From IMG/VR virus record IMGVR_UViG_3300033463_000200: a stretch of 51,552 nucleotides of DNA, one strand, 5' to 3'. The notes beneath the pieces were generated by a model. It did not search any database. It saw only the letters and a program-made list of their open reading frames with translations, and was not told where the DNA came from. A program made the position numbers and the translations under genes. Below, in pieces: positions 1-51,552 of the stretch (positions are counted from its first letter, which is position 1; each line of letters begins with the position of its first letter). Origin of the DNA: a virus.

Positions 1-3000
1 TATTTGTACCAATAGCAGTATCCATATCATATGGTTCTGCTACTGCTTTTCGTCCTAAACCTGATATACTAGAAGGACTTCCGTGAAAACCAATAAATAA
101 GTTTTTTGCTCTGCTATCAACCATCAGAAAGAGTTCTGTGAATATATAATAGAAAATAAAACTATCGATTTCCGCGTAATTACCAAATTCTGCTTTAAAT
201 TTGGCTAATCTATAATCTGATGTATCTTTATCGTAAGTTACATCAACTCTATAAGTTCTTTCTTCATAATTAACTGCCCCTGTTGTAGGATCTATAACTT
301 CAACGTATTCTGTTCTTGTTCCAGGATATGTAACAGGAGTAGTAAGATTGTCGTTTGTAGCATCTTCTCTATATGTTGAATAAATAAAACTCTATAAAAT
401 TTGAAGTTTGCTATAATCAATCCATTCATCAGAAGGAAATCTTGCTTCGTAATCAAAACGCCATCTTTCTTTTGTTTCTCCTGTATCTGGATCAGTATAA
501 AGAGATTCATCAAAATAATCAGATAAGAATAACATAAGATTAGATGTATTATTTTGGAATTCCCAAGATTCATCATTACCTTCATATCCGTAAGGACCAG
601 GCGCACGTTTAGGAAGATTAAAATTATATTTTCCTAAAAATGATGTTAATCCTGTAGATGTATTATTCCAGAAAACAACAATAGGAAGTCCATCAATACC
701 CCAGCGGACTTTGTTATTTTGCTGCATCTCTGGAGTTTTATAAGGACATGAATCGTTATAAAGTCTGACAAGCTCTACGTTATTAGCTCCTTCGGAAGAA
801 GCTACATCAGCTTTTAATACGAATCTATTAAAAGGAATAACATTATTTTTTAAAGCATAATTACTAGCATGTTCTCCACTAGAAGTCATATCAAACCCAT
901 TTTTAAACTGTAAGTCATAATTTTTACGAACGTAGACTGCTGATGAAGTACCTTGAACATTAATTTGACATCCTGTAAATGTGAATGATTTTGATGGATT
1001 AACTGGATCAACATATGTTCCAGAGATAGTTTTTTTATCTCCTTTGTATTGCGGAAGCTATTCTGCATTTAAAATAAAATATGGCAAGTTTGTAGGTAAT
1101 TTTGAAATTACAATATTCCCATATTGATCAAATATATTATTTCTTGTATAACGGTCACGTTTAATAGTTCCTATTTGAGTATCCGCGATCCAATTATTTA
1201 AAATCTGATGATCAGTAAGATCGTTATCATATATTCTAATACAATAAATATCTATAGTACAATCATTTGAACCTATACTAATATTAACTGGATTAATTTG
1301 AGAGAAATCATCATTATCAGCATATTGTACAACGCCAGATGGAATACCATTTATAAATACATAAAGCAATCTATTTTCTGCTCTCTTTTCAGCAACAAAA
1401 GCAATTCTGACATGCTCATCTTCTTTGTACTGAGTTGATATTTGAGATTGCTAGGATTTAAGATATGCACTCTGTGATGTTAATTCAAAGCCGCGGTTAC
1501 CGCTCATGCACGACATAATGACTGCACTATAATCAATAACATTCCTAGTTGCAAATTCTATCTAAATTGTTTTTCCTGTTGTTCTAAAGTCTCTTTCAAA
1601 GGGTTTATATGGAATAGTAACTCTTGCATCTCCAGAGCAACGTAAAACTGAATTTTCGTCTTCATCTTTTACCCATCCATCTGAAGTAAAATTAAAACCG
1701 GTAAGAGTACATTCTATTGCATCTGCTCCATCTCCATAAATCCATTCTGTTGGAGGTGGAATTATATCACTATTATTTCTTCCTTGAGAAGAAAGATAAA
1801 GAACTAAATCTTGAGTTACTGCTTCGATATTTGCAGAAGATCCCTAGACTGTAAAATTAATTACTTTAGATACATTCCCACAAGCTATAACAAATGAAAC
1901 TGAACCGCTTTCTTCTGCAATAAAAGTATAAGTTTGTTCTGTTCTATCAACAGTTTGAACTGATACAATAGTCCCTCCTATGCTAATAGTAATATTAGCA
2001 TAGAAACTATTTGGATTATATACATAAAAAGGAATTGGAACAGAATCATATTGATTTACTGAAGTTTTATTAAATGAACTAGAGATAAGAACTCTATTAA
2101 CTCCAGGAACAATAGACATAAATTCATAATATAATTCATTTGATGTTACTGTACTACCATTTATAGTTGCAGTCAAGTAACATTTGAAAGTATGTGTATC
2201 ATGAGATTGCGCAGGAATAATAAAAGATTGTTGTTGATTTGATATATCTATTGTCTATGTTGCAATTTCAACTTCATCTAATATAAAGTGTACAATTTTT
2301 GTTGTTGCTCCAACTGGAATATATGTAAAAACGATATCTCCAGTAAAAGGAGTTGAAACATCAAAAGTAGAACGAATAGATAATTCAACTGATATTATTG
2401 TAAAGGCTATAATTCTTGAATTTCCATATATATCGGTTATTTGTATTTTAACAGTATTATTTCCACTTGTTAAATAAGGACCTACATTAACTTGTATTCC
2501 ACCTTGTTGGATATTTTGGGTGAGTTTTAAGGCTCCATTGGAAGTTACTGTCAAAGTTCCATCACCAGTTGGTTGGCTATCTTCTATCGAAGACCAAGTA
2601 AAACTTAAAATACAGTCATCTCCAGTTGAAATAGTTTTGGAGTTGAAGCCAGAGGTGTTTGTAACTGTAAGTTTTGCTTCATTACCTCCTCCTCCTCCGC
2701 CACCTCCTCCGCCACCACCACCAATACCGGTGATTTCAAAGAGGATGTTTTCGCCATGAGTAAAATAAGCCACTCCGTCTTCTACATATCCAGAATCTAC
2801 ATAATTATAGCTCTGGACATCTAATATATCAACATGATTAGATAAATCAGAATATTTATCTGGAATAGAATCTAAAACTTGATTACCTTTATCTTCTATA
2901 TCTTGTAAATATTCTTCAACAGACTAATCAGCTAAAATATTATGACTTGTATAATTACCTTGCTCATCTTTAAATTTGAGAGCACCAGGTTTTAAAACTA

Positions 3001-3007
3001 TAGGCAT
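1..3007 (-). CDS. Large tail fibre/structural protein, 3' end lies beyond the window start. ATG at 3007 follows an RBS (GGAGAAAAAGG). A single reading frame runs from 3007 to position 2 if the in-frame TAG codons at 2924, 2255, 1844, 1058 and 392 are read as sense. A poly-Gly linker (14 Gly) lies near 2680-2730.
   Basis: The ORF-track fragments 392..889, 1058..1369, 1844..2176 and 2255..2773 all share the frame of the 3007 ATG. The triplet-by-triplet scans that were done (2-391, 890-1057 and through to the ATG at 3007) found CTA (=TAG) as the only stop triplet; 1370-1843 was not scanned for additional stops. The poly-Gly tract is in frame. TAG-containing late-gene style. Confidence 0.6.
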
Positions 3008-3089
3008 CCTTTTTCTCCTTTCTTTAAAAATAATATATTCATATTTGATATTATTTTTTAGGAAATGATTTTATTTAATTTTGTCCTTA

Positions 3090-3575
3090 TTAAAATGCAC
3101 TTCTATTCTATTTTATATAAGCCATACCTAGACAAATTGCATCACTTTCATCATCATTTACTTCAATGTTATAAGTATTTTTAACTAAATCTTGGCTTGC
3201 TTTTTTAAGAGTATCGCGGCGGACACCTCTTCCGGTGCGGATCCCGCATATCTTCCGCCAATGACTAGATCCCATGAATTCTATATCGGGACCTCCGCGT
3301 TTCCAATTCTATAACACAACACCAGCTTGCAAATAAATTAATGCCTTATAAATTGTTTGATTATGTTTTACATCCTAAGGAAGAACTTCCTACATTACAA
3401 TTCTATTGGGTTTAAACTAGGCAATAATCTACATAATTTCATTTACCATGTTACAAATTCTTTTATTTTTATCTCCGCTATTTTCTTCTATACATTCATA
3501 ATGAATTAATTTTGTATCATCAAATACTGCGATACCACTACTTTTAGTGGATCCATCAATTGCTAACGTTTTCAT
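3090..3575 (-). CDS. ruvC: RuvC-like Holliday-junction resolvase (crossover junction endodeoxyribonuclease). 161 codons with 6 in-frame TAG.
   Basis: RBS AAGGAGGTAT precedes ATG at 3575. The N-terminus MKTLAIDGSTKSSGIAVFDD matches the RuvC catalytic Asp motif. The segment EIM(TAG)IIA(TAG)FKPNRIVM(TAG)EVL aligns with E. coli RuvC ..TQFQPDYFAIEQVF.., with TAG at the conserved Gln of the Q-F-x-P motif. TAA stop at 3090. Confidence 0.7.
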
Positions 3576-3714
3576 TCTATACCTCCTTATTCTAAGTCTA
3601 TTCTATCAAATTTTTTAAAACTTGTCAAGGTCATTTCTGTTTTGATTTACTGTAATTTTTTTAATATAAAATAGAGTAACTCATTTAATCTTGAAGAAAG
3701 GAGAAAATTTTTTA

Positions 3715-4578
3715 ATGAGTAATACAATAAAAAATCTAAGAGTGAAGAAAAATGAAACATCTCTTTCCTAGGTTGTTCCCATTGGTGCGGACGCGGTTAA
3801 TGTTGAAATGACCAACCGCCGCAATCTTCAATAGACAATAGGTAACATAGATAGTAGAACAGATGGGAGTATTACCAATAATTTAACCCTTCTTAGTTCT
3901 GCTATTGATGTTCTTGATAATATTAAGGCCGATACAACTATGATAGGATCTCCTCTTACTGCGGCAATCGCTTCAGAAATGATTGATCCAAATCATATCT
4001 ATATTTATACTGGTTCTGAGACAGGATATAATAATGGGCATTGGTATTATTACGATGGGACTGAATGGCAAGATGGTGGAGTTTATAATAGCTTTGCTCT
4101 TGAAACTGATAAAACTCTAAAAATTCAGGATACTGCGGCTGACGCTAAAGCAACTGGGGATATGATTAAAGTATCTGAGTCTCAGCCTAGCGCAAGTAGC
4201 AATAGGTTGTGGATTAATCCAGATGTTCAATAGATAGCAGTCCCTACTATGTAGGATTTTCAGGCTCTTGTTGATAGTGTTGCTAGTGAATATGATTCTA
4301 CTAGCACATATAGTTTAGCTGATTATTGTATATATGGTTATAGATTATATAAATGCAGTACTGAAATTACAACTGCGGAAGCCTGGAATATAAATCATTG
4401 GACTGCGGTAACTATTATGGATTAGAGTGGTTCTGGAGGACCTGGAGTTGGAAGTTTTTTATATTTTTATATAAATGAAAATGGAGATCTTATTCAAGAT
4501 TCTAATGAATATGTTGATGTAACTTTTTCAATAGATTAGAATGGAGATCTTATAGTATCAGGAGGTAGTGATATATGA
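3715..4578 (+). CDS. Tail fibre / baseplate-associated structural protein. 6 in-frame TAG, TGA stop.
   Basis: RBS AAAGGAG precedes ATG at 3715. A continuous frame runs through ORF 3940..4233 once TAG is read as sense. The stop overlaps the next start (ATGA). Confidence 0.55.
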
Positions 4579-6014
4579 ATTTAGGACATGTAACAGCGTA
4601 TGCGTACGCTAAAACAAAAGGTTACACTGGTACAGCCGATGAATTCGCTGAAATGATGGCGGGCCTCCCTCAGTATGCAACATAGGCTAGTGCTAGTGCG
4701 ATTGCAGCAGCGGAGTCCGCGACAACCGCTAGTAATAAAATTGATGCTGCTGATGCTCTTATTACAGCTGCAACTAATATTGAAAATCAAAGATTTGAAA
4801 AAAAATATACTGTAAGTAGTTCTACAAGTAGCTTTACTTTTGATCCAACTGGTTATACTTATACTAGTGGAGATAGATTTGAAGTTTATGTAGATGGAGC
4901 AAAATTAACTGATGATGCTTATAGTAATAGCAGTGCTACGATTACTTTAGGGACGGCTGTAAGTAGTGGTACTGTTGAGATTATTTGTTATAGAGATGTG
5001 ACTTTTAGTACAGATGCTACTCTTAGTATTCAAGGAGCGGCAGCTGATAGTAAAAAGACTGGGGATTAGATTTCTAATTTAAAGGATGATTTAAGTAATA
5101 TCGAAGGTATCAGTGATGATGTTAAAACCGCTTTATTGGCATGTTTTGAACATGTTGCGTGGATAGATGATGATGGACAGGATTATTATGATGCTCTTGA
5201 ATCTGCTATGAACCCAAAAACACTTTTGTCTATCAATGCTGTATTTACACAAGGGCAAAATGTTATATATGCTGATGACGATTTAGAAACATTAAGACAG
5301 TATCTTGTGGTTACTGCAAATTATGCAGATTCTACTTCCGCCGTGGTTCTAGGGTATGTCCTCTCTGGAACTTTAACAGAAGGAACAAGCACAATTACGG
5401 TCACATATGAAGGAAAAACTGATACGTTTACTGTTATTGTATCGGCGGCATATTGGGATTATAAATGGGATGCATCTAGTCACACTTTACCAAATGACAT
5501 GACGGCAGATTCCTATGATTTTACAACAGAATCAGGGGCTTTGTATGCAAAACAGCCCAATCTTGATTTTGGCGTGATGGGTTCCTATGAATTAGAAGTT
5601 ACTTGTAAGTTCCGTAATACATATGAATCTTCTGGTGATGTTTTTTATAGTGGAAACAATTCACAATTGCAAATACTATCAGAAGAAGTTTCAACTGGGG
5701 TATACCGTGGCATAAAACTAATAGCAAATTCTTCGCTAAATCCGGACAACCCTAAAACATACGCAGGGATTGCTGTTGGTATAAATGGAACTAATGCATA
5801 TATACCCGGCGTGAATGGATCTGAGTATCACACATACAATGTAAAATGCACAAATGGGGTTTATTCACTAAATATTGACGGCGATGCGATTTCATTGACG
5901 CAAAATAACAACACAACTCAGTATCTTGATTTTACTGGTATTGTATCAGCCGTTCTGACCAATGGAATCGCATATATGTTTATAAAATCAATAAAAATGA
6001 GGAGTGTTAGCTAA
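4575..6014 (+). CDS. Tail fibre protein. N-terminus MNLGHVTAYAYAKTKGYTGT. 2 in-frame TAG.
   Basis: ATG at 4575 overlaps the upstream TGA. The frame is continuous into ORF 5136..6014. The N-terminal motif is typical of Firmicutes-phage tail fibres (recognition from memory). TAA stop. Confidence 0.55.
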
Positions 6015-7072
6015 TGGGAAACATATACGATATCAATGGAAAAGTAATTATTCAGGAGGAAACTCTTGAAGATTTATTGCCTGATAGGTTGTTGATTTGG
6101 CACGATGAATTTGACCAGCCTACGATTGACCTGACTAAATGGAAGAATGTGTATGGCGATTATCGTGGATATAACTGGAACTCAGAAGACATTATGCGTA
6201 ATATATCCAGTGGCAAAGGAATGTCATTCTGGACTGCTAAAGACTATCCCAAAGAATACACGGATTTTAGCGGGGCATATATTTGCACGAATAATCTGTT
6301 TGAATTTCGATATGGACGAATTGAGGCAAAAATACGCTTCCCGTCTGCAACTCCACACCATACTACATTTTGGACGCTAGGAGCATGTGATGATGTAATC
6401 AGCACAGGAGAGGACACAAGATATGATGAATCCAAAGGCGTGAAGTTCCCTTCGTGCGGCGAAATTGATATTGCTGAATATGACAATGGAACTGTAGGTG
6501 CAAGAATGCACTGGGATTCAAATGGATTCGATCATGATAATGGATATGCGTCTGGTGGCAATGTAGCATCACTGACAAGTACGCCTTCAGACTGGCATAT
6601 TTATGCATGTGAATGGACAGAATCATCAATAAAATTTTATGTTGATGGTGTATTAAAAGGCACATGGGATACATCAAACGCAACAGTAAACGGCTGGAAT
6701 CCATTCAAGATTCCGCATTATCTTGTACTTGATTGTATTTCTGCGTTAAGCGGTACAATCAATTGGGATATTGCAAAAACAGATGTGAAATGGGTGCGTG
6801 TGTATGCTCCTGTCGGTGTGACTGAGTACATCAAAGAAACAGCTATATCCATTCCTGCAACGGCATCAATTTCTGTCGGACAAAGATACTACCTTGACCA
6901 GACTTTTACTCCTGCAAATCCATCTGACATGACGCTGAAATGGGAAAGTTATAATCCAGATATAGCAACGTGTTACGGGGGCATGGTCATAGGTGTGTCT
7001 GCTGGAACTGCAATTATAAAAGTCACGACAAGGCATAATTGTGTTGCATTTTGTAAAGTAACTGTTTCATAA
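6014..7072 (+). CDS. Glycoside hydrolase family 16 (laminarinase/beta-glucanase-like) with a C-terminal Big_2 Ig-like domain. Probable tail-associated glycanase.
   Basis: The GH16 catalytic motif E-I-D-I-A-E lies within CGEIDIAEYDNG, and LIWHDEFD is a GH16 N-terminal motif. The C-terminal segment ISIPATASISVGQRY...IIKVTT resembles a Big_2 domain. No TAG. The start overlaps the upstream TAA (TAATG). Confidence 0.75.
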   Translation: MGNIYDINGKVIIQEETLEDLLPDRLLIWHDEFDQPTIDLTKWKNVYGDYRGYNWNSEDIMRNISSGKGMSFWTAKDYPKEYTDFSGAYICTNNLFEFRYGRIEAKIRFPSATPHHTTFWTLGACDDVISTGEDTRYDESKGVKFPSCGEIDIAEYDNGTVGARMHWDSNGFDHDNGYASGGNVASLTSTPSDWHIYACEWTESSIKFYVDGVLKGTWDTSNATVNGWNPFKIPHYLVLDCISALSGTINWDIAKTDVKWVRVYAPVGVTEYIKETAISIPATASISVGQRYYLDQTFTPANPSDMTLKWESYNPDIATCYGGMVIGVSAGTAIIKVTTRHNCVAFCKVTVS

Positions 7073-7160
7073 ACTCTCTTAAAGGGGGCTTAAAATGAAT
7101 AACGTTACACATATAAAGATCTTTAATACGGTAATAAAACTGATAAGGTGGTGATAGAGA

Positions 7161-7403
7161 TGAGTTATACAAAACAAACTTGGCAACCCGGAGAAGTAAT
7201 TACCGCAGATAAATTGAATTATATATAGAATGGTATTGAAATGGCAACAGATAGTATAGAATATATTCAATTCTATATTGATAATAACGGTGATTTAATA
7301 TATGAATATGAAGGGGAACCAGTTGCTAAATTTAGAATTGAAGATGGAGATTTAATTCTTTATGAAATAGGTCATAACGTAATTATTGATTTAAACGAAT
7401 AAT
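7161..7403 (+). CDS. Short protein sharing the conserved tail-fibre N-terminal module (MSYTKQTWQPGEVITADKLN). 1 in-frame TAG.
   Basis: RBS AAGGTGGTGA precedes ATG at 7161. The first 20 residues are near-identical to the N-terminus of the 11060..11419 product. TAA stop at 7401. Confidence 0.4.
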
Positions 7404-7441
7404 CATAAGTAGAAAAAGGTAATGCTCTTTTCTATAATAAA

Positions 7442-7687
7442 AATCATACTGTTCTACAAGCTAATGGTGTTAGATACGTTTTAAATAGTATTGCAGAAAA
7501 AGCAGGAGTAGAAAATGTTCATCCTCATAGATTTAGGCGAACTTTCGCTAGTAAATTAGCTAAACGAGGTATGAAGATTGAAGAAATTCAAAATCTTCTT
7601 GGACATTCTAATATTGATACTACTACTACTTATGTTTATACGGAAGATGAAACGATACATAATTCTTATAAAAAATATATTACATAA
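7442..7687 (+). pseudogene. Tyrosine recombinase (integrase/XerCD family) C-terminal catalytic fragment only, 81 aa.
   Basis: The translation NHTVLQANGVRYVLNSIAEKAGVENVHPHRFRRTFASKLAKRGMKIEEIQNLLGHSNIDTTTTYVYTEDETIH carries the box II H-x-x-R, LLGH and catalytic Tyr motifs. No N-terminal part is present upstream; there are stops at 7401-7409 and 7439. Confidence 0.6.
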
Positions 7688-7866
7688 AGTTTGATACTTA
7701 CTTTCTTTTTGAAAGGACTTAAAAGTTAAATAACTATAAAATAAAAATTAAATAAAGAGAAAGATATATGCTTTTACTATAACAACAAGAAATAATCATA
7801 TATAAAGTTTTAAACTAAAAATAAATATAAGAGGTTGCTTTATAGTAAGAAAATATATTTTATAAG

Positions 7867-7969
7867 TAAAAAGTACAGTTATAAACCTATGGGAACATAG
7901 TGTTCGCTGTATTACCCAGCTTGGACTATCCACTTGGTAGTATAAGCAGCTTTATAACTGTACTTTTTA
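7867..7969. repeat. Perfect 19-bp inverted repeat (TAAAAAGTACAGTTATAAA / TTTATAACTGTACTTTTTA) flanking a 65-bp spacer, immediately upstream of the giant tail-fibre gene.
   Basis: Read directly: arms at 7867-7885 and 7951-7969. The spacer contains a small hairpin (CTATGGGAACATAG). Confidence 0.7.
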
Positions 7970-8010
7970 TTTTTATAAAGAAAAATGAGAAAGGAGGAAT
8001 CCTTTTAACA

Positions 8011-11000
8011 ATGAGTGATTTACTTAAAAAAGTAAAAGTTCAGAATAATGATGGTTCATACTCTAATCCAATAATGGTTTCAACAGATGGAGATTATATT
8101 TTTTGTTATAATGGTAAAACTCTTAATGAAACTTTAAGAGATATTTCTTCATCTTTATTAAATACAATAGATGGTTCTTTAACTTTTTATTATTTAGCTA
8201 CTTACTTGGAAAGAGGAGTAACTATAAATACTCCAGGTTGGACTACAACTATGCAACAAATGACTAATTAGAAACGATATTTATGGATGTATTGTTCTTA
8301 TCAAAAGACAAATGGAATCACTGAAAGAATTAGCCCTGTTATAATCGGGGTGCGCGGAGCCGATGGATAGAAAGGTGATACTGGAGATCCTGGTACATCA
8401 GGTCTGGTTATAAATGGTTCAACAGTGAGTTATGGAGTTTCTAGTAGTGATAGTATAGAACCTTCTAATTGGGGTAGTTCAATGCCTCCTCTATCTAAAG
8501 GAGATTGGCTATGGATTAAAACTACATACACTTATTCTAGTGGAAACCCTCAAGTTGTTTATAACAAAAGTTATGTTGGAACAGATGGATAGAATGGAAC
8601 TAGTGTATATGTACAAAGCAGTAGTAAAGTGGATGGAGTTACTACTGTAACTCTTACTGATGGAACTGTAATGACTATTGCAGATGGCTAGGAAGGAGAT
8701 CAAGGTATTCCCGGACAATCTGAATATGTTCATATAGCTTGGGCTACTGCGGCAGATGGTAGTACAGGATTTTCTACCTCGATTAGTGAAGGTAAGACAT
8801 ATATAGGTGTTTATAATGACCAGAATTCAAATGATTCTTTAGATCCTGGTGATTATAATTGGAGTAGGATAAAAGGTGCGGACGGCACTAATGGGCATGA
8901 TGGGACTGGAATCAATTCTACTGTAATTACATATGGAAAGTCTAATAGTAGTTCTATTGAACCTCAAGATTGGTTTAGTACGGTTCCTTTATTAAATCCA
9001 GGTTAGTGGTTATGGACAAAAACTGTATATACTTATACTAATGGTAATGATTACACTACATATAGTAAAAGTTATGTTGGAACTAATGGAGATGATGGAG
9101 CTGGAATAGTTTCCACTCAACCTCAGTATTATTTATCTATTTATCCAAATGATTTAGTTGGAGGAAATTGGGTAACAACTTTAAATTATGTACCTGGAAA
9201 ATATATATGGACTAGATAGTATTATACTTATGACGATGGTAGTGATTCAACATCCGTGCCTATATATGATGCGGCCCTCACTCAATCCTGCATTGACTCA
9301 CATTCCGCATTAGCAATAGCAGAGTCTACCAATCAATACTTCTGGCATTTTACAGAAGAGTTCTATCTTACTGAAGATACTACAGTAGATTCTAGTAAAG
9401 ATTATTATGAATTAATTGGAAGTATTTATACACTTGTAGTTCCTATAGGAAACTAGAATCCTTCTGAAGAAGGTTGGTATGAAGTTTTTTCTGATACTGG
9501 AGCTCATATTACAGAGATCCCGCAGGAGGATTTCATGGCAGATCCCGCAAATGCTGGTGGAAATCTTCTTGCTAGAAGTAATGGTATTGCTATTAGAGAT
9601 GGATTAAATGAATTAGCTACTTTTAGTGCTAATGGAATTGGTCTTTTTGATGGACAAGGAAATGCTTCTTCTAATGAATTAGCTGTTTTTGGTGTTAATG
9701 GTGCTAGAATTGGTAAAGAAGATTCTGCTAATTTTAATATAACTCCAGCTACTACTTTTGCTAAGGATGTAAATCGTGATAAAGTATTTGAAATATATTC
9801 TGGTGGAGATGAAGAAACTGCTGAATATTCAGAAAGATCCATCATTTATAGACCTTCTAACCCACAAACAACTAGTATTAATTTACAGAATCCTCGTTGT
9901 GTAGATGGAGAAAATATTAATATAAATATTAAAGTATATTTCTTTGCAAATGTTAATGCTAATAATACGTGTTCTATAATGTATACAGAACCTGATGTTG
10001 GAGAAACTCTTACAGTAACTGATTCTCTTACAATATATCATCCTATCAGTTCTGCATTAGATCAAGTAGATTTTACAATAACAGGAACTTTTAAACAACT
10101 TACGGTTGGAGATTATACTACTACGATAAATATTGAATGTAGTAATTTTAATGATGTATATAAAATTGAATATGAAATTAATTATACATCATACCGTTCA
10201 AAATCACCTTCTTATACTTTAGGCGTTAGAAATGTAGATGATCCTAAAGGCGATTATAGTATAGTAGAAGGCTATAATAATATAGCCAGTGGAAAATATT
10301 CTCATGCTGAAGGGAATAGAAATACAGCTAGTGGTAATAGTGCTCATGTTGAAGGTAATGTAAATACAGCTAGCGGTAGTTTTTCCCACGCTGAAGGAGA
10401 TTATACAAAAGCTTTAGGAGCAAGTTCTCACGCTGAAGGAGATGAGAGCCAAGCCACTGGACCTATTTCTCATGCAGAAGGCAATAGAACAATAGCATCT
10501 GGAGATGTTTCTCATGCAGAAGGAAATAATACTGAAGCTAGTGGTAAATATTCTCATGCAGGAGGAAATAATACTATAGCAGCTTCAACTGCTCAAACAG
10601 TAATTGGAAAATATAATGTTGAAGATGTAAATGATACATATGCTTTTATTATAGGGAATGGTACTGGAACTAGTTCAAGAACAAATGCATTTACAGTAGA
10701 TTGGAATGGGGTAGCAACAGCATCATCTCATGCTACACCATCTGATATTCGTTTAAAATAGAATATTTAGAATACTGATGTAAATGCTTTAGAAGTTATT
10801 AATAAAATAAAGATGCGGCAGTTCGATTGGAAAAGGACTGGGGAGCATCAAAAAATTGGATTTATCGCAGATGAACTCGAATAGATTGATTCTCGTATGG
10901 TAATTTAGAATGGATAGAATAGCTATAAATCAGTTGAATCATATTATCTTGTAGGTTATTTAGTTAAAGCTGTACAAGAATTATCTGCTGAAGTCGATAA

Positions 11001-11034
11001 ATTAAAGCAAGAAATTGAAACTTTAAAAAATTAA
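8011..11034 (+). CDS. Giant tail fibre protein (about 1007 aa). It has a collagen-like Gly-X-Y segment, Hep/Hag-like SHAEGxxTxASG repeats and a C-terminal Peptidase S74 intramolecular chaperone domain. There are about 18 in-frame TAG.
   Basis: RBS GAAAGGAGG precedes ATG at 8011. The frame is continuous with ORFs 7900..8271 and 9535..10761. GADG(TAG)KGDTGDPGTSG keeps the Gly-X-Y register. Repeats of the form YSHAEGNRNTASG occur several times. The C-terminus PSDIRLK...FDWKRTGEHQKIGFIADELE...VGYLVKAVQELSAEVDKLKQE matches the S74 chaperone domain. TAA stop at 11032. Confidence 0.7.
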
Positions 11035-11059
11035 TAATTTTTTTAAGGAGGAATAAATT

Positions 11060-11419
11060 ATGGCTTATACAAAACAAACATGGCAGAACGGTGATGTTAT
11101 TACAGCTGAGAAGCTCAACCATATGGAAGATGGGATTGCCAGTGGGGGGACACTGGTTATAGGATGTACAAACAACGATGGTAATATCGTTTTAGATAAA
11201 ACATGGCAAGAAATCAATAATTTTTATTTAAATGGCGGTTCTGCTGTAATAATTTTCCCTTATGACGAAACAGATACATATATTATGTCTGTTATAAGAG
11301 TTTATATAGATAATAATAATAGTTATAGAGTTATTGGTCTTACTGCTTCATATAATAATACAACAACTGTTTTTGTATTTCAAGCTGATTCGGCTAGCGG
11401 ATATCCATCTTATAGTTAA
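11060..11419 (+). CDS. Hypothetical structural protein with the conserved tail-fibre N-terminal module (MAYTKQTWQNGDVITAEKLNHMEDGI).
   Basis: RBS AAGGAGG precedes ATG. No TAG. Paralogous N-terminus to the 7161 gene. Confidence 0.45.
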   Translation: MAYTKQTWQNGDVITAEKLNHMEDGIASGGTLVIGCTNNDGNIVLDKTWQEINNFYLNGGSAVIIFPYDETDTYIMSVIRVYIDNNNSYRVIGLTASYNNTTTVFVFQADSASGYPSYS

Positions 11420-11570
11420 AATAGATTTTATAACGAACCCAAGGGACAATCGCTCGACTGTCTAAACTATTTTAATTCTATCATTAATAACAATAATTAT
11501 CAGCCATAACACAATAGTGGTATAAAATCCAAATAAAAAACACCAAAACCCACTTTAAAATTAGAAATAC

Positions 11571-11600
11571 GTAGGTCTGCGTGCCGCGCAGATCTACTGT
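11571..11600 (+). terminator. GC-rich hairpin (GTAGGTCTGCG..CGCAGATCTAC) followed by a T-rich tract.
   Basis: Inverted repeat read directly, downstream of the 11060..11419 gene. Confidence 0.4.
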
Positions 11601-11622
11601 TTCATTAAAGGAGTTCAATAAA

Positions 11623-11781
11623 ATGGAAACAGAGAATATAATTACCTATAAGTGGAATAATGGTGTATATAACTTATAGGATATGATCATATTAGTTAAA
11701 TATGAAAACCTTACACCAGAAGATTTTTTCAAAATCACTCGATATAATTATGATGCAGTAAAAGATAGAGTGGAGAGATAA
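11623..11781 (+). CDS. Small hypothetical protein (52 codons, 1 in-frame TAG).
   Basis: RBS AAAGGAG precedes ATG at 11623. TAA stop. Confidence 0.3.
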
Positions 11782-11782
11782 T

Positions 11783-12097
11783 ATGAAAATTATAAAACTT
11801 TTATCTGAGGATATAGAACAAGAATTAGATGATGCAGAAAAATATGCTAAATTGGCTATTCAGTATAAAGAAGAATATCCAGAGGTGGCTCGTGTTTTTT
11901 ATGGATTATCTTCAGTAAGAATGGATGGAATTAAAGAATTGCATGATCAAGTTGTGTCACTTATTAATAATTATAAAGTTGTTAATGGAGATCCACCTGC
12001 TCCAATGATGTCTATATATGAATATTTACATGAAAGACATATTAATCAATCTGTTGGAGTTAAGAAACTTCAAGAGATGTTTAAAACAAATAAATAA
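11783..12097 (+). CDS. Hypothetical protein (104 aa).
   Basis: ORF track. ATG follows the previous stop directly. No TAG. Confidence 0.45.
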   Translation: MKIIKLLSEDIEQELDDAEKYAKLAIQYKEEYPEVARVFYGLSSVRMDGIKELHDQVVSLINNYKVVNGDPPAPMMSIYEYLHERHINQSVGVKKLQEMFKTNK

Positions 12098-12104
12098 CAG
12101 AAAA

Positions 12105-12134
12105 ATGGGGATTACCAATTAAGGTAATCCCCAT
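12105..12134. terminator. Bidirectional rho-independent terminator (ATGGGGATTACC..GGTAATCCCCAT) between convergent genes.
   Basis: Perfect 12-bp stem with A/T runs on both sides. Confidence 0.6.
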
Positions 12135-12137
12135 TTT

Positions 12138-13613
12138 TTATTTGATAACAGCGTATCTCTCACTGTTCAGCTTCTCAAGCATCAGGCTCACACCATCCTT
12201 ACCAGAGAGAATAGTATCAATCATAGTAGGTGAGAATCCACTTACATATGAAAAACCTCTTCCAATAGCAGGAATGTTGTTATGACGGGCATCAAGATTC
12301 CAGAAGATAACGTCTGGGAGAGTATAACCGAGTTTTGCCCACTCAATAGCGATAGTGTCAAAAACAGTGTTCATCTGATCCATGGATTTGATAGACCTAT
12401 TATTTGTCGTAACACATCTATCAAATTCCATGTCGGAGAAGATATATAACCTAGTAGGCATATCCTCTTTTCTAACATGATCTTTAAGAGCAGTCTGTAG
12501 AAGAAGTTCAAATACCTTAACGATATTTGTATTCATTCCCCAGTTTGCGTTTTCAGCTCTTTTAAATTTATCTACAATATCCACTCCCTCGAATCTGACA
12601 AGTTCTGGATCACGAGAAAAAGTAATGAAGTGGTTTGCAAAAGGCCCATGAGCCTTATCTGCGACATAAGCACCGAGAGAAACTGCGGCGGCCAGCGGTC
12701 TTCCCCACATTGATCCAGATACGTCGACAACAGCTAAGCCATTCTCTTTGCGGCCTTGGTAATAGTCAGGAAGCGCATCCCAGTATTTCTGGAGAGCGAG
12801 TCTATTAATTCCTCCGACTGGTTCATAGGTTTTAAAAGCCCTTTCCGCAATCTCATAAGGATAAAGAGTCTTTGCGTTTACCTTTGTATCTTTGCTCTTG
12901 ATGAAAGTTTCATACTTTTTAGAGATAATATCTCTACGAGCAAAGGCATTCTTATATACTATTCCTGCTTTTGATGGAATCTTATCAAATTCGATTTCAT
13001 CCCATCTATTCGCAGACATTAACATTTCGAGAACGTTAATTTTCTTTCTAAGTCTAGTCAGCATTTTCCTGTAGTCTCTTGCTGAGATTCCAAGATAATG
13101 CCTAATTTTCTTAGCTTTTGCGACAGTCTCTGCACTGGAAGTGTTTTCAGAAGGAAGCCACTTTGCACACAGACTGATTCCATTAGATTCAGTACGCATA
13201 TCTTCGATAAGCTGGCTCCTAATCTGTTCAAAGACCTCTTTTTCAACAAAAGTATCAAAGAGACAGAACCAGTCATCATATCTACCATATTCAGGAATAT
13301 ACTGAATAAGTGCGGCCGCCCTATCAGGATAATTTTCCGCGAGCCATCTCATACAGGTCCGGAAGAATCTTCTCTCACCCTGGCCCCCGCGCACATCCCG
13401 CAGATAGAATAGACACTTCAGTGCCAGAACACTATCCTGTTCAAAAGCGTTCTTAAAAAGGAGGATACAATCTCCTTCGCTTCTATTACGGTAGGCTCCT
13501 CCCATAGCAAACATGTCTAATACACTATCCAGAGTAGAAAGATGCTTAATCCCGCCATTTTCAGTATAGCCATAGTTCATCTCATTCTTCATTTCATTTA
13601 AAAATGTATTCAT
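12138..13613 (-). CDS. TROVE-like / von Willebrand A (MIDAS motif DVSGSM) domain protein (DUF2828-like, 491 aa). Last gene of the tRNA operon.
   Basis: RBS GGAGATTAAA precedes ATG at 13613 (MNTFLNEM...). The vWA MIDAS motif is VVDVSGSMWGRP. The N-terminal segment LKCLFYLRDVRGGQGERRFFRTCMRWL resembles the Ro60/TROVE FLCFGSEGG motif (recognition from memory). No TAG. Confidence 0.55.
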   Translation of the reverse strand: MNTFLNEMKNEMNYGYTENGGIKHLSTLDSVLDMFAMGGAYRNRSEGDCILLFKNAFEQDSVLALKCLFYLRDVRGGQGERRFFRTCMRWLAENYPDRAAALIQYIPEYGRYDDWFCLFDTFVEKEVFEQIRSQLIEDMRTESNGISLCAKWLPSENTSSAETVAKAKKIRHYLGISARDYRKMLTRLRKKINVLEMLMSANRWDEIEFDKIPSKAGIVYKNAFARRDIISKKYETFIKSKDTKVNAKTLYPYEIAERAFKTYEPVGGINRLALQKYWDALPDYYQGRKENGLAVVDVSGSMWGRPLAAAVSLGAYVADKAHGPFANHFITFSRDPELVRFEGVDIVDKFKRAENANWGMNTNIVKVFELLLQTALKDHVRKEDMPTRLYIFSDMEFDRCVTTNNRSIKSMDQMNTVFDTIAIEWAKLGYTLPDVIFWNLDARHNNIPAIGRGFSYVSGFSPTMIDTILSGKDGVSLMLEKLNSERYAVIK

Positions 13614-13642
13614 TTTAATCTCCTTATCTTTGTCAAGATAGT

Positions 13643-14017
13643 TTAATATATGCAATATGTTTCAACAAAATCTTCAGGATTGTTACATAATTCTCTTTCA
13701 AGTTCTACAAGATCTTTAGACGTATAGTCTTTTTGAAATTCTTCTTTTAATTCATAGATAGCACCATCTATATCTTCGTTATAGACATCGTATCTTAATT
13801 CCTCAATCTCTTCTTCTGACATGTCGTCGGTTTTATAATCTTCTACAGTTTGTTCCAAATCTTCAATTATAGAACTATAAGATGTGATAACATCCATAGA
13901 ATTTTCTAAAAGCCATTCATTAGCTTCTTCTATTGAGGAACATTCTGCAAGAGACCAGTTTTCCATTCCATGAAGCCCGCCATAAATTTGCTCGTAAGCG
14001 TGAATTACATATAGCAT
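13643..14017 (-). CDS. Highly acidic hypothetical protein (124 aa). Possible DNA-mimic-type anti-defence factor.
   Basis: RBS GGAGAAGTAAT precedes ATG at 14017. Very Asp/Glu-rich. The ORF-track N-terminal extension overlaps tRNA-Arg and was rejected. Confidence 0.4.
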   Translation of the reverse strand: MLYVIHAYEQIYGGLHGMENWSLAECSSIEEANEWLLENSMDVITSYSSIIEDLEQTVEDYKTDDMSEEEIEELRYDVYNEDIDGAIYELKEEFQKDYTSKDLVELERELCNNPEDFVETYCIY

Positions 14018-14041
14018 ATTACTTCTCCTTTTGTTAAAAAA

Positions 14042-14113
14042 TACTCCGAGAGGGAATCGAACCCACATTTCATGGTTCGTAGCCATGTAGTCTCTCCGTT
14101 AGCTTATCGGAGT
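14042..14113 (-). tRNA. tRNA-Arg (anticodon ACG).
   Basis: Acceptor ACTCCGA/TCGGAGT pairs perfectly. The anticodon loop is CTACGAA. T-arm GGGTTCGATTCCC. Confidence 0.7.
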
Positions 14114-14291
14114 TTAATGAGGAATTAGTTGGCGCTAATCCTCAATCCTTATATACGCCAATATATAAGGTTTTTGGTTTATGTCGGGAAAACCGTGGCG
14201 CGACACAGTCCGTCATCAGCACCAAAACCCGTTAGATCTAACCTTCTCTCCAACTTTTCGTATGCCACCTACTTCGTTCAAAAGAGAAGAA

Positions 14292-14365
14292 TACCCCAAG
14301 TTGGATTTAAACCAACGACCCTACGCTTAGAAGGCGTATGCTCTAGTCCACTGAGCTACTGGGGC
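14292..14365 (-). tRNA. tRNA-Arg (anticodon TCT).
   Basis: 5' end GCCCCAGTAGCTCAGTGG. Anticodon stem TACGC/GCGTA with loop CTTCTAA. T-arm GTTGGTTTAAATCCAAC. Confidence 0.65.
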
Positions 14366-14513
14366 TAGTCGGCTTTATCGTTAAGCCGTAACGCTGATAG
14401 TGTGGATATTTTCCCAAAGTCTTGCAAGACACTCTTTAAATGGGGTGCGCACTTCTCGACAAGAGTAACATCCTATCAGATTAAGTAAGCCACGATTTCC
14501 GACCGTAGCTTAA

Positions 14514-14584
14514 CAGGATCTAGAGGAATTGAACCCCTGTCTACTGATTTGGAGTCAGTCATGTTACCACTACACCAAGAACCC
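14514..14584 (-). tRNA. tRNA-Trp (anticodon CCA).
   Basis: Anticodon stem ACTGA/TCAGT with loop CTCCAAA. T-arm GGGGTTCAATTCC. The acceptor stem has one mismatch. Confidence 0.55.
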
Positions 14585-14587
14585 ATA

Positions 14588-14664
14588 CAGCCCCTGTTGG
14601 ATTCGAACCAACGACATATCCAGGAGTCAAAGTCCTGTGCCTTGAGCCACTTGGCGAAGGGGCT
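14588..14664 (-). tRNA. tRNA-Gln (anticodon TTG).
   Basis: Acceptor AGCCCCT/AGGGGCT pairs perfectly. Anticodon stem CAGGA/TCCTG with loop CTTTGAC. T-arm GTTGGTTCGAATCCAAC. Discriminator G. Confidence 0.65.
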
Positions 14665-14754
14665 AAGAAGTGGCTTGTCCTGGTTACGCTCCAGGCTCCC
14701 TGGTTCTTCAGACCAGTGCTTTCACTAGATTAGCTTACAAGCCATAGCAAGAGA

Positions 14755-14838
14755 CATTTAAGGATTTGAACCTTTCAAAAAATTTTTGGAGAATTTTTCT
14801 TTAACCATTTTAATAAATATTGCTGTATGTCTCTTTAA
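14755..14838 (-). ncRNA. AT-rich tRNA-like element. The T-arm is AAGGTTCAAATCCTT and a candidate anticodon loop is CTCCAAA. Degenerate or specialised.
   Basis: The acceptor pairing is only partial (AGACATA/AATGTCT). It contains the 18-bp repeat ATTGCTGTATGTCTC at 14818-14835. Confidence 0.25.
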
Positions 14839-14911
14839 AGATCTGTTTCCGACTTGCACGGAAGTCTATCGGGTTGCAGCCGATATGCCCTTCTTATTAG
14901 ACGAACAGATC
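14839..14911 (-). tRNA. tRNA-Cys-like (anticodon GCA) with a noncanonical T-loop (TGCAAGT).
   Basis: Acceptor GATCTGT/ACAGATC pairs perfectly. Anticodon stem ATCGG/CCGAT with loop CTGCAAC. T-arm TTCCG-TGCAAGT-CGGAA. The D-loop lacks a GG. Confidence 0.45.
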
Positions 14912-14948
14912 AATAGAAAGATACGTTTTTCATATCTTTCATAAATAT

Positions 14949-14977
14949 ATTATATCAAAAATTTTAAAAAAAATCAA
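14949..14977 (-). promoter_or_regulatory. Minus-strand sigma70-like promoter (TTGATT-17-TGATATAAT) driving the tRNA cluster 14911-14042 and downstream genes.
   Basis: Member of the repeated motif family TTATTATATCAAAAATTTT (plus-strand view). Confidence 0.6.
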
Positions 14978-14990
14978 TGCGGACGTTACA

Positions 14991-15401
14991 TTACCAGTTA
15001 GTATACACATCTAACGTGTTCCAAGCACATCCACTGTCATAAACTTTTCCTTTTTTACCAAACGGGGTTTTTACAACTCTACCACGTTTTAGTTTAGAAC
15101 TTGCTAAACAAATATATCCTTTCTTATCACAGACATATCCATTCTTATCTACGTGTCTGCCTGGAATTTTTAATCCTCTACCTGGAAGAACGCGTTGTGA
15201 ATACCAAGTCCACCGCCATCCATTCCAGCGAATAACTCCCATTCTTTTAAAGTATTTAGCAGAATATTTTGCTTTTTTCTTTTTCTTTTTTGCTTCGGCA
15301 GTAACAACAAAAGGACTCTTATGATTTAAGTCTGGCATAATAAGAGTCGCTCCAAAAATCAAACTAAGGATTAAAAACAAACTTAATATCTTTTTTCTCA
15401 T
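14991..15401 (-). CDS. Secreted 3D-domain protein (MltA/SpsE-like cell-wall-binding domain). Has a signal peptide.
   Basis: RBS AAAGGAAAA precedes ATG. The N-terminus is hydrophobic. The C-terminus ...VKTPFGKKGKVYDSGCAWNTLDVYT resembles the 3D domain. Confidence 0.5.
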   Translation of the reverse strand: MRKKILSLFLILSLIFGATLIMPDLNHKSPFVVTAEAKKKKKKAKYSAKYFKRMGVIRWNGWRWTWYSQRVLPGRGLKIPGRHVDKNGYVCDKKGYICLASSKLKRGRVVKTPFGKKGKVYDSGCAWNTLDVYTNW

Positions 15402-15479
15402 ATATCTATTTTCCTTTCGTAATAAAAAATAGGGCTGTTTATCTAAATATAAACAACCCTAAATTCCTAAAGCAGACTT

Positions 15480-15827
15480 TTAATTTAGAAACTTACTAAG
15501 GACACTAAGGAAGTCAAAAACATCATTTTCTCCTACGTCGTCACAAGAGAAAGTAGTATGAAAATAACCATAATCTTTAGTAAAATCTGTTAGAAGTTTA
15601 CTAACTTTATTCTGTGCTTCCCTAGCTTCTCTAAAGGCTTCCTCGACCTCTTTCGCACGTCTGGTCCTTTCAGCCCTCTTAGCAGCTTCCGCCCTTTCTT
15701 TTTCCGCACGTGCTTGTTCTGCTTTTGCTTTTGTTATACGTTCTTTTTCTTTTGCTTCATTCTCTGCTTTGATCAGTTCCTGTTCTGAATCAAAAAATTT
15801 GTTTAGATCTGTACTGTAATACTTCAT
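15480..15827 (-). CDS. Coiled-coil protein rich in Ala/Glu/Lys/Arg (115 aa).
   Basis: RBS AAAGGAATT precedes ATG at 15827 (MKYYSTDL...). The upstream ORF-track extension was rejected. Confidence 0.4.
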   Translation of the reverse strand: MKYYSTDLNKFFDSEQELIKAENEAKEKERITKAKAEQARAEKERAEAAKRAERTRRAKEVEEAFREAREAQNKVSKLLTDFTKDYGYFHTTFSCDDVGENDVFDFLSVLSKFLN

Positions 15828-15994
15828 TTTGTTAATTCCTTTCTTAACATATTTGGCGGCTAGCCACTTCCTAGGCATAGCCTGGAACCGCCACTTTGTT
15901 GATGGCACATTTAATCCAGGGATTTCACCGTACTTATTTAATGACTGGCTCGGGAGCTACCCTTACAAGAATCTAAGTTCCTACGGCTACCAGC

Positions 15995-16065
15995 GGTGAC
16001 TACTGGGAATCGAACCCAGATCTTTAGAACCACAATCTAAGGTATTACCATTATACGATAGTCAC
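15995..16065 (-). tRNA. tRNA-His (anticodon GTG).
   Basis: Acceptor GTGACTA/TAGTCAC with discriminator C. Anticodon stem TTAGA/TCTAA with loop TTGTGGT. Confidence 0.7.
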
Positions 16066-16067
16066 AG

Positions 16068-16140
16068 ACGGAGTGATGGGACTCGAACCCACAACCACGT
16101 GATCCCAAATCACGCATGCTACCAGTTGCAACACACCCCG
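16068..16140 (-). tRNA. tRNA-Pro (anticodon TGG).
   Basis: Anticodon stem CGTGA/TCACG with loop TTTGGGA. T-arm TGGGTTCGAGTCCCA. Confidence 0.7.
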
Positions 16141-16689
16141 ATATACAAGACACTTAATGTTTACTATTGCCTTTACCATTTGGCTACTTAAATTTTAAGA
16201 TGAGATTCGAACTCATAATATATAGTCTTCTATAAGAATTGCTGTATGTGTCTTATAATTTTAAATGTAATCTCTTAATCCAAAGAACTATTCATCAGTT
16301 CCTTTGAAATCATTGAAGTTTTCTTTAGTATATCTCTAATCTTTTAGAATATCAACAAGAGAAGATAAGTATCCCTATATTAAAAAAGGTAAGTATAAAT
16401 CTTCTGCTATTGTAAAATAACCTTCGTCATCAAAATCATACTATGTTAAATTTAGAATATTGTCTTCCTATTCAAGACCCATTACATAGAAATTGCCCTA
16501 TTTAAAGGGATAATCTAATATCATTGCACTTTTTCTCATATACATCCCTCTTTCTTTTGTTTTTATACAAGATTGGTAAGAATTTACTTTGTATTTTATT
16601 GTAGTTCAAAAGAAATTCTTTGAAAGAAAGATACTACTTTGCAGCCTTTTTAATCTTCAGATTTTTTATTGCAGTTAACCAACCTTTAA

Positions 16690-16775
16690 CGGAAGTGAGA
16701 GGATTCGAACCTCTGGACCCTCTCGGGTCGGAAGTTTAGCAAACTTCTGCACTAAGCCATACTATGCGACACTTC
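16690..16775 (-). tRNA. tRNA-Ser (anticodon GCT), class II.
   Basis: Acceptor GGAAGTG/CACTTCC. Anticodon loop TTGCTAA. Long variable arm CGACCCGAGAGGGTC. Discriminator G. Confidence 0.75.
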
Positions 16776-16781
16776 CATATA

Positions 16782-16855
16782 ATAGCCCGGCTGGGATTCG
16801 AACCCAGGATCACCAGATTTAGAGTCTGGGGTGTTAAGCCTCTCCACTAACGGGC
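16782..16855 (-). tRNA. Suppressor tRNA (anticodon CTA, reads UAG).
   Basis: Anticodon stem CCAGA/TCTGG with loop CTCTAAA. T-arm CTGGGTTCGAATCCCAG. Acceptor GGCCCGT/CCGGGCT with a G1-U72 pair. Discriminator A. Confidence 0.7.
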
Positions 16856-17436
16856 CAGATTAATATAACAAGACACTAAGTAAATAAACAGTTTACCCAA
16901 AACAGTTTTTTTCTTGTTGATTGCTGTATGTGTCTTAAATGGAGCTGGCCGGTACTGCCCCGGCGTCCAACGATACTACTTATTATAAGTTTTTCCACGT
17001 TGTATCTGTGATAAATAGTTACATTAAAACTATATAAAACTTAAATCAAGCAGCTAACGCTGTAGGATAAAAATAATCGTTTGCGTTTATTTTAATATAT
17101 TGATTACGTCAATTACTCGAACGAACTTATAATTTTTATACCCCTGTCGAAACTATTTACAGCCCCAAACATAATCATATTAAACTTACCTTTATCTAAA
17201 TTACTCAACACCGAAACACTATTAGTTGGTTTGTGTTGCCATCTTCATCATGTGATTACTTAATCCTCATCCACGCCTCATTAAATATAAAAGAAGTCTA
17301 ATATGATTTGTTCGTATTGCCCAGTCTTGTTTTCATGCGCACCGTCACGCAAATATTGCACACAATATCCAAAACCAAACAACCGATTACATTAGTCAAC
17401 GGTGTTATTATATTAAGTAGATCTGGTGTGCCAGAG

Positions 17437-17520
17437 TGCACTCGGTGGGACTTGAACCCACATGAGTATTATCTCCTGGGATTTTAAGTCCCATGCGTAT
17501 GCCAATTCCGCCACGAGTGC
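17437..17520 (-). tRNA. tRNA-Leu (anticodon TAA), class II.
   Basis: Acceptor GCACTCG/CGAGTGC. Anticodon stem TGGGA/TCCCA with loop CTTAAAA. Long variable arm. Discriminator A. Confidence 0.75.
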
Positions 17521-17569
17521 AAACAAAATGGCAGTTTATAAAAACTGCCAAACAACGAGTTACAAATCA

Positions 17570-17938
17570 TTACTGGGCCTGTTCCTTAAGGAACTCGTCA
17601 TATTCATCCTTGAATACCCAGCGGAATCCATAAGCTACACGAGTCTTGGTACGCTTATTCAAAGCATCACCAATACCAGATTTACCTTCCTTACCAATAG
17701 CAGCAAGGGCTTCTTTCTGAGTTGCATACTCTGCAAGAATCTTCCCTGTCTCAATGTCAATCTGGAGAACGCCAGACTTATTCGGGGACTTGCGTTTCTT
17801 AGCAGCTGCCGCATCCTGTTCATCAAGAACTTCAAGAGCATCACTAAGAACTTCAATTACCTGTTCCTGAATACCGGGATCAATCTCACTTGAATTCTGG
17901 AAGTAAAACAACAGTCCATTGATCTTATTTCGATCCAT
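17570..17938 (-). CDS. Small DNA-binding protein with a homing-endonuclease-type NUMOD1/IENR1-like helix-turn-helix. No nuclease domain.
   Basis: RBS GGAGATAGGAAT precedes ATG. IETGKILAEYATQKEALAAIGKEGKSGIGDALNKRTKTRVAYGFRWVF matches the C-terminal DNA-binding motif of phage homing endonucleases. Confidence 0.5.
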   Translation of the reverse strand: MDRNKINGLLFYFQNSSEIDPGIQEQVIEVLSDALEVLDEQDAAAAKKRKSPNKSGVLQIDIETGKILAEYATQKEALAAIGKEGKSGIGDALNKRTKTRVAYGFRWVFKDEYDEFLKEQAQ

Positions 17939-18620
17939 ATTCCTATCTCCTTTTATCTCTTGTTTTGTTAATAAAATAACTTAGTTATATTTATGACAGA
18001 CCTTCGCCTTACTGGTAATAACCTTCGCCTATGTTCAACCAATGAGGAGATATACCTGAGCATTAAAGAGCGACTTTAATGCTATATACCCCATCCGCAT
18101 AGCAGATAAATATGCAATATATCCTATCTGCATAGCAGACAAATCTCATAAAGGATTTGTTACCTTTAACTTTCAGCTACCTTTCAGTTAATATTACGAA
18201 TTTTTTCTTACTGTAAAAAATCCCAATATCAAAGTCAACGCACATTTAGCCTACTCGTACCCTGACCCAATCTTATACCTGACTTTCATCAGTTCAAGTG
18301 CGAAACCTCTTAGTGGATTTCCAAGGTTTGTTTAATTTTCCAGGTCAAACCTAACTTGGATTGGTGCTCTTGTTAAGAACCCCATATTGCGAAGCCGATT
18401 GGAACAGTGTTTTTAGTCGCGATTACACCAGCGCTGTTAACCGAAACCTTTAAGTTCTTAAAGGCGACCTATGTACATCACTGCATAGATTCTTTTTACA
18501 CAAAGGGTATCCTCTTTGTTTCATTATTTCCAATAATGGTTAACACCTCAGCACTATGGAATTAGTGTTTATCACTGAGTTGAATCATAAATATAACTAA
18601 ATTATTTTATTTAGTTAAAG

Positions 18621-18673
18621 TCCCAGGTAAGGATTCGAACCTTACTACTCTAAGAGCAAGCCACTCTGGGAAC
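18621..18673 (-). ncRNA. Truncated tRNA-like element (about 53 nt). The T-arm GTAAGGTTCGAATCCTTAC and acceptor-like ends are present, but there is no complete D/anticodon region.
   Basis: Read directly. Probable tRNA remnant. Confidence 0.3.
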
Positions 18674-18709
18674 CTCTATATTACAACAAAAGAGGGTAAT
18701 GGGTGAAAG

Positions 18710-18782
18710 TCGCGGAAGTGGGATTTGAACCCACGATCTTTTGCTTATGAGGCAAACGAGATGACCCCTTCTCCATTCCGCA
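18710..18782 (-). tRNA. tRNA-Met or Ile2 (anticodon CAT), elongator type.
   Basis: D-stem GAGA/TCTC. Anticodon stem TTTGC/GCAAA with loop CTCATAA. T-arm GTGGGTTCAAATCCCAC. Confidence 0.7.
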
Positions 18783-19068
18783 AAATATATAAAAAATAGC
18801 TTTGTCCATTTCTAGGCTCTCTGACTTTTGTTTATAGCCTGAATTTTTTGGGTCATGACTCCCATCAGATAGTCTGTTATGATCTCTCCCTGCCGACCGC
18901 CACAGTCTGGTGGACTCTCCTAAGGTTAATGTACACTCCTCTTAGGTTACCGTTGCTATCTTTTTGCATCAAGACAGTTTATAAAAAGTGATTCTTTAAA
19001 TGACTAATTTAAAATACCTATTTTTTTATTTTAATGGCTGTAACTGTCTTTCTTTATCTTATACATAT

Positions 19069-19097
19069 ATTATATCAAAAATTTTCGTTTTTGTCAA
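19069..19097 (-). promoter_or_regulatory. Minus-strand consensus promoter (TTGACA-17-TGATATAAT) for the tRNA sub-cluster.
   Basis: The reverse complement of 19061-19105 reads TTGACAAAAACGAAAATTTTTGATATAAT. Confidence 0.65.
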
Positions 19098-19430
19098 AAA
19101 TTTTTGAAATACCCTACGTGGAAATTGCATCCACACTTCATCTGCGCTTTTCTTCTAAAATGAGTTTACTTCGTGCTATGAAGTTCTATCATTAGGGTAC
19201 GCGGGAACAGGTTAATGCAACGTTGGACTAGCCTATTAGCGTATATAACCGGAGTCCGCACTCCTTTTTTCTCCTTTTCTATATGAAGAATAAGTTAGTT
19301 GCAACAGCACTTATTCGTAAAAAGAAGTTAGTGGTATATACCAAAGCGACGAGAAGGTGATGAGCCTTCACTCTAAAGATATTAGAGCCATGGTTATATA
19401 TCTTTAGATTCTCCTCAGGGACGTCGCATA

Positions 19431-19503
19431 TGATCCTGGTGGGACTTGAACCCAACATTACGAGATTGAAAGCCTCGTGACCTAGCCTTTAGTCGACAGG
19501 ACC
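19431..19503 (-). tRNA. tRNA-Glu (anticodon TTC).
   Basis: Anticodon stem CGAGG/TCTCG with loop CTTTCAA. T-arm TTGGGTTCAAGTCCCA. Confidence 0.6.
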
Positions 19504-19626
19504 GAACGGGAATTTACTTTGCCTCTTTATATACCGTTTGTCACAATGCCACATACCTCGCAAGCCAGTGGTAGTTTAATTCCCCAAATCCATGCTAACG
19601 GTGATTTTAATGTCTTATCTGACTAG

Positions 19627-19700
19627 CGACTCTGACGGGATTTGAACCCGTGATCTTCGCCGTGACAGGGCGATGTCCTAAACCACTAGACGACAGAGTC
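19627..19700 (-). tRNA. tRNA-Asp (anticodon GTC).
   Basis: Acceptor GACTCTG/CAGAGTC pairs perfectly. Anticodon loop CTGTCAC. Discriminator G. Confidence 0.75.
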
Positions 19701-19806
19701 AAATTAATAGAGAAACTACTTTCCGCGGCGTGTCCCTTTTCTGGGCCGACTCCCAGCGAGGATTTTTCCTCCCCACCGTTAGGCTGTTACTCATTTCTCT
19801 ATTGTA

Positions 19807-19880
19807 TAGGAGTAGGGGGACTCGAACCCTCAGACTTCTGATCCTAAGTCAGACGCATATGCCAATTCTGCTATACTCCC
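19807..19880 (-). tRNA. tRNA with anticodon TAG (Leu by anticodon) but a class I fold with a short variable arm.
   Basis: Anticodon stem TCTGA/TCAGA with loop CTTAGGA. Acceptor GGGAGTA/TACTCCT. Discriminator A. Confidence 0.55.
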
Positions 19881-19886
19881 AAATAA

Positions 19887-19960
19887 TACTTCTGGTAGGA
19901 TTCGAACCTACAACACCCCGGGTTTGAGCCGATTGCGTCTGCCAGTTGCGCCACAGAAGC
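19887..19960 (-). tRNA. tRNA with anticodon CAA (Leu by anticodon) but a class I fold with a short variable arm.
   Basis: Anticodon loop CTCAAAC. T-arm GTAGGTTCGAATCCTAC. Discriminator A. Confidence 0.5.
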
Positions 19961-19969
19961 ATTTAAGTG

Positions 19970-20041
19970 GATACGGTGGGATTCGAACCCAATCTTTCTC
20001 CTTGCAAGGGAGATGCTTTCCCAATTAAGCTACCGACCCAA
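19970..20041 (-). tRNA. tRNA-Ala (anticodon TGC) with G3-U70. The acceptor stem has two internal mismatches.
   Basis: 5' end GGGTCGGTAGCTTAATTGG. Anticodon stem TCTCC/GGAGA with loop CTTGCAA. Discriminator A. Confidence 0.55.
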
Positions 20042-20388
20042 AATGGTAAGTTGAGTTTATAGTCCCAGGCACTTACCAAGCCACTGGACAAGTCTTTTTT
20101 AATTTGCGAACTTGAGTAAAAAAGACAAAACTCGACTCCTTTAATTTCTTCTCTTCTTATTCGGAAGGAATATGCCGCTGTGACATAACAGCGGATCCCC
20201 TGATAACCAATCTTTGCAACAAGGTGGGCCGGGTCCAGCCCTCAGGTTGTCCATACCATGATGACTAGGTTTCTCGTTCAAACCTAATAAAACGTATAGA
20301 TCCTCATTTCACGCCCGAATCTAGAGCCGGCTGTTCTAACCATCAACAGCTTAGGAACTTGCATTGGTTTGGGGCAAGTCATCCCAAA

Positions 20389-20451
20389 TGACCTTAGAGG
20401 GAATCGAACCCTCTCTTCCACCGGCGTGCTATCCCAATACACTATAAGGTC
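20389..20451 (-). ncRNA. Truncated tRNA-like element (about 62 nt). The acceptor pairs perfectly and the D-arm and T-arm are present, but there is no full-length anticodon arm.
   Basis: Acceptor GACCTTA/TAAGGTC. T-arm GAGGGTTCGATTCCCTC. Confidence 0.3.
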
Positions 20452-20670
20452 TATGTCTTAAACCGTCGTTTAAGACATAAAATATGTTTAAAGTCGTCAC
20501 TCTAAACATAAAGGCAGATCCGGATTTCAAGAACATATTACTCCAAGCACGGGGAATCGAACCTCTTAATATGTCTGACTACCTTAATTCTTTCTTTTGC
20601 TAGCTACCGCCAGCCTTACGAGGAGAAGAAAGATTGAACTTAGGTGGTTTATAGCTTACCACTAACTGCA

Positions 20671-20744
20671 CGGGAACGGGTGGACTCGGACCACCGACAT
20701 CTTGCTTAACAGGCAAGCGTTCTGACCGACTGAACTACGCTCCC
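20671..20744 (-). tRNA. tRNA-Asn (anticodon GTT).
   Basis: Anticodon stem CTTGC/GCAAG with loop CTGTTAA. T-arm GGTGG-TCCGAGT-CCACC. Confidence 0.7.
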
Positions 20745-20751
20745 AATTTAA

Positions 20752-20907
20752 TTAACGATCTTTTCTCTTTTCCAGAGCTTCAAAAATGATGCTTCCGAAT
20801 CTTTCTTCGATGAAACGTACCTGAGAATATCCTTTTACAAAAGTAATATGCTTCTGTCTGTTGTCATCCTGATAAGTTACCATGTAAGTTACTAATTCTT
20901 TCTTCAT
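20752..20907 (-). CDS. Small hypothetical protein (51 aa).
   Basis: RBS GAGGAG precedes ATG at 20907. Not in the ORF track (below 60 aa). Confidence 0.3.
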   Translation of the reverse strand: MKKELVTYMVTYQDDNRQKHITFVKGYSQVRFIEERFGSIIFEALEKRKDR

Positions 20908-20992
20908 AATTAAAACTCCTCTACATGATAAAAAGCATTTTTCATTTGATATAATAATTATATCAAAAATTTTTTATTTTTTCAAATGATCG

Positions 20993-21193
20993 TTATAAAT
21001 CCCCTTCATAAAACTTTTTTCCAAAAAACTTATCAATAGATACTTCTGCAAATCCTAGTAATTTACAAAAATCTCTACAAATGGTATGTATTTCATTTAG
21101 ATCTGGATCAGAAGGAATTTCCCAGTTACAAGAGATCTTTCTTTCATAAGAATTGCTTCCATCGGGAATAAAGGTTATTATAATATTATTCAT
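20993..21193 (-). CDS. Hypothetical protein (66 aa).
   Basis: ORF track. RBS GAGGATATAAAA precedes ATG. Confidence 0.4.
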   Translation of the reverse strand: MNNIIITFIPDGSNSYERKISCNWEIPSDPDLNEIHTICRDFCKLLGFAEVSIDKFFGKKFYEGDL

Positions 21194-21222
21194 TTTTATA
21201 TCCTCTTTAAAATTATTATAAA

Positions 21223-21294
21223 AGCCCTCGACAGGATTTGAACCTGCAACCCAGTCATTACAAGTGACTTGCGCTTCCGTTGCGCTACGAGGGC
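21223..21294 (-). tRNA. tRNA-Thr (anticodon TGT).
   Basis: Acceptor GCCCTCG/CGAGGGC. Anticodon stem AGTCA/TGACT with loop CTTGTAA. Confidence 0.75.
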
Positions 21295-21403
21295 ACGCGC
21301 AGGTATGTTTTATGCGGACTTTCCTGCTTTAACCGCACGCCGGATTTGCATTTGGTCAGGCGCGTGACCTACCTACATCTGAATCGCAACTTCAGGGGAT
21401 AAG

Positions 21404-21477
21404 TACGCCCAATGGGATTTGAACCCATGACACCTAGATTAAAAGTCTAGTGCTACTACCAACTGAGCTACGGGCGC
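21404..21477 (-). tRNA. tRNA-Lys (anticodon TTT).
   Basis: Anticodon stem CTAGA/TCTAG with loop CTTTTAA. T-arm ATGGGTTCAAATCCCAT. Confidence 0.75.
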
Positions 21478-21480
21478 ATA

Positions 21481-21551
21481 AGTCTCATACGGGATTCGAA
21501 CCCGTGACTCATGCTTGGAAGGCACGTATGTTTCCACTACACCAATGAGAC
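21481..21551 (-). tRNA. tRNA-Gly (anticodon TCC).
   Basis: Acceptor GTCTCAT/ATGAGAC. Anticodon loop CTTCCAA. T-arm ACGGGTTCGAATCCCGT. Confidence 0.7.
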
Positions 21552-21784
21552 AGGTCGAGGCTCTGCGCATAAGCCTCTGTCCTTTTTCAAACTATTAGGT
21601 AACCCATTAGGAAAAACATTTAAAATCATAGGGAGTGCGAGGCATCTTTGGTTTTTTAGGAAAAAACCACTGAGGATCACACCAAGCAATCTGGAAAACC
21701 GTCCCTTTACTTCGGGACTGAAGCCGCAGTCTTTGTCAAATAAGAACTTTCGGAAAAACTCATTTTTATTTTTATTGTATATAT

Positions 21785-21813
21785 ATTATATCAAAATTTT
21801 TTGTAAAAATCAA
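21785..21813 (-). promoter_or_regulatory. Minus-strand promoter (TTGATT-17-TGATATAAT) for the Gly/Lys/Thr tRNAs and downstream small genes.
   Basis: Motif family member. Confidence 0.55.
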
Positions 21814-21820
21814 ACGTTTT

Positions 21821-22105
21821 TTATTTTGCTCGATAGCATTTATACCAATATCTATGAAATTCTTTAATAGTAGGAAATCTTTTTCTCCATGCACTATCTT
21901 CTTCATATGCTTTTTTAGCTTCAAACCATGTCCATCTACTAATATAATCGTGTATATTCCAAGAGCAAAATAATTTTTTATATTCTTTTCTGTTGTATTT
22001 ACCTTCAGTATTTCTTACTTTTGAATTAGCTATTCTTTTAGACCTTTTTGTAGAACCAGCTTTTCCATCACTACATATAGGATGTTTTTTATAACTTCTA
22101 CTCAT
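21821..22105 (-). CDS. Basic (Lys/Arg-rich) hypothetical protein (94 aa).
   Basis: ORF track. Confidence 0.4.
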   Translation of the reverse strand: MSRSYKKHPICSDGKAGSTKRSKRIANSKVRNTEGKYNRKEYKKLFCSWNIHDYISRWTWFEAKKAYEEDSAWRKRFPTIKEFHRYWYKCYRAK

Positions 22106-22911
22106 TTTTTTATCCTCTTGAATGCGTTTACAACTCCATTAATTATAGGACTAAAATATTTTATTTTTTCTTTTTTATTAATAGGAATATGAATATTATC
22201 AGTTATTCCATATAATTCAAAAAATACTTCAGAAGCTTTGTCAATAGGAATATAAAAGCGACCTTTTTTACCCCATAAAACTCCCCATGAATTTTGAACG
22301 ATTAAATATTTTTTAGTCCAGCCAACGATAATAACAGCATGACCGCTATAATTAGCATTTTTATTATATTTGTATACATTTTTAGTTGATAAAGATGCAT
22401 CGTCATACCATTTCATACCAGCTAAAACGGGACCATGATTATAGATAGCGTATTTTAATTCATTAATATTTTGAATTTTATAGTATGTACTAATCCTATT
22501 TGGATATGCTTTTGCTTTATAAAAATTAAAATTTGATGAAACTATTTTCATAGCAGTTTCATAATCGTTATTACCAGGAAGTATATTTTTTAATAAATCT
22601 CCATATTTTTGAACAATTTTTAAACCATCTCTTAGATACATTCCATCTCCAATGTATTCACATTCTTGTCTACATCCATAAATAAAATCCGTACTAAAAC
22701 GATTATATTTAGATGAATCTTTAAAACTATGATATTCAACAATTTCTGCAAGAGCATGAGCTACACAGGTTGGTTTTGAACCTTGATTTTTAATTGATAA
22801 TATACCCAAATCAAAAGTTGCTGGAACTTTTGAAACATCAACAGTTTTTGCAATAGTATAATCTCGCACATCAAAAGGTGAAGGTATTGCACCAAACCCA
22901 TTATTCTACAT
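22102..22911 (-). CDS. Papain-like cysteine peptidase (Peptidase C1 family). The ORF begins ATG-TAG.
   Basis: The catalytic motifs are present: QGSKPTC (Cys), NYSGHAVIIVGW (His) and VQNSWGVLWG (Asn). A strong RBS GAGGAGGG sits 5 nt before ATG at 22911, and the second codon is TAG, in frame with the ORF-track segment. Confidence 0.7.
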
Positions 22912-22936
22912 ATTATCCCTCCTCTTACTTTGATAG

Positions 22937-23024
22937 TAGAAGATCCGGGACTCGAACCCGGATTTACCTTGCTAGGGCCTAGGGCTTATAAGGCCCGGGC
23001 TCTTACCGATTGAGCTAATCTTCC
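22937..23024 (-). tRNA. tRNA with anticodon TAT (reads AUA) carrying an unusually long (about 19-nt) variable region.
   Basis: D-stem GCTC/GAGC. Anticodon loop CTTATAA. T-arm CCGGGTTCGAGTCCCGG. Confidence 0.5.
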
Positions 23025-23028
23025 ACAG

Positions 23029-23111
23029 CGGAGGGAGTAGGATTCGAACCCACGGACCTTTCGGCCTCTGGTTTTCAAGACCAGTTCCATAAACCGCTCG
23101 GACATCCCTCC
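23029..23111 (-). tRNA. tRNA-Ser (anticodon TGA), class II.
   Basis: Acceptor GGAGGGA/TCCCTCC. Anticodon stem CTGGT/ACCAG with loop CTTGAAA. Long variable arm. Discriminator G. Confidence 0.75.
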
Positions 23112-23115
23112 AAAA

Positions 23116-23199
23116 TGGGCGGTGAAGGAGTTGCACCTCCCGAGTCCAAGGACAACAGATTTACAGTCTGCCCCGCTACTACTTACGGTATAACCACCC
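23116..23199 (-). tRNA. tRNA-Tyr (anticodon GTA), class II, with a noncanonical T-loop (TGCAACT).
   Basis: Anticodon stem GCAGA/TCTGT with loop CTGTAAA. Long variable arm. Confidence 0.6.
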
Positions 23200-23336
23200 T
23201 AATATGGGGCACAACCCCCATTCGCAGGGTATTCTACCCTGGAGTTCCCCGGTATTTGATTCTCACACGTTCCAGGTGGTAGGACCTGGGGTAACTTAAT
23301 CCCAGCCCACGTATATATAAGAAGATTGCAATCACT

Positions 23337-23624
23337 TTAGATTAAAAATTTTCTTTTTCTAGCTTCCTTATTTATGAATAGACTATATCTATGACAATCT
23401 ACATAATTTTTCCAACTATAACAAAGAACATTTGTGTCCTCATTATAATGGAATTTGTCAACATGAAATTCATCTTTTAACAAGAGAATGAAATCAGTAA
23501 GTTCTATTCCTAGCATTCTTGCGGGAATCCACCAGTAATTACTTCCCCTGGCTAAATCTGAGGTATCACCAGAATACCATTTACCATTAGATTCCCATTC
23601 TGTATATTTTAAAATATGGCTCAT
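23337..23624 (-). CDS. Hypothetical protein (95 aa).
   Basis: ORF track. Confidence 0.4.
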   Translation of the reverse strand: MSHILKYTEWESNGKWYSGDTSDLARGSNYWWIPARMLGIELTDFILLLKDEFHVDKFHYNEDTNVLCYSWKNYVDCHRYSLFINKEARKRKFLI

Positions 23625-23938
23625 AGATTTAATGATTGTAGAAGTTTAGCTACATTAGCCTTTTCTTCTTCTGAAACCTGAATTGCGGGCGTCGGTTCAT
23701 TCATGTCTACGCCTGGATTAATTCCGGAAGGAGCAGCGTCCGCAAAAGCACTAGAGACACCTTCTCCCACTCCCAAATTTGTCTTTGCCGCCGTTAAAGT
23801 AACTTTTACTTCAATACACTCTCCATTTTCTGTCATAGGGATACGCAAGATCTTTCCTTCATCTTCCCAGAAAGAATCAAGAAACATTTCCTGCAACTTT
23901 TTAAAAATCTGATTCTTACTTTCTGTTCCTCTTGCCAT
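23621..23938 (-). CDS. Hypothetical protein (105 aa).
   Basis: ORF track. 4-nt overlap with neighbouring genes. Confidence 0.4.
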   Translation of the reverse strand: MARGTESKNQIFKKLQEMFLDSFWEDEGKILRIPMTENGECIEVKVTLTAAKTNLGVGEGVSSAFADAAPSGINPGVDMNEPTPAIQVSEEEKANVAKLLQSLNL

Positions 23939-24153
23939 TATTCATTCCATCCTTTTTCTGCATATTCTTTCCAATGTTCAGCAAAATAGCTAGGAATTTT
24001 TTCTTGTACTTCACAAGTTCCTATTACTTTTGTTAAATAGCTATGCTTACAGATATTTTTCTTACCTTCTTTGAGCATATTCTGCTTTGCAATATATCTT
24101 TTCTGTTCTCTTGTTACAGCATAATTGGTAGCAATTCTTTTAGTTTCATTCAT
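23938..24153 (-). CDS. Hypothetical protein (71 aa).
   Basis: ORF track. Start overlaps the upstream stop (ATGAATGA). Confidence 0.4.
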   Translation of the reverse strand: MNETKRIATNYAVTREQKRYIAKQNMLKEGKKNICKHSYLTKVIGTCEVQEKIPSYFAEHWKEYAEKGWNE

Positions 24154-24940
24154 TTTCTGTTTCCTTTTCTATTGTAACATAAATATTTTTATTTTTCAAG
24201 GTTTCACTAAAGTCTACAATTCGGTCGCATATGTGACAAGTTTGATCAACTTCATACATACATCTTTTCTTACAATTTAGTCTTCTTTCTCCAAATAGAG
24301 AAATAAGGAAACGATTATCTTCATCTCCATTGTAATTAAGAATTATTTCTTTTAATAAACCAAACCACTTTTCTTCTTTTGCATATACTTCATATAATAC
24401 ATTTAATTTATGAAAATCAAAAGTATTAAAGAAAAATTCAAAAGTATCAATAAAATTCCCATAAAGAGAAATATCTTCTGGTCTAATGAAAAATGTTTTT
24501 AAAGATGGAGTATCTTCCCAAGAAGTCTGACATATATTGCAATATGTTCTTAAAGCGATATTTTTTTGTTCCGCTTTTTGTTTTGCTGATATAATATTAA
24601 AACAAATTTCCTCTCCAACGAAAATATCAGTAACATTTAATTGTAAGAAACCTGCAAAAGTATCCCAATCTGTAGCTATTTCATTATAATAATGAAGTAG
24701 TTTCCTTTCGTTAAACTTTTGTTCTATTTTTTTTGAATAATATGGTATACAAAATACTATTCTATAATCAGGGTATGATTCTACTATTGCTTCAATAATT
24801 TGAAAATCCCTGTCTTCATCTAATTTATCTTCTAGGAATATATTAATTCGATGTTTTTGACCATAGATAGAAATAAAATCACTTAGTTCTTTAATCTTTG
24901 GCTTGTATTTAATATTAAGCTAAAGATTTTCATCTTCCAT
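24146..24940 (-). CDS. Cys-rich hypothetical protein (264 aa). 1 in-frame TAG at codon 7.
   Basis: Reverse-complement translation done by hand gives MEDENL(TAG)LNIKYK... continuous to a TGA stop. The RBS-like GAGGAAG precedes ATG. It is absent from the ORF track because no ATG/GTG/TTG follows the TAG. Confidence 0.45.
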
Positions 24941-24944
24941 ATAC

Positions 24945-25082
24945 TTAAACTTCCTCGTGAAAGGAATCGCAAAGTTCATTTCTCCATTCCTCCTCTTCCT
25001 CATAATCTAACATACCACAAAAGAGAATAGAATCTACATAGTCCGATTCAAAAGTCATCTGATCTTCATAAGTCCAACCCAT
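24945..25082 (-). CDS. Small acidic protein (45 aa).
   Basis: RBS GAAAGGGGA precedes ATG. Confidence 0.3.
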   Translation of the reverse strand: MGWTYEDQMTFESDYVDSILFCGMLDYEEEEEWRNELCDSFHEEV

Positions 25083-25112
25083 AGCAATATCCCCTTTCTT
25101 TATTATATTATT

Positions 25113-25141
25113 ATTATATCAAAAATTTTGAAAAAATTCAA
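25113..25141 (-). promoter_or_regulatory. Minus-strand promoter (TGATATAAT -10).
   Basis: Motif family member. Confidence 0.5.
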
Positions 25142-25752
25142 ACAGGTTCACAGTAAGACGCATAATCTACTACAACAGGAAGGTCATTAAGAAACCCTAC
25201 ATTATAATATAAATCGTCATCCCACTCTAAATCTTGAATAAAGTTAATAAATCTGAAAAATGCTTCTTTTCCATAAGTAAGTCTAAATGCGGTCAACCAT
25301 TCGGGATCAATTCCACGATAAGGTGAAAGAGATCGAGTTTCATGAATTTCATCTGCATTTACAGAAGAAACGTAATCTATGTTCATTATACATTTTTCTT
25401 GAACATAGATAGGATAGTTATTTACATATCCTACAAATTCAATTTTTGCAAAATACTTACTCATACCTTTTTCTTCTGCAATATAATACCGATCTTCTTC
25501 GGTAGCACAATAGTCCCAATCATGACCAGGTGCATATTGATTGTCATTATATGGAATCTTAATGACAAAATCCTTTTCTTTATCGTCAGGCACTAATACA
25601 AAACGTGTTGCTCCATGATAACCTGTATAATTATTACTTAAAGCAGGATTAGAACTAAGTACATCCCAATTATGTTCCTCTGTGAAAGGTTCGAGAGGAG
25701 ATAGAGGAGCATTTTTAAACAGTTCAAGTATTTTTTCTCTGTCGTATGTCAT
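25138..25752 (-). CDS. Hypothetical protein (204 aa).
   Basis: ORF track. No TAG. Confidence 0.5.
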   Translation of the reverse strand: MTYDREKILELFKNAPLSPLEPFTEEHNWDVLSSNPALSNNYTGYHGATRFVLVPDDKEKDFVIKIPYNDNQYAPGHDWDYCATEEDRYYIAEEKGMSKYFAKIEFVGYVNNYPIYVQEKCIMNIDYVSSVNADEIHETRSLSPYRGIDPEWLTAFRLTYGKEAFFRFINFIQDLEWDDDLYYNVGFLNDLPVVVDYASYCEPV

Positions 25753-25825
25753 AATATCCTTCCTTTTATTATATTTTATAATTATATTATAACATATTTT
25801 TTAAAAAAATGCAAGAAAAAGGACG

Positions 25826-26728
25826 TTATGCAACGTCCTTTTTGATGATACATCTACTGAGTTTAGTCTGCTTTACTCCGTTATACTCGTCATGATCTTT
25901 AACAGTTCCGGTAAGAAGGAGGTTATCACCAACTTCAATGTCTTTACAAGAGGAAGTAAACCAAACAAGTACGTTCTCTCCCTGTTTGAAAGTATAAATC
26001 ATAGCGGGACCATAATAGCTATCAATCTGGCGGGCGCTGGTCAATGTCACCTTAAGATCGCGAAGCCTTTCTTTGATCTCCCCGAGATATTCTGAATGAG
26101 ATTCAGGAAGGAGGGCTACCAGAGCGGCGTCCGCAATTTCCTTAGCATTAGGATTCATATCAAATCTTTTGCTAAGAGGAAACCATGTATAAACATCGAA
26201 GAAGTTAATACTAACCATTCCATATCCTTCAGGGACATCGATCGGTTTATTTGAATACCATCCAAATTCGCGGCAGAACTTGCATCCCTGTTCCTTGAGC
26301 GAGTCCTTGATCGCATAGGTGTTTCCGCCACCAACCAGCCAAATGAGGGGATTCTCAGGATCATAACCCCACTCTACCAGTTTTGCTTCCATGTTTGCTT
26401 TGCTGTTGTCAAGTTTTTCCTGGCGAATAGCTTCTGCTTTTGCTTCTCTGCGAGCCTTAGCCCTCTCCCTGCTGTCAAGATATTTCTGATACTCTTCTTC
26501 GGTGTAAGCCTTGACCCATTTCTGCTCCAGACCAGATCCATTGCATTTGTAACAGACGCCGCCATCTACAGGAATGGGAATATACTGTCCATTCTCTACT
26601 CTTGCTACGATGAAGCCAAGTCCGCTACAACGATCGCACTTACCTTCAACAAGTGCCTTATGAGTTTCCTCATTAACAGCTTTAATTGTCATACCCTGAT
26701 AAGAAGGAGCTACATAAATCTTTTTCAT
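25826..26728 (-). CDS. Hypothetical protein with an N-terminal CxxC...CxxC zinc-ribbon (300 aa).
   Basis: ORF track. Confidence 0.5.
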   Translation of the reverse strand: MKKIYVAPSYQGMTIKAVNEETHKALVEGKCDRCSGLGFIVARVENGQYIPIPVDGGVCYKCNGSGLEQKWVKAYTEEEYQKYLDSRERAKARREAKAEAIRQEKLDNSKANMEAKLVEWGYDPENPLIWLVGGGNTYAIKDSLKEQGCKFCREFGWYSNKPIDVPEGYGMVSINFFDVYTWFPLSKRFDMNPNAKEIADAALVALLPESHSEYLGEIKERLRDLKVTLTSARQIDSYYGPAMIYTFKQGENVLVWFTSSCKDIEVGDNLLLTGTVKDHDEYNGVKQTKLSRCIIKKDVA

Positions 26729-26820
26729 ATTATTTCCCCTTTCGGTAAGTGCTTTTGTTTTCTTTATTGTATATATATTATATCAAAAATTTTTAAAAAA
26801 ATAAAGAAGGTAAAATAATT

Positions 26821-26976
26821 TTACCTTCTTTCTTTTATATAGGCTAGAGTATTTAAAATGCCACAAGCGAACCAAATTATGCTAAGAATAAAATAAGAAG
26901 GATGTTCTTCATAGATACCCATAAAAAGATATGAAATAAATAGGAAAAAATTAAGAAAAATCAAGATCAAACTCAT
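26821..26976 (-). CDS. Small membrane protein.
   Basis: RBS AGGAGG precedes ATG at 26976. Hydrophobic. Confidence 0.3.
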   Translation of the reverse strand: MSLILIFLNFFLFISYLFMGIYEEHPSYFILSIIWFACGILNTLAYIKERR

Positions 26977-27358
26977 CTTTCTCTTCCTCCTTTTTTGGAT
27001 AATTGTAAGTATTTTTAAATTCATCCATAGTCCAGGTGTAATAAATGTAATCATAACATGAACGAGTATCTTCTTTTTCTAACTTCGATTTAATCTTTTT
27101 TATAAATTCAGGCCAGGCTAATGCCATTACTCGTCCCCACTCTCTTTGAGTTACTTGAAATGGTTTTCCATTTTCAAAGATTGGGACTCCATGATATCCA
27201 TTCTGGTGATAATCTCCAGGGAACCGGTATCCGCATTTTCTAACGGCGTCCGCAACAGCATGATATTCTTCTTCGGTATAAGTTAATTTAACAGGCATAT
27301 TTTTGAAATAATGCTTAGTTACTTCATCATCCCAGTTTCGCCACTCTACAATCTCCAT
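26951..27358 (-). CDS. Hypothetical protein (135 aa).
   Basis: ORF track. Confidence 0.45.
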   Translation of the reverse strand: MEIVEWRNWDDEVTKHYFKNMPVKLTYTEEEYHAVADAVRKCGYRFPGDYHQNGYHGVPIFENGKPFQVTQREWGRVMALAWPEFIKKIKSKLEKEDTRSCYDYIYYTWTMDEFKNTYNYPKKEEEKDEFDLDFS

Positions 27359-27361
27359 ATA

Positions 27362-27517
27362 TTAATATCTTCCTTTCCACCACATTAATAAAAAACAACA
27401 GCCAATCACTAAATAAAATATAGATAGGCATAATTTTGAGATAAGAGGCAAATCATTTGTAGTAATCCATAGGATACTACATAGGAAGCTAAAAAGTGCA
27501 AAGACCAATGGTTCCAT
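27362..27517 (-). CDS. Small membrane protein (51 aa).
   Basis: ATG overlaps the upstream TAA. Confidence 0.3.
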   Translation of the reverse strand: MEPLVFALFSFLCSILWITTNDLPLISKLCLSIFYLVIGCCFLLMWWKGRY

Positions 27518-28152
27518 TACATATTCCTTTCTATCTCTTGAATATCTTTTAAATCATCAATATCACAGGTGTAATCATTTATTACTGTATAATTCTTATA
27601 ATTTATTTTATTTAATGGAGTATCTTTAATTACTTGCCATAGTTCCCACATGATAGGTCTACGATTAAATAAACCTTGTTCATTATATTCTTTTGTTTTT
27701 TCTATTGCTTTACGTAGAAGTGCGGGATCTGCTACTTTTAAAGCAAACGGCTCCGCCCACCTTTTAATGTATCTGTGACTAAAAGGAGGAGCGGAAGCAA
27801 AAAATTCAATGCTATCTGTTTCTGTTTCTACTATTGTTTTTATAGCAAGAGGAGAAAAAACAACATCCCCGAAAATATAACAAACTGGTTCGTCAATAGG
27901 ATAAAAAGCATCATACCAGTAACCTTCAATTTTATGATGTGTTAATGCATGATAACTATTTGGATGTTTTAATACTGGAACGTTAAACTGTTCAAAAATT
28001 GGATCGTTTGAGCTTATTGCTATATCTTTTACGCCATTCTATCTTAAAATGCGGATGGTGCGGTCTAATACTGTTTCACCCTGAATCTTTGACAGTTGTC
28101 TCGGGGTCTACCAATCATCATACCGACCGCCGCACATAATAATATATTTCAT
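27517..28152 (-). CDS. Putative nucleotidyltransferase-fold protein. 2 in-frame TAG.
   Basis: The hand translation reads MKYIIMCGGRYDDW(TAG)TPRQLSKIQGETVLDRTIRILR(TAG)NGVKDIAISS..., which resembles the N-terminus of sugar nucleotidyltransferases. RBS GAAAGGA. Confidence 0.4.
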
Positions 28153-28415
28153 CGCAGCATCCTTTCTACTTGTCTTTTAATATAATAATAATCTCTTTCT
28201 GAAAGAGATACGGGATGATTGCCAAAGATCTTTGCTTGAATACGACCTTCGTTAATATCATATCCATCTTTATGATATTTTACAAAATCGTTAATGATTG
28301 CATTTATCTTTGCGGTTTTAGTGCTTACGAGATCATCTCTGCCGAAACTCTCCATGATATAAGGAGCGTATCCGCTTTTAATTGCATCATTAAAATTTGT
28401 AGGGAACATAACCAT
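28149..28415 (-). CDS. Hypothetical protein (88 aa).
   Basis: ORF track. Confidence 0.4.
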   Translation of the reverse strand: MVMFPTNFNDAIKSGYAPYIMESFGRDDLVSTKTAKINAIINDFVKYHKDGYDINEGRIQAKIFGNHPVSLSERDYYYIKRQVERMLR

Positions 28416-28507
28416 ACCTTCTTTCTTATTATATTATTTTCTATTATAATTATATCAAAAATTTTCAAAAAAATAAAGAGGGCGAAAAACCCTCTTTATT
28501 TTTATTT

Positions 28508-38614: not shown

Positions 38615-38812
38615 TTAAACGCCACCCAGCTCTCTAAATTTTGGGTGCATCTTACAATCCCACCAGTCACCGACCTCTTCGGAAAGGTCTGGATGTTCTA
38701 AGCTGAAAAACATGACAGCGCCAAAGCAACGAGTGGTTGCTTGATTAGGATCAACCCCATAGCGTTTAATACAGGTCAGTTCATATTCACAGTATTCAAT
38801 CAATTTTTCCAT
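38615..38812 (-). CDS. Hypothetical protein (65 aa).
   Basis: ORF track. Long structured leader upstream. Confidence 0.35.
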   Translation of the reverse strand: MEKLIEYCEYELTCIKRYGVDPNQATTRCFGAVMFFSLEHPDLSEEVGDWWDCKMHPKFRELGGV

Positions 38813-39109
38813 TTTAATTCTTCCTTTCTCTTGTTAAAGTTTGCGACCAATCCAACCACCCTGCAGGCTTATCCTCTCAGTCGCCCCTGCATGCTGCCTC
38901 ACATTTATATACCGCAAAGTTGGACTTAGGCTTGCGGTGGTGGGTCTTTGTCAAGAGAGGCTTACTCGGTCAACTTTGCGACCATTTCCTTTGTTCTGCT
39001 CCCTTCCCTCACCTTGTATCTGTATTATAGCATCCTTCTTTTGAAAAATCAATAGGCAGACTGCACAATTATGGGATCAAATTTTTGTGTATCTTTTTCT
39101 AATTTTCCC

Positions 39110-39139
39110 TTGACAAAAGCTGGCGGCATGTGGTATAAT
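39110..39139 (+). promoter_or_regulatory. Plus-strand consensus promoter of a cassette.
   Basis: Hairpin 1 at 39147-39172 (GGCCCGCG..CGCGGGCC). Confidence 0.55.
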
Positions 39140-39182
39140 GGATTTTCGGCCCGCGGCCGCTGGTCGCGGGCCAACCACAATT

Positions 39183-39210
39183 AAAAGGGGCTAGGTGTTA
39201 CCCTAGCCCC
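39183..39210. terminator. Bidirectional terminator hairpin (GGGGCTAGG..CCTAGCCCC). It ends the minus-strand transcript gene->tRNA-Lys and the plus-strand cassette.
   Basis: A T-run follows on the minus strand. Confidence 0.55.
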
Positions 39211-39244
39211 AGAGAAAGGAGGAAAACAATTTTTAGATATTGAG

Positions 39245-39317
39245 TGTGCCATCTGGGACTTGAACCCAGAACCCTACGATTAAGAGTCGTATGCTCTACC
39301 AATTGAGCCAATGGCAC
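39245..39317 (-). tRNA. tRNA-Lys (anticodon CTT), located inside the early-gene region.
   Basis: Acceptor GTGCCAT/ATGGCAC. Anticodon stem TACGA/TCGTA with loop CTCTTAA. T-arm CTGGGTTCAAGTCCCAG. Confidence 0.75.
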
Positions 39318-39354
39318 AGATGCGGTTTTAAGGGATGACCGCAAACCCAGAGGG

Positions 39355-39708
39355 TCAGGCGATGGAGAACACCGCCTTTTTGCCCTCAATGGTCTTGACG
39401 ACCTTTCCAGCTTCTACCAACTTGCGCAGGAGAGCCGAAATCTTCTGGTTGGTGTACCCATCAAGACCCTCGCCAGTCTTAATGAGGTCAGTTACAGTGA
39501 CAGGAGAGCCAATTTCCTCAAGCGCAACAAGGATGGACTCCATGACCCCCTCGTTGGCTTTCTGGGTCTTGGTCAAACCCTTGCCAGACTTGCGGTTAGC
39601 AAGCAAGTCGATTTCATGCTTCAGACCCTCGATGAGAACATCCCTGTCCTCAACCTCAACAGTGCCAATAACCTCGATAGCTCTCTGGAACATTTCACGC
39701 TTAGTCAT
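39355..39708 (-). CDS. Winged-helix-like small protein, paralogue B (117 aa).
   Basis: RBS GAAAGGTGG precedes ATG at 39708. Own promoter at about 39750-39795. Confidence 0.5.
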   Translation of the reverse strand: MTKREMFQRAIEVIGTVEVEDRDVLIEGLKHEIDLLANRKSGKGLTKTQKANEGVMESILVALEEIGSPVTVTDLIKTGEGLDGYTNQKISALLRKLVEAGKVVKTIEGKKAVFSIA

Positions 39709-39978
39709 GGATAGTACCACCTTTCTTAAAAAATGCTTTTTGTTTGTTTTCTATGGCTTTATTATACCATAGATTTTTTGTTTGTCAAGAGTTTTTTTAA
39801 GATTTTGAAAAGTTTTTTTCAAGAAATCAATCGGCGACCTAGGCTCGTTCAACCTCTTTACTTTTTTTCCTTTCCTTTATCTTGATTAAATTATATCAAA
39901 AATTTTTGAAAAAATCAATATCGGAATATTGCACTAATTATGGGAAGATATTTTGTGCAACTTTTTTGCACTTTTCGC

Positions 39979-40074
39979 TTGACAAAACTGCGGCGAGTAT
40001 GATATAATGGAATTTTGGCCGCGGCCCGGAGGACCGCGGCGCGACATTATACACCTGCGACTTCCGCTTGTCAA
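39979..40074. promoter_or_regulatory. Pair of convergent consensus promoters: plus TTGACA 39979 / TATAAT 40003, and minus TTGACA 40074 / TATAAT 40051. They flank the palindrome GGCCGCGGCCCGGAGGACCGCGGC (40017-40040).
   Basis: Both promoters have 17-18 nt spacers. Read directly on both strands. Confidence 0.55.
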
Positions 40075-40096
40075 TATCGGAATAATGCACAAAAAT

Positions 40097-40119
40097 AAGG
40101 GATGCTGTTGGCATCCCTT
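40097..40119. terminator. Hairpin AAGGGATGC..GCATCCCTT downstream of the 40137..40520 gene.
   Basis: A T-run follows on the minus strand. Confidence 0.5.
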
Positions 40120-40136
40120 TGTTGATCTTGCTATTG

Positions 40137-40520
40137 TCAGTTTTTAGGCGGGCGGTGCTTGATAAGTTTGATAGTATAGGAGTTTTCCCCATAGTTGAAA
40201 GAAATCTCCGCTTCGTTTTTGACAGTTGTCTGAATTTTCATCCCTTCCAGAAGAACATTCACGCAAGAGAGAAGATGTTTCTTTTCCTCGTCAACTTTTC
40301 TTTCTCTTGTGGATTTTTTTCGGGGATTGTCAGATTTTTCGTATCTTCTTTGACCTTTGGACTTTTCTACCAGCTTTTCCTGTTCCTCATTGGTGGCGTA
40401 GTCATTATCACACAGCCACATATCAACGGCTTCTGCAACAGAGATGCCTAACGCATCCACGTACCTGTCAATGTCTGCATCTGGAATATTCACGGATTTA
40501 CCATTTACATTGTAAGTCAT
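40137..40520 (-). CDS. Hypothetical protein (127 aa).
   Basis: ORF track. Consensus promoter at 40570-40605 (TTGACA-17-TGATATAAT on minus). Confidence 0.45.
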   Translation of the reverse strand: MTYNVNGKSVNIPDADIDRYVDALGISVAEAVDMWLCDNDYATNEEQEKLVEKSKGQRRYEKSDNPRKKSTRERKVDEEKKHLLSCVNVLLEGMKIQTTVKNEAEISFNYGENSYTIKLIKHRPPKN

Positions 40521-40671
40521 TTTGAATCCCCCTTTTGTCTTTCAAAAAAATTTTTCTTTTTTATTTTTCTTTATTATATCATATTTTTTTTAATATGTCA
40601 AGTATGACTTTTGTCGGCTTTTTTCGATATTGTGTACACAATTCGGCGGCCGGGCGCCATACCCCTATTTT

Positions 40672-41361
40672 TTAGGGGTACAGCTTTTTTATCATGCTTT
40701 TATGCTGAGCGAAACATTTCGCCATGATTTTAGTTTCTATTAAAACATCCTCAAGTCCTGTATGACTTTCTACAAAGTCATTGTTTCCAGAAATGTAGCG
40801 GTATAAGATTTCCGCGGTGAGTCTTACTTGTGGCTTTTTATGTTTTGTCAGGTAATTGTTTTTTGCACAAAATTCTTGATAGGTTTTCTGTTTGCCGATT
40901 GTTTGTCTTGCCATTTTCAGAGTATCCCAAATTTCAAGCCCGAAAGGGAAGAACCAACGGAAGCGACTTTTTGTGATATATCTGATGGTATTATTAAGTG
41001 CCCGAACGTCAAATCCTGCGTTGTGAGCAAAAACATTTTTTACGCCGTACTTTTTGATATCAGCGTAAAATGCTTTTTTTACTGTCCAGAAGCTAGCAAG
41101 TTTCCGCTGACCAGATTTAATTTGTTCCCAATACATAGGGATTTTATTGGCGTAGTAAGCGGATTTCATAACGTCCTTCATTCCGAGAAAGATTTCTGCG
41201 ATGACAAAGGATTCTGTTTTATAAATCCTGCCCTTTTTGTCAGTGACCGCCCATCCCAAGTCGTAGACAAGGGATTGCGACAAGTCAAGTTTTTCCCCTA
41301 CCATGATGCCGTTGCAAGTTTCTGTATCCAGACCGATTAAATAATTGATTCTTTTATCCAC
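40672..41361 (-). CDS. 3'-5' exonuclease of the DEDDh (DnaQ/epsilon-like) family (229 aa).
   Basis: Exo I GLDTETCNG, Exo II FAHNAGFDVRAL, and Exo III HTGLEDVLIET motifs. Confidence 0.8.
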   Translation of the reverse strand: MDKRINYLIGLDTETCNGIMVGEKLDLSQSLVYDLGWAVTDKKGRIYKTESFVIAEIFLGMKDVMKSAYYANKIPMYWEQIKSGQRKLASFWTVKKAFYADIKKYGVKNVFAHNAGFDVRALNNTIRYITKSRFRWFFPFGLEIWDTLKMARQTIGKQKTYQEFCAKNNYLTKHKKPQVRLTAEILYRYISGNNDFVESHTGLEDVLIETKIMAKCFAQHKSMIKKLYP

Positions 41362-41526
41362 GATTATTTCGCTCCTTTCTTAATGCTCCTTTATTGTATC
41401 AAAAAAATCCGAGGATTGCAATAGACAAAATGCACAAAAATGCGGGCGTCGCTTTGTTCAAGATTACCCTGGCATCATGCACAAAAATCGGGATTCCGCA
41501 GGTCTGAAGTTTGTTCATTTTTCCTA

Positions 41527-41555
41527 TTGACTTTTTCTCTGGGCTGTGGTATAAT
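41527..41555 (+). promoter_or_regulatory. Plus-strand consensus promoter of a cassette (TTGACT-17-TGGTATAAT).
   Basis: Hairpin 1 at about 41563-41590. Terminator hairpin at 41601-41622 (ACCCCTTTT..AAAAGGGGT) followed by a U-tract. Confidence 0.55.
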
Positions 41556-41607
41556 GGAATTTCGCCGCGCGCCGGTGGCGTGCGGCCCGCTCAAAAAAAT
41601 ACCCCTT

Positions 41608-41859
41608 TTAATCAAAAGGGGTATCATCATCTTTTGGAAAATCCCGCAATCTTCGGTTTAATTCTCGAAGTATCCTTTTTGTGTCATCCAGTCCAATATT
41701 TTTAATAGCTACCGCAATATCTTCCTCAAGATGGTATTTTGTTATTTCAATCTGGGCTTGACGGCGACGCTCTGCCCGCATTTTATTAATCAGCTCGTTA
41801 CAAGCAGTTACTTCTTCTTTTGTCAGGGTCAGACCGCATAATACTTCAATTTTATCCAT
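41608..41859 (-). CDS. Hypothetical protein (83 aa).
   Basis: ORF track. Confidence 0.4.
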   Translation of the reverse strand: MDKIEVLCGLTLTKEEVTACNELINKMRAERRRQAQIEITKYHLEEDIAVAIKNIGLDDTKRILRELNRRLRDFPKDDDTPFD

Positions 41860-41894
41860 ATTCTTCTTCCTCTCTTGTTTTTATGGGGGTTGCC

Positions 41895-42344
41895 CTATAT
41901 AAGGGCAACCAATTCATCCAGAATGTTGTTATTTGCGTCTATTGTTCTGCCGAGCTTCCAACCTTTGCGGACTTGCTCATTATCGTCTATAAGAATCTGG
42001 AAACCGCCCTGCTTCCTAGTGCAGTTCGCTTTTGTAGTTCCATATTTTACGAGATGGATTTCATCATAAGGGAAACCCATTCTTTCAAGCCAGTTCTTTT
42101 TTGCGGTTCTGACTTTGTTATCATATTCCTTGGTGCTTCCTTTTGCCAGCCAAGTGGTGATGATGATTTTCCAGCCCTTGTTTTTCAGAGCGTACAGTAC
42201 AGCGTTCAATGCAAAGGGAGCATAGATTGGAGCGGCGACCTCATAAGGGGTTGCATCCTCAGACCTGAGCATTTCGAGCCATCCCTCGACTCCATAAAGA
42301 TTAGCGATTGTTCCGTCCATATCAAATACCAGAGCCTTGTTCAT
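41895..42344 (-). CDS. HAD-superfamily hydrolase (5'-nucleotidase-like). Motif I is DMDGT.
   Basis: ATG at 42344 (MNKALVFDMDGTIANLYG...). The ORF-track 5' extension overlaps the promoter region and was rejected. Confidence 0.55.
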   Translation of the reverse strand: MNKALVFDMDGTIANLYGVEGWLEMLRSEDATPYEVAAPIYAPFALNAVLYALKNKGWKIIITTWLAKGSTKEYDNKVRTAKKNWLERMGFPYDEIHLVKYGTTKANCTRKQGGFQILIDDNEQVRKGWKLGRTIDANNNILDELVALI

Positions 42345-42466
42345 TTTTATTTCCTGCCTTTCTCTTATCTTGATTAGAGTATACCATACCAGAGCCAGAA
42401 CGTCAATATCGGAATATTGCACAAATTTCGGGATCAGATTCCTCGGATCTTTGTGCAGGTTTTCGC

Positions 42467-42495
42467 TTGACTTTTTCTCTGGCGTATGGTATAAT
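42467..42495 (+). promoter_or_regulatory. Plus-strand consensus promoter of a cassette.
   Basis: Hairpin 1 at 42504-42530 (GGGCCGCGC..GCGCGGCCC). Hairpin 2 at 42542-42569 (AGGGTCTTTAT..ATAAAGACCCT). Confidence 0.55.
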
Positions 42496-42548
42496 GGTAT
42501 TTTGGGCCGCGCGGCGAGCCAGCGCGGCCCGCCCATTAACTAGGGTCT

Positions 42549-42857
42549 TTATCTTTCAATAAAGACCCTGTTAGTAATTTGGTAAAATTCTTTATAAGTC
42601 CTAGTTCTTTTAATTATGAAAAAGTAGGACTCTTTTTCAGTATCTATTCTATAAATGCGGGAGCCTTTCCAAAGTGGGTAAGGGTTGCGTCTCCAGAAGT
42701 GATTCATTCGAACATTGGCAGGAAGATATACCCAGATCAGGAAAAAACAGACGCCCGCACATATCAGGGCTGTCGATCCCGCAATAATTGCCCCTGCGCC
42801 AAAGAAGAGAATGGTTTCAAAAGTAAGAAGTGCAAATAGATAAATTAACATTTTCAT
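42549..42857 (-). CDS. Small membrane protein (102 aa).
   Basis: ORF track. Hydrophobic. Confidence 0.35.
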   Translation of the reverse strand: MKMLIYLFALLTFETILFFGAGAIIAGSTALICAGVCFFLIWVYLPANVRMNHFWRRNPYPLWKGSRIYRIDTEKESYFFIIKRTRTYKEFYQITNRVFIER

Positions 42858-42869
42858 CTTCCTTTCTAT

Positions 42870-43061
42870 TTAAATTAGATTTAATATTGTTAAAATTATT
42901 ATTAAGGGAATAGCAGAAACAAACATGAAAATAACTCCATAACAAGGTTTATGTTCGTCCATATTGTCCATCATCCAAAATATTCCAAAAGGGGAAACCA
43001 TAAAAATATCAAACGCAATAATAACAATAGCAATAAGACGTAAAATAATTAACATTTTCAT
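42870..43061 (-). CDS. Small membrane protein (63 aa).
   Basis: ORF track. Hydrophobic. Confidence 0.35.
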   Translation of the reverse strand: MKMLIILRLIAIVIIAFDIFMVSPFGIFWMMDNMDEHKPCYGVIFMFVSAIPLIIILTILNLI

Positions 43062-43142
43062 CTTCCTTTCCTTTCGTTTTCTTAATTATATCATATATTT
43101 TTATTTTTGTCAACAGGTTTCTTTTGATATCACAGGGATTTT

Positions 43143-43598
43143 TTACATCCCTGCGATAATTTTTTCATTTGTGAAGGTTGCCGACTCATATTTAATCTGG
43201 TAAGCGATTCCCTCGATCTCGATATCTCCGGCTTCTGTAAAAGGGATGCTGTCTTTTGTCCAGACCTGCCCGAATTTTTCAGTAACCATCTTCTCGAAGA
43301 TTTCACCTTTGTTGTATTTGCTTTCGGCTACGGTCTCTTCGAAGAATTCCTTGGAACAAAGAACCTCAGCACCTTTGGAGAGGAGCAGAACTTTCTGAGT
43401 CACTGTCGGTTTGAAGCGGAGGCTATATCCAGCCCCACGGCTTGCCTTGTCCAGCTTTAAGATGTAGGGCATGATTTCGGCGGTAGCCTTGACCATATAG
43501 ACCACGTTCTGGAAATGGAAGCCATAGATATAATTGTGAGTAAAGGACTTCTCGTTATATTTCTGAATCAGGTTTTCAAATACGACTGTCTTGTTCAT
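43143..43598 (-). CDS. Hypothetical protein (151 aa).
   Basis: ORF track. Confidence 0.45.
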   Translation of the reverse strand: MNKTVVFENLIQKYNEKSFTHNYIYGFHFQNVVYMVKATAEIMPYILKLDKASRGAGYSLRFKPTVTQKVLLLSKGAEVLCSKEFFEETVAESKYNKGEIFEKMVTEKFGQVWTKDSIPFTEAGDIEIEGIAYQIKYESATFTNEKIIAGM

Positions 43599-43792
43599 TG
43601 TTTGTTCCTCCTTATCTCTATCTGTATACTATTATAGCAGATATGCCGGAGAAAACAATCGGCATTTTATACAAAATTTAATGTCTGAATTATACAAAAT
43701 GACCAAAGTTTTAGAGGGGAGTGAGAGAAAATTTTTTGTGCAAAACGTAGAAATTTGGGATCAGATTTCCTGAATCTTTGTGCATTTTTCCT

Positions 43793-43821
43793 CTTGACTT
43801 TTTGGCTGGCGTGTGGTATAA
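43793..43821 (+). promoter_or_regulatory. Plus-strand consensus promoter of a cassette.
   Basis: Hairpin 1 at 43829-43865. Bidirectional terminator at 43875-43902 (AGGAGCAAG..CTTGCTCCT then TTTT). Confidence 0.55.
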
Positions 43822-43888
43822 TGGATTCTCGGGCCGCGCCGGAGTCTGGGCGGAGGTGCGCGGCCCAACGAAAAAAGGAGCAAGTTTT

Positions 43889-44107
43889 TCACTTGCTCCT
43901 TTTCATCTTTCTCTTTTCTGCTCTTTTTGCAATCCTTGCCAGGCGGATCGCCTTTTCTTTTTCAGTTTCCATCGGCTTCTCATCAATCACAACATCCTTG
44001 TAAGTGTTATACGGAAGTTCTTTCTTCCAATCCTCTGCCTCTCTGTAAGTCTTGACGGTTTTTACATACATATTTCTGAAATAACATTCATAAACTAAAG
44101 CTCTCAT
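43889..44107 (-). CDS. Basic hypothetical protein (72 aa).
   Basis: ORF track. Confidence 0.35.
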   Translation of the reverse strand: MRALVYECYFRNMYVKTVKTYREAEDWKKELPYNTYKDVVIDEKPMETEKEKAIRLARIAKRAEKRKMKRSK

Positions 44108-44164
44108 TTTTTTTCTTCCTTTCTTTTGTCGGTCTGTTGATTGATTCCCTATACCAGAGAGCCT

Positions 44165-44371
44165 TTAAGCGGCTCTCTGGAAGTATTTGACCATGATAAC
44201 AGGAATGCTATAATCGCTTGCTACAAACCACACCGATTCGGTTTTGATTGCCTTATGGAACTTATCCTCAAGTTTCATATCCTCAAGCCATGTCTGAAAG
44301 TCGGTTATGCTGATTTTATAGGCTTCTTTATCGGCTTCCATCTCCTGCAGATATTCTTTTTCAGTTCTCAT
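44165..44371 (-). CDS. Hypothetical protein (68 aa).
   Basis: ORF track. Confidence 0.35.
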   Translation of the reverse strand: MRTEKEYLQEMEADKEAYKISITDFQTWLEDMKLEDKFHKAIKTESVWFVASDYSIPVIMVKYFQRAA

Positions 44372-44408
44372 TGTTTTACGTTCCTTTCTTCTTTATCCTA
44401 TGAGCGGA

Positions 44409-44636
44409 TTAAATCCGCTCATAGATGGTGATGGTGGTTTTTACTAAGGGATATTTGTAAGCGATGAAATCATCACCAGAGTCTACTTTTTCGCTTCTGA
44501 AATTCCAAAAAAGAATTTCCAGTTCTGCGATTTCATCATCGGTTTTTGCGAAAACGACGATATTGTTTTTCCCTACTTCTACATAATTGTCGGTAACTCT
44601 TTTTACATCGTTTACCAAGACTTCTTCTCTTGTCAT
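44409..44636 (-). CDS. Hypothetical protein (75 aa).
   Basis: ORF track. Perfect 11-bp hairpin at 44396-44423. Confidence 0.35.
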   Translation of the reverse strand: MTREEVLVNDVKRVTDNYVEVGKNNIVVFAKTDDEIAELEILFWNFRSEKVDSGDDFIAYKYPLVKTTITIYERI

Positions 44637-44948
44637 TGTTCTTTCCTCACTTTCTCGTGTGCCTTTGTCTTATTGACAAGGTCATTGTACTACATCTGTT
44701 TTCAAAAAACAAGGGTAAAATAAACAAAATGAAGCGAGTCTTTTATACAGATTGTACAAACTTATTTTTTTCATTGTTTACTTTTTACAAAAGAAGATCT
44801 GGAAAATGATCGGTTTTTGTGCAAAACATACTAAAGTATTTTTGCACAAAAACTGTCGTTGTTCATTGGTTATTTTGATGATCTTTGTTAGTCAAAACGT
44901 AGAATTTTAGGATTATTTTAGTCTTTATCTTTGTGCATTTTTCCAATA

Positions 44949-45001
44949 TTGACAACTTCAATTCTCATGTGATATAATTTTTCGGCTTGCTGCGGCCGCA
45001 G
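44949..45001 (+). promoter_or_regulatory. Plus-strand consensus promoter (TTGACA-18-TGATATAAT) followed by the palindrome CTGCGGCCGCAG. It reads into the iteron/AT-rich region.
   Basis: Upstream TTGTGCAAAA / TTTGCACAAAA / TTTGTGCATTT operator-like repeats at 44818-44935. Confidence 0.55.
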
Positions 45002-45049
45002 GCGAAAGTCTGCATTGCGCTGGCATCGTGTGAGATACACCGGCGACCG

Positions 45050-46250
45050 CAGTTCTTTGTTAAGTTAATAACTTAACAATCTTTCTTCTATTGTCAACAA
45101 ACAAAACTTTGTTATGTTAATAACTTAACACACTTTGTTCTTGACGCCTTTTGTTTTGTTTGTTCTTTCTTTTGTCTTATTCTTAACAAACTTTGTTATG
45201 TTAATAACTTAACATACTTTGTTCTTGCCTCTGTTGTTCCCTCTTGTTACTGGTGTTTACCGGATCAAAACAAGATCCTGCAGTTTCTTTTCTCTGGATA
45301 AGTTTTAATAATTCTTTACTGTTTCTGTGTTATTAAATAAAAATATTAATAACAAAACTATTTAATTATTAATTATTGTATTTATTTTAATTAATTATTT
45401 TAATTATTTTATCAATAACATTAATTAAAATAAATACAATAATTAATTGAACAAAACATCAAGTTTGTTATGTTAATAACTTAACACACTTCGTTCTTGC
45501 TTCTCTTAATGTTTGAGAATGATCTGGTATTCTTTTCTCTTTTCTGCTAGTCTGTTGCATTATTCTTTTACTGTTTTTGTAGTAATAAATAAATGTTATT
45601 GTATTATTTATTTATTATTATTCATTATTATTTGTTTATTATTATTTATTTATTATTATTTATTTTGTTTATTTATTTGTTTGTTGTTGTTCTTTTGTTG
45701 TTTGTTTGTTTTGATGTTGTTTGTTTAATTGAACTCTTTTGATGTTTGTTTGCTTTGGTTAAAATGATAGCTTTGTCCTTGCTGATGGTTGACTAACCCT
45801 GAAGAAATAAAATTCTTTGATTAACATTTTGTTAATTAAATTGTAACATTTTGTTAATAAATTTAATTATCCTCGATTCATGTAGAATTATAACAAAATT
45901 GTAAAATTTTGTAACATTCTTGTAACAAATTTCGTTCCTGAAATAAAAGAAAGATAACATTTGGAAAGAAACCAGATTGTTATTTTCTTAACACACTTTG
46001 TTCTAAAATACTTTTTCGTAGAATTTTAGGATTAAATATCAATTGTTTCGTTTCGTTCTTTAGATTTGGAAATTATGCTGTTCATGTTGTATTAGTTGAA
46101 TCGGTGCGTGGCGCAAGACCACGCGCCGCGCAATTACAATTTATTTTATTTTATCTAAATAAAAATTTTTTTATTTGTTTTATTTTTTATTTATTTGTTA
46201 TGTTGTTTCTTTTGTTTTGTATTCGTGTAGAAATTGAGTGGTTTTAAATT
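45050..46250. repeat. Putative replication origin region. It contains 4-5 copies of the iteron TTTGTTATGTTAATAACTTAACA (with internal palindrome GTTAAGTTAATAACTTAAC), a perfect 27-bp inverted repeat (45366-45392 / 45420-45447), (TTATTTA)n low-complexity DNA and a GC hairpin at 46098-46125. No credible ORF.
   Basis: Repeats read directly at about 45058, 45108, 45191, 45462 and 45975. The surrounding sequence is extremely AT-rich. Confidence 0.5.
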
Positions 46251-46393
46251 ATACCCCCTACCTTTCTATTTTGGAAATGAAACTGAAATGTTGTTCTACG
46301 CGACTGTTCTCAAGACCTTTTCAAGAGGGGGTATAATTATGGGAAAAATTTTTGGAAAATTTGAAAATCACTTTGCGCTCCACAATCCCTGCA

Positions 46394-46474
46394 CCAAAAG
46401 TTTTTATAAAAACAAAGAAACGATAATAAAAAATATTTTCAGCACCAAAAGTTTTTATAAAAACAAAGAAACGA
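46394..46474. repeat. Two tandem copies of a 33-bp direct repeat (CACCAAAAGTTTTTATAAAAACAAAGAAACGATA), each with an internal palindrome.
   Basis: Read directly. Lies inside the doubtful ORF 46234..46509. Confidence 0.6.
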
Positions 46475-46509
46475 TACCAAAAAATTTTTTAAAGACAAAG
46501 AAGCGATAA

Positions 46510-46728
46510 TTACTTATTCTCTGTCTCCTCTTCCATGTAACTATAAGCATCTTCTGCAATTTCATTAGCAGTAATTTTCACAGGAACCAACATTTGTGGC
46601 ATAAATTCTAATTCATAAGCGTATCTAGAAACAGCAGTTCCATTCAAATCTTCAACAGTATAAGCAGTCCATTCATTCAAATAAATGAAATGCTTCTGAT
46701 AAACACCTTTTTTTCTATCTAGCTCCAC
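46510..46728 (-). CDS. Hypothetical protein (72 aa, GTG start).
   Basis: ORF track. RBS AAGGTAAGAAGG. Confidence 0.35.
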   Translation of the reverse strand: MELDRKKGVYQKHFIYLNEWTAYTVEDLNGTAVSRYAYELEFMPQMLVPVKITANEIAEDAYSYMEEETENK

Positions 46729-46737
46729 AATACCTTC

Positions 46738-46911
46738 TTACCTTACATGGTCATGCAATTCAGAATAAGGAAAGCCTTGCAATGTTCTTCTTTGTAAATT
46801 CTGTTCTAATTCATACTCCAATACTCTATCTCTGCTGCCATCGTCTTTCCTGACTATATACTCTATCCTCAATGTTTTGTACGCAACTTGTGGAATATCA
46901 ATTAATATCAT
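46738..46911 (-). CDS. Small hypothetical protein (57 aa).
   Basis: RBS GAGAGGTAACAATC precedes ATG. Confidence 0.3.
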   Translation of the reverse strand: MILIDIPQVAYKTLRIEYIVRKDDGSRDRVLEYELEQNLQRRTLQGFPYSELHDHVR

Positions 46912-46944
46912 GATTGTTACCTCTCATATCTGCACCAAAAAATT

Positions 46945-51552: not shown

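Follow-up and report, generated by a model that had tools for sequence, protein, structure and literature searches.

An amber suppressor of probable tRNA-Glu type in an SPbeta-like phage and its probable reading of UAG as glutamate

In the phage genome fragment analysed here, a stretch of 51,552 nucleotides held in IMG/VR as record IMGVR_UViG_3300033463_000200 (hereafter the window), a tRNA gene with the anticodon CUA accompanies a set of late genes with in-frame TAG codons, and, as judged from alignments, TAG in these genes behaves statistically as a glutamate codon and not as a glutamine codon. The acceptor end, the discriminator and the D arm of the tRNA, in turn, match tRNA-Glu rather than tRNA-Gln. 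In our judgement it is very probable that the gene encodes a working amber suppressor of tRNA-Glu type, derived from tRNA-Glu(CUC), which would read UAG as Glu in the late genes. More broadly, it seems probable that UAG has become a Glu codon in a clade of SPbeta-like phages found in rumen and gut metagenomes, by means of a suppressor derived from tRNA-Glu(CUC), related phages having either Gln-type suppressors (TAG = Gln) or TGA = Trp.

The suppressor gene and its family

The window, which is phage-like and has a G+C content of 35%, holds 23 tRNAs by ARAGORN and two further tRNA-like matches by Rfam, and the sole tRNA outside the minus-strand array is a tRNA-Lys(CUU) at 39.2 kb. The array and those of its members that matter here are the following.

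14042..23111, minus strand: tRNA array with 22 ARAGORN tRNAs, two further Rfam tRNA-like matches, a tmRNA-like gene and a ROOL RNA
16783..16856, minus strand: amber suppressor tRNA, supported by ARAGORN, an Rfam score of 56 bits and family covariation
16820..16822, minus strand: its anticodon CUA, which spells TAG on the plus strand
19431..19503, minus strand: the phage's own tRNA-Glu(UUC), with G1-C72, G2.U71 and A73, a comparator for the acceptor end of the suppressor
14588..14664, minus strand: the phage's own tRNA-Gln(UUG), with A1-U72 and G73, a comparator unlike the suppressor

The tmRNA-like gene in the array is short. That the CUA tRNA gene is genuine is confirmed. Namely, ARAGORN calls a tRNA with a CTA anticodon at 16782-16857 on the minus strand, and the Rfam tRNA family (RF00005) matches 16783-16856 of the same strand at 56.0 bits, the gathering score being 29 and E, calculated over the whole window, 1.8e-9; the two programs agree on the anticodon. 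In the Rfam register and on the minus strand, the acceptor and D part of positions 1-73 reads GGCCCGU UA GUGG AGAGGCUUA ACAC C, and the rest CCAGA CUCUAAA UCUGG UGAUC CUGGG UUCGAAU CCCAG CCGGGCU A, with CCA not encoded. This is a cloverleaf of 7/4/5/5 bp above the Rfam family threshold, and its anticodon loop, C32-U33-C-U-A-A37-A38, stands in the standard 7-nt register. The preliminary description, made from the letters alone, had placed the gene at 16782-16855, which is within 1-2 nt of ARAGORN and Rfam, but it had left the minus strand unstated; the canonical cloverleaf it had proposed (stem CCAGA/TCTGG, loop CTCTAAA, T arm CTGGG-TTCGAAT-CCCAG) is correct throughout when read on that strand. 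The adjacency to tRNA-Ser(GCT) was likewise seen correctly, the latter gene (GCT/GCU; 16689-16777, minus strand) lying 4 nt downstream of the suppressor.

Two acceptor registers, one nucleotide apart, came into consideration, namely that of Rfam, with G1.U72, G2-C71, a U7xC66 mismatch and A73, and that of ARAGORN, with U1-A72, a bulged C and U73. Covariation in the suppressor family rules out the ARAGORN register and backs that of Rfam. In particular, a search with the D-arm motif recovered the same tRNA in nine other IMG/VR phage contigs, and the orthologous suppressors are conserved at the same position in the array, beside the tmRNA and tRNA-Ser(GCU). Their acceptor stems covary in the Rfam register (GGCCCGU/CCGGGCU, CGCCCGA/UCGGGUG, GCGGCAA/UUGCCGU and GGCCCGG/UCGGGUC): among seven family members, 94.6% of the cells are standard-paired in this register versus 31-46% with the 3' partner slid, 12 of the 21 base pairs are changed on both sides, and not one of 500 shuffles attained any of the observed pairing or covariation values. 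A G.U pair at 1:72 or 2:71 is kept in every member of the family while the other stem pairs covary, U11-A24 is found in 7/7 members, and the 13:22 position is never a standard pair in the same seven. The U7xC66 mismatch is confined to the window copy, and the discriminator, A73 in that copy, is C73 in one sub-family (L064, L066 and L014). With the register upheld by covariation, the contrast drawn earlier between the suppressor (G1-U72, A73) and the window's tRNA-Gln(TTG) (A1-U72, G73) stands.

The single-sequence fold energy of the suppressor is unremarkable (z = -0.6), which is usual for tRNAs, and it is the covariance-model score together with the conserved family, not the fold energy, that makes the gene more than a product of chance. 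An exact IMG/VR search with the anticodon arm CCAGACTCTAAATCTGG returned only tRNA-Leu(UAG) genes on the opposite strand, because this arm is nearly palindromic; neither an exact search with the T arm and acceptor stretch nor blastn of the tRNA region against GenBank phages gave a match. As for tRNA-Pyl, it is merely the label that ARAGORN gives to a CTA anticodon, and it is ruled out on anatomy. The known tRNA-Pyl, with its 3-nt variable loop, short D loop without GG and 6-bp anticodon stem, has only the CUA anticodon in common with the suppressor, in which the variable loop is 5 nt long, the D loop has 9 nt and contains GG, the anticodon stem counts 5 bp and the T loop is the canonical UUCGAAU. 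The Pfam scans, which covered 29 ORFs of the window, showed no Pyl genes (pylS/pylBCD), nor did they turn up an aminoacyl-tRNA synthetase, a release factor or an amidotransferase.

Late genes and the amino acid at TAG

Once TAG is read as sense, long ORFs emerge in the window, and their homologues are full-length and collinear with them across the TAG sites.

50441..51550, plus strand: small-terminase-like gene (PF27269 YonG_N, phrog_3314), 20 in-frame TAGs, cut by the window end
49252..50427, plus strand: sigma-factor-like gene (phrog_5767), 11 in-frame TAGs
2..3070, minus strand: large CotH-like structural gene, 7 in-frame TAGs, cut by the window start
7900..11034, plus strand: tail-fibre-like gene with a Peptidase_S74 chaperone domain, 12 in-frame TAGs
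3691-4578, plus strand: virion-protein-like gene, 6 in-frame TAGs
4575-6014, plus strand: virion-protein-like gene, 2 in-frame TAGs
33591..35687, plus strand: three ORFs of unknown function, 6, 10 and 5 in-frame TAGs

In eight late ORFs there are 74 in-frame TAGs, versus 4 in eight TAG-poor ORFs, and the genes surrounding the tRNA array on its own strand, among them those for a DUF2828/DUF7788 protein, a vault-like protein and several unknowns, have none. A public contig of the same phage, L340 (ENA ERZ27257207, k141_7340073, 86 kb), is 100% identical to the window over an overlap of 1,110 nt and runs 10 kb past its end. Its next genes beyond the window (SPbeta YonD/YonB/YomW-like by Pfam) carry 14, 4, 8, 5 and 17 TAGs, with 14 in the terminase-like gene just beyond the window. 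Within the 61.6 kb examined, the suppressor is the sole CUA tRNA. The late genes, which are essential, depend on read-through of UAG, and the earlier claim that this tRNA supplies the decoding capacity for the in-frame TAGs is supported by the many TAGs in long, conserved late genes that need a suppressor. If TAG is counted as Glu, about a quarter of the Glu codons in the late genes are TAG.

Homologues of the TAG-containing genes were taken as DNA from IMG/VR, most of them having no TAG in these genes. Over the whole set of 66 TAG positions in seven genes (37 columns in three window genes and 29 in four further L340 genes), the mean frequency of Glu in the TAG-free homologues is 0.47-0.57. 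For the 37 window columns, a log-likelihood calculated in the style of Codetta gives E +42.9, Q -31.4 and K -52.3, and the same method assigned 15/15 control codons correctly in the window genes. In these columns the mean aligned Glu is 0.47 at TAG, as compared with 0.51/0.55 at GAA/GAG and 0.08-0.13 at CAA/CAG. For the 29 independent columns of L340 the values are E +35.0 and D -28.7, Q not being among the three best; neither the window columns nor those of L340 show the pattern of code 15, in which TAG aligns with Gln in standard-code homologues.

The same holds for individual positions. Glu dominates 12 of the 14 TAG columns in a 571-aa gene of L340 (28/30, 30/31 and 29/30, for instance), and in the small-terminase-like gene, where the majority of conserved TAG positions correspond to Glu, five are Glu in 27-28 of 29 homologues, several more being mostly Glu. 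TAG residues 503, 540 and 671 of the CotH-like gene correspond to Glu in 69/71, 67/71 and 54/68 homologues, and residues 25 and 273 of the sigma-like gene in 20/25 and 25/28. At the level of codons, 50% of the homologue codons facing TAG are GAA or GAG and 8% are CAA or CAG; the respective values are 54% and 5% opposite GAA, and 9.5% and 60% opposite CAA. As for composition, with TAG as Glu, the late genes contain 7.2% Glu versus 8.2% in the early genes, and with TAG as Gln they contain 4.75% Gln, nearly twice the 2.5% of the early genes. That said, a few conserved TAG columns dissent (Gln in four, Lys in two and Leu in one), and Gln takes up no larger a share of TAG columns (0.08-0.10) than of GAG columns (0.12). 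TAG as Glu is seen in recoded relatives as well, including L131, which lies on the same contig as the L066 suppressor.

A phage whose TAG is published as Gln, Phass-1 (OQ749652; PMC10607447), served as control, the IMG/VR relatives with Gln-type suppressors having too few conserved TAG sites in their flanks. Phass-1 and the window phage are members of one broad group, with terminase-like proteins that are 31% identical. Compared with Enterococcus phage EF1 in the same pipeline, Phass-1 gave Q 0.24 and E 0.08 at its TAG columns, Q 0.20-0.21 at its CAA/CAG columns and E 0.31-0.40 at its GAA/GAG columns. The pipeline returns Gln for Phass-1, and the Glu result for the window therefore reflects a real difference. 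Of the three CUA tRNAs that Phass-1 carries (PMC10607447), the one examined has U1-A72, G73 and an encoded CCA, a Gln-type acceptor end.

Identity features of the suppressor

Acceptor ends were parsed for 737 tRNAs from the window and the fetched loci, and among them the discriminator is isotype-specific. Phage tRNA-Gln has G73 in 34/34 genes and a weak 1:72 pair (U-A, A-U or UxU) in 31/34, phage tRNA-Glu has A73 in 13/15 and G.U at 1:72 or 2:71 in 13/15, and phage tRNA-Lys has A73 in 25/27, with G.U at 1:72 in only 2/27 and at 2:71 in none; for the others, G73 is found in 10/10 Trp and 7/7 Asp, and U73 in 32/32 Cys. The window suppressor, with G1.U72 and A73, thus lacks the weak 1:72 pair and G73 of the Gln type and has the acceptor end of the Glu type. 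On its own, G1.U72 is ruled out as a Glu signature, as it is common in the Arg, Leu, Lys, Ile and Trp tRNAs of this phage; its weight lies only in the combination with A73 and in its persistence across a covarying family. As regards the D arm, U11-A24 and 13:22 are among the elements of the augmented D helix read by E. coli GluRS, and the suppressor family has such a helix, with U11-A24 and a non-Watson-Crick 13:22.

How specific is this D arm? IMG/VR was scanned with the pattern UAGUGGA, 5-8 nt, UAACAC, followed by U33 and GUUC, the anticodon being left free, and 31 tRNAs were found, of which 20 are tRNA-Glu (11 CUC, 9 UUC), 9 are CUA suppressors and 2 are tRNA-Gln. The same scan over one genome per prokaryotic species yielded 28 tRNA-Asp, mostly from Staphylococcus, 20 tRNA-Glu(CUC), mostly from uncultured Bacilli, Mollicutes-like bacteria and Erysipelotrichaceae, 13 archaeal tRNA-Val, one Met and one Gln. 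The D arm therefore does not appear to be specific for Glu, being common to Staphylococcus tRNA-Asp and archaeal tRNA-Val, and what the counts indicate is the acidic pair Asp/Glu rather than Glu alone. Within this pair, a discriminator A and not G, along with C34-U35, favours Glu.

There is a close likeness to the tRNA-Glu(CUC) of uncultured Bacilli, Acholeplasmatales, Erysipelotrichaceae and phages such as Phass-1, which has in common with the suppressor the GUGG/ACAC D stem, U11-A24, a non-Watson-Crick 13:22, G.U at 2:71 or 1:72, A73 and the C32 U33 C34 U35 loop. The difference is that C36 reads GAG, whereas A36 of the suppressor reads UAG. In particular, the tRNA-Glu(CUC) of Acholeplasmatales agrees with the L017-type suppressor in acceptor positions 1-6, G2.U71, A73 and the D stem, while that of Phass-1 agrees with the window suppressor in the D stem and in 4/5 anticodon-stem pairs, its loop, CUCUCAA, differing from CUCUAAA at position 36 only. 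The simplest and most likely origin of the suppressor is thus a tRNA-Glu(CUC), from a phage or from Bacilli, in which C36 was replaced by A. That said, global pairwise similarity singles out no isotype, Lys, Gln and Trp tRNAs being as close as Glu, and isotype HMMs with masked anticodon, which were right for 17/22 control tRNAs, score the window suppressor as Met 36.0, Cys 33.4, Glu 32.2 and Asp 30.9, with Gln outside the top four. The preliminary remark that the charging identity is not obvious was in this sense justified: the acceptor end is not Gln-like, and isotype methods that use the tRNA sequence only are undecided.

Alternative readings, proposed charging route and significance

The reading that comes to mind at once is standard code 15, in which the CUA tRNA would be charged with Gln through GlnRS or the Glu-tRNA amidotransferase route. 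E. coli GlnRS readily charges CUA tRNAs, four conserved TAG columns are Gln, the public database renders these TAGs as Q, and TAG to Gln is the only TAG reassignment reported for phages (crAss-like, Lak, Phass-1). We nevertheless hold this reading to be quite improbable, since E exceeds Q by about 74 log-likelihood units in one gene set and Q fails to reach the top three in the second, the codons found opposite TAG have the profile of GAA/GAG and not of CAA/CAG, the tRNA combines A73 with G1.U72 where all 34 phage tRNA-Gln genes have G73, and the method does yield Q for Phass-1. One could also imagine ambiguous decoding, partly as Glu and partly as Gln (or Lys), such that TAG sites would be statistical mixtures. 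Synthetic E. coli tRNA-Glu(CUA) suppressors reportedly inserted Glu together with Gln (work of Normanly, Kleina and colleagues in 1990), which counts for ambiguity, as do the few TAG columns with conserved Gln or Lys. However, a Gln fraction of 0.08-0.10 at TAG columns, next to 0.12 at GAG columns, is the normal background of Glu/Gln exchange, and a mixture would be costly at the many invariant Glu positions of the terminase-like gene at which TAG occurs; ambiguity appears unlikely.

Insertion of some other amino acid is very improbable. A synthetase that depends on U35 could accept an A73 tRNA as Lys, a thought that gains from A73 in 25/27 phage tRNA-Lys genes and from the two conserved Lys columns, and the D arm, identical to that of Staphylococcus tRNA-Asp, could suggest Asp. 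Yet the log-likelihoods are -52.3 for K and -28.7 or lower for D, against +35 to +43 for E; phage tRNA-Lys has G.U at 1:72 in 2/27 genes only and at 2:71 in none, and phage tRNA-Asp has G73 in 7/7, AspRS moreover needing G34 and C36. Finally, the window copy might be decayed or unused, TAG being read by another suppressor elsewhere in the genome or in the host. One of its acceptor pairs (U7xC66) is broken, and in this copy only, Phass-1 has three CUA tRNAs (PMC10607447), and the examined sequence leaves out about 24 kb of the 86-kb contig and probably a further part of the genome, where another CUA tRNA, a synthetase or a release factor might be encoded. Still, as the only CUA tRNA in 61.6 kb, with 56 bits, with all other pairs intact and with orthologues conserved at the same place in the array (beside tmRNA and tRNA-Ser(GCU)), it can hardly be a relic, and we give this last reading next to no credence.

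For the preferred reading, UAG as Glu, a charging route can be proposed on the basis of established knowledge. The host is probably a member of the Firmicutes, since the cultured phages with a related terminase-like protein infect Enterococcus, Bacillus, Geobacillus, Clostridium and Alicyclobacillus. The amidotransferase GatCAB recognises tRNA-Gln by U1-A72, GlnRS uses U1-A72 and G73, and in Firmicutes GluRS, in its non-discriminating form, tolerates different nucleotides at position 36. The suppressor would be made from the array, in a part of the genome that follows the standard code and can be translated by the host, and would be charged with Glu by the host GluRS, which would read U35 and the augmented D helix and tolerate A36 much as non-discriminating GluRS tolerates G36 in tRNA-Gln. 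Any GlnRS present in the host would pass over a tRNA without U1-A72 and G73, and GatCAB would pass over one without U1-A72, such that the attached Glu would stay Glu. The charged suppressor would then read UAG as Glu in the terminase, structural, tail-fibre and sigma-like late genes, and the Gln-type CUA tRNAs of related phages, of which Phass-1 is the sole case checked, would give TAG = Gln. In the published model, expression of the suppressor opens translation of the late genes (Borges et al. preprint, 10.1101/2021.08.26.457843), and the location of the array in a part of the genome compatible with the standard code fits this suppressor-switch model.

The TAG-recoded code 15 phages with tRNA(CUA), namely crAss-like, Lak, Agate and Phass-1 (10.1101/2021.08.26.457843; PMC9523058; PMC10607447), resemble the window phage in several respects: their CUA tRNA is part of a tRNA array on the phage genome, in-frame TAGs cluster in the late genes and in those for structure and packaging, the early genes can be read with the standard code, and there is no dedicated synthetase in the neighbourhood. 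In those phages, however, TAG aligns with Gln or is Gln by mass spectrometry, whereas here it aligns with Glu, and the suppressor of Phass-1 is of Gln type (U1-A72, G73), whereas the present one is of Glu type (A73, G.U at the top of the acceptor, Glu-like D arm). Outside phages, the nuclear codes of peritrich ciliates and Blastocrithidia (NCBI tables 30 and 31) have UAG, and UAA too, as Glu by way of a suppressor derived from tRNA-Glu, and to our knowledge UAG is known as Glu only in some eukaryotic nuclear codes of this kind (tables 30 and 31). Those codes are eukaryotic, genome-wide and include UAA, whereas the present one would belong to a bacteriophage, concern UAG only and some genes only, and be imposed on a host whose own code is presumably the standard one. 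It is also known from E. coli supE (tRNA-Gln CUA) and synthetic tRNA-Glu(CUA) that a single anticodon change makes an amber suppressor of a Glx tRNA; these, however, are laboratory or chromosomal alleles with partial suppression, whereas the gene described here is natural and conserved, and essential genes of the phage depend on it.

In the full-text literature, subscription-only papers aside, no phage is reported to read TAG as Glu, and the assignment would seem to be a variant of the phage code that has not been described before. The only phage assignments given in that literature have TAG as Gln and TGA as Trp (or, with code 25 hosts, as Gly); Borges et al. state this restriction explicitly and build a GlnRS-based explanation on it (10.1101/2021.08.26.457843). 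From it the argument has been drawn that phages hijack the host enzymes GlnRS and TrpRS, and a phage with TAG to Glu would break the rule and point to GluRS as a third entry point. In other words, the amino acid at a recoded stop would not be fixed by a weakness of GlnRS, but set by the tRNA scaffold that carries CUA, perhaps according to whether GlnRS or GatCAB sees the 1:72 pair and discriminator of that scaffold. What determines the inserted amino acid would thereby become testable. The Glu-type and Gln-type CUA tRNAs of related phages differ mainly at the acceptor end. A natural tRNA that apparently inserts Glu at UAG would also be of interest for genetic-code engineering.

There is a practical side to this as well. 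If the reading is right, the code in question is absent from every current bacterial and viral table, pipelines that switch to table 15 on meeting an in-frame TAG would place Q at every such site, and proteins of these phages deposited with a code 15 translation would have Q in place of the E that is made. In the one record checked, public database protein P0001, which is the terminase-like protein of the same phage, Q is stored at all 20 TAG positions covered by the window, and many of these sites are invariant Glu in the homologues.

Reading of TAG and TGA

In the public databases, the terminase-like protein of the same phage (P0001) is stored with Q at every one of the 20 TAG codons that the window covers (20/20), which indicates that it was translated under code 15. 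The phage itself is also public as an 86-kb contig, L340 (ENA ERZ27257207, k141_7340073), which runs past the end of the window. In the small-terminase-like gene of sister lineages (L104, L109-L112 and L115), an in-frame TGA stands opposite Trp (K*MGEN vs KWMGEN), and this alignment indicates that the same phage group also includes members that read TGA as Trp.

Unusual tRNAs were also seen in related phages, the loci in question being L045, L059, L062, L065, L074 and L078; L015-L025; and L035 and L068. In particular, some of these loci carry CUA tRNAs that measure 89-93 nt in all and have a long extra arm, some carry tRNAs with an 8-nt anticodon loop, for which the ARAGORN output is 'taaa', and others carry ochre-type tRNA(UUA) genes.

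RNA genes in and around the tRNA array

Besides the suppressor tRNA, the RNA genes found in the window include the following:
14671-14743 (-), tRNA-Phe(GAA)-like gene, Rfam only
16937-17166 (-), tmRNA-like gene of ~230 nt, Rfam RF00023
17978-18603 (-), full-length ROOL RNA, 275.6 bits
20389-20451 (-), tRNA-like gene of 63 nt, Rfam only
39244-39317, isolated tRNA-Lys(CUU)

The suppressor tRNA has the short tmRNA-like gene as its direct upstream neighbour. This gene reaches 56.9 bits (gathering score 47), and ARAGORN makes no call for it. Translation of its tag reading frame gives ANDYFYPTALAA, and the frame closes with TGA. In three relatives (L040, L059 and L065), ARAGORN finds tmRNAs at the matching place. 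The ROOL RNA sits within the array as well. As for the two genes seen by Rfam only, the 63-nt one has 3 nt in place of the anticodon arm, and the tRNA-Phe(GAA)-like one has an aberrant T loop.

Proteins of the window

Two further genes deserve mention here:
12138-13661 (-), DUF2828/DUF7788 protein
28508-30979 (-), TAG-free protein of 822 aa, PF11978 and PF17795

The former directly follows the tRNA array on its downstream side. Its relatives are encoded on 166 stretches in IMG/VR and, of the 80 loci retrieved, the majority have a tRNA array ahead of the gene, the last tRNA commonly being tRNA-Cys(GCA). The 822-aa protein is an unusual one for a phage, as it has both the shoulder domain and the repeat domain of the major vault protein.

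The CotH-like structural protein (2-3070 (-)) contains 14 consecutive glycines at approximately residues 95-108 of its ORF. Finally, the stretch at 35.7-49.2 kb, inside which the tRNA-Lys(CUU) lies, holds short ORFs only even with TAG as sense, most of them shorter than 165 aa and most without a Pfam match.

What the first reader, a model, noticed from the sequence alone, without database searches (positions are those of the whole stretch)
39979..40074. Convergent consensus promoters facing each other across a 24-bp GC palindrome that is duplicated at 37187-37212
Plus strand: TTGACA (39979) ... TATAAT (40003). Minus strand: TTGACA (40074) ... TATAAT (40051). Only about 36 bp separate them, and this gap holds the palindrome GGCCGCGGCCCGGAGGACCGCGGC. 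The identical element recurs at 37187-37212 behind a minus-strand promoter. Head-on strong promoters predict transcriptional interference or collision, or a protein-bound switch. This is unusual architecture for a phage early region.
Basis: seen in the sequence. Interest (0 to 1): 0.6.

Follow-up and report, generated by a model that had tools for sequence, protein, structure and literature searches.

The report
Repeated promoter-plus-hairpin cassette in phage
The two head-on promoters and their GC palindrome are real, and they are one copy of a promoter-plus-RNA-hairpin cassette that recurs in the early-gene regions of a group of uncultivated gut and rumen phages, where it mostly fires against the direction of the genes.

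Summary
A 12/12 promoter on + (39979-40008) faces a 12/12 promoter on - (40074-40046). Thirty-seven bp separate them and hold the hairpin 40018-40040, which is repeated exactly at 37189-37211.

The site is not a one-off switch. It is one variant of a cassette with at least 8 copies in window 36-45 kb and about 165 copies in 39 related sequences, including published phage phAss-1. The cassette is a TTTGTGCA box, a consensus sigma-A-type promoter, then a GC hairpin starting 7-9 nt after the -10. The 165 copies carry 159 different hairpin sequences. This fits an RNA stem-loop at the transcript's 5' end, not a protein operator.

The main promoter type points against the local genes (97 against, 4 with) and sits just past a gene's terminator. 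Head-on pairs recur 15 times, 7 of them with exactly 37 bp, including an orthologous site with a different hairpin.

My best reading: hairpin-capped antisense RNAs cover the 3' ends of early genes, and at this site the two promoters exclude each other. The function is inferred; no transcript ends are mapped. I class it as a new variant of known kinds. Interest 0.58.

The parts
39979..40008 (+). Type-A promoter, pointing against the genes: TTGACA, 18-nt spacer, TGaTATAAT, 12/12 match.
39952..39959 (+). TTTGTGCA box of the type-A promoter, 19 nt upstream of its -35.
   Evidence: The box is linked to hairpin promoters: 68% of box promoters carry a hairpin, against 7% of promoters without a box.
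40009..40016 (+). GGAATTTT, the conserved stretch between the -10 and the hairpin. The predicted start is G40017, at the base of the stem.
   Evidence: The consensus is GGAATTTY, and the gap is 7-9 nt in 113 of 125 type-A copies. The start site is inferred, not mapped.
40018..40040 (.). GC hairpin shared by both transcripts: 7-bp outer stem GCCGCGG/CCGCGGC. It forms the 5' end of the RNA from either promoter.
40046..40074 (-). Type-B promoter P2, in the gene direction: TTGACA, 17-nt spacer, TATAAT, 12/12 match. The hairpin starts 5 nt after its -10.
40086..40093 (-). TTTGTGCA box of P2, 11 nt upstream of its -35.
40097..40119 (.). Terminator hairpin of the upstream 127-aa gene (40520-40137, minus strand). 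It is scored as terminator-like on both strands, so it is also the likely 3' end of the type-A RNA (about 105-110 nt).
39890..39918 (-). Gene-direction promoter P1 (TTGATT, 17-nt spacer, TATAAT), back to back with the type-A promoter.
   Evidence: A divergent partner is found for 100 of 122 type-A copies, with a modal spacing of 58-60 nt.
39929..39945 (+). Distal box TTGCACTAATTATGGGA. Read on the minus strand it is the TTTGTGCA-type box of P1.
   Evidence: CACAAATTTYGGGA is 70-90% conserved at a fixed distance.
37189..37211 (.). Second, identical copy of the hairpin.
37217..37245 (-). Type-B promoter in front of the second hairpin, 12/12 match with TG.
37257..37264 (-). TTTGTGCA box of that promoter.
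37265..37290 (.). Terminator hairpin just upstream (in the gene direction) of that promoter.
37175..37180 (+). TTGACA facing the second hairpin with no -10 behind it. This is the 'box plus -35 only' variant, so the plus-strand promoter is absent at this copy.
   Evidence: about 9 similar cases in other phages.
38273..38335 (+). Type-A cassette: promoter plus hairpin GCGCCGCGG..CCGCGGCGC at 38311-38335.
39110..39172 (+). Type-A cassette: hairpin at 39148-39172, next to the terminator of tRNA-Lys.
41527..41586 (+). Type-A cassette: hairpin at 41564-41586.
42467..42530 (+). Type-A cassette: hairpin at 42504-42530.
43794..43866 (+). Type-A cassette: 36-nt hairpin at 43831-43866, followed by a two-way terminator at 43873-43903.
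36222..36275 (+). Degenerate relative: a 12/12 box promoter followed by only a weak GC hairpin.
44949..45020 (+). Related 12/12 box promoter followed by a different GC-rich structure.

Best explanation
The site is one copy of a conserved regulatory cassette found in the early, small-gene region of a clade of uncultivated gut and rumen Firmicute phages. This clade appears to read TAG as an amino acid.

The core cassette is a TTTGTGCA box, a near-perfect sigma-A-type promoter, and a very GC-rich hairpin placed so that the transcript begins at the base of the stem. The hairpin works as an RNA 5'-terminal stem-loop, the kind that protects RNA from 5'-end-dependent decay. It is not a protein operator and not a terminator.

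The main form, type A (here the plus-strand promoter), sits just downstream of a gene's terminator and fires back against the gene. It would make a hairpin-capped RNA antisense to the terminator and 3' end of the upstream early mRNA. I infer that this RNA limits that mRNA's output, by pairing with its 3' end or by polymerase collision.

At 39979-40074 a second box promoter (type B, gene direction) has been added on the other side of the same hairpin. Both RNAs therefore start with the hairpin. The predicted starts are only about 23 bp apart, so only one polymerase can occupy the site at a time. The antisense promoter would therefore throttle the gene-direction promoter, and the reverse.

At 37189 the antisense partner lacks a -10, so the gene-direction promoter and its 5' hairpin act unopposed.

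Shown here: the family, its anatomy, its orientation bias, its conservation, and structure conserved without sequence. Inferred: the start sites, RNA stabilisation, the antisense effect and promoter exclusion.
For: Family and spread:
- There are 8 canonical copies in window 36-45 kb.
- A 22-nt promoter pattern found the same cassette in 26 of 27 IMG/VR loci, in about 14 Clostridia MAG contigs and in published phage phAss-1.

The hairpin is a structure, not a sequence:
- 159 distinct sequences occur in 165 cassettes, and only 21 contain CCGCGG.
- For 57 promoters chosen by the GGWWWTY stretch alone, the downstream fold has median z -2.98 and 82% fall below -2. Controls give 0.01 and 15%.
- An orthologous site in L018 keeps both promoters but has a different hairpin that is 10 nt longer.

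The hairpin is tied to the promoter:
- The gap from the -10 to the stem is 7-9 nt in 113 of 125 type-A copies.
- The distance from the hairpin to the next hairpin, usually the gene's terminator, varies more (median 14 nt, interquartile range 10-27).

Link between box and hairpin:
- 68% of 181 box promoters are followed by a hairpin, against 7% of 469 promoters without a box.

Antisense orientation:
- Downstream purine skew says the genes run opposite to type A in 97 cases and with it in 4.
- 84 of 113 have a convergent ORF with a ribosome-binding site ending within 150 nt.
- 81 of 125 are followed by a gene-direction terminator, and 36 of those also look like terminators in the type-A direction.

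Strand asymmetry of loops:
- Purine-rich 4-mers occur in 24 loops and their complements in 3.

The head-on variant is recurrent:
- There are 15 pairs, 7 of them with exactly 37 nt between the -10 hexamers. Each pair is always one long-gap promoter plus one short-gap promoter.

Not a terminator:
- There is no T-run after the stem on either strand.

Precedents:
- Front-end clash of polymerases at close face-to-face promoters: PMC2760811.
- Interference at convergent promoters in phage 186: PMC3675496.
Against: - No transcript ends or abundances are available. The promoters are consensus matches only, and the host is unknown.
- Only about 44% of the adjacent terminators look able to stop the type-A RNA, so many antisense RNAs would be long or of undefined length.
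- It is not obvious why a lytic phage would place an antisense promoter stronger than the gene promoter after nearly every early gene.
- The rigid spacing also fits a DNA-level nucleoprotein role. Box-to-(-35) distances are 9-10 or 19-20 nt, and divergent -35 to -35 distances are 58-60 nt with side peaks about 10 nt either way. Hairpin lengths fall into two classes, 25/27 and 36/37 nt.
- Type-B starts would fall at or inside the stem, which would shorten the hairpin.
- The exact identity of the two window hairpins, loop included, next to unrelated promoter spacers is not explained by a structure-only constraint.
Confidence: 0.45

Rival explanations
1. Recombination cassette, as with the PeSLs of T4-like phages. 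On this view the repeated promoter, hairpin and terminator units mainly serve as patches of homology that let small early genes be swapped, inserted or deleted. The head-on pair and the 'no -10' copy would be by-products of such exchanges. This can coexist with a regulatory role.
For: - The cassettes lie between nearly all of the small genes of unknown function in 36-45 kb.
- Homologous genes in L027, L024 and L021 occur in a different order, with the blocks of homology ending at cassettes.
- Half-cassettes with a -35 but no -10 recur. The PeSL papers describe the same kind of remnant (PMC4122927).
- Short identical blocks are shared by 37189-37266 and 40018-40095 on either side of an unrelated spacer.
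Against: - Homology for recombination would not need a hairpin placed exactly 7-9 nt after a -10.
- It would not need structure conserved while the sequence varies, an antisense orientation of 97 to 4, or a 37-bp spacing that recurs across phages.
- Hairpin sequences differ between copies, which reduces homology rather than preserving it.
Confidence: 0.3
2. Polymerase roadblock or insulator. On this view the perfect-consensus antisense promoter holds an RNA polymerase just beyond each gene's terminator. This would stop read-through and reinforce termination, or set up divergent-promoter coupling with the neighbouring gene promoter. The RNA itself would be incidental.
For: - Type-A promoters are extreme: 101 of 125 are 12/12 and 120 of 125 have the TG extension. 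It is established knowledge that such promoters bind tightly and escape slowly.
- They sit a median of 14 nt from the terminator stem.
- They have a fixed, helically phased spacing to a divergent gene promoter.
- The initial transcribed DNA is GC-rich.
Against: - A roadblock needs no palindrome, yet pairing is what is conserved.
- The distance from hairpin to terminator is not fixed (interquartile range 10-27 nt).
- The strand-asymmetric loop composition points to a transcribed strand.
Confidence: 0.15
3. One reading: the CCGCGG-rich palindrome is an operator for a host or phage protein that decides which of the two promoters fires.
For: - The element is a palindrome lying between two promoters.
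- This particular hairpin sequence, loop included, is nearly identical in L024, L027 and L018. That is more conservation than structure alone requires.
- Two small paralogous proteins nearby weakly resemble transcription regulators.
Against: - The family has 159 different hairpin sequences in 165 copies. Stems range from 6 to 17 bp, loop lengths vary, and CCGCGG is present in only 21.
- The orthologous head-on site in L018 has an unrelated, longer hairpin.
- A more plausible protein site is the conserved TTTGTGCA box, not the palindrome.
Confidence: 0.04
4. The hairpin RNAs act in trans. On this view dozens of short, abundant, 5'-triphosphate GC hairpins work as decoys or sponges for a host RNase, RNA-binding protein or defence sensor, rather than on the neighbouring gene.
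For: - There are many copies per genome, each behind a maximal-strength promoter.
- Hairpin sizes fall into discrete classes, 25/27 and 36/37 nt.
- Loops are enriched in purine-rich GGA-type motifs on the transcribed strand.
- The sequence downstream of the hairpin is not conserved.
Against: - No shared loop or stem sequence is present that a single binding partner could recognise.
- The strict placement next to gene 3' ends would not be needed for a trans-acting RNA.
- No Rfam family matches.
Confidence: 0.1

Closest known systems
PeSL cassettes (promoter-early stem-loops) of T4-like phages RB49/phi1, PST/T4 and nt-1/KVP40 (PMC2839356; PMC4122927, read)
   Same: - Both are short composite units of a near-consensus sigma-70-type promoter plus a stem-loop.
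- Both are repeated many times between small genes of unknown function in the variable early regions of large lytic phages.
- Degraded half-units that keep the -35 and the stem-loop but lack the -10 occur in both.
- In both, gene order around them differs between relatives.
   Different: - In a PeSL the stem-loop lies upstream of the promoter and is the terminator of the previous gene. The promoter points the same way as the genes and is followed by a Shine-Dalgarno sequence and a start codon.
- Here the hairpin lies downstream of the promoter, at the transcript start, and has no U-run.
- Here the main promoter points against the genes and a separate terminator is present.
- The hosts and phage lineages are unrelated.
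Face-to-face promoters: pR/pL of coliphage 186, Pe/Pc of P2, and Pm/Pr of the Ecl18kI restriction-modification system (PMC3675496; PMC2760811)
   Same: Two convergent promoters lie close enough for transcriptional interference. In Ecl18kI the polymerases clash front to front, so the stronger promoter masks the other.
   Different: - Those systems have a dedicated repressor or methyltransferase operator and flanking regulator genes, and they occur once per genome.
- Here both promoters are perfect consensus matches.
- Here the predicted starts are only about 23 bp apart and flank a shared hairpin.
- No regulator is identified, and the arrangement recurs several times per phage group as a variant of a repeated cassette.
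3'-overlapping cis-antisense RNAs: lambda oop RNA against cII, and Bacillus subtilis prophage type I toxin-antitoxin pairs such as txpA/RatA and bsrG/SR4 (from my own knowledge, not checked here)
   Same: A strong constitutive promoter placed downstream of a gene and pointing back at it. It gives a small RNA complementary to the 3' end and terminator of the target mRNA. In those known cases the RNA triggers RNase III-dependent decay.
   Different: - Those are single loci with a defined target (a regulator or a toxin).
- Here almost every early gene has one.
- Here the RNA carries a conserved 5' GC hairpin.
- Only about 44% have a convincing terminator in the antisense direction.
- No effect on the target has been shown.
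5'-terminal stabiliser stem-loops of bacterial mRNAs (E. coli ompA leader; B. subtilis 5' stabilisers such as ermC, aprE and the SP82 early RNA; from my own knowledge)
   Same: A stable stem-loop within a few nucleotides of the 5' end. Such stem-loops are known to block 5'-end-dependent decay by RppH, RNase J1 and RNase E/Y.
   Different: - Known examples head protein-coding mRNAs.
- Here most copies head an antisense, apparently non-coding transcript.
- The position at the 5' end is inferred from the promoter geometry only.

Membership tests
PeSL (promoter-early stem-loop) cassette | Composite of a near-consensus sigma-70-type promoter and a stem-loop, repeated in the variable early region. 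| tested here: met
   and (small genes of unknown function).
PeSL (promoter-early stem-loop) cassette | The stem-loop lies just upstream of the promoter and terminates the previous gene. The promoter runs with the genes and is followed by a Shine-Dalgarno sequence and a start codon (PMC4122927, Fig. 3 legend). | tested here: not met
   The hairpin starts 7-9 nt downstream of the -10. Type-A promoters run against the genes, 97 to 4. No U-run follows the stem.
PeSL (promoter-early stem-loop) cassette | Cassettes mark insertion, deletion and replacement breakpoints between closely related genomes. | tested here: inconclusive
   Gene order differs from L027, L024 and L021, with homology ending at cassettes. 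However, the relatives are only 65-75% identical, and only fragments rather than whole genomes were compared.
Face-to-face promoter switch (186/P2 type) | Convergent promoters with overlapping transcripts. | tested here: met
   There are 37 bp between the -10 hexamers, and 15 similar pairs elsewhere. The overlap of about 23 nt is inferred from the promoter geometry.
Face-to-face promoter switch (186/P2 type) | Repressor operators over the promoters, with regulator genes transcribed from them. | tested here: not met
   No conserved duplex sequence lies between the promoters. The flanking genes have no family assignment except two weak matches to regulators.
Intrinsic (Rho-independent) terminator | GC-rich hairpin followed directly by a run of U. 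| tested here: not met
   On + the stem is followed by GCGACATT and on - by CAAAATTC. Family-wide, the sequence after the stem is CC then an A-run. The terminator scan did not list this hairpin.
Palindromic protein operator | The same sequence is conserved at every site bound by the protein. | tested here: not met
   There are 159 distinct sequences in 165 copies, with stems of 6-17 bp and two length classes.
5'-terminal RNA stabiliser stem-loop | A stable stem-loop no more than about 4 nt from the transcript's 5' end. | tested here: inconclusive
   The geometry fits. The stem starts 7-9 nt after the -10 for type A and 2-6 nt for type B, and fold energies are -16 to -35 kcal/mol. The start sites are not mapped.
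5'-terminal RNA stabiliser stem-loop | Lengthens the half-life of the RNA that carries it. | not testable with these tools
   This needs RNA decay measurements.
3'-overlapping cis-antisense RNA | The promoter lies downstream of the target gene and converges on it, so the RNA overlaps the target's 3' end. | tested here: met
   84 of 113 type-A copies have a convergent ORF ending within 150 nt, and the orientation bias is 97 to 4. A terminator follows in 81 of 125. The overlap follows from the geometry.
3'-overlapping cis-antisense RNA | A discrete small RNA with its own terminator, which lowers the target mRNA. | tested here: inconclusive
   36 of 81 adjacent terminators also look functional in the antisense direction. 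The effect on the target cannot be tested here.
Any curated Rfam RNA family | A covariance-model match at or near the gathering score. | tested here: not met
   There is no match at any cassette, either with gathering thresholds or at E up to 1 on 35.5-45.5 kb.

The most novel reading that the evidence does not exclude
A clade of large gut and rumen phages that appear to read TAG as an amino acid carries a dedicated, previously undescribed RNA system. Each early gene would be paired with its own maximal-strength antisense promoter. That promoter would make a 5'-hairpin-capped RNA that times the shut-off of the early gene, or that acts in trans on host RNA decay or defence. Face-to-face promoter pairs sharing one hairpin would serve as a built-in either/or device.
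Probability: 0.25. Interest if true: 0.75.

Novelty: new variant of a known kind. Interest (0 to 1): 0.58.

Why it matters
If the reading is right, these phages control a whole block of early genes with cis-acting RNA and promoter geometry rather than with repressor proteins. A strong antisense promoter and a protective RNA hairpin would follow nearly every early gene.

That would be a compact and portable design for limiting gene output. It would supply a large natural set of sigma-A-type consensus promoters, 5' stabiliser hairpins and close face-to-face promoter pairs for studying transcriptional interference.

The cassette is also a practical marker for the early regions of an uncultivated phage group for which, as far as I could find, no regulatory elements have been described. 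The phAss-1 genome paper mentions no promoters, hairpins or terminators.

Tried and rejected
- Megablast of 36.5-41.5 kb against GenBank phages found no match. A blastn search with the cassette consensus gave only weak hits, one of which led to phAss-1.
- Rfam found nothing at the cassettes, either at gathering thresholds or at E up to 1.
- Intrinsic terminator: rejected, because no U-run follows the stem on either strand.
- Protein operator: rejected on sequence diversity.
- Longest-open-frame comparison to call the coding strand was uninformative. I replaced it with purine skew and ORFs supported by a ribosome-binding site.
- CRISPR-repeat mimic: I considered this because the minus-strand reading, GTCG plus GC hairpin plus GAAAT, loosely resembles type I-C repeats. 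I dropped it because hairpin sequences differ between copies and that strand is not usually transcribed.
- tRNA minihelix with a 3' NCCA: the sequence after the stem is better explained as the complement of the neighbouring terminator's U-run.
- Sigma-54 -24/-12 reading of the distal box: the spacing does not fit.
- Shine-Dalgarno-like loops as ribosome-binding stabilisers: these occur in only 24 of 125 loops, so they are not a general feature.
- Pfam and PHROG scans of ten neighbouring proteins gave no informative function.
- A literal literature search for TATAATGGAATTT found nothing relevant.
- I did not run a formal covariation test on an alignment, because hairpin lengths differ. I used fold z-scores on promoters chosen without reference to the hairpin instead.
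Full report
**What is at the coordinates**

The sequence shows a plus-strand promoter: TTGACA 39979-39984, an 18-nt spacer with TG at 40000-40001, and TATAAT 40003-40008. It also shows a minus-strand promoter: TTGACA 40074-40069, a 17-nt spacer, and TATAAT 40051-40046. Both score 12 of 12 in the consensus scan.

The 37 nt between the two -10 hexamers contain GCCGCGG-CCCGGAGGA-CCGCGGC at 40018-40040. This folds at -18.1 kcal/mol with z -2.85. The same 23 nt recur at 37189-37211, with none expected in shuffles. There they lie 5 nt downstream of another 12/12 minus-strand promoter, 37245-37217.

A second block of 27 nt, covering the -35 and the sequence upstream of it, is also identical at the two sites. 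The 17-nt promoter spacers between the identical blocks are unrelated.

**The setting**

The window is phage-like. It carries a ROOL RNA, a tmRNA-like gene and 23 tRNA genes, including one with anticodon CTA that would read TAG. It has a tail-protein-like ORF and no close relative among GenBank phages.

Genes in 36-49 kb run on the minus strand. This rests on GC and AT skew and on minus-strand ORFs with good ribosome-binding sites. Almost none of these small proteins match a family of known function. Region 33-51.5 kb holds 15 perfect consensus promoters. This is the crowded early-type region of a large phage.

**The site belongs to a repeated family**

Listing every near-consensus promoter with its downstream fold showed a pattern. 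The plus-strand promoters at 38273, 39110, 39979, 41527, 42467 and 43794 share more than the hexamers. Those at 36222 and 44949 fit less cleanly.

Aligned, each reads, from left to right:
- the reverse complement of a gene-direction promoter;
- TATCGGAATATTGCACAAATTTCGGGA;
- a T-rich stretch;
- TTTGTGCA;
- 9-19 nt;
- TTGACA, a spacer and TGnTATAAT;
- GGAATTTY;
- a GC-rich hairpin;
- usually, the terminator of the preceding minus-strand gene.

The hairpin sequences differ from copy to copy, but all of them pair.

**The family is widespread**

A scan of IMG/VR for TGRTATAATGGANTTTNGSSSS returned 27 loci, and 26 carry the same cassette. A similar scan of GTDB genomes found it on about 14 contigs of rumen and gut Clostridia MAGs, several of them 130-160 kb and phage-sized. 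The remaining hits are the number expected by chance.

A weak blastn hit led to phage phAss-1 (OQ749652), which is filed under the 'code 15' clade of phages that read TAG as an amino acid. The last 15 kb of that record hold 8 cassettes. The paper describing that genome mentions no promoters, hairpins, repeats or terminators. Rfam has no matching family.

**Statistics on the pooled data**

The pooled set is the window plus 51 loci, 465 kb in total, with duplicates removed.
- Of 740 promoters matching at least 11 of 12 positions, 181 have a TTTGTGCA box (at most 1 mismatch) upstream of the -35.
- 68% of those 181 are followed by a strong fold, against 7% of the 469 promoters without a box.
- The box lies 9-10 or 19-20 nt from the -35, which is one helical turn apart.
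- 165 promoters are followed by a clear GC stem. They carry 159 distinct hairpin sequences, and only 21 contain CCGCGG.
- To avoid circularity I also chose 57 promoters by the GGWWWTY stretch alone. Their downstream 45 nt fold with median z -2.98, and 82% fall below -2. Control promoters give 0.01 and 15%.
- Hairpins fall into two length classes, 25/27 nt and 36/37 nt.

**Two promoter types**

In 125 'type A' promoters the stem begins 7-9 nt after the -10 in 113 cases. The stretch in between has the consensus GGAATTTY. Of the 125, 101 are 12/12 and 120 have the TG extension.

In 40 'type B' promoters the stem begins 2-6 nt after the -10.

Bacterial polymerase usually starts 6-9 nt after the -10 and prefers a purine. 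The first purine in type A is then the G at the base of the stem, G40017 here. This places the hairpin at the very 5' end of the RNA. It is an inference from geometry, not a mapped end.

**Orientation**

- Purine skew of the 400 nt downstream says the genes run opposite to type A in 97 cases and with it in 4. The upstream side gives 95 and 5.
- 84 of 113 have a convergent ORF, supported by a ribosome-binding site, ending within 150 nt of the hairpin.
- 81 of 125 are followed, a median of 14 nt later, by a terminator for the gene direction. 36 of those also have a T-rich tail in the type-A direction.
- 100 of 122 have a gene-direction promoter back to back with them. The -35 to -35 spacing is 58-60 nt in 57 cases, with side peaks about 10 nt shorter and longer.

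The standard unit, read in the gene direction, is therefore: gene, terminator, GC hairpin, antisense super-consensus promoter, boxes, gene promoter, next gene.

**Where the finding fits**

At 39979-40074 a type-B box promoter in the gene direction has been added between the terminator (40097-40119) and the hairpin. The hairpin is therefore flanked by a type-A promoter and a type-B promoter facing each other.

The same composite occurs 15 times in at least 10 other contigs. It is always one long-gap promoter plus one short-gap promoter, and in 7 cases exactly 37 nt separate the -10 hexamers.

L018 carries a homologue of the adjacent 127-aa gene at about 65% nucleotide identity. The orthologous intergenic site there keeps both promoters and the box, but has an unrelated hairpin that is 10 nt longer. 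The architecture, not the palindrome sequence, is what is conserved.

The copy at 37189 is a third recurrent variant: a type-B promoter and hairpin, with only a box and a TTGACA (37175-37180) and no -10 on the far side. About nine such cases occur elsewhere.

**How it most likely works**

Structure conserved without sequence, fixed placement at the predicted transcript start, and a strand-asymmetric loop composition (purine-rich 4-mers in 24 loops, their complements in 3) all point to a hairpin that acts in RNA. The hairpin has no U-run on either side, so it is not a terminator.

A stable stem-loop at the extreme 5' end is the classic protection against 5'-end-dependent RNA decay in bacteria. 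That is established knowledge, not tested here.

Type-A promoters would therefore make stable RNAs antisense to the terminator and 3' end of the upstream early mRNA. The RNA predicted here is about 105-110 nt, running from 40017 to the two-way terminator at 40097-40119, and it folds as a 5' hairpin plus a terminator hairpin. By analogy with lambda oop and the 3'-overlapping antisense RNAs of Bacillus prophages, such RNAs could shorten the life of early mRNAs. Their transcription could also collide with read-through from the gene.

At the head-on site the two predicted starts are about 23 bp apart, so two polymerases cannot bind at once. Ecl18kI Pm/Pr is an experimental precedent for this front-to-front exclusion, and phage 186 pR/pL for interference at convergent promoters.

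None of these functional steps is shown here.

**Rivals**

- Recombination cassette. A role like that of the PeSLs of T4-like phages is plausible alongside regulation. Gene order differs among relatives, with homology ending at cassettes, and half-cassettes occur, as in the PeSL papers. It does not explain the hairpin's placement or the antisense bias.
- Pure roadblock or insulator. This fits the extreme promoter strength and the rigid spacings, but it does not require a palindrome.
- Duplex protein operator. This is contradicted by the diversity of hairpin sequences. If a protein binds the cassette, the conserved TTTGTGCA box is the better candidate site.
- Trans-acting decoy RNAs. This cannot be excluded.

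**Unexplained**

- The two window copies are identical in the hairpin (loop included) and in the 27-nt block covering the -35 and the TTTGTGCA box, yet the promoter spacers between these blocks are unrelated.
- Nearly the same hairpin recurs in L018, L024 and L027.
- Hairpins fall into two discrete length classes.
- The box and the divergent promoter show helical phasing.

**Verdict**

The interference idea is reasonable, and the protein-switch idea is not supported. What is really there is a conserved and, as far as I could find, undescribed cassette of promoter plus 5' hairpin, found in a clade of uncultivated phages of gut and rumen Firmicutes. The finding is its face-to-face variant. It combines known ingredients (consensus promoters, 5' stem-loops, antisense RNAs, face-to-face promoters, repeated regulatory cassettes) in a layout that matches none of them exactly.

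Noticed in passing
window 16782-16857 (-): A tRNA gene with anticodon CTA, which ARAGORN labels 'Pyl'. It would read the TAG stop codon. The one published relative that carries the cassette, phAss-1, is filed under the 'code 15' clade, so this phage probably also reads TAG as an amino acid in part of its genome.
   Followed up: partly
window 14042-23111 (-): A dense RNA-gene block: 22 tRNA genes, a ROOL RNA (17978-18603, 275 bits) and a tmRNA-like gene (16937-17166). A 505-aa ORF at 12138-13655 beside it matches PHROG 850, 'RNA-binding protein' (E 2e-126).
   Followed up: no
window 38835-39020 (-); L024:4345-4545, L027:8870-9075, L050:752-956, L021:6895-7085: The roughly 170-nt leader between the promoter at 39052-39024 and the 65-aa gene is 79-85% identical across five phages, which is more conserved than the nearby coding genes. 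RNAalifold gives a multi-stem structure in which 6 pairs show compensatory changes. It is a candidate structured RNA with no Rfam match.
   Followed up: partly
window 35880-36125 (-): A GC-rich stretch of about 240 nt with several strong local hairpins, including CCGCGG-containing ones. It lies directly downstream of an 11/12 promoter (36153-36125), with no convincing ORF. It may be another non-coding RNA.
   Followed up: no
window 39244-39317 (-); L027 about 5540-5680: A lone tRNA-Lys (CTT) sits inside the early region, far from the main tRNA block and next to a cassette. L027 shows a homologous stretch (72% identity over the cassette and the window's tRNA-Lys interval) beside a hairpin nearly identical to the one in the finding; the tRNA itself was not checked there.
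   Followed up: partly
window 37519-37860 (-) and 39355-39720 (-): Two paralogous small proteins (113 and 121 aa), each downstream of its own 12/12 promoter. Both match PHROG 19455, and the 113-aa one also weakly matches PHROG 2440, 'transcriptional regulator' (E 5e-4). They are possible candidates for a protein that binds the TTTGTGCA box. This was not tested.
   Followed up: partly
window + L001-L051 (pooled): The cassette shows helical phasing. The TTTGTGCA box lies 9-10 or 19-20 nt from the -35. The divergent promoters are 58-60 nt apart, with side peaks at 44-48 and 68-69 nt. Hairpins are 25/27 or 36/37 nt long. This suggests a fixed three-dimensional arrangement on DNA that the RNA-hairpin model does not explain.
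   Followed up: partly
window 37189-37266 vs 40018-40095: The two sites form a mosaic. A 23-nt block (the hairpin, loop included) and a 27-nt block (the -35 and the box) are identical, but the 17-nt promoter spacer between them is unrelated. The spacer at 40052-40068 resembles the one at the orthologous L018 site. This suggests short-patch gene conversion or strong selection.
   Followed up: partly
window 38019-38153 (-) and 38905-38925: The sequence downstream of two cassette gene promoters shares the motif TTGCGGTATA(T)AA. At 38153 it begins a 44-aa TTG-start ORF that follows a strong AAAGGAAAGGAG ribosome-binding site. It is unclear whether this is a small protein or part of an RNA.
   Followed up: no
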